This document shows, piece by piece, positions 1 through 64,000 of a stretch of DNA of 64,000 nucleotides. Within the stretch, counting starts at the first letter, position 1. Each line of letters starts with the position of its first letter. The DNA comes from Pontiella sp. (GTDB lineage: Bacteria > Verrucomicrobiota > Kiritimatiellia > Kiritimatiellales > Pontiellaceae): positions 135,031-199,030 of the forward strand of contig JBNKHE010000009.1 in NCBI GenBank assembly GCA_050290185.1. The letters run 5' to 3'. Below the pieces are notes generated by a model. It saw only the letters and a program-made list of their open reading frames with translations. It made no database searches and was not told the origin of the DNA. The position numbers and the translations under genes were made by a program.

Positions 1-134
1 GCGAGTGCGCGGAAGAGCGTGCTCTTGCCGCATCCCGATGGCCCGAAAACGCCGAGTGCCGACTCGAGGCAGCGGAACTGCGCATCGAGCAGGAACTTGC
101 CCTGTCGCAGATAGATATCGACCTCAAGGTTCAT
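1..134 (-). CDS. modC: Molybdate ABC transporter ATP-binding subunit (N-terminal part; runs off window)
   Basis: Manual translation from ATG 134 gives MNLEVDIYLRQGKFLLDAQFRCLESALGVFGPSGCGKSTLFRAL (Walker A); directly downstream of modB. Alternative in-frame ATG at 143. Confidence 0.9.
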   Translation of the reverse strand, partial: MNLEVDIYLRQGKFLLDAQFRCLESALGVFGPSGCGKSTLFRAL

Positions 135-175
135 GAATTCCATTCCGTCTGTTTTTCTGTTTCATGCATGAATTT

Positions 176-240
176 AAACACCCGCTTCGCTTCAGGCACA
201 AAGGACTCGAAGCTTAGTGAACTTGGTGTCTTTGTGTTTA
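176..240. repeat. Short intergenic palindromic element (three-unit type)
   Basis: CACAAAGGACTCGAAG followed by CTTAGTGAA-CTTGGTGT-CTTTGTG; the left flank CACCCGCTTCGCTTCAG resembles CACCCGCTGCGCTTGAG at ~32271. Confidence 0.55.
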
Positions 241-261
241 ATCCATATGCACTATTTCGGA

Positions 262-960
262 TCATTGGTTGCGTTCCATCCGTTTTTTCGATCGCCGCGT
301 CAGCCATTCCGACACCAGCAGGCTGGCGAAGCAGAGGATTAGCGAGCAGATGACCAGCCGCATGGCGGCGGGCTCCTCCCCGGGAACCTGAAGGCTGGAA
401 TAGATGGCCAGCGGCAGGGTCTGGGTCGAGCCTTCAATGTTGCCGGCAAAGGTGATGGTGGCGCCGAATTCGCCGAGGCTGCGTGAAAAGGCGAGCAGGA
501 TACCGCCGAGGATGCCCGGCCAGGCGAGCGGCAGTGTGATCCTGAAAAAGACGCGGAGCGGATGATAACCGAGCGTCTGTGCTGCTTCCTCCAGACGTCG
601 GTCGACCAGTGTAATGGCAAGCCGCACCGAGCGCACGGCGAGGGGGAGGGCAACGATGGCGGCAGCCAGAACCGCACCCTGCCAGGTAAAGACGAGGTGA
701 ATGCCGAACCATTCGTTAAGTGGGCGACCGAGCCAGCCATGGCGACCAAACAGGACCAGCAGCAGGTAGCCGGTTACGACAGGAGGCATGACCAGTGGAG
801 CGTGGACGAGGCTTTCCAGCAATACCTTGCCGCGGAATTCGCGCCGGGCCAGCAACCAACCGAGCACCACCGCTGGAACAGCGGTCACCACCGCCACTCC
901 GAGGGCTACTTTCAGCGACAGCCATACCGCTGTCCATTCAGTTGGAGATAGGTTCCACAT
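262..960 (-). CDS. modB: Molybdate ABC transporter permease
   Basis: 232 aa hydrophobic protein; PLVMPPVVTGYLLL, LEEAAQTLG (EAA loop), SLGEFGAT, TLPLAIY are typical ModB motifs. Confidence 0.95.
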   Translation of the reverse strand: MWNLSPTEWTAVWLSLKVALGVAVVTAVPAVVLGWLLARREFRGKVLLESLVHAPLVMPPVVTGYLLLVLFGRHGWLGRPLNEWFGIHLVFTWQGAVLAAAIVALPLAVRSVRLAITLVDRRLEEAAQTLGYHPLRVFFRITLPLAWPGILGGILLAFSRSLGEFGATITFAGNIEGSTQTLPLAIYSSLQVPGEEPAAMRLVICSLILCFASLLVSEWLTRRSKKRMERNQ

Positions 961-967
961 GATTGGA

Positions 968-1708
968 CTAATCTGACGTATCCGACGGATTTATGAAGCC
1001 GTATTGTTTGAAAACGGCTTTAGCCGTTTCCGATTTCAGAAATTCCATAAAGGTCTTGGCCGAGGCCGAACCCGTTTTCAGGCAGGCCACGGGATAAACG
1101 ATGGGCGGGTACGAATCTTCAGGGAAGGTACCGATTACCTTTACCTTGGCCGATTGCATGGCGTCGGTGCGATAGACGATGCCCGCGTCGACCTCGCCGC
1201 GTTCCACATACATCAGCACGGTGCGGACATTGGTCCCTTTCACCAGTTTGCCCTCCACGTCATCAAGCCAGCCGAGTGACTTGAGCGCTGCTTCGGCGTA
1301 AGTTCCCGCCGGGACACTCCTGAACTCGCCGACGGCGAGCATCCTTTTCAGGTTGGACGGGAAGCCTTCGAAAGTCATGACGCTGTTTTTCGGGGCAACC
1401 AGAACCAGCGCGTTGCATGCGATGTTTGTCCGCGTTCCGGCCAGAAGCAGATCTTTTTCCTCGAGATAATTCATCCACCTTACATTGGCGGATACGTACA
1501 GGTCGGCGGGTGCGCCGGCATCGATCTGCCGGGCCAATGCACCAGACGAGGCAAAGTTGAATCGGATGTTCTCTCCGCCGTTTTCCTTGAACTTCGCTGC
1601 CAGCGCCTTCATCACATCCGTCGTACTGGCGGCGGCAAAGACCGTCAGATCAGCGGATGAAACGCTCGAAGCGCCTAGCAAAAATAGAATGGCCAGAAAA
1701 CCTTTCAT
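968..1708 (-). CDS. modA: Molybdate-binding periplasmic protein
   Basis: Start moved to MKGFLAILFLLG (signal peptide); VFAAAS, FASSGALARQI, VPAGTYA, GEVDAGIVYRTD, PIVYP. Confidence 0.95.
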   Translation of the reverse strand: MKGFLAILFLLGASSVSSADLTVFAAASTTDVMKALAAKFKENGGENIRFNFASSGALARQIDAGAPADLYVSANVRWMNYLEEKDLLLAGTRTNIACNALVLVAPKNSVMTFEGFPSNLKRMLAVGEFRSVPAGTYAEAALKSLGWLDDVEGKLVKGTNVRTVLMYVERGEVDAGIVYRTDAMQSAKVKVIGTFPEDSYPPIVYPVACLKTGSASAKTFMEFLKSETAKAVFKQYGFINPSDTSD

Positions 1709-1894
1709 GTCGGTGCCGCCAAAAGTATAGCGACCATTCCGCACGTCAAGCTTTCCATACATCGGAATACTCAGCCGGGTTCATACTCGCTGGTGGCCTC
1801 GCCACCGCTGAGGCTCCGGCGGGTTATTTGTCGGGAAATGTGCGGCCCCGAGGAATGTGCCCGTCTTGAAACGGCGGGTTAGACTTTTTACCCG

Positions 1895-3337
1895 TCAGGT
1901 CAATGGAAGAACGATGGTGAAGGTGGTGCCACGTTCGGGGTCGGATTGAACCGAAATCTGTCCGCCGTGGGCTTCGACGAGGCTTTGGACGATGGAGAGT
2001 CCGAGCCCGGCGCCGCCTTGCTCGCGGGAGCGGGATTTGTCGACACGGTAGAAGCGTTCGAAAATGTGGGGAAGATGTTCTTCGGGAATGCCTGTTCCCT
2101 GGTCGGCGATATCGATTGCGGCGGTATCGCCGTCTTCTCTCAAGAAAACGCACAGGGGGCATCCCTGGGGGTTATGCTGCACGGCGTTGGCCAGCAGGTT
2201 GGTCACGATCTGGTGGATGCGCTCCCGGTCGACATCGGCGATCAACGGTTTATCCGTGCCTTTAAAATCGACGGGATGCTTGGCCGAAAGCAGCGATGCG
2301 GAATCGGCGGCATCGGAAAGGACGGTATTCAGGTCGCACCGGGTTTTCGTGAGAGTGTTTCCCTGACTGTCGATGCGGGTAAGCGTGAGCAGGCTGTTGG
2401 CCATGGTTTTCATGCGTTGGCCGGCGCGTAGGCAGGCCTCCAAAACGGTTTTGTATTCCTCCGGGGTGCGGTCGCGCTTCAGGGCCGCTTGCGTCTGGGC
2501 AATGACCACGGCGATGGGCGTGCGTAGTTCGTGGGAGGCGTCGGCGGAAAAACGCTTCTGGGTTTCGATGGCTTCGTCGAGATGGTCGAAGGTTTCGTTG
2601 AGCGTATGGGCCATGCCCGCCAGTTCGTCGGGGGCATCGGATAGTTGAATGCGGCTGCTGCGCTCGCCGGAGGCAATCTGTTCGGCGATCCGGCTGATCT
2701 CCCGGATCGGATGGATCGCTTTGCCGATAATCAGCAGGCCGCCGAAAAAGCCGATGAGCATAATGGACAGTCCCACCAGGATCAGTTGCAGGCGGGTGTC
2801 GGCCATGGTCTTGTTAAGCGGGGCGAGGGGATAGCCCATGACGATCGTAAGTCCGCCCGGCTGTTGCTTGACCAGTTCACGGAAACCATCCCGCGAGATA
2901 AGATCCTGCTCTTCAGGATGCCGGACATAATCGCTGAAGGAGCGACCAGAGGGAACGGCACCGTAGCGATTCCGCTCGGCTCCCCGCGGGTCGATGATCA
3001 CCACGTACCGGCCTTGCGTTGCGAGTTCATCCAGATACGTTTTCCCGTCCTTGATGATAGGGGAGCGTCCAGCAGTCTGGCGCATATCGTCTCTGGCAGC
3101 TAAGGGGGCGTCCATCGGCATCCGGTCACCGGCCACCATTCGTATCGGTTCATTTCTAGGCGGTGCGACGGTCGGCAAGACCAGCACCAGTTCCTGTTGC
3201 AGCTGTTTGTCGATGCCAGCGATCAGCTCCTTTTTCTTTAGGTGGTAGTGGAGCGGGAGCAGTGTGCCCAATACACCGGCGAGCAGCAGCATCTGCCATA
3301 TTTGCAAGCGCCATTTGATGGATCGGAATACCTTCAA
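1895..3337 (-). CDS. Membrane sensor histidine kinase (HAMP-HisKA-HATPase), OmpR-family partner
   Basis: Two TM segments; ADASHELRTP H-box, NLLANA, DQGTGI, FERFYRVD, GAGLGL. Probable TTG start at 3337, just after the regulator stop, with GGAG upstream. Confidence 0.92.
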   Translation of the reverse strand: MKVFRSIKWRLQIWQMLLLAGVLGTLLPLHYHLKKKELIAGIDKQLQQELVLVLPTVAPPRNEPIRMVAGDRMPMDAPLAARDDMRQTAGRSPIIKDGKTYLDELATQGRYVVIIDPRGAERNRYGAVPSGRSFSDYVRHPEEQDLISRDGFRELVKQQPGGLTIVMGYPLAPLNKTMADTRLQLILVGLSIMLIGFFGGLLIIGKAIHPIREISRIAEQIASGERSSRIQLSDAPDELAGMAHTLNETFDHLDEAIETQKRFSADASHELRTPIAVVIAQTQAALKRDRTPEEYKTVLEACLRAGQRMKTMANSLLTLTRIDSQGNTLTKTRCDLNTVLSDAADSASLLSAKHPVDFKGTDKPLIADVDRERIHQIVTNLLANAVQHNPQGCPLCVFLREDGDTAAIDIADQGTGIPEEHLPHIFERFYRVDKSRSREQGGAGLGLSIVQSLVEAHGGQISVQSDPERGTTFTIVLPLT

Positions 3338-3338
3338 G

Positions 3339-3992
3339 TCATCGCTCCATGATATAGCCCTGACCCCGGCGGGTCTTGATGCTTCCGGCGCCCAGCTTGT
3401 GCCGTAGGTTGCAGATATGGACATCGAGCACGTTGGAGAGCGAATCGTCGTTTTCGTCGAACAGGTGCTCGTACAACTCCGTGCGCGACACCACCCGGTC
3501 GGAATGGAGCATGAGGTACTCGAGCAGCGAGTATTCCATGGCGGTCAGCCCCACCGGACTGCCCGCCACCTGCACGCTTTTCTTCGAGGTATCAATCTCC
3601 AGGATGCCGTCCCGCACAACGGTCGTGGACTTGCCGGCCGTACGGCGTATGAGGGCGCGCAGGCGGGCGGTCAGTTCGGCCATCTCGAAGGGTTTGACCA
3701 GGAAATCGTCGGAGCCCAGGTCCAGCCCCTTAACGCGGTCGTCCACCTCACCTCGCGCAGTCAGGATCAGCACGGGGGTATGCTTTTTCTTGCGGAGCTT
3801 TTCGAGCACTTCCCATCCATCCATCTTCGGCATCATGATGTCGAGAATGATGGCGTCGTAGTCCCAGTTGAGCGCCTTGTACAGCCCTTCTTCACCATCA
3901 ACTGCCGTATCCAGCGCATAGCCCTCCTCGGCCAGCCCCATCGAAAGCGCCAGCCGCAGATCCGATTCATCTTCCACAATCAATAGTCTCAT
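3339..3992 (-). CDS. OmpR/PhoB-family response regulator
   Basis: LIVEDE, ILDIMMP, LTARG, KPF, winged-helix NVLDVHICNLRHKL...TRRGQGY. Confidence 0.95.
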   Translation of the reverse strand: MRLLIVEDESDLRLALSMGLAEEGYALDTAVDGEEGLYKALNWDYDAIILDIMMPKMDGWEVLEKLRKKKHTPVLILTARGEVDDRVKGLDLGSDDFLVKPFEMAELTARLRALIRRTAGKSTTVVRDGILEIDTSKKSVQVAGSPVGLTAMEYSLLEYLMLHSDRVVSRTELYEHLFDENDDSLSNVLDVHICNLRHKLGAGSIKTRRGQGYIMER

Positions 3993-4026
3993 CCGTCTTC
4001 TCCGATTTCTTCAATGTACGCAAAAC

Positions 4027-4060
4027 CTTCTAGCACGGCGAACCTTAAGATTGGATTAAG
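4027..4060 (-). promoter_or_regulatory. Direct-repeat regulator box plus -10 element, upstream of response regulator 1
   Basis: Minus strand reads CTTAATCCAATCTTAAGGTTCGCCGTGCTAGAAG; 20 nt (CTTAAGGTTCGCCGTGCTAG) are identical to the site at 12216. Confidence 0.7.
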
Positions 4061-4085
4061 ATTGTCCGTAGCTACAGTTTTGTCT

Positions 4086-4155
4086 CTCGCAGAGGCGCGG
4101 AGGTCGCAGGGAAATAAATCCTATCCATACTCTGCGACCTCGGCGCCTCAGCGAG
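4086..4155. repeat. Palindromic intergenic element (CTCGCAGAG family)
   Basis: CTCGCAGAGGCGCGGAGGTCGCAG...CTCTGCGACCTCGGCGCCTCAGCGAG; related copies at 22454, 32021, 32156, 49323 and 52018. Confidence 0.8.
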
Positions 4156-4178
4156 GAAAATTCTCTTTCGGACTGTGG

Positions 4179-4212
4179 CTTCATCCTGGCTTAAGGTTTG
4201 GTGCGCTAAGGT
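4179..4212 (+). promoter_or_regulatory. Direct-repeat regulator box plus -10 element, upstream of EF-hand gene
   Basis: CTTCATCCTGGCTTAAGGTTTGGTGCGCTAAGGT; same spacing as the other boxes. Confidence 0.7.
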
Positions 4213-4275
4213 ACCTGCGTCAATCGGGGAAAGGAACGCGGCCTGTTCCGCGCAGAAGAACGAAGGAGGCATACC

Positions 4276-4758
4276 ATGAAGGCACAGCTGGCAACACTAA
4301 TCACCTTGCTTGTCGCAGGAACCGCAATGGCCCAGGACGAACAGGGAAACCGCCCGCCGCCGCGCGGCGAAGGTGGATTCATCAAACACTTCGACAAGGA
4401 CGGGGACGGCAAGATCTCCCAGGATGAATTCAAGGGCCCGGCCGAGCACTTCTCGCACATGGATAAAAACGGCGATGGATTCATTAGCGAAGAGGAAGCA
4501 CCCAAAGGTCCGCCGCCCAAACGAGGTCAGGGCGGTCCGCAGGGCGACGGTGAACCAGATGAAGGGTTCATAAAACACTTCGACCAGGATGGGGACGGCC
4601 AAGTCTCCCAGGATGAATTCAAGGGGCCGGACGAGCACTTCACGCACATGGATAAAAACGGCGATGGATACATTGATGCCAGCGAAGCACCCAAAGGGCC
4701 TCCGCCGAATGGAGACGGAGGGAACAGCGGCGATCGGTGTCCTCCACCGAATCAGTAG
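4276..4758 (+). CDS. Secreted EF-hand calcium-binding protein (4 EF loops, internal duplication)
   Basis: SD AAGGAGG; signal peptide; DKDGDGKISQDE, DKNGDGFISEEE, DQDGDGQVSQDE, DKNGDGYIDASE; GPPP linkers. Confidence 0.9.
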   Translation: MKAQLATLITLLVAGTAMAQDEQGNRPPPRGEGGFIKHFDKDGDGKISQDEFKGPAEHFSHMDKNGDGFISEEEAPKGPPPKRGQGGPQGDGEPDEGFIKHFDQDGDGQVSQDEFKGPDEHFTHMDKNGDGYIDASEAPKGPPPNGDGGNSGDRCPPPNQ

Positions 4759-4779
4759 AGTCGAGGTTTGAACCCTGGC

Positions 4780-4817
4780 AAAGAGGCGCTCCAAACCGGA
4801 GCGCCTCTTTTATTTTT
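4780..4817. terminator. Intrinsic terminator between convergent genes
   Basis: AAAGAGGCGCTCC-AAACC-GGAGCGCCTCTTT followed by TATTTTT. Confidence 0.85.
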
Positions 4818-4824
4818 CGGCTTT

Positions 4825-7800
4825 CTATTCGGAGAGCTGGACGCCGATGCGGTAGAAGCTTTTGGTTTCGGCGGCATGTACGGTGTCGGTCCAGCTGTTT
4901 TGCGGATAGACGAGATTGGATACGGTTGCCGACGGGAATCCGTTGGTCAGGTCGTTGTTCCAGTAGACGCTGTAGGTGCGGCCGGTAACAGCGGTCCAGC
5001 TGACGACAAAGCCGGCGGGATTCGTGATGGAGAGGGAGGTGGCGAAGAAGGATGTGCTGTTGGTGGGATCCATTCCGGCCATATATTCCTCAAAGTTACT
5101 TTGTCCGTCGAGGTCGCTGTCCGCTCCGGCGACGGCGTTGGTGGGATCGAGGAAGTAGCGCAGTTCCCATTCATCGGGCAGTCCGTCGCCGTCTGAGTCG
5201 ACAGGGGTGTCGGCGTTGAGCCATATCCGGTTCGCCTGGTTGTAGTTCGCCACGAAGGCATCGATATCTCCGTCGCCGTCGAGGTCGCCCAGGCTCACAC
5301 CTCGGCTTTCGGAGCTTCCCAGGCTTTGGCCGTTATCGGAGAAGCTGCCGGAGCCGTCGTTCAGCCAGACCCGGTTGGCCTGATCGCGATTGGCCGTAAT
5401 GGCATCAAGGTCGCCATCGCCGTCGAGGTCGCCCAGTTTCACGTTATAGCTATCGGATGTTCCCAGCGTATTTCCGCTGTCGGCAAAGTTTCCGTTTCCG
5501 TCGTTCAGCCAGACCCGGTTGGCCTGGTTGTTTGCCACAAAGGCATCGAGATCGCCGTCGCCATCCACATCGCCGAGGTTCACGTCAACACTCGATGAGC
5601 TGCCCAGACTTTGGCCGCTGTCGGCGAAGTTTCCGTTTCCGTCGTTCAGCCAGACCCGGTTGGCCTGAGCACCGTGGTTTGCCTCGAAGGCATCGAGATC
5701 GCCGTCACCATCCACATCGCCCAGACTCACGGTCATGCTGTATGAGCTTCCCAGGCTTTGACCGCTGTCGGAGAAATTGCCGTTGCCGTCGTTGAGCCAG
5801 ACCCGGTTCGGTTCTGCGAAGTTTGCCACGAAGGCATCAAGATCGCCGTCGCCATCCACGTCGCCTAGGCTTACATCATTGCTATTGTAGCTTCCCAGGT
5901 CTTGGCCGCTGTCGGCAAAGTTTCCGTTTCCGTCGTTCAGCCAGATCCGGTTCCTCTGAGCGAAGGCCGCCACAAAGGCGTCGAGATCACCATCGCTGTC
6001 GAGGTCGCCGAGGCACACGCCAACGCTGGGTGCGTAGCCCAGGCTTTGACTGCTGCTGGTAAAGGTGCCGCTGCCGTCGTTCAGCCAGACCCGGCTCGGC
6101 TGGTCGAAGTTGGCCACGAAGGCGTCGAGATCGCCGTCGCCGTCGAGGTCGCCCAGGCTTACGTCCTGGCTTTGGGCGCTTCCCAAGCTGTTGCCGCTGT
6201 CGGCAAAGCTGCCGCTGCCGCCCAGCGCTCCGACTCTAAACTGGAAGGCGTATGGCGCCGGCATCGGCGCGCCGTCGCTGCTATAGAGATCCTTTGTCAG
6301 AACAACGTTGACGGTTTCTCCCGGTTTGAAGCCGTTGTACGGGTGGAAGGTGATCGTAGGCGTTCCATCGCCGGAGAACATGCCGAAAAACCGGCCCGAA
6401 AGGGAGCCGTTCACGTTGAAGGTCGAGTCGTCGTCGAAGGGCGACTGTGCCATGTTCATGTTGAAGGTTACTGCGATGGTGCTTCCGGTTGCAACGCCCA
6501 GAGCATTGCTGTCCGGAACATGGGCGGTCACGACGGGTTGGGCCACCACCGTGTAGGTTTCGCCGGTGAAGTCGGTCGCGGCCGGATTGCCGGCGGCATC
6601 GAGTACGCTGTCCAGGGCATCATGGCTGAAGTCGAGGCCCAGCGTGCCGCCGGGGCTCACGCCGTTCACCGTTACGGAGACCGAGCTGCCGCTGGCAGAG
6701 GATACATCGTCGATGGTGCCGGAAGCCGATCCCGTCAGGGCCAGCGCGAAATCGCCCGTCTCGATGTCGGTTACCGGCTCGCTGAATGTAACCGTGAAGA
6801 CGACGCTGGTCGACCAGGTCGGATTGGCATCCGCCCGGACGATGGACGTCACGGTGGGTGCCGTATTGTCGAGCGTATAGGTTTCGTCGGTGGCCGGCTC
6901 GCCCGACACTTGCAGCACGTTGCCTGCAAGGTCCGTGATACCCGCTCCCGCATTCAGATCCAGTCCTACGGTCCCATTGAGAGCAGCCAGATCGCCGCCG
7001 CTCAGCGTAAGCGTGTAGGACGCGCCCGAACCGCTCTGTATACCCGTTGCGGTGGTTCCGGTGATCGTATAATCCGTCGGGTCCACATACTTGACGGGTT
7101 CGTTGAACGTGATATCGAAAACCAGCGTATCGGCAGCCGTCAGGCTTTCCGCCGGTGTGTTGCGGGCAAATGCGATCAGCATGGGGGGCGTGTTGTCGAC
7201 CTCGTAGGTTTCATCCGTCGCCGGCTCGCTGTCCGGCAGGGGGTTGCCTGCGGCGTCCAGGATGTATTGGCCATCGGTCAGGTCCAGTCCCACGGTTCCG
7301 TCGAAGTCGGCCAGATCGCCGCCACTCAGCGTAATCGTGTAGGCCGTGCCGGAACCCGCCAGCACGCCGGTTGCCGTGGTTCCCGTGATGGTGAAGTCCT
7401 CCATGTCCACATACACAACGGGCTCGTCGAATGTGATATCAAAGACCAGTGTGTTGGCCGCGGTCGGGTTTGTGGATGGCGTTTTTCGGGTAATGCTTAT
7501 CAAGGTAGGCGGCGTGTCGTCCACGTCCGTAACCGAGACGGTGAATACCTTCTGATACGTCCCGCTGTGTCCGTCGTCGGTCTGTACCCGGATGCTGTAG
7601 TTGGTTTGGGTCTCGTAGTCGAAGCTCGCTGCGGTCTTGAGCTGATCGCCGTCGATGGTGAAGGATGCGTTGCCGCCGCTTCCCGTGCCTGCAACGAGGC
7701 TGTAGGTGTGTGTGTCGTTCGCGTCGGTATCGGCGGTACTGAACGTGCCCACGACTGTGCCGGTGGCCTCATTCTCAGCCACGCTGTTGGTGGAGAGGGT

Positions 7801-10800
7801 TAAACTGGTGGGCGAATAGTTGTTCAGCCAGACGCGGTTCGCCTGACCATAGTTGGCCACAAAGGCGTCGATATCGCCGTCGTCGTCCAGATCGCCCAGA
7901 CCCGCGCCATAGCTGATGGAGTTCCCCAGGCTGTTGGCGCTGAGCGAGAAGCTTCCGCTGCCGTCATTGAGCCAGATGCGGTTGGCCTGGCCATAGTTGG
8001 CTACAAAGGCATCAAGGTCGCCGTCGCCGTCCACATCAGCCAGGTTTACGCCCACGCTGGTGTTGCCTCCCAGGCTTTGGCCGCTGTCGGTGAAACTGCC
8101 GCTACCGTTGTTCAGCCAGACCCGGTTTGGCTGGGAATAGTTCGCCACAAAGGCATCGAGGTCGCCGTCGCCATCGAGGTCCCCCAGGCTCACGGCATAA
8201 CTGCCGGAAGTTCCCAGGGCCTGTCCGCTGTCGGAGAAGGTGCCGTTGCCGTCGTTCAGCCAGACTCGGTTTGCCTCTCCGTTGTAGTTCGCCACAAAGA
8301 CGTCAAGATCGCCGTCGCCGTCCACATCGCCCAGGCGCACGTCTTGACTGTATGTGCTGCCCAGGCTTTGTCCGCTGTCCGAGAAATTGCCGTTGCCATC
8401 ATTCAACCAGACCTTGTTGCCTTGCCCCTGATTTGCCACAAAAGCGTCAAGGTCGCCGTCGCCATCGAGATCGCCCAGGCGCACGGTCATGCTGTATGAG
8501 CTTCCCAGGCTTTGGCCACTGTCCGAAAAGGTGCCGTTTCCATCGTTCAGCCAAACCCGGTTTGGCTGGGAGTAATTCGCCACGAAGGCATCGAGATCGC
8601 CGTCGCCATCCACGTCGCCGAGGCTTGCGCCATAACTATTGTAAGTTCCCAGAGCTTGTCCGTGGTCGGCGAAGCTGCCATGGCCGTCATTCAGCCACAC
8701 CCGGTTCCCCTGGGCGGCATTTGCCACAAAGGCGTCCAGATCGCCATCGCCGTCCAGGTCGCCCAGGTTCGCACTCACGCTCTGTGAGCTTCCCAGACTG
8801 TTGGTCGTGGCGGCGAAGAGGCCGCTTCCGCTTGGGGCTCCGACCACGAATTCGAAGGCATACGGGGCCACCGGATCCGCGCCCAGGGAGCTCTGAAGGC
8901 CCGTCGTCAGAACCACGCTAACGGTCTCGCCCGGCCTGAAGCCGTTGGTGGGTTGGTAGGTGATCGTGGGCGTTCCGTCGCCGGAGAACATGCCCTGAAT
9001 TTTGCCTGAAAGGGATCCGTTCACATTGAAGGTCGAGCCATCGTCAAAGGACGATTGTGCCATATCCACATTGAAGGTTACTGCGACGGTGCTGCCGGTC
9101 GCGACATCCAGTGCGTTGTTATCCGGTACATGGGAGGTCACGACGGGGTGGGCCGTGACGGTATACGTCTCGCCGGTAAAGTCGGCCGTTGCCGGGTGGC
9201 CGAGGGCGTCCAGCACGCTGTCCAAGGCACTGGGATCGAAATTGAGGCCCAGCGTACCATAGGGGCTCACACCATTCACCGTGACCGTGACCGAGCTACC
9301 GCTGGCGGCGGATACGCTTTCGATGGTGCCGGAGGCCGATCCCGTCAGAGCCAGCGCAAAATCACCCGGTTCGATGTCGCTCACCGGCTCGCTGAACATG
9401 ACTGTGAAGACGACGCTGGTTGACCAGGTCGGATCCGCATCCGCCCGCACGATAGACGTTACGGTGGGTGCTGTATTGTCGAGCGTATAGGTCTCGTCGG
9501 TGGCCGGTTCGCCGGCCGGCAGGGCATTGCCGACGGTGTCCGTGATGTTCTGGCCGGCGGCCAGATTCAGGCCTGCTGTGCCGGTAAGGTCCGCCAGATC
9601 ACCGCCGCTCACCGTGAGGGTGTAGGCCGTGCCGGATCCCGCCAGCACGCCCGTGGCGGTGGTGCCGGTGATGGTGAAGTCCGAGGCGTCTACGTTCACG
9701 ACGGGTTCGTCGAAGGTGATGTCAAAGACCAGCGAGTCGGCATCGGTCGGATTCGTGGCCGGTGTGTTGCGGGCAAATGCGGTCAGGGTGGGGACCGTGT
9801 TGTCGAGCTGATAGGTTTCATCCGTTGACGGCTCGCCCGCCGGCAGGGCGTTGCCCGCGAGGTCTGTAATATTCTGTTCGGAGTTCAGGTTCAGTCCCAC
9901 GGTTCCGTTGAGACTGGACAGATCGCCGCCGCTCACCGTGAGGGTGTAGGCCGTCCCGGAGCCTGCCAACACGCCGGTTGCGGTGGTGCCGGTGATGGTA
10001 AAGGCGGCGGCATCCACGTTGGTTACGGGTTCGTTGAACGTGATGTCGAAGACCAGCGTATCGGCGTTGACCGGACTCGTGGCCGGTGTGTTCCGGATAA
10101 AGCCCGTCAAGGTCGGTGGAATCTCGTCCACGTCCGTGATCGTGACGGTGAACGCCTCTTCGTACGTCCCTCCATGGCCGTCGGCGGTCTGCACGCGGAT
10201 ACTGTAGTTGGTCTTGGTTTCATAGTCAAAGCTTGCTGCGGTTTTGAGCTGGTCGCCGTTGATGGTGAAGGAACCATTGTCGTCGCTGCCCGTGCCCGCG
10301 ACGAGGCTGTAGGTAGGCGTGTCGCCGCTATCGGCGTCGGTGGTGCTGAACGTACCCACAACCGTTCCGATGGCCTGATTCTCAGCCACGCTGCCGGAGG
10401 ATAAGTTCACATCGGTCGGCAAGCTGTTATTCAGCCATACCCGGTTCGCCTGAGTGTAGTTCGCCACAAAGGCATCGAGGTCGCCGTCGCCGTCTACATC
10501 TCCCAAACCCGCGCAACGGCTCTTGGCGCTTCCCAGATTTTGGCCGCTGTCGGTGAAGGTTCCACTGCCGTTATTCAGCCACGCCCGGTTCGCTTGAGAG
10601 CCGTTTATCACGAAAGCGTCCAGGTCGCCATCGCCGTCCACATCGCCCAGGTTCACGGCAAAGCTGTTGTAGCTTCCCAGGTTTTGGCCGCTGTCGGAGA
10701 AACTGCCGCTGCCGTTGTTCAGCCAGATCTGGTTCCCCTGACCGTAGACCGCCGCGAAGGCGTCAAGATCGCCGTCGCCGTCCACGTCGCCCAGACTCAC

Positions 10801-11862
10801 ACCATAGTCCCAGGAGTTTCCCAGGTTTTGGCCGCTGTCGGAAAAGTTGCCGCTTCCGTCATTCAGCCAGACCCGGCTGGCCTGACCGTTGTTCGACACG
10901 AAAGCATCGAGGTCGCCGTCGCCATCCACATCGCCCAAGCTCACGCCATAGCTGCTGTTATTGCCCAGGCTTTGGCCGTTGCCGGAAAAGTTTCCGCTGC
11001 CGTCATTCAGCCACACCCGGTTTCCTATACCATAGCCCGTCGCAAAGGCATCAAGGTCGCCGTCGCCGTCCAGATCGCCCAGATCCACACCAAAGCAGGT
11101 ATCATTTCCCAGTCTGTTGCCGCTATCGGAAAAGTTTCCGTTGCCGTCATTCAGCCAGACGACCTCCGGTCCACTTCCGGTCGCCACAAAGGCATCGAGG
11201 TCGCCGTCGCCGTCTACGTCACCCAGGCTTACGCCATAGCTGTCGTAGCTGCCCAGACTTTGGCCGCTATCGGAAAAGGTTCCGCTGCCGTTGTTCAGCC
11301 AGACCCGATCCCCCTGACCGATGTTCGCCACGAAGGCATCGAGATCACCGTCGCCATCCACATCGCCCAGGCTCACGCCTTGGCTCGAGTAGCTTCCCAG
11401 GCTGTTGCCGCTGTCCCGGAAGTTGCCAGTGCCGCCCGGCACCCCGATCGCAAACTGGAAGGTATACGGATTATCGAGCGCGTTGGTCGCCACGCTTTGC
11501 AGGTTGGTTGTCAAGGTCACGGATACCACTTCGCCCACATTGAAGTCGTTGGTCGGGTCAAAGCTGATGACATTGCCGGCGACTCCATAACTGCCGGCGA
11601 TCCGGCCGGAGAATGAGCCCATCACGCTGATCGTGTTCGAAACCACTGATCCGGCTTCCAGGCCTTCGCTGAAGCTCACTTCAATGCTGGAGTTGGCGAG
11701 TGCAGCAATGGCGTTCGCATCGGGGTTGAGGTTGGTGACAGTCAGGATGGTGTCGGCCCAGCTGGCCGATCCCGCGACGAGTGCCGAGGCCAGAACAAGC
11801 CGCGCGCGGGACAGGAGTGTGCAAATCAAGGATTGAGACAAGGATCTTGTTGTGTTTTTCAT
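4825..11862 (-). CDS. Giant secreted FG-GAP/VCBS beta-propeller, cadherin and Ig-like repeat protein (2345 aa)
   Basis: Signal peptide; three blocks of LGDVDGDGDLDAFVAN repeats, each preceded by an Ig-like domain; two cadherin-like units (FDYETKTNYSIRV); C-terminal DSDGDG...W...Y...NDL...FYRI module. Confidence 0.9.
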   Translation of the reverse strand: MKNTTRSLSQSLICTLLSRARLVLASALVAGSASWADTILTVTNLNPDANAIAALANSSIEVSFSEGLEAGSVVSNTISVMGSFSGRIAGSYGVAGNVISFDPTNDFNVGEVVSVTLTTNLQSVATNALDNPYTFQFAIGVPGGTGNFRDSGNSLGSYSSQGVSLGDVDGDGDLDAFVANIGQGDRVWLNNGSGTFSDSGQSLGSYDSYGVSLGDVDGDGDLDAFVATGSGPEVVWLNDGNGNFSDSGNRLGNDTCFGVDLGDLDGDGDLDAFATGYGIGNRVWLNDGSGNFSGNGQSLGNNSSYGVSLGDVDGDGDLDAFVSNNGQASRVWLNDGSGNFSDSGQNLGNSWDYGVSLGDVDGDGDLDAFAAVYGQGNQIWLNNGSGSFSDSGQNLGSYNSFAVNLGDVDGDGDLDAFVINGSQANRAWLNNGSGTFTDSGQNLGSAKSRCAGLGDVDGDGDLDAFVANYTQANRVWLNNSLPTDVNLSSGSVAENQAIGTVVGTFSTTDADSGDTPTYSLVAGTGSDDNGSFTINGDQLKTAASFDYETKTNYSIRVQTADGHGGTYEEAFTVTITDVDEIPPTLTGFIRNTPATSPVNADTLVFDITFNEPVTNVDAAAFTITGTTATGVLAGSGTAYTLTVSGGDLSSLNGTVGLNLNSEQNITDLAGNALPAGEPSTDETYQLDNTVPTLTAFARNTPATNPTDADSLVFDITFDEPVVNVDASDFTITGTTATGVLAGSGTAYTLTVSGGDLADLTGTAGLNLAAGQNITDTVGNALPAGEPATDETYTLDNTAPTVTSIVRADADPTWSTSVVFTVMFSEPVSDIEPGDFALALTGSASGTIESVSAASGSSVTVTVNGVSPYGTLGLNFDPSALDSVLDALGHPATADFTGETYTVTAHPVVTSHVPDNNALDVATGSTVAVTFNVDMAQSSFDDGSTFNVNGSLSGKIQGMFSGDGTPTITYQPTNGFRPGETVSVVLTTGLQSSLGADPVAPYAFEFVVGAPSGSGLFAATTNSLGSSQSVSANLGDLDGDGDLDAFVANAAQGNRVWLNDGHGSFADHGQALGTYNSYGASLGDVDGDGDLDAFVANYSQPNRVWLNDGNGTFSDSGQSLGSSYSMTVRLGDLDGDGDLDAFVANQGQGNKVWLNDGNGNFSDSGQSLGSTYSQDVRLGDVDGDGDLDVFVANYNGEANRVWLNDGNGTFSDSGQALGTSGSYAVSLGDLDGDGDLDAFVANYSQPNRVWLNNGSGSFTDSGQSLGGNTSVGVNLADVDGDGDLDAFVANYGQANRIWLNDGSGSFSLSANSLGNSISYGAGLGDLDDDGDIDAFVANYGQANRVWLNNYSPTSLTLSTNSVAENEATGTVVGTFSTADTDANDTHTYSLVAGTGSGGNASFTIDGDQLKTAASFDYETQTNYSIRVQTDDGHSGTYQKVFTVSVTDVDDTPPTLISITRKTPSTNPTAANTLVFDITFDEPVVYVDMEDFTITGTTATGVLAGSGTAYTITLSGGDLADFDGTVGLDLTDGQYILDAAGNPLPDSEPATDETYEVDNTPPMLIAFARNTPAESLTAADTLVFDITFNEPVKYVDPTDYTITGTTATGIQSGSGASYTLTLSGGDLAALNGTVGLDLNAGAGITDLAGNVLQVSGEPATDETYTLDNTAPTVTSIVRADANPTWSTSVVFTVTFSEPVTDIETGDFALALTGSASGTIDDVSSASGSSVSVTVNGVSPGGTLGLDFSHDALDSVLDAAGNPAATDFTGETYTVVAQPVVTAHVPDSNALGVATGSTIAVTFNMNMAQSPFDDDSTFNVNGSLSGRFFGMFSGDGTPTITFHPYNGFKPGETVNVVLTKDLYSSDGAPMPAPYAFQFRVGALGGSGSFADSGNSLGSAQSQDVSLGDLDGDGDLDAFVANFDQPSRVWLNDGSGTFTSSSQSLGYAPSVGVCLGDLDSDGDLDAFVAAFAQRNRIWLNDGNGNFADSGQDLGSYNSNDVSLGDVDGDGDLDAFVANFAEPNRVWLNDGNGNFSDSGQSLGSSYSMTVSLGDVDGDGDLDAFEANHGAQANRVWLNDGNGNFADSGQSLGSSSSVDVNLGDVDGDGDLDAFVANNQANRVWLNDGNGNFADSGNTLGTSDSYNVKLGDLDGDGDLDAITANRDQANRVWLNDGSGSFSDNGQSLGSSESRGVSLGDLDGDGDIDAFVANYNQANRIWLNADTPVDSDGDGLPDEWELRYFLDPTNAVAGADSDLDGQSNFEEYMAGMDPTNSTSFFATSLSITNPAGFVVSWTAVTGRTYSVYWNNDLTNGFPSATVSNLVYPQNSWTDTVHAAETKSFYRIGVQLSE

Positions 11863-12215
11863 TTGTTATTCTCCATTCATAAAATTGACGCATGGGCGAA
11901 AATTTCAGCCAATTCGTAATTTGGGGCAAGCCCGTCTAAACGCGCGATAGCGTGTATCTGCGCGCTGCAGAAAAGCGCTGCCGTGGTCACGCGGAGCACG
12001 GAATTCATTTGTTCATTTCAAGGTTGTGATGATTCCCCTTGTAGGTTGAATTAAGCACGATCGATCTTTAATAAATCACCTATTCCAAGGTAAGTCAATT
12101 GATCACATTTGTGCAGTTTCAACCTTGCTGTCATTTGCAAGAAGGCAGGAGCACAGGAAATGCACATGATTTAGAGATCTATGGCGTAGCCGTTCCGCTG
12201 CTTGTTTTTAGACAC

Positions 12216-12249
12216 CTTAATCTTCGCTTAAGGTTCGCCGTGCTAGCTT
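12216..12249 (+). promoter_or_regulatory. Direct-repeat regulator box plus extended -10 element
   Basis: CTTAATCTTCGCTTAAGGTTCGCCGTGCTAGCTT, 33 nt before the ATG at 12282. Confidence 0.75.
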
Positions 12250-12281
12250 CCGTGCATGGTGAATGGAAAAAGGAGTCGAAA

Positions 12282-15200
12282 ATGAAAAAGGGTTTGGTTT
12301 TTCTTTGCTCGCTGCTGGCGACAAGTCATGTGTTTGCACAACTCTCAATTACGGCGGTGAGTCCTGATCAGGCGGATCCGGGCACGACGGGTTTGATGGT
12401 GACGTTCACGTTGCCGAACTCTACGCCGCCGACTCCTCCAGTCGAAATCAGTCCGGACAGTGTGATGATCGGTTCGCTGGTTGGAAAATCCGTTAACCGG
12501 CCCAGCCTGGATACAGTAACGGCGGTTTTTGATATTCCGGCGGGCGAGGCCGTGGGCGCGAAGGATTGCACCGTTACGTTCACCACACCGATGGGTACGA
12601 CCGTGTTTACGAAAACCGGCGGGTTTACGGTCGGAGCCGCGGCGGTCGATGTCTACACCAACGGGCCGCCGGCATCGGGCTACAACCTGTTCAGCCCGCT
12701 GACATCGACCAACACCTATCTGATGGATAACGACGACAACATCGTGAAGACGTGGTCGAGCAGCTACAACCCCGGCCAGTCGGTCTATCTGCTCGACGAC
12801 GGCTCGCTGCTGCGCCCGGCCAACACGGGCAGCACGAATTTTAACACGGGTGGTTGCGCCGGACGCGTGGAGCAGTACGACTGGGTCGGCAATCTGACCT
12901 GGGCCTATGATTACGACACGACGGAGCATCGCTCGCATCACGATGTCCGGATGTTGCCCAACGGCCATGTCCTGATGATTGCCTGGGAGAAAAAGACGGA
13001 GACCGAGGCGGTAAACCTCGGGCGCAATCCGAGCCTGCTGAACGACGGCGAGCTGTGGCCCGATTCCATCATCGAGGTGGCACCGACCGGCAGCTACGGC
13101 GGGACGATTGTCTGGGAATGGCATGCGTGGGATCATCTGATCCAGGATTACTTTCCACTTGCCGCAAACTATGGCGTGGTGGCCGACCATCCCGAGTTGA
13201 TTGATCTGAACTATGGATCCGGCAACAGTGCGGACTGGCTGCATATCAATTCCATCGACTACAACGCGGAACGCGACCAGATTCTGCTCAGTGTTCACAA
13301 CTTCAGTGAAATCTGGGTGATCGACCACAGCACCACGACAGCCGAAGCCGCCGGTTCCGCGGGCGATCTGCTCTATCGCTGGGGTAATCCGGCGGCCTAT
13401 GATTCCGGCACGTCCACCGACCAGCAGCTTTTTGCGCAGCACAACGCCCACTGGATTGGCGACGGATTGCCGGGTGCGGGCGATATCCTGATCTTCAACA
13501 ACGGGCAGAACCGTCCCGGCGGCGATTATTCCTCCGTCGACGAAATCGTTCCGCCGGTGGCGCCCGACGGTAGCTACACGAATGGTCTGCCGCTGGCTCC
13601 GGTCTGGACTTATACGAATTCCGTGGCCACCAATTTTTATGCGGATCATATCTCCGGAGCGCAGCGTCTGAAAAATGGCAACACCCTGATCTGTGAAGGA
13701 ACCGAGGGCTATGTGTTTGAGGTGACTTCCGACGGTGGACTTGTCTGGGATTATACGGATAACGGCAACCTGTTCCGCTTCGAACGCTATGCGCCCGACT
13801 TTGCCGGGTTCGACAACACCGAGCTGGCGCTGCCGACGGTACCGTATGCGGTGGTGGACACGCACCAAACCACGTTCTTCGATACGTCCAGCGAAATCAC
13901 CGAACCCGCCACCAACGACGTATTGCATGGGCAGGATGCCGGCCATGCCGGCAACCAGCCATGCTACGAAATCAGCCCCGACGGTCTGACGGTCTACGAC
14001 TATAACACCGGCCTGACCTGGACGCGTTCGCCGGATTGGAACGCAGACGGTACGATTGACATCAACGATAAGATGACCCAGTCCGAGGCCTCAACGTATG
14101 TCGACACGGTCAATGCAGCGAGCTTTGGCGGCCATAGCGATTGGCGTCTGCCAACCATCAAGGAGATGTATTCCCTGATGGACTTCCGCGGAACGGATCC
14201 GATGAGCGACGATACTTCCACGCTCGTTCCGTTCATCGATTCCGACTATTTTGAATTTGCCTGGGGCGACACCAATGCCGGCGAGCGCACGATCGATTCG
14301 CAGGTGGCGACCTCCACGCTCAACCAGGATCCGGTCATGGGCGGCGGAATTCAAACCATGCCAGGCCTGAACATTGTAGACGGCCGCATCAAAGGCTATC
14401 CGATCACCAAGGACTTCCTGGTCTACTATTGTCGCGGCAACACGAGCTATGGAGTCAACGATTTTGAAGACAATGGCGACGGCACCGTCACCGACCATGC
14501 GACCGGCCTGATGTGGCAGCAGAACGACAGCGGAGCCGGAATGCTTTGGGCCGACGCGTTGGATTACGCGCAGGCGATGAACGCCTCCAACTATCTGGGC
14601 CATAGCGACTGGCGACTGCCCAATGCCAAGGAGCTCCATTCCATTCTAGACTACAATCTGGAGCCGACGACCGACGGCTCGGCATCGATTGACCCAATCT
14701 TCACCTGCACCACGATCACCAACGAAGGCGGAGCGGTCGATTGGCCGTGGTATTTCACCGGCACCACCCACATCCAGCAGGATGGCGGGGCATCGCACGC
14801 CGTGTATGTCTGCTTCGGACGGGCGATGGGATATTTCAATAGTGTCTGGGAAGACGTCCACGGCTCCGGCGCCCAGCGCAGCGAACTGAAGACCTACGAC
14901 ACCGCGGGCTACACCTACATCCCCGACGGCTGGTACTTCACCACGTCCCCGCAGGGCGATGCCGCGCGCTGGTACAACTATGTCCGCCTTGTGCGCGACG
15001 CCGAGCTGACGGCGGTGGACACCACACCGGTCGTTGGCATCACAACCACGAATCAGACCGTGGCGTATGCCGTGACGGAGTTCTCGATCAGTGGAACGAA
15101 TAATGAATGGGTCGTTGGAAGTCTCGTTTGGAGCAATGAATTGACGGCAGCCAACGGAACGGTGGCGGTTTCGGGAACCAACTTCTCGATTGCATCCATT

Positions 15201-17132
15201 GCACTCGATACGGGCACGAACCGTATTGCCGTTACCGGCACCAATTCGCTGGGGATTGCGGCGAGCGATTCGGTGTCCATCGTGCGTGAATCGACTCCGG
15301 CCTATGCCAGTGTGATCTATGTGAATGCGAGTACACCGGCTGCTCCCGGCGCACAGGACGGAACAGCCTGGGCGACCGCATTCGAGGATCTGCAGGATGC
15401 GCTGGCCGTCGCGACCACGCAGGAAATCTGGGTGGCGGCCGGTGTTTACTATCCCGACGAAGCGGCGGCGGGCTTTGCAATGGTGACCAACGATTCCTCA
15501 GCCACCTTCACGTTGATCGATGGGATCTCCCTTTACGGCGGATTTGCGGGGGATGAAACCAATCTGTCGCAGCGGGATCCCGGGACACATTCCACGATTC
15601 TCAGCGGCGATATTGATCAGAATGATGCGGACGAGGGACTGGACATTCTGGAGTCGTATACCGGCATCGCAGGCACCAACAGCCTGCATGTCATCACGGT
15701 CGCCGAAGGAGTAGAATCGCTGGTGCTCGATGGGTTTATTGTAACGGCAGGTGACGCCGGCGGAACGGATGCGGAAGGAAAAGGGGCGGGCCTGTATGCC
15801 GCCGGCGGTACGTTTGAAATCCGTCAAATGGGGTTCTATGGAAACGCGGCCTACGAAAAAGGGGCGGGCCTGTTTGCTGATTCGGCGGATCTGGTGGTCT
15901 CAAACTGCACCTTTGCCGGAAACGGATCCTACCGTGGCGGGGGCATGCTGCTCAGCGGCGGTACATCCGAAGTCGTTTCCTGTACGTTCTCTGGAAACGC
16001 CGTTGTTATGGGGTTTAAGGGCGGCCATGAGCAGGGAGCAGGTATGATGATAGAAAACGGAGCCAGCGGAACGGTCAGGGCCTGCTCGATCATAAACAAT
16101 TCGGCCGATGATGACGGTGCCGGCTTATGCATCGACGCATCAGATATCACGGTTCAGGATTGCACGTTCAGAGGAAATGAAGCGACCTTCAACGGAGGTG
16201 CGGTTCTGGTGAATGCAGCGGAAGTCATCTTCATCAATCCGCTGATGACCGGCAACAAAGGCAATAATGGAGGGGCACTTCATGCGCGGAATTCGGGCTC
16301 GAAGGTGACACTGGTCAACGCATCGCTGTCAGGAAATCAGGCAAGGAGTCTGGGTGGTGCCATATTCAACAACAACACCTCTTCGGTAACGATCGAAAAC
16401 AGCATTATTTGGAACAACCAGAGTGACGGCGAAATCGCAACGAATACGGCTTCCGTGGTCAATCTAAATAGCAGCACCACTACGGTATACCATTGCCTGA
16501 TTGCCAACTCGGGCGGGAGTATAAACTGGGATGCCGGAATCGGGATCGACGGCGGAAATAATCTGGATGAAGATCCGCAATTCCTCGCCGGCATCAATCC
16601 TGCCACTGCACCGAATGAAAACGGTACGTTTAGCCTCTCGTATACATCGCCGGCCATTAACGCCGGAAGCAACGCGTTGGTTAACGTTTCGACCGATCTC
16701 GACGGCAACGCCCGCATCTACGACAGCATCGTCGACATGGGGTGCTACGAAGCAACCGACGACGGCTCGGACGCCGACGGCGACTCCCTGACCGACTACG
16801 CCGAAGGCGTGCACTATGGCTCCGATCCCGCTCTGGCCGACACTGATGGCGACGGTTCGGACGATGGCGACGAAGCCTTCATCGGCTCCGATCTAACGGA
16901 TGAAGGTTCTGTATTTTTGATTTCTATTCAGAATACAGGAGCCGATGAACTGACTCTCAGCTGGCCGACGTTCAAGTCCGGGCTTTTTTACGAGGTGTAT
17001 GCGACGACAAATCTTGTTTCAGGCGAATGGGAATACGTGGGAGCCACCAGCGCCAGCAACCTCACACGCACTGTCACCAACAACGTGATCTTCTGCCGGG
17101 TCGAGGTGATCGACGGCTCCGAAATGTTTTAA
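12282..17132 (+). CDS. Secreted multidomain protein: arylsulfotransferase(ASST)-like propeller, 2x DUF1566 (Lcl-C), Ig-like, beta-helix, C-terminal module
   Basis: Start moved to ATG 12282 (SD AGGAG, MKKGLVFLCS signal peptide); HHD, WEWHAWDH, DWLHINSIDY, QHNAHW, LKNGNTLI; DUF1566 motifs DYNTGLTW/DHATGLMW, DWRLP..KE, VRLVR; DLDGNARI...DMGCYE. Confidence 0.85.
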   Translation: MKKGLVFLCSLLATSHVFAQLSITAVSPDQADPGTTGLMVTFTLPNSTPPTPPVEISPDSVMIGSLVGKSVNRPSLDTVTAVFDIPAGEAVGAKDCTVTFTTPMGTTVFTKTGGFTVGAAAVDVYTNGPPASGYNLFSPLTSTNTYLMDNDDNIVKTWSSSYNPGQSVYLLDDGSLLRPANTGSTNFNTGGCAGRVEQYDWVGNLTWAYDYDTTEHRSHHDVRMLPNGHVLMIAWEKKTETEAVNLGRNPSLLNDGELWPDSIIEVAPTGSYGGTIVWEWHAWDHLIQDYFPLAANYGVVADHPELIDLNYGSGNSADWLHINSIDYNAERDQILLSVHNFSEIWVIDHSTTTAEAAGSAGDLLYRWGNPAAYDSGTSTDQQLFAQHNAHWIGDGLPGAGDILIFNNGQNRPGGDYSSVDEIVPPVAPDGSYTNGLPLAPVWTYTNSVATNFYADHISGAQRLKNGNTLICEGTEGYVFEVTSDGGLVWDYTDNGNLFRFERYAPDFAGFDNTELALPTVPYAVVDTHQTTFFDTSSEITEPATNDVLHGQDAGHAGNQPCYEISPDGLTVYDYNTGLTWTRSPDWNADGTIDINDKMTQSEASTYVDTVNAASFGGHSDWRLPTIKEMYSLMDFRGTDPMSDDTSTLVPFIDSDYFEFAWGDTNAGERTIDSQVATSTLNQDPVMGGGIQTMPGLNIVDGRIKGYPITKDFLVYYCRGNTSYGVNDFEDNGDGTVTDHATGLMWQQNDSGAGMLWADALDYAQAMNASNYLGHSDWRLPNAKELHSILDYNLEPTTDGSASIDPIFTCTTITNEGGAVDWPWYFTGTTHIQQDGGASHAVYVCFGRAMGYFNSVWEDVHGSGAQRSELKTYDTAGYTYIPDGWYFTTSPQGDAARWYNYVRLVRDAELTAVDTTPVVGITTTNQTVAYAVTEFSISGTNNEWVVGSLVWSNELTAANGTVAVSGTNFSIASIALDTGTNRIAVTGTNSLGIAASDSVSIVRESTPAYASVIYVNASTPAAPGAQDGTAWATAFEDLQDALAVATTQEIWVAAGVYYPDEAAAGFAMVTNDSSATFTLIDGISLYGGFAGDETNLSQRDPGTHSTILSGDIDQNDADEGLDILESYTGIAGTNSLHVITVAEGVESLVLDGFIVTAGDAGGTDAEGKGAGLYAAGGTFEIRQMGFYGNAAYEKGAGLFADSADLVVSNCTFAGNGSYRGGGMLLSGGTSEVVSCTFSGNAVVMGFKGGHEQGAGMMIENGASGTVRACSIINNSADDDGAGLCIDASDITVQDCTFRGNEATFNGGAVLVNAAEVIFINPLMTGNKGNNGGALHARNSGSKVTLVNASLSGNQARSLGGAIFNNNTSSVTIENSIIWNNQSDGEIATNTASVVNLNSSTTTVYHCLIANSGGSINWDAGIGIDGGNNLDEDPQFLAGINPATAPNENGTFSLSYTSPAINAGSNALVNVSTDLDGNARIYDSIVDMGCYEATDDGSDADGDSLTDYAEGVHYGSDPALADTDGDGSDDGDEAFIGSDLTDEGSVFLISIQNTGADELTLSWPTFKSGLFYEVYATTNLVSGEWEYVGATSASNLTRTVTNNVIFCRVEVIDGSEMF

Positions 17133-17151
17133 CCGGCGGACATTTGCGATG

Positions 17152-17191
17152 ACCACTTCTGTGGGAAAGGCTCCGCAGGAGTGGTGGTTTT
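17152..17191 (+). terminator. Probable intrinsic terminator
   Basis: ACCACTTCTGTGG...CCGCAGGAGTGGT hairpin followed by GGTTTT. Confidence 0.55.
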
Positions 17192-17206
17192 CGTGCGCTC
17201 TTCATC

Positions 17207-17240
17207 CTTAATCCCAACTTAAGGTTGCAGAGGTTAGGGT
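17207..17240 (+). promoter_or_regulatory. Direct-repeat regulator box plus -10 element
   Basis: CTTAATCCCAACTTAAGGTTGCAGAGGTTAGGGT, upstream of the PEP-CTERM gene. Confidence 0.72.
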
Positions 17241-17271
17241 GGCTGAAATTTAAAACAAAAGGAGACACTGC

Positions 17272-17994
17272 GTGAAAACAAAATTGAAATCAGCAGGTAG
17301 ACGCGGGTTGTCGTCGGGAGCGAAAATCGTTGTTCTGGGTTGTGTATTGGCCGCGTCATCGTCACGCGCATCACTTATTTCGCAAACGAGTACGCCGCTG
17401 GATGAATCCATTCTCGTTTCCGGGGCATTTTCGGATCCGCTGGCGGATGCACAGACCGTTGACGTGCTGTTCAACGACTATGCGTTTACGTTCGATCAGT
17501 TTGATCCGTCCCTCGGAACGCTGACCGATATCCGCATTTCCTACTATTTCAGCTATACGGCGTCGGCCACGGCAAATTCCCAACCCAATGAGGCGGACAA
17601 ATATCTATCTCTTTCGTTGCACTATAATGTTCAGTTCGAGGGGCCGGGAGGTTCTTTCGATGGTGATGGTAACGGGAGCAGCATAGGTTCCGGTACCGCC
17701 GGAGAAAGTCTGACGACTTCGGCAACGATCTCCGAGAATGATGCGTCTGTCTTCTATGATCCAATCTTTACGGATGTTCAAGGAACGGGAACCTATAATG
17801 TATCTGTGGCATTCATGGATGCCGATCAGAACGCCACCGTTCACGGTTACTTTACGGATTATGAGATCAAGCGCGACGCGGGCGCTTACTTTCAGATTGA
17901 TTATGAATACGAGGCCGTGCCGGAGCCGGCGGCTATTGCGCTCATATCCATGGCGGGTTGCGGGATGCTGGTCGCCAGACGCTTCATGATTTGA
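17272..17994 (+). CDS. PEP-CTERM exosortase substrate (choice-of-anchor E-like N-terminal domain)
   Basis: GTG start after AAGGAG; FDQFDPSLGTL; C-terminus VPEPAAIALISMAGCGMLVARRFMI (VPEP, TM helix, RR). Confidence 0.9.
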   Translation: MKTKLKSAGRRGLSSGAKIVVLGCVLAASSSRASLISQTSTPLDESILVSGAFSDPLADAQTVDVLFNDYAFTFDQFDPSLGTLTDIRISYYFSYTASATANSQPNEADKYLSLSLHYNVQFEGPGGSFDGDGNGSSIGSGTAGESLTTSATISENDASVFYDPIFTDVQGTGTYNVSVAFMDADQNATVHGYFTDYEIKRDAGAYFQIDYEYEAVPEPAAIALISMAGCGMLVARRFMI

Positions 17995-18041
17995 ATTCCC
18001 GGCACTGCATAATGCATTTTTTCGCCACGCATTCCTCTTCG

Positions 18042-18075
18042 CTTAATCCTGGCTTAAGGTTGCGTGTGGCAAGGT
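18042..18075 (+). promoter_or_regulatory. Direct-repeat regulator box plus -10 element
   Basis: CTTAATCCTGGCTTAAGGTTGCGTGTGGCAAGGT. Confidence 0.72.
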
Positions 18076-18104
18076 GCCCGCAATTCGACGAAGGAGTATG
18101 GATT

Positions 18105-21100
18105 ATGAATATTTGTATGGAATCGGGTTTGTTTAACAGGTGCAGGTTCAATAAGAGCGTCTGTGCGCTAATGCTGGGCATGCTGTTTGCGGGTGAGACC
18201 GCCTGGAGCTATCCCTACGACGATTCACTCGAAGATTTGCCCGCTTCGGCCGAACAACATGGATACGAGAGCCGCACCGAGGGCGTGGTTAATACCTACA
18301 ACATCCCGGTGAGCAACTACCCTCCAGTCGTCCAATTCAATTCGATCCGAGGCGGCAGGGGGGGGAATGCCAAAGTCAGCCCGGATGTGGGGCAGGATTT
18401 TGAATCGTGGGGCGGGAAGGGCGCGAATGTCACGGCGGAGTTCGTGATCGATCCCTACGCGGACGAGGCATTGCGTCCCGGCGGCGAGCTGCGCTTCATC
18501 CTCGGAAGCAAGGGCGAAAGACGCTTCAGAAACGACGCGGCCGGCGGCGGGGGCGGCGGCGGGACGGCGGTGCTCTACCGGCCGCCGGAAGAAGGTGCCG
18601 AATGGATCATCCTAGCGGTCGCCGGTGGTGGCGGTGGTGCGGGAGGCGCCGCTATCCCTTCTGACTATTCTCGTGATGGCTATGATGCCGAGACCGGCAC
18701 GGCAGGTGGCGATGGTCGTTCCCATAGCGATTCCGGCGGAACCAATGGAGGGAGTGGAACTGGATTGACTAGCGGCGATGCGATTTTCGTAGGCGGCGGA
18801 GGCGGGGCCTTCGGCGGGGGCAGCGACGGCCCTTACGGCGAGAAGGGGGGAAGCTCCGGTGGTGCCGGGGGATCCCGCAGTGCGGACGGTGGCTTCGGCT
18901 TCGGTGGCGGTGGCGCAGGCGACGCACGGTCCGCCACACTTTATCATGACCCCGATGGCTATGGCGGTGGGGGCGGCGGTTACTCGGGAGGCGGTGCCGC
19001 GGATAGCGGCGGTGGGGGCGGGGGCGGCAGCTTCCTGCACGCTTGGGCCATCGACGGTTCGATCAGCGTTCCGTCAAGCTCCGCCTTCGACAACGGATTC
19101 GTCAACTTCACTGCTTTGCCTGACGTTGGCTCAGGTTCCCTGCCCGGTCCGGTGATCGAGCTCTACGGCGATGCGACCTCGATCACAATAAACGACTACG
19201 ATATTTCGGACTACACGGATTTCACCGTCACCGCCGAGGATGTTTATGGAAACACCGCCAGCGTGCAGTCCACCCTCCCTAACTTCAACGGCGCGGGCAC
19301 CTACACCGCGAGCTTCACCGCCACCGACCAGTTTGGAACGCAAACCAGCGTGACGCAGACGATCGAGGTGAGCTACAACAAGCCGACCTTCGCGATCCAG
19401 GGCGACGTTACAGCCGATGAAGACTCCGGCGAATACTCGGATTACGGCTTCGCTTATGATTTCAATGCCAACGATGAGGGCCAGTCGCTGGATTCCTATG
19501 AAGTGACCAACGACAACAACGCACTTTTCGCCACGCAACCCGCCGTCAACAACAGCGGAAGTCTGACCTTTACCCCCGCCGACAATGCCCACGGATCGGC
19601 AGTCGTGACGATTGTTGCAATCGATAATCCGGATGATCCAACCAATGGAACGTCGGAGCCGGTGACGTTCACCATCACGGTCAACAGCGTGGATGATCCG
19701 CCAACCGGCTTTTCTCTCTCGGCCACTTCCATCAATGAGAACCTGACCGTGGTCGGCACGATCTCGGCCACCGATCCTTTTGGAGGTACAGTCAGCTATG
19801 CCATCACTGGAGGGGGGGACAGGGAATTATTCTCCCTGGATGCTGAAAGCGGCGAGCTTTCATTCATCTCAGCACCCGATTACGAGTTGCCGAAAGATTT
19901 CGACCATAACAATAGTTTTTGGATTCGGGTCACCGTGACCGGCAGCGATGGTTCGAAAGACAGGGGTTATCAGTTGTTCGTGCTCGACGTGGCGGGGCCG
20001 TCCGATCTGGGTATCTCCAGCCAGATGATCGCGGAAAACACCTCCGTGGTCGGAACCGTCAGTGCAACGAACAACCCCAATGGCGATGCGCTGGCCTATG
20101 CCCTGGCGGGCGGTGCCGACGAAGCGTTTTTCCAGATCGATTCCGCTTCGGGCGCGCTGTCGTTTAGCAACGCGCCGAACTACGAGGTGCCGTTCGACGC
20201 CGACAGCAACAACACCTATGTCGTCATGGTTCAGGCGACCGGCGAGGAAGGATCCGCAACCAATACCTTCGAAATCGGGGTAACGGACGCCAACGACGCC
20301 CCGACAGAACCCGTGCTCGACAGCAAGTATTGCTATGAGAACACCACCTATGTCGGTACGGCTTCGTCCACCGATGAAGATAGCGATACGCTCGAATACC
20401 AGATCGTGGGTGGCTACGACCAGGATCTGTTCCTGATCGATCCGGCCTCGGGCGCCATTTCCTTCATCAACCCGCCGGACTACGAGAATCCGTTGGACCA
20501 TAACGGCGACAACAAATACAAGCTTCAGGTTCGCGCCACGGATGGAACCGCCGATTCAACCTTCGCGCACTTCACCATCATTGTCGTGGATGTGGATGAG
20601 GTGCCGGGCATCGGTATCACGACCACCAACCAGACCGTGGCATATGGCGTGACGGAGATCTCGATCATCGGAACCAACAATGAATGGGTCGTCGGAAACC
20701 TGGTTTGGAGCAACGCCTTGACCACATCCAGCGGCACGGTGGCGGTTTCGGGAACCAGCTTCTCGATTCCCTCCATTGCGCTCGATAGGGGCACAAACGT
20801 GATTACCGTCACCGGTACCAATTCGGTGGGATCTTCGGCAAGCGATTCAGTGACCATCGTTCGCGAATCGACTCCGATCTATGACGGCGTGATCTATGTG
20901 AATGCGAGTACACCGTCGACTGCCAATGATCAGGACGGAACCTCCTGGAGCACGGCCTTCGAAGATCTTCAGGATGCACTGGCCGTTGCGACGACACAGG
21001 AAATCTGGGTGGCCGCGGGCATCTATTATCCCGACGAAGCGGCGGCGGGATTTGCCGGCGTGACGGACGGAGACACCAGTTTGCTGTTTGAATTACCGGA

Positions 21101-22427
21101 CGATGCCCCGGTCTACGGGGGATTTGCTGGGACGGAATCCAGCCGGGGCGAACGCGATCCGGCCTCCAACATCACCGTGTTGAGCGGTGATATCGACCAG
21201 AACGATACAACCGACGGTTTCGGGGTGCTTCCATCCGCGGATGGAAATATGGTCGGCACGAACTCGGCTGTTGTAGTACAGGGTTCTTCGGACCTGAGCT
21301 CGCTGCTGGACGGCTTTACGATTACCGGCGGAGATGGCGGCCCGGCTCCCATAACGAGTGGAGGTCGCTACCGGAACTGCATCGTCCAGGGAAACTATGG
21401 AACCTACAGCGGGGGTCGCTTGGGACTGGGCGAACCGCTGTCGCTGGAAGAATGCGACTTCATCAACAATGTGGGCGACGGCGTGGGGGCCGTGGATGTG
21501 TACAGTGCTACGGACATCACCATCGTTTCCTGCCGTTTCCTAGGTAACCGTTCGATAAATAACAGCTCGCATTCGGCCGGAGCCCTGATACTTGGAGCCC
21601 AGGATATTGGATTGACCAATTGTCTGTTCTCGGGCAACAGCGGGGCACTTAACGGGGCCATCCGGTTCCGGCAAAGCGGCTCGCTTCAACTGGTCAACTG
21701 CACGGTTGTCGGAAACTCCGCCAGCGATACCAACGCGACCGTTAGCGGGGCCGGTGGATTGTCCGCTGACACGAATGCCGCCGTTTCGGTCTATAACTCG
21801 ATCATCTGGAACAACAGCGCGCCGGAAAACGACAATGCCTTCGGTATCGATGCGCAGGTGGCCAGTCTGGTTGGCGGCGGAAGTACGGCCGATGGCAATC
21901 TGGACGAGGATCCGGTGTTTGCGGACAACGACCATCGTCTGGATTTCACTTCGCCCTGCATCAACGCCGGAAGCAATGCGTTGGTTAACGTTTCGACCGA
22001 TCTCGACGGCAACGCCCGCATCTACGACAGCATCGTCGACATGGGCTGCTACGAAGCAATCGACGACGGCGCGGACTCCGACGGCGACACCCTGACCGAC
22101 TACGCCGAAGGCGTGCACTATGGCTCCGACCCCGCTCTGGCCGACACCGACGGCGACGGCTCCAACGACGGCGACGAAGCCTTCATCGGCTCCGACCTGC
22201 TGTCGGCATCTTCCGTCTTCAGGTCCGCCATTCAGAACATCGGCTCCGGCAACGTGCAAATCAGCTGGCCACAGTTTAATTCCGGCCTTCGCTACACGCT
22301 GACAGGATGCACCAATCTCGTGGAAGGAAGTTGGTTCTATGTCGGTTCCACCACATCGAGCAACCTGACCGATGCCGTTGACGGCGACAGTGTCTTTTAC
22401 CGGGTCGAGGTGAGCGAAAACAAATAG
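18105..22427 (+). CDS. Secreted Gly-rich, cadherin-repeat and beta-helix protein with C-terminal module
   Basis: Start moved to ATG 18105 (AAGGAG at 18091); VAGGGGG Gly-rich domain; cadherin units PDYE/PNYE; DGTSWSTAFEDLQDAL beta-helix cap; DLDGNARI...DMGCYE; FYRVEV terminus. Confidence 0.85.
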   Translation: MNICMESGLFNRCRFNKSVCALMLGMLFAGETAWSYPYDDSLEDLPASAEQHGYESRTEGVVNTYNIPVSNYPPVVQFNSIRGGRGGNAKVSPDVGQDFESWGGKGANVTAEFVIDPYADEALRPGGELRFILGSKGERRFRNDAAGGGGGGGTAVLYRPPEEGAEWIILAVAGGGGGAGGAAIPSDYSRDGYDAETGTAGGDGRSHSDSGGTNGGSGTGLTSGDAIFVGGGGGAFGGGSDGPYGEKGGSSGGAGGSRSADGGFGFGGGGAGDARSATLYHDPDGYGGGGGGYSGGGAADSGGGGGGGSFLHAWAIDGSISVPSSSAFDNGFVNFTALPDVGSGSLPGPVIELYGDATSITINDYDISDYTDFTVTAEDVYGNTASVQSTLPNFNGAGTYTASFTATDQFGTQTSVTQTIEVSYNKPTFAIQGDVTADEDSGEYSDYGFAYDFNANDEGQSLDSYEVTNDNNALFATQPAVNNSGSLTFTPADNAHGSAVVTIVAIDNPDDPTNGTSEPVTFTITVNSVDDPPTGFSLSATSINENLTVVGTISATDPFGGTVSYAITGGGDRELFSLDAESGELSFISAPDYELPKDFDHNNSFWIRVTVTGSDGSKDRGYQLFVLDVAGPSDLGISSQMIAENTSVVGTVSATNNPNGDALAYALAGGADEAFFQIDSASGALSFSNAPNYEVPFDADSNNTYVVMVQATGEEGSATNTFEIGVTDANDAPTEPVLDSKYCYENTTYVGTASSTDEDSDTLEYQIVGGYDQDLFLIDPASGAISFINPPDYENPLDHNGDNKYKLQVRATDGTADSTFAHFTIIVVDVDEVPGIGITTTNQTVAYGVTEISIIGTNNEWVVGNLVWSNALTTSSGTVAVSGTSFSIPSIALDRGTNVITVTGTNSVGSSASDSVTIVRESTPIYDGVIYVNASTPSTANDQDGTSWSTAFEDLQDALAVATTQEIWVAAGIYYPDEAAAGFAGVTDGDTSLLFELPDDAPVYGGFAGTESSRGERDPASNITVLSGDIDQNDTTDGFGVLPSADGNMVGTNSAVVVQGSSDLSSLLDGFTITGGDGGPAPITSGGRYRNCIVQGNYGTYSGGRLGLGEPLSLEECDFINNVGDGVGAVDVYSATDITIVSCRFLGNRSINNSSHSAGALILGAQDIGLTNCLFSGNSGALNGAIRFRQSGSLQLVNCTVVGNSASDTNATVSGAGGLSADTNAAVSVYNSIIWNNSAPENDNAFGIDAQVASLVGGGSTADGNLDEDPVFADNDHRLDFTSPCINAGSNALVNVSTDLDGNARIYDSIVDMGCYEAIDDGADSDGDTLTDYAEGVHYGSDPALADTDGDGSNDGDEAFIGSDLLSASSVFRSAIQNIGSGNVQISWPQFNSGLRYTLTGCTNLVEGSWFYVGSTTSSNLTDAVDGDSVFYRVEVSENK

Positions 22428-22430
22428 GGA

Positions 22431-22525
22431 GGATTCCGGTCGTTGGGTCATCACCTCGCAGAGACGCGGAGAGCGCAGAGCAACTTCTGTGTATGAATCT
22501 TTGCGCCCTCCGCGCCTCTGCGAGG
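22431..22525. repeat. Palindromic element with conserved left flank
   Basis: GGATTCCGGTCGTTGGGTCATCACCTCGCAGAGACGCGGAGAGCGCAGAG...CTTTGCGCCCTCCGCGCCTCTGCGAGG; the left part is near-identical to 49300-49354. Confidence 0.85.
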
Positions 22526-22567
22526 AATATAGACACGCCTATTTGTTCATTCGTGGTCGTGGAACTT

Positions 22568-24070
22568 CTAGCTGTTCAACGGTAGCCGAATCGTGAATCT
22601 GGTTTCCACGCGAGGGGTGCTTGCTACGGAAAGGGTGCCGCCGTGGGCGGTAACGATGGCGTGGCAGATGGCGAGGCCGAGGCCGATGTTGGTGTGGTTC
22701 CGGTTTTTCCGGGCCGTGTGATCGTGGAAAAACCGGTCGAACAGTTTGTCGAGGTTGTCGCTCTTGATCCCTGTTCCGTTGTCGATCACTTCGATAACGG
22801 CGGCGTCGGGTTCCTGCCGTGTTCGCAGGACGATTTCGACGGGATCGGGGTTGTGCTGCAACGCGTTGTTTACGAGGTTGGTGATCACCTGCTCCATGCG
22901 GAAGGGATCGCAATAAACCCGCTTTCCGCGCAGCTCCGTTTTCAACTGACCGCCCTGTGCCGTAACATGGGGCTGCAGATCATCGGCCAGACTTTGGATC
23001 AGGGCATCCAGCGGCAGGTCTTCGCATTCCAGTTTGCACATACCGGAATCGTAGCGTGACAGGTCGAGCAGATCGGTCACGATACGGTTGAGCTTTTCCG
23101 CCGAACGTTGGCAGCTTTCCAGGGTTTCCCGGTATTCCCCGGGTGTCCGTTCCTTTTTCAGTCCGAGGGCAATCCTGCCGATGAGTGCCGTCAGGGGATT
23201 TTTCAGTTCGTGCGAGGCATCGGCGGTGAAGCGGACCTGCTGTGCGAACAGCGACTCCAGTTTCGCAAAGTTTTCATTCAGATGCCGGGTCAGCTGGGTC
23301 AGCTCGAGGGTGTTGCCTCGTTTGGTTTTCGGAATGCGGCGGTCCAGCTTGCCGGCGGCAATTTCCTCCGTGGTCCGATAGATCGGTTTCAGGGGTCTGA
23401 GTGAATAGCCGACCAGAATCCCGCCGGTCGTGGTGCCGATCAGGAAGATCAGGAAACACACGCCGGCGATTTCCCATTTCAGCAGGGCCATTTCCTTGTT
23501 CAGTTCCTGTAGGTCGAACCCTACAACGGTCTGTTCCCTCGGATTGATGTTGAGCATTTCACGGAATCGGCCGCTGCGCGTACGCGCCCAGTAGCCTTCC
23601 GAATTGTTTGGTGGCGGCTGTAGGTCGGGGGCTGTGGTGGATTTGTAAAGGAGTGTCCGGTCAAACCGGTCCCAGACCAAGACGTAGAATCCGAGATAGG
23701 CATACTTCGTCTCGGCCAGATCAGAGGGTTTGATCCATGGTTCCGGTTGGTTTGGATCGGATTGTTGGCCGGGCGGAGCAAGCTGCGACAGCCTGCTCCA
23801 TCCTTCAGGTAGACGGTCGTGATCATCCTGGTCGAACGGTCTTGAGTGGCGGGGGGGGCGTCCGGGAGGGGGGCCTCCCGGCGGCCCCTCATGGTGTTGC
23901 TCCTCCACTTGGTGCACGATAGGATGAATGGTCGAATTGAGAACGAAATCGTATTCGGTTAGACGGTGGAACCGCTCGTTGTAATAATAACCGATCCCCA
24001 CGACCGTTAGCACGGCGGCGAGTACCGCCGCATGCCAGAGCTGGATTTTCCATTTGAGAGAGAGGTTCAT
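22568..24070 (-). CDS. Membrane sensor histidine kinase 2 (HAMP-HisKA-HATPase)
   Basis: Start MNLSLKWKIQLWH; His/Pro-rich periplasmic stretch HHEGPPGGPPPGRPP; ADASHELKNP, NLVNNA, DNGTGI, GLGL. Confidence 0.92.
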   Translation of the reverse strand: MNLSLKWKIQLWHAAVLAAVLTVVGIGYYYNERFHRLTEYDFVLNSTIHPIVHQVEEQHHEGPPGGPPPGRPPRHSRPFDQDDHDRLPEGWSRLSQLAPPGQQSDPNQPEPWIKPSDLAETKYAYLGFYVLVWDRFDRTLLYKSTTAPDLQPPPNNSEGYWARTRSGRFREMLNINPREQTVVGFDLQELNKEMALLKWEIAGVCFLIFLIGTTTGGILVGYSLRPLKPIYRTTEEIAAGKLDRRIPKTKRGNTLELTQLTRHLNENFAKLESLFAQQVRFTADASHELKNPLTALIGRIALGLKKERTPGEYRETLESCQRSAEKLNRIVTDLLDLSRYDSGMCKLECEDLPLDALIQSLADDLQPHVTAQGGQLKTELRGKRVYCDPFRMEQVITNLVNNALQHNPDPVEIVLRTRQEPDAAVIEVIDNGTGIKSDNLDKLFDRFFHDHTARKNRNHTNIGLGLAICHAIVTAHGGTLSVASTPRVETRFTIRLPLNS

Positions 24071-24088
24071 TTCGCTTTGCCTCATGAA

Positions 24089-24178
24089 GGCACTGGGCAT
24101 TAGGCACTAGGCATCAGTAACAACCTGTCCAGACCTGCACCTGTTTCTTTCTCCACTATTGCCTCTTGCCTGCATTCC
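24089..24178. repeat. Heptamer tandem repeats in inverted arrangement
   Basis: GGCACTG-GGCATTA-GGCACTA-GGCATCA ... TATTGCC-TCTTGCC, between the regulator and kinase genes. Confidence 0.6.
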
Positions 24179-24843
24179 TACGCTCCTCGGGCCGTAGGAA
24201 TGATATACCCCTGTCCTCTGCGATTCTGCAGGAATTCTTTGCCCAGTTTTTTACGAATATTGTAGATGTGCACATCGAGCACGTTGGAAAACTCCTCCTC
24301 GTCTTCAATCGACAGGTTTTCGCAGAGCGTGGTGCGGCTGACCAGGGTTCCCGCCCGTCGCACCAGCACTTCAAGAATGCTGTATTGCGCCGGCGAAAGT
24401 TTTACCTCCTCCCCATCCTTAAATACCTGATGCGCCGCCGTATCAATGGTGACCCGTCCGATTTCAATTTCATTGCTGGCAATGCCCGTGGAGCGCCGTA
24501 CCAATGCGCGCACGCGGGCAATCAGCTCATTCGGATTAAATGGCTTAACCAGGTAGTCGTCCGCCCCGCCATCCAACCCACGGATCCGGTCATCCACCTC
24601 GCCCTTCGCCGTCAGCATCAGCACCGGGGTGGTTTTTTCCTTCCGCAGTTCGGAAAGCACCTGCCAGCCGTCCTTTTCCGGCAGTTGTATATCGAGCAGG
24701 ATTACATCAAATTCCCACTCAAGCGCCAGATAGAGCCCTTCCGCCCCGTTCTCGCTGGACTCGACGTTGCAGCCTACTTCGGCCAGCACCTGCACCACGG
24801 AATTGCGAACCTCAAAATCGTCCTCCACCACCAATATTTTCAT
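24178..24843 (-). CDS. OmpR/PhoB-family response regulator 2
   Basis: MKILVVEDD, LLDIQLP, LTAKG, KPF, NVLDVHIYNIRKKLG...RRGQGY. Confidence 0.95.
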   Translation of the reverse strand: MKILVVEDDFEVRNSVVQVLAEVGCNVESSENGAEGLYLALEWEFDVILLDIQLPEKDGWQVLSELRKEKTTPVLMLTAKGEVDDRIRGLDGGADDYLVKPFNPNELIARVRALVRRSTGIASNEIEIGRVTIDTAAHQVFKDGEEVKLSPAQYSILEVLVRRAGTLVSRTTLCENLSIEDEEEFSNVLDVHIYNIRKKLGKEFLQNRRGQGYIIPTARGA

Positions 24844-24902
24844 GCCGGCATTTATAAGCATTCCCCATCCATAACACAGGTACTATTAATAAAAACTTAA
24901 TG

Positions 24903-24976
24903 GCCTATAGGGCGCCGTATTAATTTGCGGTTCAGGAAGGCCGTTAAGATTTCATTCATACTGTATCTGCTAGAAC
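24903..24976. promoter_or_regulatory. Divergent promoter region with variant direct-repeat boxes
   Basis: Plus strand TTAA-GATTTCA-TTCA-TACTGTATC-TGCTAGAAC (24944-24976) has the same spacing as the other boxes; minus strand TGAA-CCGCAAA-TTAA faces regulator 2. Confidence 0.55.
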
Positions 24977-24983
24977 GCCCGGC

Positions 24984-27900
24984 ATGAAAACACTTCCTGT
25001 ATTGCTTATCAGCCTGGCCCTGTTGTCCTCCGCGACGGCTTCCACATTCACCGTAAACAACGCCGGCGACAACGGCTCCGGGTCGTTGCGGCAGGCGATT
25101 GAGGATCTCAATGCCGCTGGCGGAAACGGGCATACGATTACGTTCGATTCGAGCCTGGCCGGGCAGACGATTACCTGGTCGACCAACCCGCCGATCATTC
25201 AGGCGGGGGTGATTATCGACGGTTCGAACGCCACCAACCTGACCATCAGCGGCGGGGGTAGCAATCGCGTATTCTTCATCGATCTTCCGAACAGCAACGA
25301 TGCGGTAACGATTCAGGATCTGACCATCGCCGACGGTGCGGCAACGGGCGGTGCCGGCGGCGAAGGCGATAGATACTACGGAGCAGGCGGCGGTGGTGGA
25401 CTGGGCGCGGGTGGAGGGCTGTTTGTGAACAAGGGGGATGTGACGGCGACACGGGTTGTTTTCTCTGATAACCAGGCGGTCGGCGGATCCGGTGGTTCGT
25501 CAGTTCTTAGTAACAAGAAAGGCGGCGGCAGCGGAGGCGGGCTGGTTGGTAATGGCGGAGATGCAGGAGTGACTGGTGGCGGTGGTGGTGGCGGACTCGC
25601 TAATCCAGGCAGCAACGGCGGCAATCCGGCCGGCGGCGACGGCAGCGACGGCGCGCTTGGCGGTAGCGGATCGGGTGTGGCCGGCGCGGACGCGACAGTC
25701 GGCGGCGGCGGTGGTGGCGGCAGTGGTGCAAGCGGTGGCGACGGAGCGGATTTTGGTGGCGGCGGTGGTGCCGGTAGTAATTCATCCGATCCCGGCAGCG
25801 GCGGTTTTGGCGGCGGTGGAGGCGGGGCTGGTGAGAAAAAAGGCAACTATTCGTCCGGTGGCTTTGGGGGTGGCGGTGGCGGGGCCGGAGGTGGCATGCC
25901 TTCGTTCTCCTCACCTGGAGGGAGTGGTGGCGCCTATGGCGGTGATGGCGGTTATCATGAGTCCGATTTTAATTCAACGGGTGCCGGAGGCGGGGCAGCG
26001 CTGGGCGGGGCAATTTTCGTTCGTAGCTCCAACGGCGGCTCGCTTGTACTCGTGGACTGTAGCGAGTCAGGCTCGGCGGTTACCGGTGGCGTCGGCGGCA
26101 TTAGTCACGGCGAACCGAAGAGAAATGGGCAGGCCGGTCAGGCAGTGGCCAGCGGGATGTTCCTGCTGGGTTCGGATGCCGCGTTTGAGGTTTCCAGTGG
26201 ACAAACCAACACCTTTGCGGGCGATATTGTGGACTCGGCCTACAATGAAGACGGTTCGGCAGCGGAAACCCGCTACGGGGTTGTCAAGACTGGCGAGGGC
26301 ACGATGGTGCTTACCGGTACGAACCCCTATGAGGGGGGCACGACGATTGACGGCGGTGTGCTCAGCGTGACGGACGAGTCGGCGCTCGGCAGCGGCGGAA
26401 TCACGATCAGCAGTGGCGGTGCGCTGGAGGTCACCGGAAGCAGTGCGTCGATCGCGCAGGACGTGGTGAACGAGGGATCGGTGTTTGTGACGGGAACGAA
26501 CCAGCTAACGTTCAAGGGCGCTGTCAGCGGTTCGGGCAACTATCCGGGGGATGGTCAGGTCGACTTCGAGAACTACTTCTCCCCTGGTGGAGATGCCGAC
26601 AGTGCCACCATCGATTTTGGTGGAGATGTGACGTTTGACTCATCCTCAGTTCTTAGGTTCTTCATTGGCGGCGATCAGACCGGGCAATATGACTCCGTGT
26701 CGGTTGAGGGAGATTTGCAGCTCGGTGGCTATCTCTTTGCACTGCCTCTCGGTGCTTTCAAAGCTGCTCCCGGCGACGCTTTCGTGCTTTGCAATGTGGG
26801 CGGAACGCTCTCTGGGACGTTTTCGGGAGTAATCTTACCCGCGGACTCTCAGGCCTGGTACACCGACTATGACACCATGGGCGGACGGGTCATCGTGGGT
26901 GTTGAGCCGCGTTTGCCCGAAATTGCAGTCGAGCAACCGGCGGGCACGGACATCGTCGACGGCGGGGCGAAGGATTTCGGCACGGTGCAGACCGGAAACG
27001 TCGAACGCCTAACGTTTACAATCCGCAACACGGGCGTTGGTGACCTGACGGGACTCGATATCACCATCGACGGCGCCGATGCGTCCTCGTTCAGTGTGAC
27101 GACTGCTCCGATGACGTCCGTTGCACGAAGCGGCAGCACAACGTTTGTCGTGGAATTCGCGCCCGAGAGCTTCGGTATCAAGACAGCAGCTCTTCATATC
27201 GCCAGTAATGACAGCGACGAAAATCCCTTCGAGATTGCATTGTCCGGTCTGGGAGCGTTGCCATCCTATGACAATGCGCCCATAGACTTTCATGTTGCAT
27301 CCGTCATTGGAACCAACGTCTCGCTGGAATGGAACCCGGGTTCGAGTTTCTACATTATCGAACGGAGCACCAACCTGATCGACGGAACCTGGGCATACGT
27401 GAGCGACGTACTGTTGACCAACGCCATCGCCTTGACTAATGAAGCACCGCACGTGTTCTATCGCATCAGTCAGGTTCTGCCCCTTGTCTTTTCCGATCCG
27501 CAGCTTGAGGCGGCCGTGTGGAGCGGCATTTCCTCCAAGTACGCGCCGAGCACCTGGCTTTTCGATGTTGATGTGGAAGGGGTGGAGGTGCTGGATGTTT
27601 CATCCCGATCCGTATCAAACATGACGGGCGTGTCCTCACTGCATGACCTGACCGGACTCTTCTGCGGCGGCAACAGTTTCCCGAGTCTGGAACTGACCGA
27701 TCAACCGGATCTGCAGAATCTCTTATGCCAGAATGGAACGATGACGGAGCTGACGCTTTCCGGTTGCCCGGGCCTGAGCGTGCTGCACTGCGAAAACAAT
27801 ACCCTGTCGGAGCTGGACTTGACCGCCTGTACAAACCTGTCATGGGTTTCCTGTGAGAACAACAGCCTCACGAATCTTGACCTTACCACGCATCAGGCCC

Positions 27901-28457
27901 TCGATCATTTGAACTGCTCCTACAACGATCTTAGTGCCCTCGATGTGTCCGGCTGCACCAACGTGACCGCATTGTACTGCAATGACAATAACCTGACCGC
28001 CCTTGATGTGTCCGGGTTCGACCATATCACCACGCTCTACTGCAATAACAACGACCTGACCTCTCTGGGCGTCTCATATTGTAAGGACATACGGTATGTG
28101 TACTGCGGCAGCAACAACCTCACGAGCCTTGACATGCGCTGGGACTGGGACCTGAGTGTGCTTTCCTGTTACGCCAACAACTTGACTTCGATCAATCTGA
28201 CGGACAATGGGCGGCTTGGATGGCTGTATTGCGAGAGGAACAACCTGACCTCTCTTAATTTGCGTTACAACATCAAGCTACAGTTTCTGAACTGCTCCGA
28301 GAATGCATTGACCGGAAGCCTTGATCTTTCCAAAAATATAAAGCTGACCTATGTCAACGCCACAAGCAACAGCTTGTACGAGATCATTGTTGCCGATACC
28401 AACAGCCTGCCGGCCACATTTCTCTATGACTCAGGCGTAATAATCAGAGAGCCATAA
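24984..28457 (+). CDS. Secreted Gly-rich/passenger-repeat protein with choice-of-anchor D-like Ig domain and C-terminal leucine-rich repeats
   Basis: Signal peptide; VNNAGDNGSGSLRQAI; Gly-rich region; KTGEGTMVLTGTNPYEGGTTIDGGVL passenger repeat; LHIASNDSDENPF; LxCxxNxLxxLD repeats. Confidence 0.85.
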   Translation: MKTLPVLLISLALLSSATASTFTVNNAGDNGSGSLRQAIEDLNAAGGNGHTITFDSSLAGQTITWSTNPPIIQAGVIIDGSNATNLTISGGGSNRVFFIDLPNSNDAVTIQDLTIADGAATGGAGGEGDRYYGAGGGGGLGAGGGLFVNKGDVTATRVVFSDNQAVGGSGGSSVLSNKKGGGSGGGLVGNGGDAGVTGGGGGGGLANPGSNGGNPAGGDGSDGALGGSGSGVAGADATVGGGGGGGSGASGGDGADFGGGGGAGSNSSDPGSGGFGGGGGGAGEKKGNYSSGGFGGGGGGAGGGMPSFSSPGGSGGAYGGDGGYHESDFNSTGAGGGAALGGAIFVRSSNGGSLVLVDCSESGSAVTGGVGGISHGEPKRNGQAGQAVASGMFLLGSDAAFEVSSGQTNTFAGDIVDSAYNEDGSAAETRYGVVKTGEGTMVLTGTNPYEGGTTIDGGVLSVTDESALGSGGITISSGGALEVTGSSASIAQDVVNEGSVFVTGTNQLTFKGAVSGSGNYPGDGQVDFENYFSPGGDADSATIDFGGDVTFDSSSVLRFFIGGDQTGQYDSVSVEGDLQLGGYLFALPLGAFKAAPGDAFVLCNVGGTLSGTFSGVILPADSQAWYTDYDTMGGRVIVGVEPRLPEIAVEQPAGTDIVDGGAKDFGTVQTGNVERLTFTIRNTGVGDLTGLDITIDGADASSFSVTTAPMTSVARSGSTTFVVEFAPESFGIKTAALHIASNDSDENPFEIALSGLGALPSYDNAPIDFHVASVIGTNVSLEWNPGSSFYIIERSTNLIDGTWAYVSDVLLTNAIALTNEAPHVFYRISQVLPLVFSDPQLEAAVWSGISSKYAPSTWLFDVDVEGVEVLDVSSRSVSNMTGVSSLHDLTGLFCGGNSFPSLELTDQPDLQNLLCQNGTMTELTLSGCPGLSVLHCENNTLSELDLTACTNLSWVSCENNSLTNLDLTTHQALDHLNCSYNDLSALDVSGCTNVTALYCNDNNLTALDVSGFDHITTLYCNNNDLTSLGVSYCKDIRYVYCGSNNLTSLDMRWDWDLSVLSCYANNLTSINLTDNGRLGWLYCERNNLTSLNLRYNIKLQFLNCSENALTGSLDLSKNIKLTYVNATSNSLYEIIVADTNSLPATFLYDSGVIIREP

Positions 28458-28471
28458 AAGGGCGTTGTTAG

Positions 28472-31400
28472 ATGAAAAAATATACTCTGAGATTGTTATC
28501 AAGTTGTAGTTTGATACTCACACCTCGCCTTACGTGCTGGATCGGCTTCGTCAGTCTTCTCTCGTGCCTGTCGACGTACGCTCAGGGGACCAATTCCTGG
28601 TTTAATTCCAGCTATTCATTTGAGAGTTCCATTGAAGACGCTTCAGGAAGCTGGCAGCCGACACTCGGGGGAACACAGGCCTATGTTGCAGCGAACAATA
28701 GCCAGGCGCTGGACATGGTCGGGCAGACCTATCTCGAATTTCCCATCGAGATGAGCCAGGCGATCGATACAAATGAATCATTTTACCTGAGCGTCGATTT
28801 CATGCTTCCGCCGGAGGACGGCATTGACGAGAGCTATCGGTTTATCGCGTGTAACAAAAGCTGGGCTTATGATGAACCCGGTTTTCGCATTGTCGCCTAC
28901 AACGAAAAGACAGGGAATAAACAGCAGGATACGGTTTACATCGTTTTTAGCGTTGGCATTGGAGATGGCGAGATTTTAAAGCGCTTCGATGATGTCAAAA
29001 TGGGCGAGTGGCAGAATGCCTCTATCCACGTTGACTTTACCGCTCAAACCGTCGTTTTTTCACTCTCCGGTCGAACGGTTGAACAGCCACTCACTGAATA
29101 TTCGTGGGGTGGCCCCGCCGATCCGAGTCGGTTTATTCAGGCGATGAATGAAAATGTGATCCGCATCGGTGTTCCCGGACCCGGATATTTTGGAGAGGTA
29201 CCTTGGGTTAACTGGCATCTGGTTGATAATGGCGATAATACAACCCTTCATCCCGCCCGGATACAAATTGACAACCTCCAAATCAGCGCTCCCCGTCCTC
29301 CAGGCGATCCTCTTAACGTCATTGACGCCCTGGAACGGTTTACCGCGCATCTACAGGGAACCAATATACTGGATGACGCAACGGCCGAGACGCTGCTGGA
29401 TCAATTGCGTAGCAACATCATTGGCGTTGAGCTCGCCGACATCCAGCCGGCCGCCCGTACGTTCCTGGACGAACACGGCGCCCGGATCGGTTCCCTCTAT
29501 ACGGCAGATGGAAATGTCAGCCGTTATATTGACTTTTCATCGGTATCCCAAGCCTACGTCGACCTCGGGGTGTGGATTCTGGAAGCGGGTTTAAACGCCG
29601 ACAACGCCCACCTGCTGGAAGGCCTCACCCTGGTCGAGCATGAACTTTTCCCGGGTGAACTTTCACCGGGAGCTGAACGAGTCACGAATGGAGTTGCGAA
29701 TATCCGCGCCCAATATGTGCCCGACCCTTGGTATCGCATGGGCGGGATGCAGATCAATCCGAACAACGAATTGTCCTCAACCCTCTACCGGCCAACGGGT
29801 TTTTACGCGCCGGCCGGAGAGCTGGTCACCGTAACGGTGGATCCTGCTCTCGTCGATTCAGGTTTGTACATCCGGGTGGGAGCCCACAAGGAAAACCACA
29901 TTCTGCTCTCCCAAACAGGCCGTTTCCCGCTCATCAGCAAGGATTACCGGATTGAATCGACCAGCTTTCAGGTCATCAATCCGTTTGGGGGAAGTATCCA
30001 GGTGCTGGTTCCGGAAGGAACCGACCTCGGCTGGGTCGACATCCGGTTTGATGGTGCGGTTCGGGAGCCTTATTACTCGGCGCGCGCAGGTCGTGAAACA
30101 ACGTTGGCGGAATGGGACACGATTCGTCAATACCCCGGACTTTTTGCCAACCTGGAATCCGACAAATACGTGATCACCGTGCGTGCGTCGGCACTGCGGA
30201 ACTTCGACCAGCCCGATATCCTCATGCAGAAATGGGATCAAATCATGGATATAGAACAAGTGATCCACGGGCGCCCGCTGGAACGATCGCGAGCCGAAGG
30301 ATTTTTGGCCGATATATCAACCGCAGTCGTGGGCTCCGCCCCCGGAGGCTATCCCGTGACTCCGGGGCTTTTCGCCGAAGGCCCCACCGACATCACCGAT
30401 GGATACTATTCGCCTTTTGCGGTTTTGGATGTAAACCGCCTCACTGTACGTAACGATTTTAACGTGATGCTGCATGAAATGTCCCACTACCATCTGGGTC
30501 GATATATTGAAGTCGGCGGACAGGAATCGTTTGTCAATCTCCCCATGGCTGCCGTGCTCAATATAATGTATGGCTTCAGCTTCGACGATGCGCTCAAATA
30601 CTCGCTCAAACAGCATCTTACCCGTACCGATGCGGCCATCGACTGGATGGTCACCTACAACTTCCGGCATAGAAACCCCATCGGTCGGGACCCCTCTTCT
30701 ATCCTCGAAACCGCCTATCAGGCCAGGGGCCACGCCAAATATGTCGATCTCGCCGACCTCGGGGGTGGATGGGAGGCCGTTGGCGATGTTTACAAAGTGT
30801 TCTATGACGAGGACAAAGCCAGCGGCATTCCGGCAACGTATACTCATCAAATCGGCGTTTCACACGATGAGATTCTGCTCAAAGGCTCGCAGGGACTGGG
30901 TTATAACCTGGCGTCTCTCTTTCACTTCTGGGGCATCCATCCCTCGGAAGCAGTCGCCACCCAACTCGCCGCGTATCCGAACCTGCCCGGGGCATCGGAC
31001 CGGATCCTGCATTATCTCGAAGCCGCTCCCCGAACCAATGAGGAACTCCGTCAGTTCCATGCCGAGAAAACCAGGGATGACCTGAATCAGCTAAAATCCG
31101 CGGTGTATGAACCATTGATGGAGGTGTTCGACGAGAGCTACGGACAACAGATCCGCGATCAGGGCGCGTATATTTTAACTAAATACTTCGGCATCACACC
31201 CGATGCTCCGCCCACAACTCCCCAGCCAACCACGGTTGCCTTTGACCTGAACACCAACACCAATTCAGTAGTCACCTTTTCATGGACGCCGTCCGTCGAT
31301 CCCGAGGAGCGGGAACTGAACTATTCCTGGAAACTCTATGACCCGGACACAAGCGAAGTCCTGCTTTCCAGGTCTTGGGTAAGCGCCACCCATATTGATT

Positions 31401-31846
31401 TCACCGTGGGCGAGTTGACCGCGGCGCTCGGCGACCGCATGGAAACCAATACCCTGTCGCGGCTCGCCCAGCGAGTGACGACATCCGATCCTTATACGAT
31501 TGTCAGCAGCGATGAACTCGTATCGGGATTTTATAACGGCCAGGCCTCACTCCCCGGCAACGACACAGATGGTGACGGTTCTTCTGATGCGGACGAGCTA
31601 TTTGTCGGCAGTGACTATCTTGACAGCTCGTCTTTTCCCAGGGTCTTTGTCCAGCCAAGTGGAACAAATGGTTTTCTGTTCAGTTGGCCGGTCTTTAGGA
31701 CAGGCCTGCAATACGAACTGCTTGGAACCACCAATCTGGTGACCGGCCCATGGTCGAGTCTCGGCATCACCGCCTCCAGCAATATCCTGTACTCCACCAC
31801 CAATGCCGCCATGTTCTATCGAATCGATGCGACCGAAGGCCATTGA
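28472..31846 (+). CDS. Secreted M60-like (mucinase-type) zinc metallopeptidase with N-terminal lectin-like domain
   Basis: PTGFYAPAGELVTV, NPFGGSI, GGYP, LHEMSH...QESFVN (HExxH..E); C-terminal DTDGDG...TTNLVTGPW...FYRI module. Confidence 0.85.
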   Translation: MKKYTLRLLSSCSLILTPRLTCWIGFVSLLSCLSTYAQGTNSWFNSSYSFESSIEDASGSWQPTLGGTQAYVAANNSQALDMVGQTYLEFPIEMSQAIDTNESFYLSVDFMLPPEDGIDESYRFIACNKSWAYDEPGFRIVAYNEKTGNKQQDTVYIVFSVGIGDGEILKRFDDVKMGEWQNASIHVDFTAQTVVFSLSGRTVEQPLTEYSWGGPADPSRFIQAMNENVIRIGVPGPGYFGEVPWVNWHLVDNGDNTTLHPARIQIDNLQISAPRPPGDPLNVIDALERFTAHLQGTNILDDATAETLLDQLRSNIIGVELADIQPAARTFLDEHGARIGSLYTADGNVSRYIDFSSVSQAYVDLGVWILEAGLNADNAHLLEGLTLVEHELFPGELSPGAERVTNGVANIRAQYVPDPWYRMGGMQINPNNELSSTLYRPTGFYAPAGELVTVTVDPALVDSGLYIRVGAHKENHILLSQTGRFPLISKDYRIESTSFQVINPFGGSIQVLVPEGTDLGWVDIRFDGAVREPYYSARAGRETTLAEWDTIRQYPGLFANLESDKYVITVRASALRNFDQPDILMQKWDQIMDIEQVIHGRPLERSRAEGFLADISTAVVGSAPGGYPVTPGLFAEGPTDITDGYYSPFAVLDVNRLTVRNDFNVMLHEMSHYHLGRYIEVGGQESFVNLPMAAVLNIMYGFSFDDALKYSLKQHLTRTDAAIDWMVTYNFRHRNPIGRDPSSILETAYQARGHAKYVDLADLGGGWEAVGDVYKVFYDEDKASGIPATYTHQIGVSHDEILLKGSQGLGYNLASLFHFWGIHPSEAVATQLAAYPNLPGASDRILHYLEAAPRTNEELRQFHAEKTRDDLNQLKSAVYEPLMEVFDESYGQQIRDQGAYILTKYFGITPDAPPTTPQPTTVAFDLNTNTNSVVTFSWTPSVDPEERELNYSWKLYDPDTSEVLLSRSWVSATHIDFTVGELTAALGDRMETNTLSRLAQRVTTSDPYTIVSSDELVSGFYNGQASLPGNDTDGDGSSDADELFVGSDYLDSSSFPRVFVQPSGTNGFLFSWPVFRTGLQYELLGTTNLVTGPWSSLGITASSNILYSTTNAAMFYRIDATEGH

Positions 31847-31918
31847 GGCCGGTTCCACACTTGAAATACGGGTTCTTCATAAATTTTCATGGTCGCGGAG
31901 CTGCTGCTTATTCTTTTT

Positions 31919-32333
31919 GACGGGATGAACAGGATTTTCAGGATAGGGATGAATAGAATCCAGGTCATCCAGTGAATCCTGTCTAAAAATCGACGGCATG
32001 GTCTCGGTCACCATAAAAATCTCTGCGTCCTCAGCGCCTCTGCGAGGAATAAAAAGGGCGCTGGGGAAACGTACCGCAGGCGTCTCGCCTGCCCCGTCGT
32101 ACGGAAATTAGAGGAAAAACCTTAACCTAGTACCATTCATATGGTGCCTGTAAATCTCTGCGACCTCAGCGCCTCTGCGAGGAATCTCTCCCGGAACGGT
32201 TGCACCGCGTGCGGCGCAGGAAACGGGGCTTTTGATCCAGAACCCATTGGGCTTCCTGATAAGTTTTTACCACCCGCTGCGCTTGAGTTCACGGAGGGAA
32301 TTCCTCGGTGTGCCTCAGTGTCCTCTGTGGTGA
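31919..32333. repeat. Cluster of palindromic/REP-like elements preceding the defence island
   Basis: CAGGAT-unit palindrome 31919-31983; CTCTGCG half-elements 32021-32047 and 32156-32182; GTACCGCAGGCGTCTCGCCTGC at 32071; CTCGGTG/CTCAGTG/CTCTGTGGTGA at 32304-32333. Confidence 0.7.
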
Positions 32334-32426
32334 ATATTTGGTTGCGCTCCGAAGCCTCGCGAGCGCCCTCGACTGATTCGGGGCGGTTGTGCCGCGCTGG
32401 GTATGAAGACGGACAAGTAGAACGGC

Positions 32427-32536
32427 ATTAAACGGAGGAGTCTTTTAGCCACACCATTGAGACGAACAGGATATATTGCGCACAAAAATCCCAAGAAAAA
32501 GGGGGCCATTGTTAAAGTATCGGACCGATCCTTTTG
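32427..32536 (+). repeat. ~110 bp dispersed repeat, copy 1
   Basis: Same-orientation, closely matching copy at 62828-62937. Confidence 0.85.
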
Positions 32537-32641
32537 TTGAGCAGGACGGGGAATTTTAGCGGGACATAAGGTAATGATTAACCATTCCTTTGCTCAGAAT
32601 TGCCTTTCCTGATAGAGCATTTTATTTAGAATCCCGAAACT

Positions 32642-34795
32642 ATGAGTGATTCTAATTTTCAGTCCCTATCTAACTTTATCTGGTCTGTTGCGGACCTTCT
32701 TCGAGGTCCATATCGTCCGCCCCAGTATGAGCGGGTAATGCTCCCCATGACAGTGCTTCGGCGCTTTGACTGCGTATTGGAGCAAACCAAGGACAAGGTG
32801 CTGGCAAAGCATGCGCAGCTGGAAGCCAGTGGCAAGGTCAAAAATCCTGACGCCACGCTTAACAAGATCGCCAAGGATTCGGAAGGCCGTGAACTTGGCT
32901 TTCACAATCACAGCTCGCTCGATTTCCAGAAGCTTAAGGGCGATCCCGACAATATAGGCCGTCACCTGCAGGACTATATCAACGGCTTCTCTCAGAATAT
33001 CCGCGACATCTTCGAGAAATTTGAGTTCGACAAGGAAATCGAGAAGATGGAGGAGTCGAACCGCCTCTATCTGGTGGTATCCAAGTTTGCTGAGATGGAC
33101 CTGCATCCGGATCGCGTGGACAACATCAAAATGGGATTGGTCTTCGAGGATCTCATTCGGCGCTTTAATGAATCCGCCAACGAAACGGCCGGGGATCACT
33201 TTACCCCGCGCGAGGTCATTCGACTAATGGTCAATCTGCTGATGGAACCCGATGACGATCTCCTCACCAACGGTAGCCCGATTGTGACGATCTGCGACCC
33301 GGCCTGCGGAACCGGCGGGATGCTTGCCGAAGCGCAGAATTGGATTCGCCAACACAACGACAACGCCATCGTGAAAGTGTTCGGGCAGGATTACAATCCG
33401 CGCTCGTATGCCGTTGCTGCCTCCGACCTGCTCATCAAGGGGCACAAGGACAGCCGCGTTGAAATGGGAAACACCCTGACGGAGCCTCCCTTCGAGGATA
33501 TTGACGGCTTCGACTATCTGCTCGCCAACCCGCCCTTCGGCGTCGATTGGAAGGCCGAACAGAAGGAGATCAAAAAATGGAAGGACTTTAACGGCTACGA
33601 AGGCAAACTTCCGCGCGTGAACGACGGCGCGCTACTTTTCCTGCTCTACATGCTTTCCAAGCGGCAGGATTTTCGTCCGTCGCCTGATCCGCAAAAGAAT
33701 AAGCGCGGAACCCGCATCGCCATTGTGTTCAATGGTTCGCCGCTGTTCACCGGCGGAGCAGGCTCCGGCGAAAGCGATATCCGCCGTTGGGTGATTGAGA
33801 ATGACTGGCTCGAAGCCATCGTCGCCCTGCCGGAACAGATGTTCTACAACACCGGAATCGGCACCTTTATCTGGATCGTCACCAACCGGAAATCGAAGCA
33901 GCGCAAAGGCAAAATTCAACTGATCGACAGCCGCGACCGCTGGAAGCCGATGAAGCGCAGTCTCGGAGACAAACGACGCTACCTCGATATCGATACCATT
34001 GACACGCTTACGCGCGAGCATGGCGAATTTGAGAAAAACGCCACCAGCAAGCTCTTTGACAACATAGATTTCGGCTATCGTCGTATCACTGTTGATCGAC
34101 CCTTACGCCTACGCTTCCAGATCAATGATGAGGCCAAGGAAAATTTCCTGAATGCCTGTCCCGAGTTGTTTGATGCTGTTGAGACCGTGGAGGAAGAGCT
34201 CGGCACCGAAAACTATTTCAATTGGAATACCACCTGGGTAGACGTGCAACGCATCGTGAAGGAGTGCGAAATCGGATGGGAGTCTGGAGCCAAGGGAACC
34301 AAACAAAAGAAACTCTTCCGCGATTGCTTCACTCAAACCGATCCCAAGGCCGAACCGGTCATCGCCAAGCGCGGCAGTTTCCTAGGAATTGTCGGTGAGA
34401 AAAACTTCCCCGGACAAACCCTCCCGGACGACCTCAGCCCGCAGGAGCTGGGTCAAATTTTCGGCGTATTTCCAGAAACCAAGGGAAAAAAAGGCAAGGC
34501 CGTTCAATTCGAGGCCGATCCCAAACTGCGGGACAACGAAAATATCCCGCTCAAGGAAGACATCATTTCCTTCTTCCTCCGCGAAGTGCGCCCCTACGTC
34601 GCCGACGCCTGGATCAGCTCCGACACAAAGCTGCGGGACGAGAAAGACGGCGGCATCGGCAAGGTCGGCTATGAGATCAACTTCAATCGCGAATTCTTTA
34701 GCTACCAGGGGCCTCGCAGTCTGAAGGAAATCGACAAGGAGTTGGCTGCAGTCGAAAGCCGCATTCTTGAAATGCTCAAAGAGGTGACGGAGTGA
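32642..34795 (+). CDS. hsdM: Type I R-M methyltransferase subunit (N6-adenine)
   Basis: FIWSVADLLRG, HFTPREVI, DPACGTGG (motif I), NPPF (motif IV), FYNTGI, GYEINFNR. Confidence 0.96.
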   Translation: MSDSNFQSLSNFIWSVADLLRGPYRPPQYERVMLPMTVLRRFDCVLEQTKDKVLAKHAQLEASGKVKNPDATLNKIAKDSEGRELGFHNHSSLDFQKLKGDPDNIGRHLQDYINGFSQNIRDIFEKFEFDKEIEKMEESNRLYLVVSKFAEMDLHPDRVDNIKMGLVFEDLIRRFNESANETAGDHFTPREVIRLMVNLLMEPDDDLLTNGSPIVTICDPACGTGGMLAEAQNWIRQHNDNAIVKVFGQDYNPRSYAVAASDLLIKGHKDSRVEMGNTLTEPPFEDIDGFDYLLANPPFGVDWKAEQKEIKKWKDFNGYEGKLPRVNDGALLFLLYMLSKRQDFRPSPDPQKNKRGTRIAIVFNGSPLFTGGAGSGESDIRRWVIENDWLEAIVALPEQMFYNTGIGTFIWIVTNRKSKQRKGKIQLIDSRDRWKPMKRSLGDKRRYLDIDTIDTLTREHGEFEKNATSKLFDNIDFGYRRITVDRPLRLRFQINDEAKENFLNACPELFDAVETVEEELGTENYFNWNTTWVDVQRIVKECEIGWESGAKGTKQKKLFRDCFTQTDPKAEPVIAKRGSFLGIVGEKNFPGQTLPDDLSPQELGQIFGVFPETKGKKGKAVQFEADPKLRDNENIPLKEDIISFFLREVRPYVADAWISSDTKLRDEKDGGIGKVGYEINFNREFFSYQGPRSLKEIDKELAAVESRILEMLKEVTE

Positions 34796-36078
34796 GTCTG
34801 TCGGCCAATAGCAATTTTTGGGGGTTGGATACTGATAATATGGATTATGCCCACCTGAAATGGAGGGCAAAGATCTTTAGTGGAGGAACTCCCTCAAGGA
34901 ATATTGAAGAGTTTTGGGTAGGAGGATCGCTTCCTTGGCTTGGTTCTGGAGCCGTGAATCAACGTCTAGTTGTTGAGCCAACGGCCTTCATTACAGAAGA
35001 AGCTGTCTTGAACTCTTCAACGAAGCTCATGCCCTCTGGGGCCCTGATAATTGCCCTCGCAGGGCAAGGAAAAACAAAAGGAATGGTCGCTCAGCTTGGA
35101 ATGGACTGTTACGGAAACCAATCGCTTGCTTGCATTGAGCCTGTTGCAGATTCATCTCGCTTTCTTTATTGGTGGTTGGCTTCAAAATATATTCAGATTC
35201 GTGGATTGGCTAGTAATGAATCACGCGACGGCTTGAATCATGAAATGATTGGAATAATACCCATTCCGATAATTTCCAGTTCAATTCAGAATCAGATTGC
35301 TAGCTATCTCGACCGAGAGACCGCACGAATCGACGAACTGGTCGAAGCGAAAGAGTCCATGCTCCAGTTGCTAGAGCAAAAGCGAGCCGCCCTGATCAGT
35401 CGCGCGGTGACGCGCGGCCTCGATCTAAAAGCCCCTACAAAACCTTCCTGTCTCGATTGGCTTGGAGAGATTCCTAAGCATTGGCGCATAATGCGAGCAA
35501 AGGGATTATTTCACGAGGTCGATAGTCGAACGGAGACTGGTGAAGAAGAGCTTCTCTCTCTCAGAATGCACGTAGGACTGGTTCCTCATCACGATGTTTC
35601 CGATAAGGAGCTGGAACCCAAAGACGTAATCGGGTTCAAAAAGGTTAAAGCCGGTCAGTTAGTAATTAATCGAATGCGCGCTTCCATGGGCTTGATTGCC
35701 ATCGCGCCGAGTGATGGGCTGGTCAGTCCGGATTATGCGGTCTTTGACATTGTTCATGAAATCCACATTCCGTATTTCCTTGCTCTGTTCAATACTGGCT
35801 TGGTCGGAGCGCTCTTCCGGTCCTCCTCCAAAGGATTAGGAAACGGGTCACAAGGATTTCTCCGTCTCTACACGGAAAATTTTCTGGCGATCCATTTCCC
35901 AGTACCGCCAATTGAAGAACAAGAGAGTATAGTGAGATATCTCGACGATGAGCGGACGCAAACAGGTATTCTAGAAGCCGATCTCAAGAAGTCCATTGAG
36001 CTCTTGAAAGAACGCCGTTCGGCCCTGATCACCGCTGCCGTAACTGGAAAAATTCCTTTAGAGGAGATGGTTGTATGA
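34792..36078 (+). CDS. hsdS: Type I R-M specificity subunit
   Basis: Two TRDs separated by conserved QNQIASYLD...LISRAVTRGL and PPIEEQESI...LITAAVTGKI; GTGA overlap with hsdM. Confidence 0.93.
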   Translation: MSLSANSNFWGLDTDNMDYAHLKWRAKIFSGGTPSRNIEEFWVGGSLPWLGSGAVNQRLVVEPTAFITEEAVLNSSTKLMPSGALIIALAGQGKTKGMVAQLGMDCYGNQSLACIEPVADSSRFLYWWLASKYIQIRGLASNESRDGLNHEMIGIIPIPIISSSIQNQIASYLDRETARIDELVEAKESMLQLLEQKRAALISRAVTRGLDLKAPTKPSCLDWLGEIPKHWRIMRAKGLFHEVDSRTETGEEELLSLRMHVGLVPHHDVSDKELEPKDVIGFKKVKAGQLVINRMRASMGLIAIAPSDGLVSPDYAVFDIVHEIHIPYFLALFNTGLVGALFRSSSKGLGNGSQGFLRLYTENFLAIHFPVPPIEEQESIVRYLDDERTQTGILEADLKKSIELLKERRSALITAAVTGKIPLEEMVV

Positions 36079-37427
36079 AATTGAAAAAACTGACCTTCTC
36101 GAATTTTCGCGGATTCCAGCAATTGGATTTGGATCTCTGTGATGACCTGACCGTTATTGCCGGGGTAAATGGAAGCGGGAAATCGGGGGTTCTTAAAGGA
36201 ATCGCGAATTTGGCGTCTTATTTAGCCCCGAATGTATCTCCGGCAAAGATCTCTGCTATTCCTTTTGAGAACAGTGATATTCATGCTGGAAAATCGGCGT
36301 TCACAATCAGTGCAACCTTTTCTGACGATATCATCCGAACCTATGCCCATGTTACACGCTCTGTGCTGGACGCTAAAAAAATCCCCAAAATTCGGAAAGA
36401 GCTAGATGAGCTTAAAACCCAACGGCGCTTTATTGAGAAGGGTTCAAAGGAAGACAGGGAGGCCGAGGACCGGATTCATCAACTGAACGAACTGCTGAAA
36501 GATCCCGAAGATATTTTTTCCATTCAAACAGAGCGGATTAAGACTGGCGTAGAACCCAGTTCAGATGATGCGATGTTTTTGTTTTACCCCACGAACCGGG
36601 CGTTTAAACGTCTCCCTCCGCGGCTCTCCGGTGTTAAGGCGATGTCTCCGGCCGATGCGTATGCCAAGGCTCTTGATAAAGTGGAAATCAGTCTGAATGA
36701 TTTCGCCGTCTGGTTTCGCGTAGTAAAGCAGGGTAAGCTTGGCGGGAAGTCGTTTGGGAAAGTCCTGCTCGCAATGCTGGAAAAAACAGTTCAGGACATG
36801 CTGCCTGGTTTCTCAGGTCTTTTGCTCAAAGAAACCCCGCATCCTCATTTCACAATTAAAAAAGAAAAAATCAGGTTTAGTTTAGAGCAGCTTTCCGATG
36901 GTGAGCGCGCGTTGTTAGCCCTTGCTTTTGACCTGATCCGCCGATTGACCCTTGCGAACCCGGAGAGCAAAAACCCAGCAGAAGAAGGCAAGGCGCTGGT
37001 TATGATCGATGAAATTGAGTTGCACCTTCATCCTACATGGCAGCGACAAGTTCTTCGGCGTCTAATGGCTGCATTCCCACAATGTCAGTTTATAGTGACA
37101 ACGCATTCTCCCCTTGTGCTAGGTGAGGTAGAAGCTAGGTGTGTACGATATTTAGAACAGAACGATGAGACCGGTAAAATCGAAGCATTCACCCCGCCGG
37201 AGTCGTTTGGCCTTGATGCGAATCGTATCTTGGATGAACACATGGGTGGCTCGGAGCGAAATGTAGACCTAGCCGCAGCGCTTAACAACGTGTTCAGCAT
37301 GATCGACGAAGAGCATTTCGCTGATGCTCGGAAGGCCATGGTACCAATCATTAAGCGCCTTGGAGAAAATGATCCTGAAATCACACGGGCTCAATCATTG
37401 ATAAAGTTTCTGGAAAGCAGTGAATGA
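36075..37427 (+). CDS. PtuA-like ABC/AAA_21 ATPase
   Basis: NFRGF, Walker A GVNGSGKS, signature LSDGE, Walker B/D-loop IDEIELHLHPTWQ, H-switch TTHSP; ATGA overlap with hsdS. Confidence 0.88.
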   Translation: MKLKKLTFSNFRGFQQLDLDLCDDLTVIAGVNGSGKSGVLKGIANLASYLAPNVSPAKISAIPFENSDIHAGKSAFTISATFSDDIIRTYAHVTRSVLDAKKIPKIRKELDELKTQRRFIEKGSKEDREAEDRIHQLNELLKDPEDIFSIQTERIKTGVEPSSDDAMFLFYPTNRAFKRLPPRLSGVKAMSPADAYAKALDKVEISLNDFAVWFRVVKQGKLGGKSFGKVLLAMLEKTVQDMLPGFSGLLLKETPHPHFTIKKEKIRFSLEQLSDGERALLALAFDLIRRLTLANPESKNPAEEGKALVMIDEIELHLHPTWQRQVLRRLMAAFPQCQFIVTTHSPLVLGEVEARCVRYLEQNDETGKIEAFTPPESFGLDANRILDEHMGGSERNVDLAAALNNVFSMIDEEHFADARKAMVPIIKRLGENDPEITRAQSLIKFLESSE

Positions 37428-38065
37428 GAAATATCCAGAAACAAACAGAGCCTCGGTCGTTAACTGAGCACAAATGTCAACCGCATGCTGATTACGACAA
37501 CTATGCCGAAAAAGACGATTTACGGCGATCACTTGTAGAAGAGCAGAGGGGAATCTGTTGCTACTGCATGAAACGAATACAGTCTAGTTCCGCCTCCATG
37601 AAAATAGAGCATTGGCGAGCCCAATCAGCTGATAAATATCCAGAACTGCAGCTAGAATACAGCAATTTACTTGGTGCGTGTTGTGGTGGTGAAGGACAGC
37701 GCAAGCAGGATCAGCATTGTGATACACGTAAGGGCAATGATGATCTCAGATACAATCCGGCCGATCCTGCACATGATGTAGAACGTTTATTCTCTTTTCC
37801 CGGATCGGGACGCATCGAGGTTAGAGGGAATGATTCTGCGTTGCAGGCGGAGCTTGATAATGTTCTGAACCTTAATCATTCACTATTAGTTCGGAATCGT
37901 AAAAGTGTGATTGACGCCTTCAAAACTTCTTTGGGAAGGCGCAACATGTCTAAAGCTGACTTCCAGCGAGAGTTAAGGAAGTGGAATGGTTCTGATGGTG
38001 GGGAGCTGGCGCAATACTGTCAGGTTGTGGTTTATTATCTAAAAAAGAAGTTGAAAATCCCATGA
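37424..38065 (+). CDS. PtuB-like HNH endonuclease (TIGR02646-type)
   Basis: LVEEQRGICCYCM, IEH, YSNLLGAC, HCDTRKGN, LNLN..L..NR; ATGA overlaps with both neighbours. Confidence 0.88.
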   Translation: MRNIQKQTEPRSLTEHKCQPHADYDNYAEKDDLRRSLVEEQRGICCYCMKRIQSSSASMKIEHWRAQSADKYPELQLEYSNLLGACCGGEGQRKQDQHCDTRKGNDDLRYNPADPAHDVERLFSFPGSGRIEVRGNDSALQAELDNVLNLNHSLLVRNRKSVIDAFKTSLGRRNMSKADFQRELRKWNGSDGGELAQYCQVVVYYLKKKLKIP

Positions 38066-41000
38066 AACAGACATCCGAAAGCGCATTTGAGACCGTCATC
38101 GAAGAAGTCATGCTGTCGAATGGTTACGTTGGTCACATCTCTAAGGATTTTGATGCGGAGTTGGCGATTTTTCCAGAGATTGCATTAAACTTTATCCGCG
38201 ATACCCAGCCGAAGGTTTGGGGAAAACTGGAGGCTCTCCACCAGGAAAAGACCGGGGAACGGGTGATTTCCGCTCTCTGCAAGTGGATGGATACTCATGG
38301 CGTCCTGAATACGCTGCGCCACGGATTCAAATGCTACGGAAAAACCCTGCGAATCGCTTTTTTCAAGCCTGCCCACGGTCTGAATCCCGAGCTGGAAGCT
38401 CGCTATGCTGGAAATATTCTAGGCATCACGCGCCAACTTCATTTCAGCACGAAGCGACCCAATGACAGTCTTGACGTGACCTTGAGCGTGAACGGCGTTC
38501 CGATTGTCACGATGGAGCTGAAGAATCCGCTGAGCGGACAGGCGGCCGCCAATGCGATCCGTCAGTATCGCCATGATCGTGACCACCGGGAAAAGATTTT
38601 CGATTTTAAGAAACGTACGCTGGTTCATTTTGCGGTCGATACCGAGGAAGTCCACATGACTACGCGGCTGGCCGGTGGCGCAACCCATTTCCTGCCGTTT
38701 AACCGTGGTCGCGATGGCGGTGCAGGCAATCCTCCTGATTCTGAGGGGCGGAACTATCGAACCGCGTATCTGTGGGAAGAGGTATTGGAGCGAAACAGCT
38801 TCATGGATCTTTTGGCGCGGTTTCTTCACCTTCAAATCGAGGAGAAGCGGACCGAAGATGGGAAGAAGGTGAAGAAGGAGACCATAATCTTCCCTCGCTA
38901 CCATCAATTACAGGCGGTACGGGAAATGGTAGCCGCGGCAGCCACGGAAGGCACGGGGCACAATTATCTAGTGGAGCACTCGGCCGGCAGCGGCAAGAGC
39001 AATACGATTGGCTGGCTCGCCCATCGGCTTTCCAGTCTGCACAACGAAGCGGACGAACGGGTGTTTGACAGCGTGATTGTTGTGACCGACCGCATTGTCC
39101 TCGACCAACAGCTTCAGAATACAATCTACCAGTTCGATCACCGTCAGGGGGTGGTGGAGAAAATAGATGAAGACTCCCGCCAGCTAGCGGAGGCATTGGA
39201 GAATGCAGTACCGATCATCATTACTACGCTCCAGAAGTTTCCATTCGTATCTCAGCAACTCCTGAAGATGGCAGAGGAACGGGGCGAGGAACGTAGTCAC
39301 CTGCCCACCCGGAAATGTGCGGTGATCATCGATGAAGCCCACAGTTCACAATCCGGAGAGACGGCGACCGATCTAAAGGAAGTCCTAGGGGGCGAAGCGC
39401 TGCGGGAGAAGGCAAAGGTACTGGCTGCCGAAGAGGGTGAATCAAATCTAGAAAAAATGTTTCGCAGCATGGCCAAGCGGGGAAAACAGCCGAATTTGAG
39501 CTTCTTTGCCTTCACCGCTACGCCTAAGCACAAAACCCTGAAGGTGTTTGGCCGAAGGGGAGCCGCCTTCAGTAAATACACGATGCGGCAGGCAATTGAA
39601 GAGGGCTTCATCGAGGACGTACTGAAAAACTATGTTACCTACAAGACCTACTACAAGCTACTGAAGGCCTGCAAAGACGACCCGAACGTGGAGCGCAAGA
39701 AAGCCGCCCGTGCCCTGAGCCGTTACATGCGCCTGCATCCGCACAATATTTCGCAGAAAACGGCAGTTATGGTGGAGCATTTCCAGAGCTTCAGTCAGCA
39801 CAAGATCGGCGGCCGTGCGAAGGCAATGGTCGTTACGGGATCGCGATTGGAAGCGGTCCGTTATAAACAATCCTTCGATGCCTACATAGCGAAGAAACGA
39901 TATGAAATCAAAAGCTTGGTCGCGTTCTCCGGCACCGTTATAGACGACAAGGTTCCTAGCAAGACCTACACTGAGCCGGAAATGAACGGTGGAATACGGG
40001 AGAAGGATCTGCCGGAGGAATTCGGAACCAATGAATATCAAGTGTTGTTGGTCGCTGAGAAATACCAAACCGGCTTCGATCAGCCTCTCCTTCATACGAT
40101 GTATGTAGACAAACGGTTGGCGGGTATTCAGGCCGTTCAGACGCTTTCTCGATTGAATAGAACCCACCCCTTGAAAGAGGACACCTTTGTTCTCGATTTC
40201 GTCAACGATCCGGAAGAGATCCAGGCTGCGTTCAAAGTCTATTATGATGGTGCCTCGATGGGCGAGGAAGTAGAGCCCGAACGCCTTTATGAGATTAAAG
40301 CGGAACTCGACGAATCAGGTATTTACCGGAATGACGAAATTGCGGAGTTCTGCCGCGTATTTTTCGCGCCACGTAAACGGCAGAGCTCCAGCGATCACAA
40401 GGCAATGAATGCGGTCTTGGACAAGGCTTCGAATCGCTTCATGGAACTTCAGGAATCCAACGAAGAAGAAGCTGAATTGTGGCGTGGAAAACTTCACGCC
40501 TTTAGAAATCTGTATGCGTTTTTGAGCCAGGTGATTCCATATCAGGACAGTGACCTTGAAAAGCTGTATGCATACCTGAAACATCTCGCGCTGAAGCTTC
40601 CGAAGCGAAAATCGGGGCCGGGTTATCAGTTCGACGATGAAGTCCAGCTTGAGTATTACCGGTTGCAGAAGATAAGCGAGGGTTCGATTAGTTTGAGTGA
40701 GGGGGTAGGGAAACCGCTGGATGGCCCAAAGGAAGTCGGTAGCGGATTGGTGAGGGAAGAGAACGTCCCATTGTCTCGTCTGATTGATCTTATCAACGAA
40801 CGCTTTGGAGAAAACCTGACTGAAGCCGACCAGCTGTTTTTTGATCAGATCACGGAAGCCGCAACACAAGTTGAGGCCATCCGACAGGCTGCAGAGAATA
40901 ATCCAATCGGGAAGTTTCAGTTAGTTTTTGGCGAAATTCTAGAGTCCCTATTTATCGAACGAATGGATCTCAACGAAGATCTTTTCGCCAAATACATGAA

Positions 41001-41085
41001 CGACCCTGAATTCAAAGAGGTCGCCGCCGAGTGGCTTGGTCAGCAAGTCTACTCGAAAATTCCAAAAACAGCCTCTTACCGGTAA
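38062..41085 (+). CDS. hsdR: Type I R-M restriction subunit
   Basis: D..L.VNGVP...ELK nuclease motif, HSAGSGKS, DEAHSSQ, FTATP, TGFDQP, QTLSRLNR. Confidence 0.96.
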   Translation: MKQTSESAFETVIEEVMLSNGYVGHISKDFDAELAIFPEIALNFIRDTQPKVWGKLEALHQEKTGERVISALCKWMDTHGVLNTLRHGFKCYGKTLRIAFFKPAHGLNPELEARYAGNILGITRQLHFSTKRPNDSLDVTLSVNGVPIVTMELKNPLSGQAAANAIRQYRHDRDHREKIFDFKKRTLVHFAVDTEEVHMTTRLAGGATHFLPFNRGRDGGAGNPPDSEGRNYRTAYLWEEVLERNSFMDLLARFLHLQIEEKRTEDGKKVKKETIIFPRYHQLQAVREMVAAAATEGTGHNYLVEHSAGSGKSNTIGWLAHRLSSLHNEADERVFDSVIVVTDRIVLDQQLQNTIYQFDHRQGVVEKIDEDSRQLAEALENAVPIIITTLQKFPFVSQQLLKMAEERGEERSHLPTRKCAVIIDEAHSSQSGETATDLKEVLGGEALREKAKVLAAEEGESNLEKMFRSMAKRGKQPNLSFFAFTATPKHKTLKVFGRRGAAFSKYTMRQAIEEGFIEDVLKNYVTYKTYYKLLKACKDDPNVERKKAARALSRYMRLHPHNISQKTAVMVEHFQSFSQHKIGGRAKAMVVTGSRLEAVRYKQSFDAYIAKKRYEIKSLVAFSGTVIDDKVPSKTYTEPEMNGGIREKDLPEEFGTNEYQVLLVAEKYQTGFDQPLLHTMYVDKRLAGIQAVQTLSRLNRTHPLKEDTFVLDFVNDPEEIQAAFKVYYDGASMGEEVEPERLYEIKAELDESGIYRNDEIAEFCRVFFAPRKRQSSSDHKAMNAVLDKASNRFMELQESNEEEAELWRGKLHAFRNLYAFLSQVIPYQDSDLEKLYAYLKHLALKLPKRKSGPGYQFDDEVQLEYYRLQKISEGSISLSEGVGKPLDGPKEVGSGLVREENVPLSRLIDLINERFGENLTEADQLFFDQITEAATQVEAIRQAAENNPIGKFQLVFGEILESLFIERMDLNEDLFAKYMNDPEFKEVAAEWLGQQVYSKIPKTASYR

Positions 41086-41096
41086 GTAGGTATTGC

Positions 41097-41543
41097 ATGA
41101 AAACAAAGCTTACATTTAAACCGATTTGCCCGGATTCAGGATTAGAAGAGTGGTGCGAGATTCATGCTTTGGTTAATTGGTCGATGTTAGAACCTTACTG
41201 GCTAAAAGAAACTGACATTGGTCAGCCAGATAGAGCTATGCTCACCGGGTATTTGCGCCGCTGGTTTCGTGATAGTGGCTTCGTCCCTCCTAACATTTAT
41301 TGGAATAGATGCGGGGAATGCATCAGTTTTAATAATGGCAGGCATCGATTGGCATTGATAACGAAGCATCAGTCTGAGATGCCAGTGGTTTTAAGTGGCC
41401 AATCAATTCTACAACCCGAGATTCACCGAGCTGTTATTCGGATTTTGGAACCTGGCGATGAAGTCGAACTGCCGGATTTGGATTTTGTAGAGAGGAAGGG
41501 AATTATCCCGGTTAACAATGGGAAAATAAGGACAAAGCTGTAG
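41097..41543 (+). CDS. Hypothetical protein with ParB/sulfiredoxin-like motif
   Basis: ATG 12 nt after the hsdR stop; PPNIYW...ISFNNGRHRL...MPV resembles the ParB-N/Srx xxGxHR motif. Confidence 0.5.
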   Translation: MKTKLTFKPICPDSGLEEWCEIHALVNWSMLEPYWLKETDIGQPDRAMLTGYLRRWFRDSGFVPPNIYWNRCGECISFNNGRHRLALITKHQSEMPVVLSGQSILQPEIHRAVIRILEPGDEVELPDLDFVERKGIIPVNNGKIRTKL

Positions 41544-41620
41544 ATGACATACCTCCTGCTATCCTACGGCGATAGGAGATATTTCATTTCTCAGGCTCTG
41601 ATGGGATAAAAATCAAATAT

Positions 41621-42982
41621 GTGAGGAAGATTATGGAAATTGCGATACCCGGCGAAGCAAGAGAAAAGATAATTTCCATCTGGGATGGTTATATAGCGAG
41701 CAACCAAACTGTACTTGATACGAAGGGTAAGGAGATAAACAACATAGACTCCCTGCGACTTGAAGCTATCGGTGAAATCATGGAGATGATCGATGATTTT
41801 CAAAGCGGAACGATCAATATTCACGAATTCAAGTCTGCGCTGGATGGCTATAACAAACGCAATAATCTATGGGGATTCACAGCAACAAAGGGTCAGATGT
41901 TTTTCAATCAGTTGGTGAAAAACGAGGATGATTTAGAAGGTCTGACTGCGTTGCTTCAGGAATCAATTAAGGAACCAAATGATTTAAATGGTGCTCTGGC
42001 AACAATCAAGGCACTTGAGGTCCATGTATCAAAGGCATACAAGAAAGCTACTGACAAAAGGAAGGTCGCTAAACCCAGTTCTGTTAGCTACTTTCTGTCA
42101 TACTTTTGGCAGATACATGATCCGAAAAAATGGCCCATTTATTATACATCGCTGATTGAGGCTTTCACTGATTTAGGACTCTGGGCTGAATATGACTCGC
42201 AAAGCGAGTGCTACGAATATTTCTACCAATTGAATGAAGCAATTAAGCAGTTGTTAGCAACTCACGCGGGGAAGACTATATCCAACTGGGAGGCAGAACA
42301 TGCGTTCTGGCTCTACAAAGGCAATCCAAATAAATCATCCACTACCTCGAAAAAAACAACAGTTCCCCAAGGTTCAATATCTACTGAAGGAGGTTCAGCA
42401 TCTTCGTTATGTGCATCTTTTGATTTGGCAGATTACCTAATCCCTAAAGTTGCGAACTTAGTTGAGTTGGGCGCTGATAATGAAAAGTCCGCAGCGGCCA
42501 AAGGGCACGAATTTGAGAAAAAAGTGTCCGAAGTCTTCAGACTGCTGGATTTTGATGTGGAAACACTGGGGCAGGGTTCTGGCCGCAATCCTGATGCCAT
42601 AGTTAAGTGCCGCGAACAGAATACGGCATTCATCATAGATGCAAAGGCTTACAGTAAAGGCTATGCACTGGGTTTAGATGATCGTGCCATTAAGGAGTAC
42701 ATTAATCACCATTGCCCTAAGTTGGCAAAAAATGGGTATAAGAAGATTGGATTCATCATTGTCAGCAACTCCTTTAAGTCTAACTTTGATGGATTTATCA
42801 ATGAGATTACATGGAGCACGGATATCAGACGTTTCATTCTGCTGACTACGAAGGCTCTCTTGTATTTATTGGCCTACAAAACCAAGGACAATCTAACGAC
42901 GGATGTAATTATTGATAAGCTGGTTGGCTGTGGAAATTTGGTCGATGCAAACAGCATTATTCAAGAATTTGATGACGTTTAG
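41621..42982 (+). CDS. Orphan restriction-like endonuclease with C-terminal FokI-type PD-(D/E)xK cleavage domain
   Basis: FEKKVSEVF...LGQGSGRNPDA...IIDAKAYSKGY...FIIVSNSFKSNF parallels FokI FEMKV...LGGSRKPDG...IVDTKAYSGGY...FVSGHFKGNY; AT-rich. Start GTG 41621 or ATG 41633. Confidence 0.75.
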   Translation: MRKIMEIAIPGEAREKIISIWDGYIASNQTVLDTKGKEINNIDSLRLEAIGEIMEMIDDFQSGTINIHEFKSALDGYNKRNNLWGFTATKGQMFFNQLVKNEDDLEGLTALLQESIKEPNDLNGALATIKALEVHVSKAYKKATDKRKVAKPSSVSYFLSYFWQIHDPKKWPIYYTSLIEAFTDLGLWAEYDSQSECYEYFYQLNEAIKQLLATHAGKTISNWEAEHAFWLYKGNPNKSSTTSKKTTVPQGSISTEGGSASSLCASFDLADYLIPKVANLVELGADNEKSAAAKGHEFEKKVSEVFRLLDFDVETLGQGSGRNPDAIVKCREQNTAFIIDAKAYSKGYALGLDDRAIKEYINHHCPKLAKNGYKKIGFIIVSNSFKSNFDGFINEITWSTDIRRFILLTTKALLYLLAYKTKDNLTTDVIIDKLVGCGNLVDANSIIQEFDDV

Positions 42983-43026
42983 ATGATCTTGGATGGGGTT
43001 GTCGGTTCTATAAAAGCAGCGGGGGC

Positions 43027-43093
43027 GGGGTCACCCGTACATTGTAACATTTTTCCTTTCTGCGGGTCCGGGGCTTGCCCGTACATTGCCACT
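43027..43093 (+). repeat. Short direct repeat pair at the right edge of the defence island
   Basis: GGGGTCA-CCCGTACATTG-TAAC and GGGGCTTG-CCCGTACATTG-CCAC. Confidence 0.55.
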
Positions 43094-43203
43094 TCAGTGC
43101 ACCACCGTCGCGGTGTGTAGCACGCATATAGCCCGGTTGTAATATCCATCCTCTTCTCCGATTCTCAGGCAATGGGGGCTAGAAACGCAGCCTGATTTTC
43201 CCA

Positions 43204-43235
43204 TTCATGTTCCATTCATTTTCCTTTGGTAATGT
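43204..43235 (+). promoter_or_regulatory. Variant direct-repeat box plus extended -10 element
   Basis: TTCA-TGTTCCA-TTCA...TGGTAATGT; spacer is one nt shorter than in the other boxes. Confidence 0.45.
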
Positions 43236-43269
43236 TGCCGGCGTCTAGAACGAAGGAGAATACAGAGCC

Positions 43270-46200
43270 ATGAAAATTGCAGACCTAACTTCCGGGTTGG
43301 AACTATTGATTAAACGTGTGGATATGAAATGGATCATGATCGCTTTGGCGGTTTTATGGGGTTCGGCCATGCCGGTCCGGGCGGCGGTGGTTTATGTGGA
43401 TGGCGATGCCGCCGGAGCGGATAACGGGACGTCGTGGAGCGATGCCTTCAACGGTCTGCAGGATGCGCTGGCATCGGCCGCCGGCAACGATGAGATTTGG
43501 ATTGCCGAAGGGACGTATACCAATGCGGCCACCTATGCCCTGGCGAACGATGCCATTACCATTCTCGGTGGATTCACCAATGGCATGGTGTCCGCGGAGG
43601 AGCGCGATTCCAACCTGTATCCGGTTATTCTGGATGGCCTTGGCGAACAGCACCGTATTCTGGAGCTAAACGGGGCCGATGTGGAGCTGGACGGCGTCAT
43701 CATCACCAATGCGCAGACCACGGCGTCCATCGGGACGGCCGGACTGAAAATCGCGGGGGCGACGAATGTGGTGTTACGCAATGTGTCCGTGGGGGGATGC
43801 TGGTCGCACAATCAGAATACAACGATCGATGGATTTGCTGTTTGTATTTCCGGCACGGGTACCGGCCGGGTTGATGTGGTGGATTGCCGTTTTGTGGATA
43901 ATCAAACCGGCCTTTACAACGGGGCGAATGGAATTGGTCTGAACGTGGGTTCATTCAGTCAATTAACGGTTTCGGGCTGCCTGTTCGAAAACAACATCAA
44001 GGGGCCCTCGTATAATGCCGTGTACGGGGGCGGATTGTATCTGTCGGACATCGGACAGGCGGTGGTCTCCAATTCTGTTTTCAGCGGAAACGGCGGCGAT
44101 CCCTACCAGGGGCGGGGCTGTGGCGGCGGGCTGTATGTCGGCGCCAATGCAAGCGCCGTGGTTTCCGACTGCGTATTCGACGCAAACTATCTGGTTAAGG
44201 GCAACGGCGGTTATGGCGGAGGGGCCATAGCGATGGAGAGCAGCAGCTCGGTCGTTTCGGTTGAGCGTTGTGTGTTCGAAAACAACGAAATAACGAGTGC
44301 GGGCTACGGCGGTGCCATCTATATCGAAGCAGGCGTCGCGGATTTCGTGAACTGCCTGATGGCGAGCAACAGCGCCGACTATGGCGGCGCGGCCTACCTG
44401 GCATCGGGAAGTGCGCTGCACAACTGCACGGTCGCCGACAACAACGCCGGGCTGTCCGGCGGCGGCGTTTACTGCAAGGGTGCTGCCATCACCAACTCGA
44501 TTGTCTATGGGAATACCCTCACCAACGCCACGCCCGACAATGTGTATGACAATGGCGGATCCTATGCCTACACCTGCTCGAGCCCGTTGCTTTCCGGCGC
44601 AGGAAACATTGATTCCGATCCCTTGCTGTCCGACTACCTGTTGTCCAGCAACTCGCCGTGCCTAAACCGGGGACTGAACGAGGACTGGATGAACGGTGCC
44701 GTGGATCTGGCCGGCAGCAACCGGATCAGTGCATTGACTGTGGACATGGGGGCGTATGAATACGATCTCGTGCTCGACCTGCGGATCACCAATCCCGTGA
44801 ACGGCCTGGTGGTCGCCGCCCCGGCCTCCATCGCGGTTTCCGGCACCGGCACAAATCTCGCCGGCGATTTGGCCTGGACGAATGCGTTGACCGGCGAGAG
44901 TGGCACGACCACGGCAGGAACGAGCTGGTTCATTCCTTCCGTCTCCATCCTTGCAGGGGAAAACCTGATCTCGGTCTCCGGCACCAACGCGGAGAATGTG
45001 CCGATATACGACACGGTTTCCGTGACGGGCCTGTTCGCGGGCGACCTGTCGATCACAGCGGGCGATGTTACGACCACCAACCTCAACCGTTTTACGATCC
45101 AGGGCTCCAGTTCGAACCTACTGGGCAACATCGTCTGGAGCAATGCGCTGACGGGAACATCCGGCACCATCCCGGCGTCCACCGACTGGCAGTTTGTGTG
45201 TGATCTGGCGGAAGGGGCCAATGTGCTTACGGTTTCCGGCACCAACTCCAGCGGCACCATCGCCGACATGGTGACCGTGACTTCCGTGATTACGCCGGTG
45301 ATCCATGTGGATGCGGATGCCGCTGGAGGCAACGGCACCAGCTGGGCGGATGCTTTTGTGGATCTGCGCGATGCACTGGCTATTGCCACGACGCAGCAGA
45401 TCTGGGTGGCGGAAGGGCTGTATGTGCCGGATCAGGCGCGCGGTGGTCGTGTGACGGTGACGGACAACGATCCCAACGAAGTCTTCACCCTGCCCGATGG
45501 GGTGACGTTATATGGCGGATTCCAGGGTCTGGCATCCGAAACCAACCGGTTCCAGCGGAATCCGCGTGTCTATGCAACGGTCCTGAGCGGCGACATCGAC
45601 GGGAACGACATTAACAATGATGCCAACAACATGGCTGAGACTCCGGACGATGTGGTCGAAACAAATGCATACACGGTGGTGACGCTGGCCGACGGCGGCA
45701 GTGCCACGTTGGAGGGGTTTGTCATCACGGCGGGCAACGCGCCGAATGCGTTCGCCGGGGCCAGCGGGGCCGGCGGCGGGTTCTACTCCAAGAATGCCGG
45801 AACCATTTCGATGGGAGATTGCAGGTTCCTCGGCAATGCCGCCCATGACGGAGGTGGAGCAATTTATGCAAACAACACTTCGCTGTTCCTGTACTCCTGC
45901 AGTATTCAGGGCAATCGTTCGGATAGCTCTGGCGGCGGGCTATCGGTCGATAATGGGCAAGCCCAGCTTGTGAGCACGCTGGTTTCCGGAAATGCCGCGG
46001 CTACCGGGAGCGGCATCCGGTGTCTTTACTCGGATGTGCTCCTCGCTAATTGCACGATAGTCGGGAATGCATCAGCGTCTCAGGGCGGCGGACTTCGGGC
46101 GGACCGTTCGAGTATTTACATGTACAATTCGATTGTCTGGAACAACAGTGATTCCAGTGGCTCCAACAGCGCTTCCTCCACCATCTTTTTTGGAGGTGTC

Positions 46201-46869
46201 GCGGATGCTGGTTGGGAAGACTGCCTGGTGGCGAATTCCGGGGGCAGCACAAACTGGAATACGGCCCTGGGAGATGATGGCGGTGACAATCTCGATGCGG
46301 ACCCCCAATTCAAGAACGGCCTAGATCCTTCGCTTGCACCAACCGCAAGAGGCGACTATTCACTTCAGTTGACTTCCCCGGCGATCAATCAAGGCAATGA
46401 CCTTTTCGCGTTGGATGACTACGATCTGGCGGGCAACGATCGCATATACGAAGACCCGCTCTTGCAATTCGACTATATCGATATGGGCGCCTACGAAACC
46501 ATCGACGACGGAGCCGATACCGACGGCGACCACCTGACCGATTATACAGAGGTCGTGGATTATGGTTCCAATCCCGATCTGGCCGATACCGACGGCGACG
46601 GCTCTACCGACGGCGACGAAGCATTTATCGGAAGCGATCTGCTGTCCGCCGATTCCGTCTTCAAGTCCACCATTCAGAACATGGGCTCCGGCAACGTGCA
46701 AATCAGCTGGCCGCAGTTTAATTCCGGTCTTCGCTACACGCTGGTAGGATGCACTAACCTCGTGGAAGGGAATTGGTTCTATGTCGATTCCACCACATCG
46801 AGCAACCTGACCGATACTATTGACAGCGACAGTGTCTTTTACCGGATCAACGTGACCGAAAACAACTAG
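43270..46869 (+). CDS. Secreted protein with two right-handed beta-helix domains, Ig-like spacers and C-terminal module
   Basis: AAGGAG SD; GTSWSDAFNGLQDAL and GTSWADAFVDLRDAL caps; GG(A/G)xY repeats; two DLAG.RI...DMGAYE motifs; FYRINV end. Alternative start 43324. Confidence 0.88.
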   Translation: MKIADLTSGLELLIKRVDMKWIMIALAVLWGSAMPVRAAVVYVDGDAAGADNGTSWSDAFNGLQDALASAAGNDEIWIAEGTYTNAATYALANDAITILGGFTNGMVSAEERDSNLYPVILDGLGEQHRILELNGADVELDGVIITNAQTTASIGTAGLKIAGATNVVLRNVSVGGCWSHNQNTTIDGFAVCISGTGTGRVDVVDCRFVDNQTGLYNGANGIGLNVGSFSQLTVSGCLFENNIKGPSYNAVYGGGLYLSDIGQAVVSNSVFSGNGGDPYQGRGCGGGLYVGANASAVVSDCVFDANYLVKGNGGYGGGAIAMESSSSVVSVERCVFENNEITSAGYGGAIYIEAGVADFVNCLMASNSADYGGAAYLASGSALHNCTVADNNAGLSGGGVYCKGAAITNSIVYGNTLTNATPDNVYDNGGSYAYTCSSPLLSGAGNIDSDPLLSDYLLSSNSPCLNRGLNEDWMNGAVDLAGSNRISALTVDMGAYEYDLVLDLRITNPVNGLVVAAPASIAVSGTGTNLAGDLAWTNALTGESGTTTAGTSWFIPSVSILAGENLISVSGTNAENVPIYDTVSVTGLFAGDLSITAGDVTTTNLNRFTIQGSSSNLLGNIVWSNALTGTSGTIPASTDWQFVCDLAEGANVLTVSGTNSSGTIADMVTVTSVITPVIHVDADAAGGNGTSWADAFVDLRDALAIATTQQIWVAEGLYVPDQARGGRVTVTDNDPNEVFTLPDGVTLYGGFQGLASETNRFQRNPRVYATVLSGDIDGNDINNDANNMAETPDDVVETNAYTVVTLADGGSATLEGFVITAGNAPNAFAGASGAGGGFYSKNAGTISMGDCRFLGNAAHDGGGAIYANNTSLFLYSCSIQGNRSDSSGGGLSVDNGQAQLVSTLVSGNAAATGSGIRCLYSDVLLANCTIVGNASASQGGGLRADRSSIYMYNSIVWNNSDSSGSNSASSTIFFGGVADAGWEDCLVANSGGSTNWNTALGDDGGDNLDADPQFKNGLDPSLAPTARGDYSLQLTSPAINQGNDLFALDDYDLAGNDRIYEDPLLQFDYIDMGAYETIDDGADTDGDHLTDYTEVVDYGSNPDLADTDGDGSTDGDEAFIGSDLLSADSVFKSTIQNMGSGNVQISWPQFNSGLRYTLVGCTNLVEGNWFYVDSTTSSNLTDTIDSDSVFYRINVTENN

Positions 46870-46940
46870 GATGGTTGTTGCCGCGATCTATGATTCGATC
46901 TGAACACAAAAATAAATTCGAATAGAATGGAGTTATTTTT

Positions 46941-49091
46941 ATGAAAGCACGGTCTGTACTGCTTATGGCTTTGGTGTTGTGGTCCTCCATACCGGTTCAT
47001 GCGACCATTCAATGCCGCATCATACAGGATCCGAATGGCGTGACTTTTTCGTATTCCGGCACCTGGGATGTCGGTCCGGGAGGGAATACCGATGTGAGTG
47101 TTTCGAGGCGGGTCGAGCTGTTTGTTGTCACCAATGGGTATGCGTTCAACATAAATGGGGACGCTCTGGCCGCGCAGTATTATTTCGATCCGCTGGTTGA
47201 GGAAGTTTCCGTCACGGGTTCCCTGCCGACTTATACCTTTCCGGGAACGGAATTTGATGTGGAGGGTGTTGTGCTTACGGGAGCAGAGGATGACGACGCC
47301 TTTGTCTTCGATGTTTACGATACCGGCGTTGTATCCATTTACGGACCAAACGGCGGGTGGTCGGCTGGTGACTCCGTGAACGGTTCCGCGTTCTTTGTCG
47401 GGCTGACGCTCGCCGATCTGGGCCTAGGCATCGAATCCGGCAGCTTCACGGTTGGCGGCCAGACCATCGACTGGTCCGTCAGTACGGCTCCCGCAACGGC
47501 TACGGTGAGTGCCATGCGCGAGGCGACTCTGACCAATTCTGCGGGGTTCGGGTCCGCCGTGGCGATTGACGGCGATACGGCGGTCATTGGTGCGGAGGCA
47601 GATAATTCGAATGCCGGTGCCGCCTATGTCTATATACTCAGCAACACGGTGTGGACCTTCCAGCAGAAGCTGACCGCGCCGGACGGTATGCCGGACGACG
47701 TTTTTGGCTCGCAGCTGGATATTGAAGGCGACCGCCTCGTTATCGCGGCGCCCGGCGACAATGAGGGGGATTCACCGATTGGTGCCGCCGGTGCGATCTA
47801 CGTCTTCAACCGCAGCGGCTCGACCTGGTCCTTCATTGAAAAGATCGTCTCGCCCGACCCCGGCGATGCCGATGGGTTCGGCTATGCCGTATCCATCAGC
47901 GGTGATGTTCTGCTGGTTGGCGAACCCTACGATAACGGCGGCTACTCTGATAGTGGCGCGGTGTTTGCCTACACCTGGAACAGTGGCACCACCTCCTGGG
48001 ATTATGATGAAAGGCTGACTCCCGGCGATCCGTCAATCTATGGTTTCTTCGGATACAGTATCTGGCTGGAAGGCGATCAGGCCTTGATCGGCTCCTATGG
48101 CAACAGCAACTACATCGGTGCCGTCTACGCCTTTGAAAACCAATCCAACACCTGGACGCAAACCCAGAAATTAACCGCCTCCGACGGCGAGGCCTTAGAC
48201 TCCTTTGGCTACAGCGTCGATGGGCACGGCGACTTCGCCGTGGTCGGTGCTCTGAATGATTCCACCTACGACGTAGCGGATTATCACGGCTCCGCCTATT
48301 GCTTCGAGCGGATTGACGGGGTGTGGTCGGAATCCCAAAAACTGCTGCCCGCTGAAATGCCCGCCGGTGCTGAGTTTGGGGCGAGCGTCGCCATCAGCGA
48401 CAGCTTTATTGCCATCGGGGCCCAATTCGAAAGCACGCAGGCAGAGTATGCCGGAGCCGTCTATGCCTTCTCTCGGGGGTATTCCTGTCCCGGCTATCTT
48501 GAGCGGTTACGGATTGCCTCCAGTGCGCCCGCTGTCCTCGATACCTACGGTAACTCCGTTGCGCTGGATGGGAATACTCTTATTGTCGGCGCGGTCGGCC
48601 ACAGCGATGGGCAGGCCGAAATCTTTCTGCTCAACGATACCCTGATCGATAGCGACGGCGACGGTGCCGGTGACACCTGGGAAATTGCCAACGGATATGA
48701 TGAGAATCTTGCCAACAATTTCCGGACCCTGGATTCCGACGGCGACGGCCAGACAGACCTCGCCGAGATCTTCAAAGGGGTCGATAAAAACGATCCGAAC
48801 GATGTGGACACATTCGAGTCAACCAGCATCATCGGAGCATCCGACCGCTTCACCTTTGGCACGCTCATGGACCCCGACGAACATACAGTTCTGGGGGTTC
48901 CCATGTGGTCAACCGATCTCGCCAACTGGTATTTTGCGGAACAGAATGCCGAAGGCCTCAGCGTTGACTACACCCTCAAGCGCTTCGACGTGCCGAATAC
49001 CGACATCAAATACAATTTCCACGACTTCTCCGTCACCGGAGGGAGCACGGACAAACTGTTCTTCAGGTTCGGATATTGCCCCAACGAGTAG
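46941..49091 (+). CDS. Secreted FG-GAP repeat beta-propeller protein
   Basis: Signal peptide; repeated FG.xV.I.GD...GA...GAxY; DSDGDG motifs; WSTDLANW...LFFRF C-terminal variant. Confidence 0.88.
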   Translation: MKARSVLLMALVLWSSIPVHATIQCRIIQDPNGVTFSYSGTWDVGPGGNTDVSVSRRVELFVVTNGYAFNINGDALAAQYYFDPLVEEVSVTGSLPTYTFPGTEFDVEGVVLTGAEDDDAFVFDVYDTGVVSIYGPNGGWSAGDSVNGSAFFVGLTLADLGLGIESGSFTVGGQTIDWSVSTAPATATVSAMREATLTNSAGFGSAVAIDGDTAVIGAEADNSNAGAAYVYILSNTVWTFQQKLTAPDGMPDDVFGSQLDIEGDRLVIAAPGDNEGDSPIGAAGAIYVFNRSGSTWSFIEKIVSPDPGDADGFGYAVSISGDVLLVGEPYDNGGYSDSGAVFAYTWNSGTTSWDYDERLTPGDPSIYGFFGYSIWLEGDQALIGSYGNSNYIGAVYAFENQSNTWTQTQKLTASDGEALDSFGYSVDGHGDFAVVGALNDSTYDVADYHGSAYCFERIDGVWSESQKLLPAEMPAGAEFGASVAISDSFIAIGAQFESTQAEYAGAVYAFSRGYSCPGYLERLRIASSAPAVLDTYGNSVALDGNTLIVGAVGHSDGQAEIFLLNDTLIDSDGDGAGDTWEIANGYDENLANNFRTLDSDGDGQTDLAEIFKGVDKNDPNDVDTFESTSIIGASDRFTFGTLMDPDEHTVLGVPMWSTDLANWYFAEQNAEGLSVDYTLKRFDVPNTDIKYNFHDFSVTGGSTDKLFFRFGYCPNE

Positions 49092-49160
49092 GCCGCATAG
49101 CGAGGTTTCTCAGGATTGTTTTCCAATCCATCCCCGAATCCAGGTTAAATAAGGCTTCTT

Positions 49161-49296
49161 TACGAGCTGTCCGCCAGCACGAACCTGGTTTTCGGGCGAG
49201 TGGTTCTTCGTTGACGCCACCACCTCCAGCAACCTGATGGACTCCAGCACCAACCGCGCGCTCTTCTACCGCGTCAACGCGACCGAGAACAACAAG
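49161..49296 (+). pseudogene. Frameshifted remnant of the shared C-terminal module
   Basis: YELSASTNLV/(frameshift)/GEWFFVDATTSSNLMDSSTNRALFYRVNATENN; AAG sits where paralogues have TAG. Confidence 0.75.
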
Positions 49297-49299
49297 GGC

Positions 49300-49446
49300 G
49301 GATTCCGGTCATTGGGTCATCACCTCGCAGAGACGCGGAGACCGCAGAGCAACTGCGGAATGAAACCCGCTGACCGCTTATTTCACACAAAGTCACGGAG
49401 GCACGAAGCTTTTCCTGCCTCTTTGCGGCTTGGTGGCTCTGTGTGA
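49300..49446. repeat. Palindromic elements
   Basis: 49300-49354 matches 22431-22485; 49383-49446 reads TCACACAAAG-TCACGGAG-GCACGAAG...CTTTGCGG-CTTGGTGG-CTCTGTGTGA. Confidence 0.75.
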
Positions 49447-49684
49447 TGTACCGTTTCCAATTTATTTCCGACACAGGACACTAGATGCGGGAATGGTATT
49501 TGCCGGGGACGATCCTGTGATTTCGACGAACGCAGACATTGCGCTGAACGGCTCGTGGGGCGGCCGGAACCATGAAGACGGCGGCGCGCCGTTTTCCGAT
49601 CTTCCATTCCTGTTTGTCTTGGCTTGAGGTGAATGGGAACTAAAGTACTCACGGTTTTTAGCATTTAAATTTTCAAGGAGAATA

Positions 49685-51847
49685 ATGACTACGGACACCC
49701 TATTGCGGATGGATACGTTGATTAAGCGCATGGATCTGAAACGGATCATGATCACGCTGGCGATTTTATGCCTTTCGGCCACGCCGGGCCTTGGGGCGGT
49801 AATTTATGTGAACGATGATGCGACGGGAACGAATGATGGTTCGGCGTGGCATAATGCGTTTGTGTATTTACAGGATGCGCTGGCGACGGCGGTTTCGGGT
49901 GATACGATTCTAATTGCGAGCGGCGTGTATTATCCGGATGAAGGGACGGAGGGGCTGTCGACGGTGACGAATAATGATCCGACCGCGAGTTTTGTGATCC
50001 CGGCCGGGGTGACGATTTCCGGTGGTTGGTCGGGTTCGCTGGTTGAATTGAATGATGCAACGACGGTGTTGAGCGGGGATATTGATCAGAACGATGTCAC
50101 GAATGCGCTGGGTGTGGTGGAGAGCGATCCGTCTGGCGCACTGAATGGCACGAACAGTTATCATGTGGTTACGCTGAGCTCCGGTTCTCAAATTACATTG
50201 TCACGACTTACGATTACGGCCGGCTGGGCCCGGGATTCATCGAACCTTTCAGGTGGTGGTGTGCTGGCGGATGGAGCGGAGGCAGTATTGGAAAATTGTA
50301 CGTTTAGCGGAAACCGGGCCGGTTATGATGGAGGCGGAATTCTTTTCAAAAACGGGAGCGGCCCGCTGATGCTGACCAACTGTGTGCTGGCGGCGAACCG
50401 GGCTGTACGAGGCGGAGCGGCCAGTGTCAACATGTCCTCTGCCACGTATGAAAATTGCCAGGTCTTCGGTAATTTTGGAGATCGCAGTGCCGGTCTTTTC
50501 AGCGAAAATGGTCAAATTACTGTTCAAAACTGTGCAATCACGGGGAATCTCGCCTATGACGGGACGGCTCTGTTTCATCAGGGAGGTAGCCATACGCTGA
50601 CGGCAGTGAATACGCTGATCTCGGGAAACCGGGCAATCGCAAGCTCGTCGATCTGGATGAACAGTGGAACCGCCAGCTTTATCAACTGTACGGTCTCCGG
50701 AAATCAGGCCGGACAGGGGGCCGGGGGATTGATGAGCCTTGGAAGTAATACCTCAACGGTCTACAACTGCATTTTTTATAACAACTCGGTTGGAGGACAG
50801 ACCGACGTTCCGGCAAGCAGCGTTTCGAATCAAGTCGGTGCCGCCTCGCTGATTGCCTACAGCCTGATCGAAAACTCGGGCAGCAGCACCAACTGGAATC
50901 CGGAGGCCGGCGTGGACGGCGGGAATAATCTGGATGCAGATCCGCAGTTTATTGCCGGGTTGAATCCGGCGTCGGCTCCGGCAACCGGCGGTGATTTCCG
51001 GTTGTTTCCCCAAAGTGCGGCCGTGGATGTTGGGACCAATGCTGTGAATACATTGACTACGGACCTGGCGGGGGCTTTCCGGATTCTCGGCGCGCAAATT
51101 GACCTCGGGGCGTATGAGATGAACACCGGCCTGTTTTCAGACCTGTCGCTCAGCTGCTCCGTGAATGAGGGGTCGTTAAGGCTTTCCCCCGCTGTCGTCT
51201 ACAGTATTGACGTGAGCAACCGGACGGACCTGGCGGTGGGAGAGGTCATTGTAACAAACCGGATTTCGGCCGAAATTGATTCCGTTGTATGGAGTTTCCC
51301 GGGTGACTATGTGCTCACCAACGGGGTTATGGTTTTTACTCTGCCCGATATTCCTGTCTCTGGATCCAGTCAGATTATGATGAGCGTTCGGGTGGCCTCC
51401 AATACGGTCGGTGCCGTCACCAATGTGGTGGAGGTTTCGCAGCCCGGAAAAATCGACACGACTCCGTCCGACAACACGCAGGTGGTTGTGACACCGATTG
51501 TGGATACGGATAATGACCAGATCGTGGATATGATCGATCCCGATGATGACAACGATGGCGTCAGCGATACCGACGAGCAGACGGCCGGTACCGATCAGTT
51601 TGATGCCAATTCGTTCTTTTTCGTGGCGCTGGAAAATCCGTTCCCCGCAATCTACGAGGTTCGCTTTGCCACAGTCCAGGATCGGGAGTATCAGGCCCAA
51701 AGCACAACCAATCTGGTGGATGCCGCCTGGCAGGATGAGGGGCCGGTCATTGTCGGCGACAACGTCGAGCATTCAGTCCCCATTTCCTTTGGCGATCCCT
51801 CGCGCTTCTATCGGGTGCAGGTGACCTATTTAATTCCGCCTCCGTAA
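49685..51847 (+). CDS. Secreted beta-helix and DUF11-like Ig protein with C-terminal module
   Basis: AAGGAG SD; DGSAWHNAFVYLQDAL; DLAGAFRI...DLGAYE; DTTPSDN; DTDND...DDDNDGVSD; STTNLVDAAW...FYRVQV. Confidence 0.88.
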   Translation: MTTDTLLRMDTLIKRMDLKRIMITLAILCLSATPGLGAVIYVNDDATGTNDGSAWHNAFVYLQDALATAVSGDTILIASGVYYPDEGTEGLSTVTNNDPTASFVIPAGVTISGGWSGSLVELNDATTVLSGDIDQNDVTNALGVVESDPSGALNGTNSYHVVTLSSGSQITLSRLTITAGWARDSSNLSGGGVLADGAEAVLENCTFSGNRAGYDGGGILFKNGSGPLMLTNCVLAANRAVRGGAASVNMSSATYENCQVFGNFGDRSAGLFSENGQITVQNCAITGNLAYDGTALFHQGGSHTLTAVNTLISGNRAIASSSIWMNSGTASFINCTVSGNQAGQGAGGLMSLGSNTSTVYNCIFYNNSVGGQTDVPASSVSNQVGAASLIAYSLIENSGSSTNWNPEAGVDGGNNLDADPQFIAGLNPASAPATGGDFRLFPQSAAVDVGTNAVNTLTTDLAGAFRILGAQIDLGAYEMNTGLFSDLSLSCSVNEGSLRLSPAVVYSIDVSNRTDLAVGEVIVTNRISAEIDSVVWSFPGDYVLTNGVMVFTLPDIPVSGSSQIMMSVRVASNTVGAVTNVVEVSQPGKIDTTPSDNTQVVVTPIVDTDNDQIVDMIDPDDDNDGVSDTDEQTAGTDQFDANSFFFVALENPFPAIYEVRFATVQDREYQAQSTTNLVDAAWQDEGPVIVGDNVEHSVPISFGDPSRFYRVQVTYLIPPP

Positions 51848-52017
51848 GGTGCGGGCGAATGGCGGTTGATTGTTGACTGGGGATGGGGAGCCATCGGTCT
51901 CGATGCCCGGTCGGTATGGTGATTGCGCCCTACAGAGGCAATCTCGTCCCTCCATTCGTGTGGTTGGCTCTGGTTAAATCGAATATCACGCATTGCGGCT
52001 TGTGCCCGGAATCATCA

Positions 52018-52086
52018 CCTCGCAGAGCAACTGCGGAAGACCTTTGCGCCTTCAGCGCCTCTGCGAGGAATCTCTCTCGGAACGGG
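52018..52086. repeat. Internally deleted CTCGCAGAG-family element
   Basis: CCTCGCAGAGCAACT...CTTTGCGCCTTCAGCGCCTCTGCGAGGAATCTCTCTCGGAACGG; right part matches 32156-32198. Confidence 0.75.
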
Positions 52087-52259
52087 AGCCTAGATGGTGG
52101 TCGCGGCGAAACGCAGTGGACCCGGTGGACGTAATAGTCAGAGGGAGAAACAGGGACAGCGAAGTCCACCTTGTTATGATAAACTTTCTCAAACTTTTCT
52201 GGATGGAGTAATCGAGGAGAGATATTGTTTCCGGGTTGTGCGTGCGCGGTTTTGGAAAC

Positions 52260-52646
52260 ATGGGCTGCTACGAAGCCTACGTCGACGGCGCGGACTCCGA
52301 CGGCGACACCCTGACCGATTATGCGGAAGGCGTGCACTATGGCTCCGACGCAAACCTTGCCGATACCGACGGCGACGGCTCCAACGACGGCGATGAAGCC
52401 TTCATCGGCTCCGACCTGCTGTCCGCCGATTCCGTCTTCAAGCCCGCCATTCAGAGCATCGGTTCCGGCAACGTGCAAATCAGCTGGCCGCGGTTTAATT
52501 CCGGTCTTCGGTACACGCTGATGGGATGCACCAACCTCGTGGAAGGAAATTGGTTCTATGTGGGCAGTACCTTGTCGAGCAATCTGACCGATGCCATTGA
52601 CGGCGACAGCGTCTTTTACCGGGTCGAGGTGTCCGAAAACAAATAG
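52260..52646 (+). pseudogene. Orphan, intact-frame copy of the C-terminal module
   Basis: 387 bp collinear with 22041-22427 (MGCYEA...FYRVEVSENK*); no SD, signal peptide or upstream passenger domain. Confidence 0.85.
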
Positions 52647-52664
52647 GGCATACTTGGCGTGCGT

Positions 52665-52720
52665 GCGGCGCGCTCGGCGAGCACGCCCTACCGGTAGGGA
52701 CGGCCCGCCGGGCCGTCCGC
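52665..52720. repeat. Pair of GTAG-family REP-like palindromes
   Basis: GGCGCGCTCGGCGAGCACGCCCTACC-GGTAGGGACGGCCCGCCGGGCCGTCC. Confidence 0.75.
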
Positions 52721-52762
52721 TCGCCGCAACAAAATCTCACCACAGAGGGCCCTGAGGAGCAT

Positions 52763-52858
52763 GGGGGAGGGGACACGTAGCGAGGCTGTTGAAGAGGTAG
52801 CAACGCCATCGATGATTTAGAGAACAGAAATCTTGGCAGCACCATGCGCCGCTCACAA
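52763..52858 (+). repeat. Dispersed repeat (second copy at 61375-61432)
   Basis: GGGGAGGGGACRCGTAGCGAGGCTGYYGAAGAGGYAGCAAC...CCATGCGCCGCYCACAA. Confidence 0.7.
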
Positions 52859-53004
52859 GCCCCGCATAACCGAATACTGTTTATCAGCCTGAATCTTCGC
52901 ACTTAAATCCGAGGACGGCCCCTTTACTGGATGCGCTCAGTGAACGGTTGGATATAGCGCAGTCCTTGTTCGGGATCGTCGAGTAATATCTGGAAGGCGG
53001 CCGA

Positions 53005-54957
53005 TTACTAAAACAGATCGACATACCTGAAGGCGTTTCCGAGATTGATTATGCGGCTTTTCAATACTGTTCCGCACTCGAACACGTTTCTCTCCCTGAC
53101 AGTTTGCAAACGATGGACACACATATTTTTTCGGGTTGTTCCAGCCTCCGGGAGGTCACGATCCCCTCTGGAGTAACCGATATGGGAAACTGGTGTTTCG
53201 TTGGTTGCGTCTCGCTGACCAACGCGGTGTTTGAAGACGGCATAGACTACGTGCCTGAATATACCTTTCAGGGCTGTACAAACCTGGAAACCGTCACCCT
53301 TTCCGCCAATACCATCTCAATCCGCAACTATGCTTTCCAAGGCTGTTCAAGGCTGGCAGCCCCCGATATTCCTGCACCCGTAACCTATATTGGGAAATAT
53401 ACCTTTGCCGGTTGCAACGCCTTTACAAGTGTGGTCATTCCCGATTCCGTAACCACCCTGAATGACGCGGCGTTCTCAGGATGCCAAAACCTCATGAATG
53501 TCGTGTTGGGTACGGGCGTCACCGTCTTAAATAACAATGTTTTTTCATCTTGCGCTGGACTCACCACCTTTACGGTGCCAAGCCACGTAACCACCATAAA
53601 AAACATGGTTTTTACGAGCTGTCCAAATCTTGAAACTCTCTATATTCCCGATAGCGTCACCGCAATCGGGAATGGCTTGGTATGGGATTGCGGAAAGCTC
53701 ACCTCGGTTCGGTTTCCGAGCAACCTTTCCTCCATCGGATACGCAACATTCCAGGATTGCACCAGTTTGCAAACCGTTGCATTGCCCTCCAATCTGACAA
53801 GCCTCGGAGTTCGAAGCTTCCAGGGCTGCACGTCATTAACCAATGTTGTGCTACCCTCCAGAATTCTGCAATTGGGCGAGAGCATGTTTTTTCAATGCAC
53901 GTCACTCCAGCATGTGACCCTGCCCTCCGCATGTACAACCATAGGCCTGAATGCATTCCGAAGCTGCAGCAACCTGGTCGAGATTGTTATTCCCGATGCC
54001 GTATCGACCATGGATTACTCCGTTTTTAAGGACTGCACTTCGCTGCAGAGCGTCCATCTGTCAGCCAACCTGACCCAGGTGCCGAGCTACGGTTTCGAAA
54101 ACTGCACATCGTTGTCCTCGATAGCCATTCCCGCCGGTGTCGCCTATGTCCGCTACAGAAGTTTTAATGGCTGCACCTCGTTGTCATCGGCAATTATTCC
54201 GGACAGTGTTGTTACGATCGAGTCGGAGGCGTTTTTGGGATGCTCCAACCTCAGCGATCTTCAACTTGGCAATGGCCTAGACGCGATCGGAGATTCAGCT
54301 TTCAAGGACTGCAGCAGCCTCGCTCAGGTAACGCTTCCCGACGGTATCACCAGTATTGGTGACAGTTGCTTCATGAACTGTACCGCATTGGAACGCGTCA
54401 ATATACCGGACGTGATCTCCCTGGTTCCGACCATGGCATTTCAAGGCTGTACCAATCTTGTTGATGTACGAATCGGGGCCGGCGTTACGTCTATCTATCC
54501 GAGCGCCTTTCGGGATTGCACCAGTCTTGCTTCCATTACGCTTCCAAGTCAGGTCGGTCTGATCAGCTGGTACGCTTTTTACAATTGCCCTAACCTGCAA
54601 TTCGTTTACTTTTTGGGGAATGCTCCTTCAGTTCACGATCCCTTCTCCAGCGTCGATCAACCTATAATCTACTATATGAGCGGTACCTCTGGCTGGTCGG
54701 GTACCTTCGATGGTCAACCTACTTACCAATGGCGTCCGGTATTAACGAAAACGACACAGACCGATACGACGGGTGAGGGCTTGCACTACGAAATCAGAGG
54801 TCCGGCAGGGAAACAGATGTTTGTTGATAAGGCATCCACCCTCAATAACCCTACCTGGGTCCCGGTTCAGACGGTCACTCTGTCGAATACAGTAACGCGC
54901 CTTACACTCCCCACTGATGGAACGAACGGATTCTTCCGGCTGGTTGTGCTTGAGTAA
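53005..54957 (+). pseudogene. 5'-truncated BspA/LRR_5-type leucine-rich repeat surface protein
   Basis: About 23 repeats of F.gC.sL.sv.lP..v..I; the repeats continue upstream of the called TTG (LKQIDIPEGVSEIDYAAFQYCSAL) to an in-frame TAA at 52984; no signal peptide; C-terminal STLNNPTW...FFRLV module. Confidence 0.75.
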
Positions 54958-55023
54958 ACGAAGAGAGGGCATCAACGGTTGCCGGGGCTAGTAATGTTTT
55001 GGGATGGCCACGGATCAACACCT

Positions 55024-55088
55024 CAAAACACGGATTACGTACCGCCCAAATTCCTCGTTTTCCTCTTATTTACCTGCGGGCATTGTGT
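55024..55088 (+). repeat. 65 bp dispersed repeat (second copy at 62723-62787)
   Basis: CAAAACACGGATTRCGTACCGCCCAAATYCCTCGTTTTCCTCTTAWTTACCTGCGGGCATTGTGT. Confidence 0.85.
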
Positions 55089-55218
55089 CCTGATCAGTCT
55101 GATAGTATTAATAGATTTAGCAAATCCTTGATCATCATCATGCTTCGATTCACAGTCCAAAGGTTTTTGCAGCCCAGCAAGAGCCCAGGAGCAAGCTTAG
55201 TTGGAGTTACCCTCAATC

Positions 55219-56352
55219 ATGTACAGACATTTTCGAATCCTGACCTCCTTTCTGTGCGTATTCCTTGCTGTTAATCATGTATCCGGACAAACGAATACAT
55301 GGCAAAACGACTTTGATACCGCCATTCAGCAGGCATGCGCCGCCCACAAAGACAACCTCCTGATATTCACAATAATGGAAAGCAATGAAGCCAGCAGGAA
55401 TATCCACGAGGAGGTTATTGAAAACACGGAATGCACCGAACAACTATCCATGGACTATATCCTCACCCACATCGACCTTCCCCAAACGCCCCGGGAACAG
55501 AAGGAACTGTCCGATCTGGAATCACGTCAGTACAGCCTGGCAAGGGCTCTCAAACTGTGCAGTTTTCCTGCCATATTCCTCTGCACGGAAGAAGGGGCCC
55601 CTTACTTTATCGCCGAGTACACGAAGGGCAGTTTTCCCGTCCTTCTGCAGTCCATTCATGACGCCAAAGCAGATTACATGAAAGCAATGACCGCAACCGG
55701 CATCGCCAAGGCAAGGGCTCTGGACGCATGGCTTGAATCACTCCCAAAATCTTTACGGGATTTCCACTCAGACAAATATAGAATCATCGCAGAGTCCGAT
55801 CCGCAGAACAGCGCCGGACTGCGGCTGAAATATAAAATGGCCCTCATGCTTCCCGAAGCCAGGGAACTGCGTTACACCGGCAAACTTGACGAATCGGAGG
55901 CGCTTTATCTCCAGATCGTGGAGGAACTTAAGCCCACAGGAGAAGAACTGCAGAACGTGTACTATGAGCTGGGAGACGTATATTTCCAGCGCAAGGACTA
56001 CAACCAGTTGCTGGCGACACTCGATAACGCGATACAGGCCGCTCCCGAGGGTTCCCTGATGGATATTCTCAATGAAATGATGCTGGTATTCACGCAGCAG
56101 TCGGTCTACGTGAAATACAAGCCTGATGAGATGAAGGCTGTCGACTATGATTTCCAAAAGATAGACATTCCGAACGAGGATATCCCAGGCGTGCTCAAAT
56201 TGATTACAGAAGCCCGCAATGCGCCTTCCGAAAGCAGGAGACACAGGATACTCGACCAAATGGAAGCGGAGCTTACCGCGCGGCTCAAAAAAGCAGAATC
56301 AGCTTCCGGGGAATCCTCCGAAGCAGGCAGCCGCACACAACTGGAGCTCTGA
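55219..56352 (+). CDS. Exported thioredoxin-fold and TPR protein (no CxxC)
   Basis: Signal-like N-terminus; WQNDFDTAIQQA...LLIFT...FPAIFL thioredoxin-like region; TPR-like YYELGDVYFQRKDY. Confidence 0.65.
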   Translation: MYRHFRILTSFLCVFLAVNHVSGQTNTWQNDFDTAIQQACAAHKDNLLIFTIMESNEASRNIHEEVIENTECTEQLSMDYILTHIDLPQTPREQKELSDLESRQYSLARALKLCSFPAIFLCTEEGAPYFIAEYTKGSFPVLLQSIHDAKADYMKAMTATGIAKARALDAWLESLPKSLRDFHSDKYRIIAESDPQNSAGLRLKYKMALMLPEARELRYTGKLDESEALYLQIVEELKPTGEELQNVYYELGDVYFQRKDYNQLLATLDNAIQAAPEGSLMDILNEMMLVFTQQSVYVKYKPDEMKAVDYDFQKIDIPNEDIPGVLKLITEARNAPSESRRHRILDQMEAELTARLKKAESASGESSEAGSRTQLEL

Positions 56353-56426
56353 CAGGTTTTCTTCCGGAAGCCTTTATGCCGGTCGCCAAAACATTGCGAA
56401 GAACCGCATTTTTTAAGACGGTGCCG

Positions 56427-57557
56427 CTATTCAGACGCAAACAACTCATCATCGGAAACATCGGGGTTTTCAATAAGGTAGGCATACATGATGTCGCGTT
56501 CGTCCTTATTCAACCCCAGGTCGTTCGCAATACGGTTTGAACGCATATAGGCCTGAACCTGCGACTCATCCTGATTTCCCCGGACCTGCCGCTGGGCAAC
56601 ATCCGCCGATTGTTCAGGGGTCAACAACTCCTCATTCGTAACATCAGGATTTTCAACAAGGTAGGCATACACCTCGTCGCGTTCATCTCCACTCCACCCC
56701 AAGGCATCCGCAATGCGGTTTGCACGCATATAGGCCTGAACCTGCTGTTGCTCCTGCTCTATCTGAAGCTTCTCCCGGACAAAATCCGCCAATCCGGCCT
56801 GCTGGTCCGTCGAAAGATGCTCGTTCACGGCGGCCAAAACCTCGCTGTCTTCATACCATTCCATCACAGAGACTGCATTCGCGGACGCCCCTTCGGGGCT
56901 GATTATTTCCTGATACTGATTAAAATAGGTTTCCTGCTGTTCCGTAACCGGAACTCCCTGCGAAATCATTATCTGGATTGCGAGATAATTTTCATACCTG
57001 GTCCGGTCTGTCTCGAGTAATCCGGCTGTTCGTTCCATGTCGGAGCGAGCCATATCCACCCGCTGCTCAATGATACGGCGGCTGTGGTTTGAAAGGATTT
57101 CACTCACGATGCCTGCCGTTTCATCGTCGAGCATCAGTCGCAATGAAAGGTTGAGGGCCGGGATCGTTGTGTCGGCGGATTGGTTGAAGTAGTCCGGATT
57201 TTCCAGTATCGACATGCGGGCATTAAAATTCGTGGTCATTTCTTCCGCCGCCTGTTTAGCGGCAGCCAGAAAGCGCGGCATGATCTTCAGGTCATCTCCC
57301 GCATCTTCCTGCTCGTCCCGGTCTTGCACCAGGTCATTCCCCGCATTTTCCGGGATGGGCCGTGGTTCCCGAACTTCAGCATCACGGGTGACGGTTTCCT
57401 TATCCCCAAAGGACGGATCCGGCTGCAGGGGCCTTTCGCCCGGACCGGTTCCTGCGGATTTTTCCAGTGCGGGCGCAACGGTCTTCGTATATTTGAAGAT
57501 CCCGATGCCTGCGATAACCAATACGGAGATCAAGGCAGGTATCAGCCATTGTTTCAT
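56427..57557 (-). CDS. Hypothetical membrane-anchored helical protein with C-terminal duplication
   Basis: N-terminal TM helix MKQWLIPALISVLVIAGIGIF; QVQAYMR.NRIA..LG...ERD..YAYL.ENPDV occurs twice. Confidence 0.7.
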   Translation of the reverse strand: MKQWLIPALISVLVIAGIGIFKYTKTVAPALEKSAGTGPGERPLQPDPSFGDKETVTRDAEVREPRPIPENAGNDLVQDRDEQEDAGDDLKIMPRFLAAAKQAAEEMTTNFNARMSILENPDYFNQSADTTIPALNLSLRLMLDDETAGIVSEILSNHSRRIIEQRVDMARSDMERTAGLLETDRTRYENYLAIQIMISQGVPVTEQQETYFNQYQEIISPEGASANAVSVMEWYEDSEVLAAVNEHLSTDQQAGLADFVREKLQIEQEQQQVQAYMRANRIADALGWSGDERDEVYAYLVENPDVTNEELLTPEQSADVAQRQVRGNQDESQVQAYMRSNRIANDLGLNKDERDIMYAYLIENPDVSDDELFASE

Positions 57558-57647
57558 CGTTTGCTGCAACGTCATCCCCCTTTGCGGAAAATAATCCCTC
57601 CGGTGCATGCCATGCAGGACAAACACCGGAAGGACGCATATCAACTA

Positions 57648-59015
57648 TTACTCCATGCGCCATTTCTGGTTGCTGCCGCCCCAATAGGACCAGAGTCCGA
57701 CGTTGGAGCCGTTGCTGGTGCCATAGGAGTCCATACATTCGCTGGTATTCAGCTTCGGCACGACCTTGTAGGTTTGGCTGTCCACGGCCAATATCTGCCA
57801 GAACTGCGGGTTGCCGCCCCAGTAGGACCAGGTTATGACATTGCCGCCGTCGGCGGGATTCCAACCGGCATCCAGGGCGCGGGCTCCACTCTGTGCCGAG
57901 CGGATGGAGAAATTGCCGCTACCCTGGTAATCGATATTCCAGCGCTGGTTCGCGCCGCCCCAATCGTCCCAGATCCCGACGTTGGAACCATCGCTGTCTC
58001 CATTAGCATCGAGGGACCGTCCGCTTGCTGTGTTGACGATCTTGCGGTAGCCGACGGGAATGGCACCGATGTAGTTGCCGGTCCCGGCTGAGTAGTGGAT
58101 TAAACCGACCTTATTATACGAGCCACTGTTGATTCGTATGTTGCTGCTCTCCAGCGTGATCAGAATATCATGAATTACCGAATCACGGATGCTCACCTCA
58201 TCCACGGTGATATTGTGGGCTTTTCCGGTGACGAATCCCCGCCCGCAGCCGACCGCGCTGAGATACCCAACATGGACATTGTTGCACTCATTAACCAGGC
58301 GAAGTCCTGCGTAACCGGCATCCACGCAACACCGGGTCGCGTAGATGTTGTTGAAATAACTATCTATGGTTTTATTGGGGCAAACCCCGCATCCACCGCA
58401 GTCGGTGGCTACGATATTCTGTATATCTGCATCGATGATGCCGTAGGTCTCGATTCCATGACTCCCCATATTATAAAAATTACAGTTGTTAATCGTCAGA
58501 CCTGTATCCCAGTAATCTTCGTAGGGTCTGGATGGGTGGCTGTCACATCGTATCCCGATGCCTGAATTATTCTGTACGGTGAGGCCTGAAAACGAGGAGT
58601 TGTCGCAGTCGGTAAAGTGAATGACAAACCAGTTTTTACCCCCATCGATCACCGCATTGATCATGCTGCAATTGTTACGACCCCGGGCGTAAAAGGCCTC
58701 GTGCTCTCCATCAAGCCATATGTTGACCCGGTTATCGTGAAAGTTCAGCTTGGTACCGTCAACCAGGTTAATCGTAGAGGTCACGTTTCCGTCACATGTA
58801 ATATCAACCCAACTATTTGGAACGGCATTAATGCATGCCTGAACCGCCGTGGCATAGTCCGTTGAATCCCCTGATTCAACGTTATTGATTTTCCAGCGAT
58901 AACGGCCATTGCGATAGAACACCTCGTTATCATAAGCCTGCGCCAGATTGGTTCCCATGACGATTGTCATAAGACACAGGTGTAGCCCAAATTTCCTGCT
59001 AAACGTACTCATCAT
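57648..59015 (-). CDS. Secreted parallel beta-helix protein with C-terminal ricin-B (CBM13-like) lectin
   Basis: Signal peptide; beta-helix repeats; LDA...GSNV..W...NQRW / PQFW / NQKW trefoil. Confidence 0.82.
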   Translation of the reverse strand: MMSTFSRKFGLHLCLMTIVMGTNLAQAYDNEVFYRNGRYRWKINNVESGDSTDYATAVQACINAVPNSWVDITCDGNVTSTINLVDGTKLNFHDNRVNIWLDGEHEAFYARGRNNCSMINAVIDGGKNWFVIHFTDCDNSSFSGLTVQNNSGIGIRCDSHPSRPYEDYWDTGLTINNCNFYNMGSHGIETYGIIDADIQNIVATDCGGCGVCPNKTIDSYFNNIYATRCCVDAGYAGLRLVNECNNVHVGYLSAVGCGRGFVTGKAHNITVDEVSIRDSVIHDILITLESSNIRINSGSYNKVGLIHYSAGTGNYIGAIPVGYRKIVNTASGRSLDANGDSDGSNVGIWDDWGGANQRWNIDYQGSGNFSIRSAQSGARALDAGWNPADGGNVITWSYWGGNPQFWQILAVDSQTYKVVPKLNTSECMDSYGTSNGSNVGLWSYWGGSNQKWRME

Positions 59016-59724
59016 ATGCTCCTCATTATCTTAATTACATGTATGTTTAAAAATCACGGTACTCCTCCGCACAACGGTCTATCCATAAGCCATAATCATC
59101 CTCCTCTCTCTGATACCCGGCAGGTCAGTCTGCCTGCTCCTTGCAGCATGCCTCTCAATCCCCATGGCGTCGGAATCCTAGAAGCCGACTCCGAGCTGAC
59201 CACCCGGTTTCCCGGGCGCCCGAAAACCGATGAACAGTTTGGATCCAAACTCTTCTTTCAGGCGCTGTCCTACAATCACCTGCTGGGCTCGATCGACTAC
59301 AAGCATTCACTTTCGCCTATTTGGAGTTATGCCATAAACAACTACAAATCAAGGGTCTATGCAACCCCGTGCACCAAACACAAATTATACAATTACAATC
59401 GTGTTCCATAACTTTTACAGTGTTCGATCCGGCAACACCGACAACGCGCTGACGACGCATAACGAACTCCACAAAGCGATTGGGCATTGCAAAGCACAGG
59501 CCACTTGCGGCACTCCAGCATTGGAGTACTCATGTTTTAGGAAAGGGTCGGGGGAAAGCGTATACGCCCGTTCCCGGAGGGGTTGGTCCCATGACCATCA
59601 AGACCTTGATTTACCAAACGGTAGAAGCGGGTGAGCGTATGGCAACCCAATGAATCCGGGATCGGGATAACCTGCCGATCTCGGCGCCGTCCCCGTCGCC
59701 GGAGGTGCGCCGTCCCCGCGCCTG

Positions 59725-59775
59725 GGATGTTGCGATCGCGCGCTACCGGTAGGGATGGATCTCCTAGCCGTCCGC
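59725..59775. repeat. GTAG-family REP-like pair
   Basis: ...GCGCGCTACC-GGTAGGGATGGATCTCCTAGCCGTCCGC; same CTACCGGTAG junction as at 52688. Confidence 0.65.
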
Positions 59776-59928
59776 TCCGCACGAGCGGAGGTGGACATAG
59801 CAGAGCAAACTCTTTGTGTATCTCGGCACAGATCTCTTAACTTAGTGCCATCATTCCTTTGCTCGTGGCCGACGAACTTGCGGACGAGGTGTAGCCATCG
59901 CAGCGGTTAGCACGAAACGCGACGCCGG

Positions 59929-61278
59929 CTACTGGCTGTCCCAATCATTCCGGCGATCCACGTTCTCGATACCTCTTTCCGCCAGCTCGATCAGCTCGTT
60001 TAATGCATCCTCGGGATAATAAACCTTGGGGAGCGTATGGTCGTGGGTGGCTCCGTTTGCCTCAATCCACTCCATGATCTTCTCCACGGCGTCCTCCCGG
60101 TCATTCCGGTCGCCATTGAGGTCGTAGTTGAACAGGGGAACGCCGGCATCGCGCAAATAGCTCATACCGGTCGTCCGCAGATCCTTCCGGTTGCGAAGCA
60201 GAAACGGTACGCCCTGCAATGCCCTGGTGATCGGGTGGGGGAACTGCAGTGGCGTGTATTTAATATGACCGGATTCCGTGATCTGCAGCCAGCTTTCGAT
60301 ACTCCCGCTGCTTTTGTAGCGGACCCGCAGGTTGACGTTGCGGTCCTCGACATCGAGAATATGCACCCCGTTAAATCTTGAAACAGAGGTCTTAAACCCG
60401 GTTTCGGTGAGGCTCGAATCCCCGGGATGCATGGGCGCGAGCAAGGCCTTCCATGCCTCGAAGTCCTCGTCATCGATAGCGTCGATATATTGCTCTGCCA
60501 GGGCGCGAACCTCCTTTTCACTCATGGTCACGGCCGGATAGTCCGATGGATCAGGCATCTCGGCCTTCTCCGCCTCACGGGCCTTCACGCCCTCCACCCA
60601 TGGATAGTCGTCCAGCGGCAGGGGTTCGGGTACGCAGATCTCGCGAATCAGCTCCGTGCCGTCGGAGAGTGTCATCATGAAACGAAAGCGCGCTCCGACC
60701 AGAATGTTGCGAAACTGGACGCCGCGCTTGTAGCTCACCTGTTTGCGGTTGATCTCTACCGGCGTGGACGGCGTAAGCTCGCCTACCTTCAGGGTAAAGT
60801 TGTAGGCCCCGATCTGTTCCTTCCGGTCGCGGTAGGTGCAGTATTCAGCGGTAATATTGGTCAGCGTGGTGGTGCCATGGTTGACGATGGAAATGAGCAA
60901 ATGGTCTTCCCGCCGGTCACGGTCACCGGCACGGTCGCCGGTATCATGCCAGTAGCCATCCTCGAAAGTAATATTGATCTCAAGCAGTTCGTTGCTGAGC
61001 AGGCGCCGGGACTCCAGCCAGAGGCCCAGATAGGCGTGATCATCTTCGGATAGCTGATCGATGCTCACCGTGCCTTTATGGCCGTTTTCAAGTTTAAGAT
61101 CCACCTTGCCGCTTGCCACATCATAATCCAGTACCACGGCGTCTATACTTCGGCCTGACGTGTCCGTAAAAGTGTGGCATTCCTGAAACGGATTGGCTTT
61201 GGCGTGAAAGGCTGAAAAAACAAGAACACACACTATAGCCAGCGCTGTTTTGATCCCCTTGATCGCTGTCGAAGTCAT
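59929..61278 (-). CDS. Secreted protein with N-terminal SHD1-like domain
   Basis: Signal peptide; TFTDTSGRSIDA...V.LKLENG....VSIDQLSEDDHAYL. Confidence 0.75.
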   Translation of the reverse strand: MTSTAIKGIKTALAIVCVLVFSAFHAKANPFQECHTFTDTSGRSIDAVVLDYDVASGKVDLKLENGHKGTVSIDQLSEDDHAYLGLWLESRRLLSNELLEINITFEDGYWHDTGDRAGDRDRREDHLLISIVNHGTTTLTNITAEYCTYRDRKEQIGAYNFTLKVGELTPSTPVEINRKQVSYKRGVQFRNILVGARFRFMMTLSDGTELIREICVPEPLPLDDYPWVEGVKAREAEKAEMPDPSDYPAVTMSEKEVRALAEQYIDAIDDEDFEAWKALLAPMHPGDSSLTETGFKTSVSRFNGVHILDVEDRNVNLRVRYKSSGSIESWLQITESGHIKYTPLQFPHPITRALQGVPFLLRNRKDLRTTGMSYLRDAGVPLFNYDLNGDRNDREDAVEKIMEWIEANGATHDHTLPKVYYPEDALNELIELAERGIENVDRRNDWDSQ

Positions 61279-61374
61279 GAGAGATTCCCCCTTATGGCTA
61301 AACCCTTGCCATTAGTAAGGAAATTCAGAGCATGAAGCAATGACTATCCATGCAGAAGTCTTGGAAAAGGGGCG

Positions 61375-61432
61375 GGGGAGGGGACGCGTAGCGAGGCTGC
61401 CGAAGAGGCAGCAACCATGCGCCGCCCACAAA
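61375..61432 (+). repeat. Dispersed repeat (second copy at 52763-52858)
   Basis: Contains GTAG followed by the hairpin GCTGCC-GAAGA-GGCAGC. Confidence 0.7.
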
Positions 61433-61597
61433 AACAACAAGGCCGATTGTCCGCCGACGCGAAGCGAGGTTTGAGCCAGCGAAAACAATGACCGAAGATG
61501 ATTTTGAGCGAATAGCGAAGAATCTTGGCAACCTTCAGCAAAGGTGGAAGCCTCTGGTGACGGCTGGACCCTTTTGCTATGGTGTCATTGATAGCAC

Positions 61598-62578
61598 CTA
61601 CCATTGATGCTTGAACCAGTTCGCCTCTTCGGCCCTGGGTCGGTAAAGTTCTTCGATTCTGGCCATTTCTTCGGGAGGCAATGGCTTGAACTGCTTGGCG
61701 ATTTGCACGTTCTTGTCCAATTCCTCAATCTTGGAGATTCCAACAACAATCGTGCTGATGGGAAGGGAGAGCACATAGTTCATGGATTCCTCCATGGCAT
61801 TGAATCCGCCCTCTTTGAACAATCGTCCACCCGATGCCACCTTCATGCCGATGATGCCCATTTTCCTTTCCACGCATAACGGCAGGAGGTTCTTGATGAA
61901 CGAGGCATCGTTCTCGTTGTCCGGCATGTTCTTGTCGCCCGGATTAAGGGCCATGAGAATCGTATCGAATGGGAAGCGTTCAATGGACCTCTTCAGGACA
62001 AAGGGTTGCTTGTGGCCTGTGATGCCTAGAAAGCGAACGATCTTTTCATCTCGTGCTTTTTCAAGGGCTTTCAGGGCGCCATTTGAGCCAAACACCGCTT
62101 CCTCGTCCTCCTTGGACCGTACGGTGTGCAACTGCCAGCAATCAATATGATCGGTTTGCAGGTTTTTCAGCGATCCCTCCAGGTCCCGCATGGCTCCGTC
62201 ATAATCCCGTTTGATGGTTTTGGTGGAAAGAAACACCTCCTTGCGGCGTGTCTTCATCACCTGCCCGATGTTTCTTTCGCTGCGACCGCCGCCATACAGC
62301 TCGGCCGTATCAATGTAGTTTATTCCCAGGTCCAGTGCATGGTTGATTATGGCTACGGCCTGCTCTTCACTGCCTCCCCGATCCAAAGTGGCCTGGCCAC
62401 CAAGGCTGTAGATGCTGGCATTCCAACCGGTATTCCCCAAGGGTCTCGTCGGCATGGGTTTTGAATTCTCCGATGATTCTCCGAAGGTGTTTAATGGACC
62501 CGTCATTCCAATGGCCGCAATTCCCGCCCCTGTCCTGATTATTGCATCCCTGCGATTAACCTGGTTGTCCTCGCTCAT
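61598..62578 (-). CDS. Tat-exported aldo/keto reductase
   Basis: NRRDAI twin-arginine leader; GINYIDTAELYG, STK, LQTDHID..QLH, RFLGITGH, IGMK. Confidence 0.9.
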   Translation of the reverse strand: MSEDNQVNRRDAIIRTGAGIAAIGMTGPLNTFGESSENSKPMPTRPLGNTGWNASIYSLGGQATLDRGGSEEQAVAIINHALDLGINYIDTAELYGGGRSERNIGQVMKTRRKEVFLSTKTIKRDYDGAMRDLEGSLKNLQTDHIDCWQLHTVRSKEDEEAVFGSNGALKALEKARDEKIVRFLGITGHKQPFVLKRSIERFPFDTILMALNPGDKNMPDNENDASFIKNLLPLCVERKMGIIGMKVASGGRLFKEGGFNAMEESMNYVLSLPISTIVVGISKIEELDKNVQIAKQFKPLPPEEMARIEELYRPRAEEANWFKHQW

Positions 62579-62722
62579 GACGATCCTCCGTGTATGGAAC
62601 TATATCCGTAACCTCTTCAACGTGGAAAGGTTGACGGGTGATTCTCTTCAAGTCAAAACGTTACAAATAGTATTCTCGGGTTCGGTCCTGAATGGCACTA
62701 CGTCAAGGCCGTTTCAACACCG

Positions 62723-62937
62723 CAAAACACGGATTGCGTACCGCCCAAATCCCTCGTTTTCCTCTTAATTACCTGCGGGCATTGTGTTTCGATCAAAACG
62801 CCGCAGACACGGATTATAGATGCGGCAATTAAACGGGGGAGTCTTTTAGCCACACAATTGAGACGAACAGGATAAATTGCGCACAAGAATCACAAGAAAA
62901 GGGGGGTCATTATTAAAATATCGGACCGACCGTTTTG
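62723..62937 (+). repeat. Composite of two dispersed repeats
   Basis: 62723-62787 matches 55024-55088; 62828-62937 matches 32427-32536. Confidence 0.85.
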
Positions 62938-62995
62938 CGAAAAGGCTCATCGTAATTGCAAAAGCTATTTTAATCGTTTGCATCTTCGTTGCAGG

Positions 62996-63043
62996 CCTCC
63001 TCGGATTATCTTCGGCAGACAGGATGCATTTAAACCGGGTCAT
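62996..63043 (-). pseudogene. 5' stub of a CheY-like response regulator
   Basis: ATG overlaps the kinase 3' end; MTRFKCILSAEDNPRR resembles receiver beta1 (IL..EDNP.D), after which similarity is lost. Confidence 0.55.
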
Positions 63044-64000
63044 TGCTAACCTCCGAAGCACGTTGCGGCAGGGTAAAGAAAAACGTGGCGCCTTGACCGA
63101 CTTTCGCTTCCGCCCAAATGTGACCGTCGTGACGAGCAATGATGCGCTGAACGGTGGCCAATCCGATTCCCGTCCCCTCGAATTCCTCCGCCGAGTGCAG
63201 TCGCTGAAAGACGCCAAAGAGCTTGTCGACATAGCGCATGTCGAAACCAACGCCATTGTCCGCAACAAAGAAAATCGTTTCGCCGTTCTCCTTGCGGGCA
63301 CCAACCTCTATCCGGGCGGACTCCCGAGTCCTGGTGTATTTAACCGCATTCCCCAGCAGATTGGCCCAGACTTGACGGAGGAGGATAAAATCTCCCAGAA
63401 CGGAGGGCAAATCCCCGACGACCCATTCGATGGTGCGTTCTGCGCAACTGTCCTTCAATTCGGACCGCACTTCCTGTATCGCCCGGTTCATATCAACCTT
63501 TTCCCGCCGCATTTCGGCCCGCCCCGTACGAGAAAAAGCAAGCAGATCATCGATCAATAAGCCCATGCGCTTCGCCGAATCATTGATGGTTTCCATGTAA
63601 TACTCGCTTTTCTCGTCCAAGCTGCTCGAGCAGCTTGCCTGAAGCAACTCCATGAAACCGTCTATGTGGCGCAACGGCGCCCGCAAATCATGCGAGACGG
63701 AATAGCAAAAGGATTCCAGCTCCTGATTGGCGACCTGTAACTCGCTGGTTCGTTGGGAAACTTGCAATTCAAGCTTCACGGTTCGTCGGTGCAGATTCCG
63801 CACGCGGTAGCTGTACCCGGCGGCGATCAGGCCCACTACAAACAATCCGGCCACGCTTCTGAACCACCACGTTTCCCACCAAGGTGGGGTGATGGTAATT
63901 TTGAGTGATGTTCCTGCTTCGTTCCACACCCCGTCATTATTAGAAGCTTTCACCCGAAAGATATACTCACCGGGGTCAAGGTTGGTGTAAGTGGCAAAAC
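63030..64000 (-). CDS. Sensor histidine kinase with Y_Y_Y domain (C-terminal part; runs off window)
   Basis: ATYTNLDPGEYIFRVKASNNDGVW, PPWWETWW TM, YSVSHDLRAPLR, NLLGNAVKY, DNGVGF, GTGIGL. Confidence 0.92.
   Translation of the reverse strand, partial: FATYTNLDPGEYIFRVKASNNDGVWNEAGTSLKITITPPWWETWWFRSVAGLFVVGLIAAGYSYRVRNLHRRTVKLELQVSQRTSELQVANQELESFCYSVSHDLRAPLRHIDGFMELLQASCSSSLDEKSEYYMETINDSAKRMGLLIDDLLAFSRTGRAEMRREKVDMNRAIQEVRSELKDSCAERTIEWVVGDLPSVLGDFILLRQVWANLLGNAVKYTRTRESARIEVGARKENGETIFFVADNGVGFDMRYVDKLFGVFQRLHSAEEFEGTGIGLATVQRIIARHDGHIWAEAKVGQGATFFFTLPQRASEVSNDPV

Follow-up and report, generated by a model that had tools for sequence, protein, structure and literature searches.

Why an ATPase-nuclease gene pair lies inside a type I restriction-modification (R-M) operon of Pontiella sp., and whether the pair answers to the R-M proteins around it, is the question raised by this locus. 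In the window, the 64,000-nucleotide stretch of DNA that was analysed, five open frames were found on the + strand in the order hsdM-hsdS-ptuA-ptuB-hsdR. hsdM (32642..34795, +) encodes a 717-aa type I N6-adenine methyltransferase (PADLOC PDLC03029, 836 bits; Pfam N6_Mtase and HsdM_N) with intact motifs DPACGTGG (219) and NPPF (296), and hsdS (34792..36078, +) encodes a 428-aa specificity subunit (PADLOC Specificity_I, 246 bits; Pfam Methylase_S). hsdR (38062..41085, +) encodes a 1007-aa restriction subunit in which nuclease and helicase motifs were found (Pfam HSDR_N, SWI2_SNF2 and ResIII; PADLOC REase_I, 130 bits), its score against TIGR00348 being 203 bits, below the cut-off of 285. The type I R-M operon is intact, all three hsd genes carrying their motifs. 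An earlier note had described the five genes as one unit with four 4-nt overlaps, which was confirmed by the frame coordinates and the junction letters (GTGA at 34792; ATGA at 36075, 37424 and 38062). It had also claimed that there was no room for a promoter; the intergenic space is indeed zero, but promoters may still lie inside the genes. A scan for sigma-70 sites found 8 versus 11.8 expected by chance and is thus uninformative on internal promoters in either direction. The final hsdS codons contain the purine-rich AGAGGAG together with the ptuA start, and AGAGGAG resembles a ribosome site that may serve ptuA.

By its protein sequences, the ATPase-HNH pair is Septu type I (PtuA/PtuB), as had been proposed. 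ptuA (36075..37427, +) encodes a 450-aa ABC-type ATPase of an R-M-confined Septu clade, and ptuB (37424..38065, +) encodes a 213-aa HNH nuclease. The profile searches that the note had suggested gave full-length matches to PADLOC PtuA1 (PDLC00271, 366 bits over residues 1-448) and PtuB1 (PDLC00322, 246 bits), and PtuB scored 74.6 bits against TIGR02646, above the cut-off of 52.15. PtuA contains Walker A (30-37), the signature LSDGE (273-277), Walker B/D-loop (310-320) and H-loop (342-345), as well as a variable helical hairpin (103-140) and C-terminal helices (382-448); PtuB contains CCYC (45-48), H63, N81, C86 and HC (98-99). The best Foldseek matches of the PtuA AlphaFold2 model (pLDDT 86.9) were all PtuA, with TM of about 0.6-0.65. 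Among the closest known systems is Septu type I (PDB 8EE4/8EE7/8EEA; Septu Ec-B88, PMC13096335), which likewise has an ABC ATPase gene followed by an HNH nuclease gene, no reverse transcriptase (RT) and the same fold, and PtuA is 21-22% identical to 8EE4/8EEA in structural alignment. Unlike known Septu type I, the clade had no stand-alone member among the loci read, its ptuA overlaps hsdS, and it is without the W..EDxENE motif. In characterised relatives PtuB is held by PtuA oligomers, and upon infection tRNA-Tyr or DNA is cut and the cell is arrested. Other assignments were rejected: PtuA reached 56.8 bits against the restriction system-associated AAA ATPase family TIGR04435 (curated cut-off 300), and a single-chain PrrC was not indicated, the best PADLOC models being PtuA1/PtuB1 and PrrC being absent among the 25 models listed.

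We then considered whether a retron controls the pair. An RVT_1 profile search of the whole assembly (95.5% complete) gave 3 matches, which came from just two unrelated contigs measuring only 502 and 717 bases, so that the reported absence of an RT was borne out. Judged by eye, the translations of these matches presumably represent LTR-retrotransposon RT fragments. An Rfam search of the window returned zero matches. The type I-A retrons Ec78/Eco7 and Ec83/Eco4 (Septu type II) have a PtuAB effector in common with this locus and are among the best structure matches, but they carry an RT and msr-msd RNA upstream of ptuA, neither of which is present here. Their PtuA is about 550 aa with an N-terminal extension, whereas the 450-aa PtuA here is without it and has a short second insert at the position of the retron flap. 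A type I-A retron was ruled out, since hsdS overlaps ptuA and both a linked RT and Rfam matches are absent; the NCBIfam Ec78 families scored 253.8 against a cut-off of 500 and 115.4 against 150. The description of the locus as retron-less was therefore correct in that the RT is absent, but overstated in treating this as special, since absence is normal for Septu: an RT is present in 7.6% of Septu (PMC8565338). Stand-alone Septu cloned with only 300-bp flanks gives protection (PMC13096335), indicating that a substitute antitoxin is unnecessary in principle.

To learn how close homologues are distributed, a survey that the note had called for, we examined PtuA trees together with gene neighbourhoods. 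One clade of 53 rows, reaching ~30% identity, contained 52 rows beside one Hsd subfamily, one row on a contig too short to tell and 0 stand-alone rows; its FastTree support was 81, and that of its two halves 98 and 100. Twelve named phyla occur among the 32 of the 52 rows that carry a phylum label. The R-M label changed 3 times on the tree versus 32.1 times when shuffled, and in an IQ-TREE analysis of 67 rows all 26 clade members were found with hsd (SH-aLRT 99). In an evenly drawn phylum sample of 401 genomes, none of the 18 PtuA-like matches fell inside the clade and none had hsd within 1.5 kb. Close homologues thus form one clade confined to hsd operons, rather than occurring in random contexts, and among the loci read the lineage was found only in the hsdS-hsdR slot. 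The Walker A, signature, Walker B and H-loop residues of PtuA were invariant across 31 clade members. The W..EDxENE motif, which 41 of 48 stand-alone rows carry, was found in none of the 54 clade rows and in none of the 120 best homologues.

The confinement of the clade to one slot suggests that PtuAB is a back-up, cell-arresting weapon tied to the methylase. We put the chance that it is a second-line growth-arresting nuclease coupled to HsdM-HsdS at a little under even. The Hsd complex may, we infer, sense or restrain PtuAB: ptuA would be translated in step with hsdS, PtuAB would dock on, or stay silenced by, the HsdM-HsdS core rather than HsdR, and PtuAB would be released or activated once the methylase is engaged by an anti-restriction protein of a phage (of the Ocr, ArdA or Stp type). 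Recombination swaps the PtuA C-terminal helices and PtuB, which would vary the target while the ATPase remains behind hsdS. Besides the confinement and the motif loss, several observations appear to count for coupling. The deep PtuA split matches the deep HsdM split (rho 0.77, 29 loci). No gene intervened between hsdS and ptuA in any of 50 loci, and the 4-nt overlap was present in 43 of the 50 and is not peculiar to the Pontiella copy, whereas the hsdM-hsdS gap exceeded 100 nt in 10 of 42 loci and the ptuB-hsdR gap in 6 of 46, counts drawn from related loci that are not independent. In at least five loci (L004, L005, L030, L042 and L043) hsdR was frameshifted, stopped, a remnant or absent beside an intact PtuAB, which makes HsdMS a likelier partner than HsdR, and in L025 and L073 ptuA was broken together with the hsd genes.

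The principal alternative, to which we also give a chance somewhat short of even, is that PtuAB is co-expressed cargo that works as an autonomous Septu, sensing phage alone through a structural protein, a DNA mimic or a nucleotide change. That stand-alone Septu works alone fits this explanation, as do Septu escape mutations, which map to phage tail fibre genes (bioRxiv 2022.08.27.505566). The slot itself is a general cargo hot spot hosting many unrelated cargoes: of five loci that were found through HsdR alone (at 65% or above) and had upstream DNA seen, three carry other cargo, and other-cargo loci nest among PtuAB-bearing HsdM. Two unrelated Septu lineages also lie inside hsd operons (L183 and L193), and the sister of L193, L196, is stand-alone. 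PtuAB was intact in two loci with a broken hsdS, namely L019, where hsdS carries a frameshift, and L062, where about 2 kb split it. Fine-scale co-variation was weak: in the main subclade PtuA 1-345 tracked HsdM weakly (rho 0.28) and did not track the HsdS C-terminus (rho -0.09), while unswapped PtuB tracked HsdM well (0.80). A conserved docking insert was not found, insert 91-165 of PtuA being divergent (mean 19% identity) and mostly missing in L024 and L030, and retron PtuA and distant Septu likewise lack the W..EDxENE motif. The hot spot and the observations listed after it count against coupling. It is quite possible, though again below an even chance, that an autonomous pair persists by moving through homologous recombination via conserved hsdS, ptuA and hsdR stretches, and that it is tied to the slot through lacking its own promoter and ribosome site. 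The operon is indeed mosaic: a near-identical PtuB lies beside PtuAs from different subclades in L083 and L086, a second PtuB type occurs in 14 clade loci, and chimeric hsdR-start/hsdS-end mini-frames lie 3' of ptuB in L083, L084 and L086. Against autonomy, 0 intact escapes were seen in the 52 readable rows despite the identity span and phyla covered, the hsdS-ptuA junction was never opened while the hsdM-hsdS junction sometimes was, and the clade lost a motif of its stand-alone relatives. In a small control with five matches, GmrSD cargo was not confined at the same depth: the query and a 56% relative were hsd-adjacent, whereas none of the three matches at 31-36% identity was.

A second alternative, which we regard as improbable, is that PtuAB is not an abortive guard but a second restriction arm guided by HsdM-HsdS to unmethylated sites, cutting DNA instead of or beside HsdR in a MADS-like manner. 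The loss of hsdR from loci with intact hsdMS-ptuAB would agree with this, as would the nicking of DNA by stand-alone PtuAB (PMC12819146) and the precedent of MADS, which joins m6A methylation to an ATPase-nuclease module (PMC13662399). However, hsdR is intact in most loci, and characterised PtuABs act by abortive infection. MADS itself was rejected as an identity, the MAD3 model NF047739 scoring 41.8 bits (cut-off 420); MADS is an eight-gene locus with a Toprim-type MAD4, whereas the partner here is HNH.

The genes 3' of hsdR belong to the same island, whose GC is 0.42-0.54 against 0.54 for the genome. An ORF immediately 3' of hsdR (41031..41543, +; GC 0.44) encodes 170 aa from GTG, or 154 aa from an ATG at 41079, and gave zero matches in profile family searches. 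It is followed by a gene (41621..42982, +; GC 0.42) whose 453-aa product carries a FokI-type cleavage domain in its C-terminal part (Pfam PF09254, 48.9 bits over 279-434) and is probably another defence nuclease of the island, outside the coupled operon. That PtuAB is a neutral or decaying passenger of this mobile R-M island is very improbable, for although the island GC and the lack of the pair in all 7 of the 7 other genomes of the genus checked would fit, its ATPase and HNH motifs are all intact and the key PtuA residues invariant.

The proposed coupling to HsdM-HsdS has precedents. The note had likened the slot to that of PrrC, and the gene order hsdM-hsdS-X-hsdR agrees with this. PrrC-EcoprrI and this locus have in common the slot, an ABC-type NTPase with a nuclease, and near-exclusive type I R-M linkage. 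The exact version of the analogy, in which complete HsdRMS keeps the toxin latent, is weakened by the hsdR losses: PrrC co-precipitates with HsdR, whereas here hsdR is dispensable in several loci. PrrC is moreover a single-chain anticodon nuclease with a different Hsd family, as opposed to a two-gene HNH pair, and its control by Hsd has been demonstrated, whereas that of PtuAB is inferred. Ronin (bioRxiv 2023.04.06.535777) consists of HsdMS and RonA, an effector whose gene is always linked to hsdM/hsdS; HsdMS keeps RonA suppressed, and anti-restriction proteins set it off. This logic is the working model proposed here for PtuAB, but RonA is a membrane protein of 61 aa, and hsdR, usually intact here, is missing from Ronin. 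As in PrrC and Ronin, both PtuA trees gave an effector lineage restricted to hsd loci.

Septu without a retron and defence cargo inside type I R-M are already known. Defence systems are commonly embedded in type I R-M according to bioRxiv 2024.01.29.577857, in the main text of which cargo lies between core genes on the same strand, as here, Septu is embedded in Hma and a back-up role is proposed generally; that main text contains no Septu clade confined to type I R-M. What is distinctive here is the hsd-confined PtuA lineage. Retron co-option remodelled a PtuA clade to obey a new controller (PMC12819146). A third mode of Septu control, beside the stand-alone and retron-controlled ones, is conceivable, at rather less than an even chance: one type I R-M subfamily may have recruited an old clade as a guard bound to the methylase, in which PtuA would read the HsdM-HsdS state and fire PtuB once the methylase is jammed by a phage, and swaps of the PtuA C-terminus and PtuB would change the killing target while leaving the sensor untouched. 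If PtuAB is autonomous, the locus would be one more embedded Septu, already called by current annotation tools. If PtuAB depends on HsdMS, it would be a new R-M guard alongside PrrC and Ronin, a system punishing phages with anti-restriction proteins. The same ATPase-nuclease would then have been captured twice by different sensors, retron DNA and a methylase, and PtuAB would offer a direct route to asking what switches Septu on.

The five genes of the operon, hsdM (32642-34795), hsdS (34792-36078), ptuA (36075-37427), ptuB (37424-38065) and hsdR (38062-41085), all on the forward strand, and their four 4-nt overlaps lie exactly where the earlier note had placed them when the sequence was re-read, and HMM searches with PADLOC, Pfam and NCBIfam agreed with its family calls, returning HsdM, HsdS, PtuA1, PtuB1 and HsdR. 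Motif inspection showed intact catalytic motifs in all four enzymes of the operon. The ATPase was modelled with AlphaFold2 (pLDDT 86.9), and every Foldseek row listed for this model was a PtuA structure. The ATPase-HNH pair is a Septu type I system; it fell below the NCBIfam cut-offs for retron Ec78, MAD3 and TIGR04435, and an Rfam search of the window gave zero matches. The reported absence of a reverse transcriptase extends to the whole assembly, which contained no bacterial reverse transcriptase and three RVT_1 matches on two contigs of <1 kb. The fragments on these tiny contigs (G000:C159 and G000:C64) resemble what we take to be LTR-retrotransposon reverse transcriptase, and the contigs are probably assembly contamination. 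Septu without a retron is ordinary, since just 7.6% of Septu systems have a reverse transcriptase according to PMC8565338.

The operon lies in a lower-GC stretch of the genome, and its ATPase was not found in any of the seven other genomes of the genus searched. Directly 3' of hsdR is a low-GC ORF (41031-41543, +) with no match in Pfam, NCBIfam or PADLOC, followed by a gene (41621-42982, +; GC 0.42) for a 453-aa protein whose FokI-type cleavage domain spans residues 279-434 and whose N-terminal part has no family assignment; it is probably another restriction-type nuclease of the island. Flanking the island are large proteins that look secreted, their starts resembling signal peptides and their C-terminal tails being alike (24984-31846 and 43270-49091, +). 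Upstream of hsdM is a 34-nt direct repeat (32017-32050 and 32152-32185, 97% alike), which may be an intergenic repeat element. Elsewhere the genome has another hsdM-like gene, a distant one at 26% identity (G000:C11:96989-98155).

Relatives of PtuA were taken from the best 80 of 588 confirmed genome-scan matches and from 54 metagenome-scan loci. The 29 top-ranked genome loci among those best 80 all adjoin the same Hsd subfamily, with best segments 51-79% identical for HsdM and 62-79% for HsdR but merely 30-46% for PtuA. Above 222 bits, 45 of 47 loci in these lists adjoin hsd genes and two are too short, and below it the 95 loci comprise 51 stand-alone, 31 short, 11 R-M and two retron loci; this threshold was chosen after the list was seen, and a tree is the fairer test. 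From 134 PtuA rows of at least 330 aa, 97 were kept, those dropped being for the most part near-duplicates from cyanobacteria or distant rows, plus L094 and the window's own copy. The earlier note had singled out the setting of close homologues for survey, and the nearest ones proved not to lie in random contexts: one clade of 53 rows contained 52 hsd-linked loci, one unreadable locus and no stand-alone locus. In an IQ-TREE tree of a 67-row subset, 26 of 26 rows of the clade were hsd-linked (SH-aLRT 99); the clade spans 12 named phyla (phylum named for 32 of the 52 rows). In 401 genomes evenly drawn from the window's phylum, the 18 other PtuA-like matches all fell outside the clade, and none had an hsd gene within 1.5 kb. 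One fragment labelled stand-alone (L073), too short for the tree, lacks the first 200 residues of PtuA, is surrounded by transposase-like frames and is followed by an hsdR start remnant, read by eye. The clade is real and well delimited. Among the titles and abstract openings listed by literature searches, none described a Septu clade restricted to type I R-M or under the control of Hsd proteins; the tables of bioRxiv 2024.01.29.577857 may well count Septu in R-M.

Several features point to coupling with hsd. In 49 of 50 loci there is no gap between hsdS and ptuA; in the remaining one (L025) both are cut by insertion sequences and their ends still adjoin. Gaps of >100 nt separate hsdM from hsdS in 10/42 loci and ptuB from hsdR in 6/46 (Fisher p = 0.0002 and 0.01, both overstated, as the loci are related). 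All 54 clade rows and all 120 best homologues lack W..EDxENE, a motif lying at the base of PtuA's second insert, which the clade has lost; the motif is present in 41/48 stand-alone, 13/28 short, 8/18 phylum-sample, 1/2 other embedded and 0/2 retron rows. In retron PtuA, the msDNA flap is built in the second-insert region, and capture is reported to have come with PtuA remodelling (PMC12819146). Intact PtuAB accompanies a frameshift in hsdR in L005 and L043, a stop in L030, an hsdR remnant in L004 and a 9-kb stretch lacking hsdR in L042, although some of these breaks may stem from faulty assembly. PrrC co-precipitates with HsdR (PMC3014915), whereas Ronin is reported to be silenced by HsdMS (bioRxiv 2023.04.06.535777); the hsdR-broken loci fit the Ronin pattern. 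In a small control, another cargo, GmrSD, was less tied to hsd: 2/5 matches adjoined it, with 0/3 at 31-36% identity.

The slot also receives other cargo, and defence embedding in type I R-M is described as common (bioRxiv 2024.01.29.577857). When loci were collected by HsdR alone, two of the five with at least 65% identity and visible upstream DNA carried clade PtuAB (L189, L190), and the other three held Schlafen/RecG-like proteins or an OLD/PARIS-like ATPase; two more close loci, without upstream DNA, stand outside this count. Among 17 HsdR loci at 45-59%, one had an unrelated Septu (L183), and others had GmrSD, RhuM, DUF3800, KAP NTPase or ABC ATPases (23 of the cargo ORFs in the HsdR-collected loci scanned). 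The three close loci without PtuAB nest within the PtuAB-bearing HsdM tree, which reads most simply as PtuAB losses. An Enterobacter plasmid (L193, NZ_CP072963.1:1579-10951) carries an unrelated Septu-like pair that adjoins a Tn7-like tnsD and is lodged between the hsdS and hsdR genes of another Hsd family. This is the third Septu lineage in an hsd operon, and embedding by itself does not imply dependence, because this lineage has a stand-alone sister in the tree. A close and quite possible rival is an autonomous Septu carried as co-expressed cargo. In Septu Ec-B88, two genes with 300-bp flanks suffice for protection, which requires the Walker A/B and HNH residues, and tRNA-Tyr is cleaved upon infection (PMC13096335); escape from other Septu variants arises through tail-fibre mutations (bioRxiv 2022.08.27.505566), and targets are reported to differ among PtuABs (PMC11555353). 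Hsd can do without PtuAB, but clade PtuAB was not seen without Hsd, an asymmetry likewise reported for PrrC.

Other cargo arrangements were seen. A dCTP deaminase defence gene sits between ptuB and hsdR as a second system in the slot (L019:13114-14889). In Phocaeicola, a PtuA-like frame of 617 codons, annotated as HNH and apparently fusing PtuA with PtuB, follows a TIR-SIR2-TIR cluster (L197:5001-6851, NZ_CP096966.1). At L221 (G364:C11:8020-12559), GmrSD directly adjoins a distant PtuA-like gene, and the 1.5-kb flanks gave no hsd match.

Other signs speak against coupling. Over 29 complete loci, PtuA 1-345 tracked HsdM with a rho of 0.77 that rests on the deepest split, and within the main subclade rho was 0.28; PtuB without swapped rows gave 0.80. 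PtuA did not track the HsdS C-terminus, its first insert is hypervariable and deletable, and PtuAB is intact where hsdS is broken (L019, L062). PtuB tracks the PtuA C-terminus (rho 0.73-0.83), which fits the reported structure, where it binds the PtuA C-terminal extension (PMC12819146). A second PtuB type is scattered over the PtuA tree in 14 clade loci, where the change begins just past the H-loop of PtuA, and L083 and L086 have PtuB in common and different PtuA. Judged from these sequence comparisons, the operon is a recombining mosaic. Mosaicism also gives a neutral reason for confinement: conserved flanks would allow exchange, and the start of ptuA lies within hsdS. Of two minor rivals, methylase-guided restriction by PtuAB, as in MADS (PMC13662399), is unlikely, and a neutral passenger, set against the intact catalytic motifs, is very improbable.

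Mini frames with an hsdR-like start and an hsdS 3' end follow ptuB at L083:5900-6040, L084:4041-4180 and L086:3832-3970, each before another small gene, and are likely recombination scars. At L027:7243-10011, an in-frame fusion joins hsdM to half of an hsdS, with a single recognition domain, and ptuAB-hsdR come immediately after it; L042 and L084 likewise have a half-size hsdS.

We tentatively favour PtuAB as a second line coupled to HsdMS as the most likely mechanism; a back-up role for embedded systems has been proposed in general terms (bioRxiv 2024.01.29.577857). Gene content and clade confinement are observed here; HsdRMS restriction would form the first line, and PtuAB would be made in step with HsdS as the second. 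We infer how PtuAB is bound, restrained and triggered: it would be held by, or would read, the HsdM-HsdS core, and an anti-restriction protein engaging the core would activate it. By analogy with its relatives, PtuAB may then cut tRNA or DNA, leading to cell arrest.
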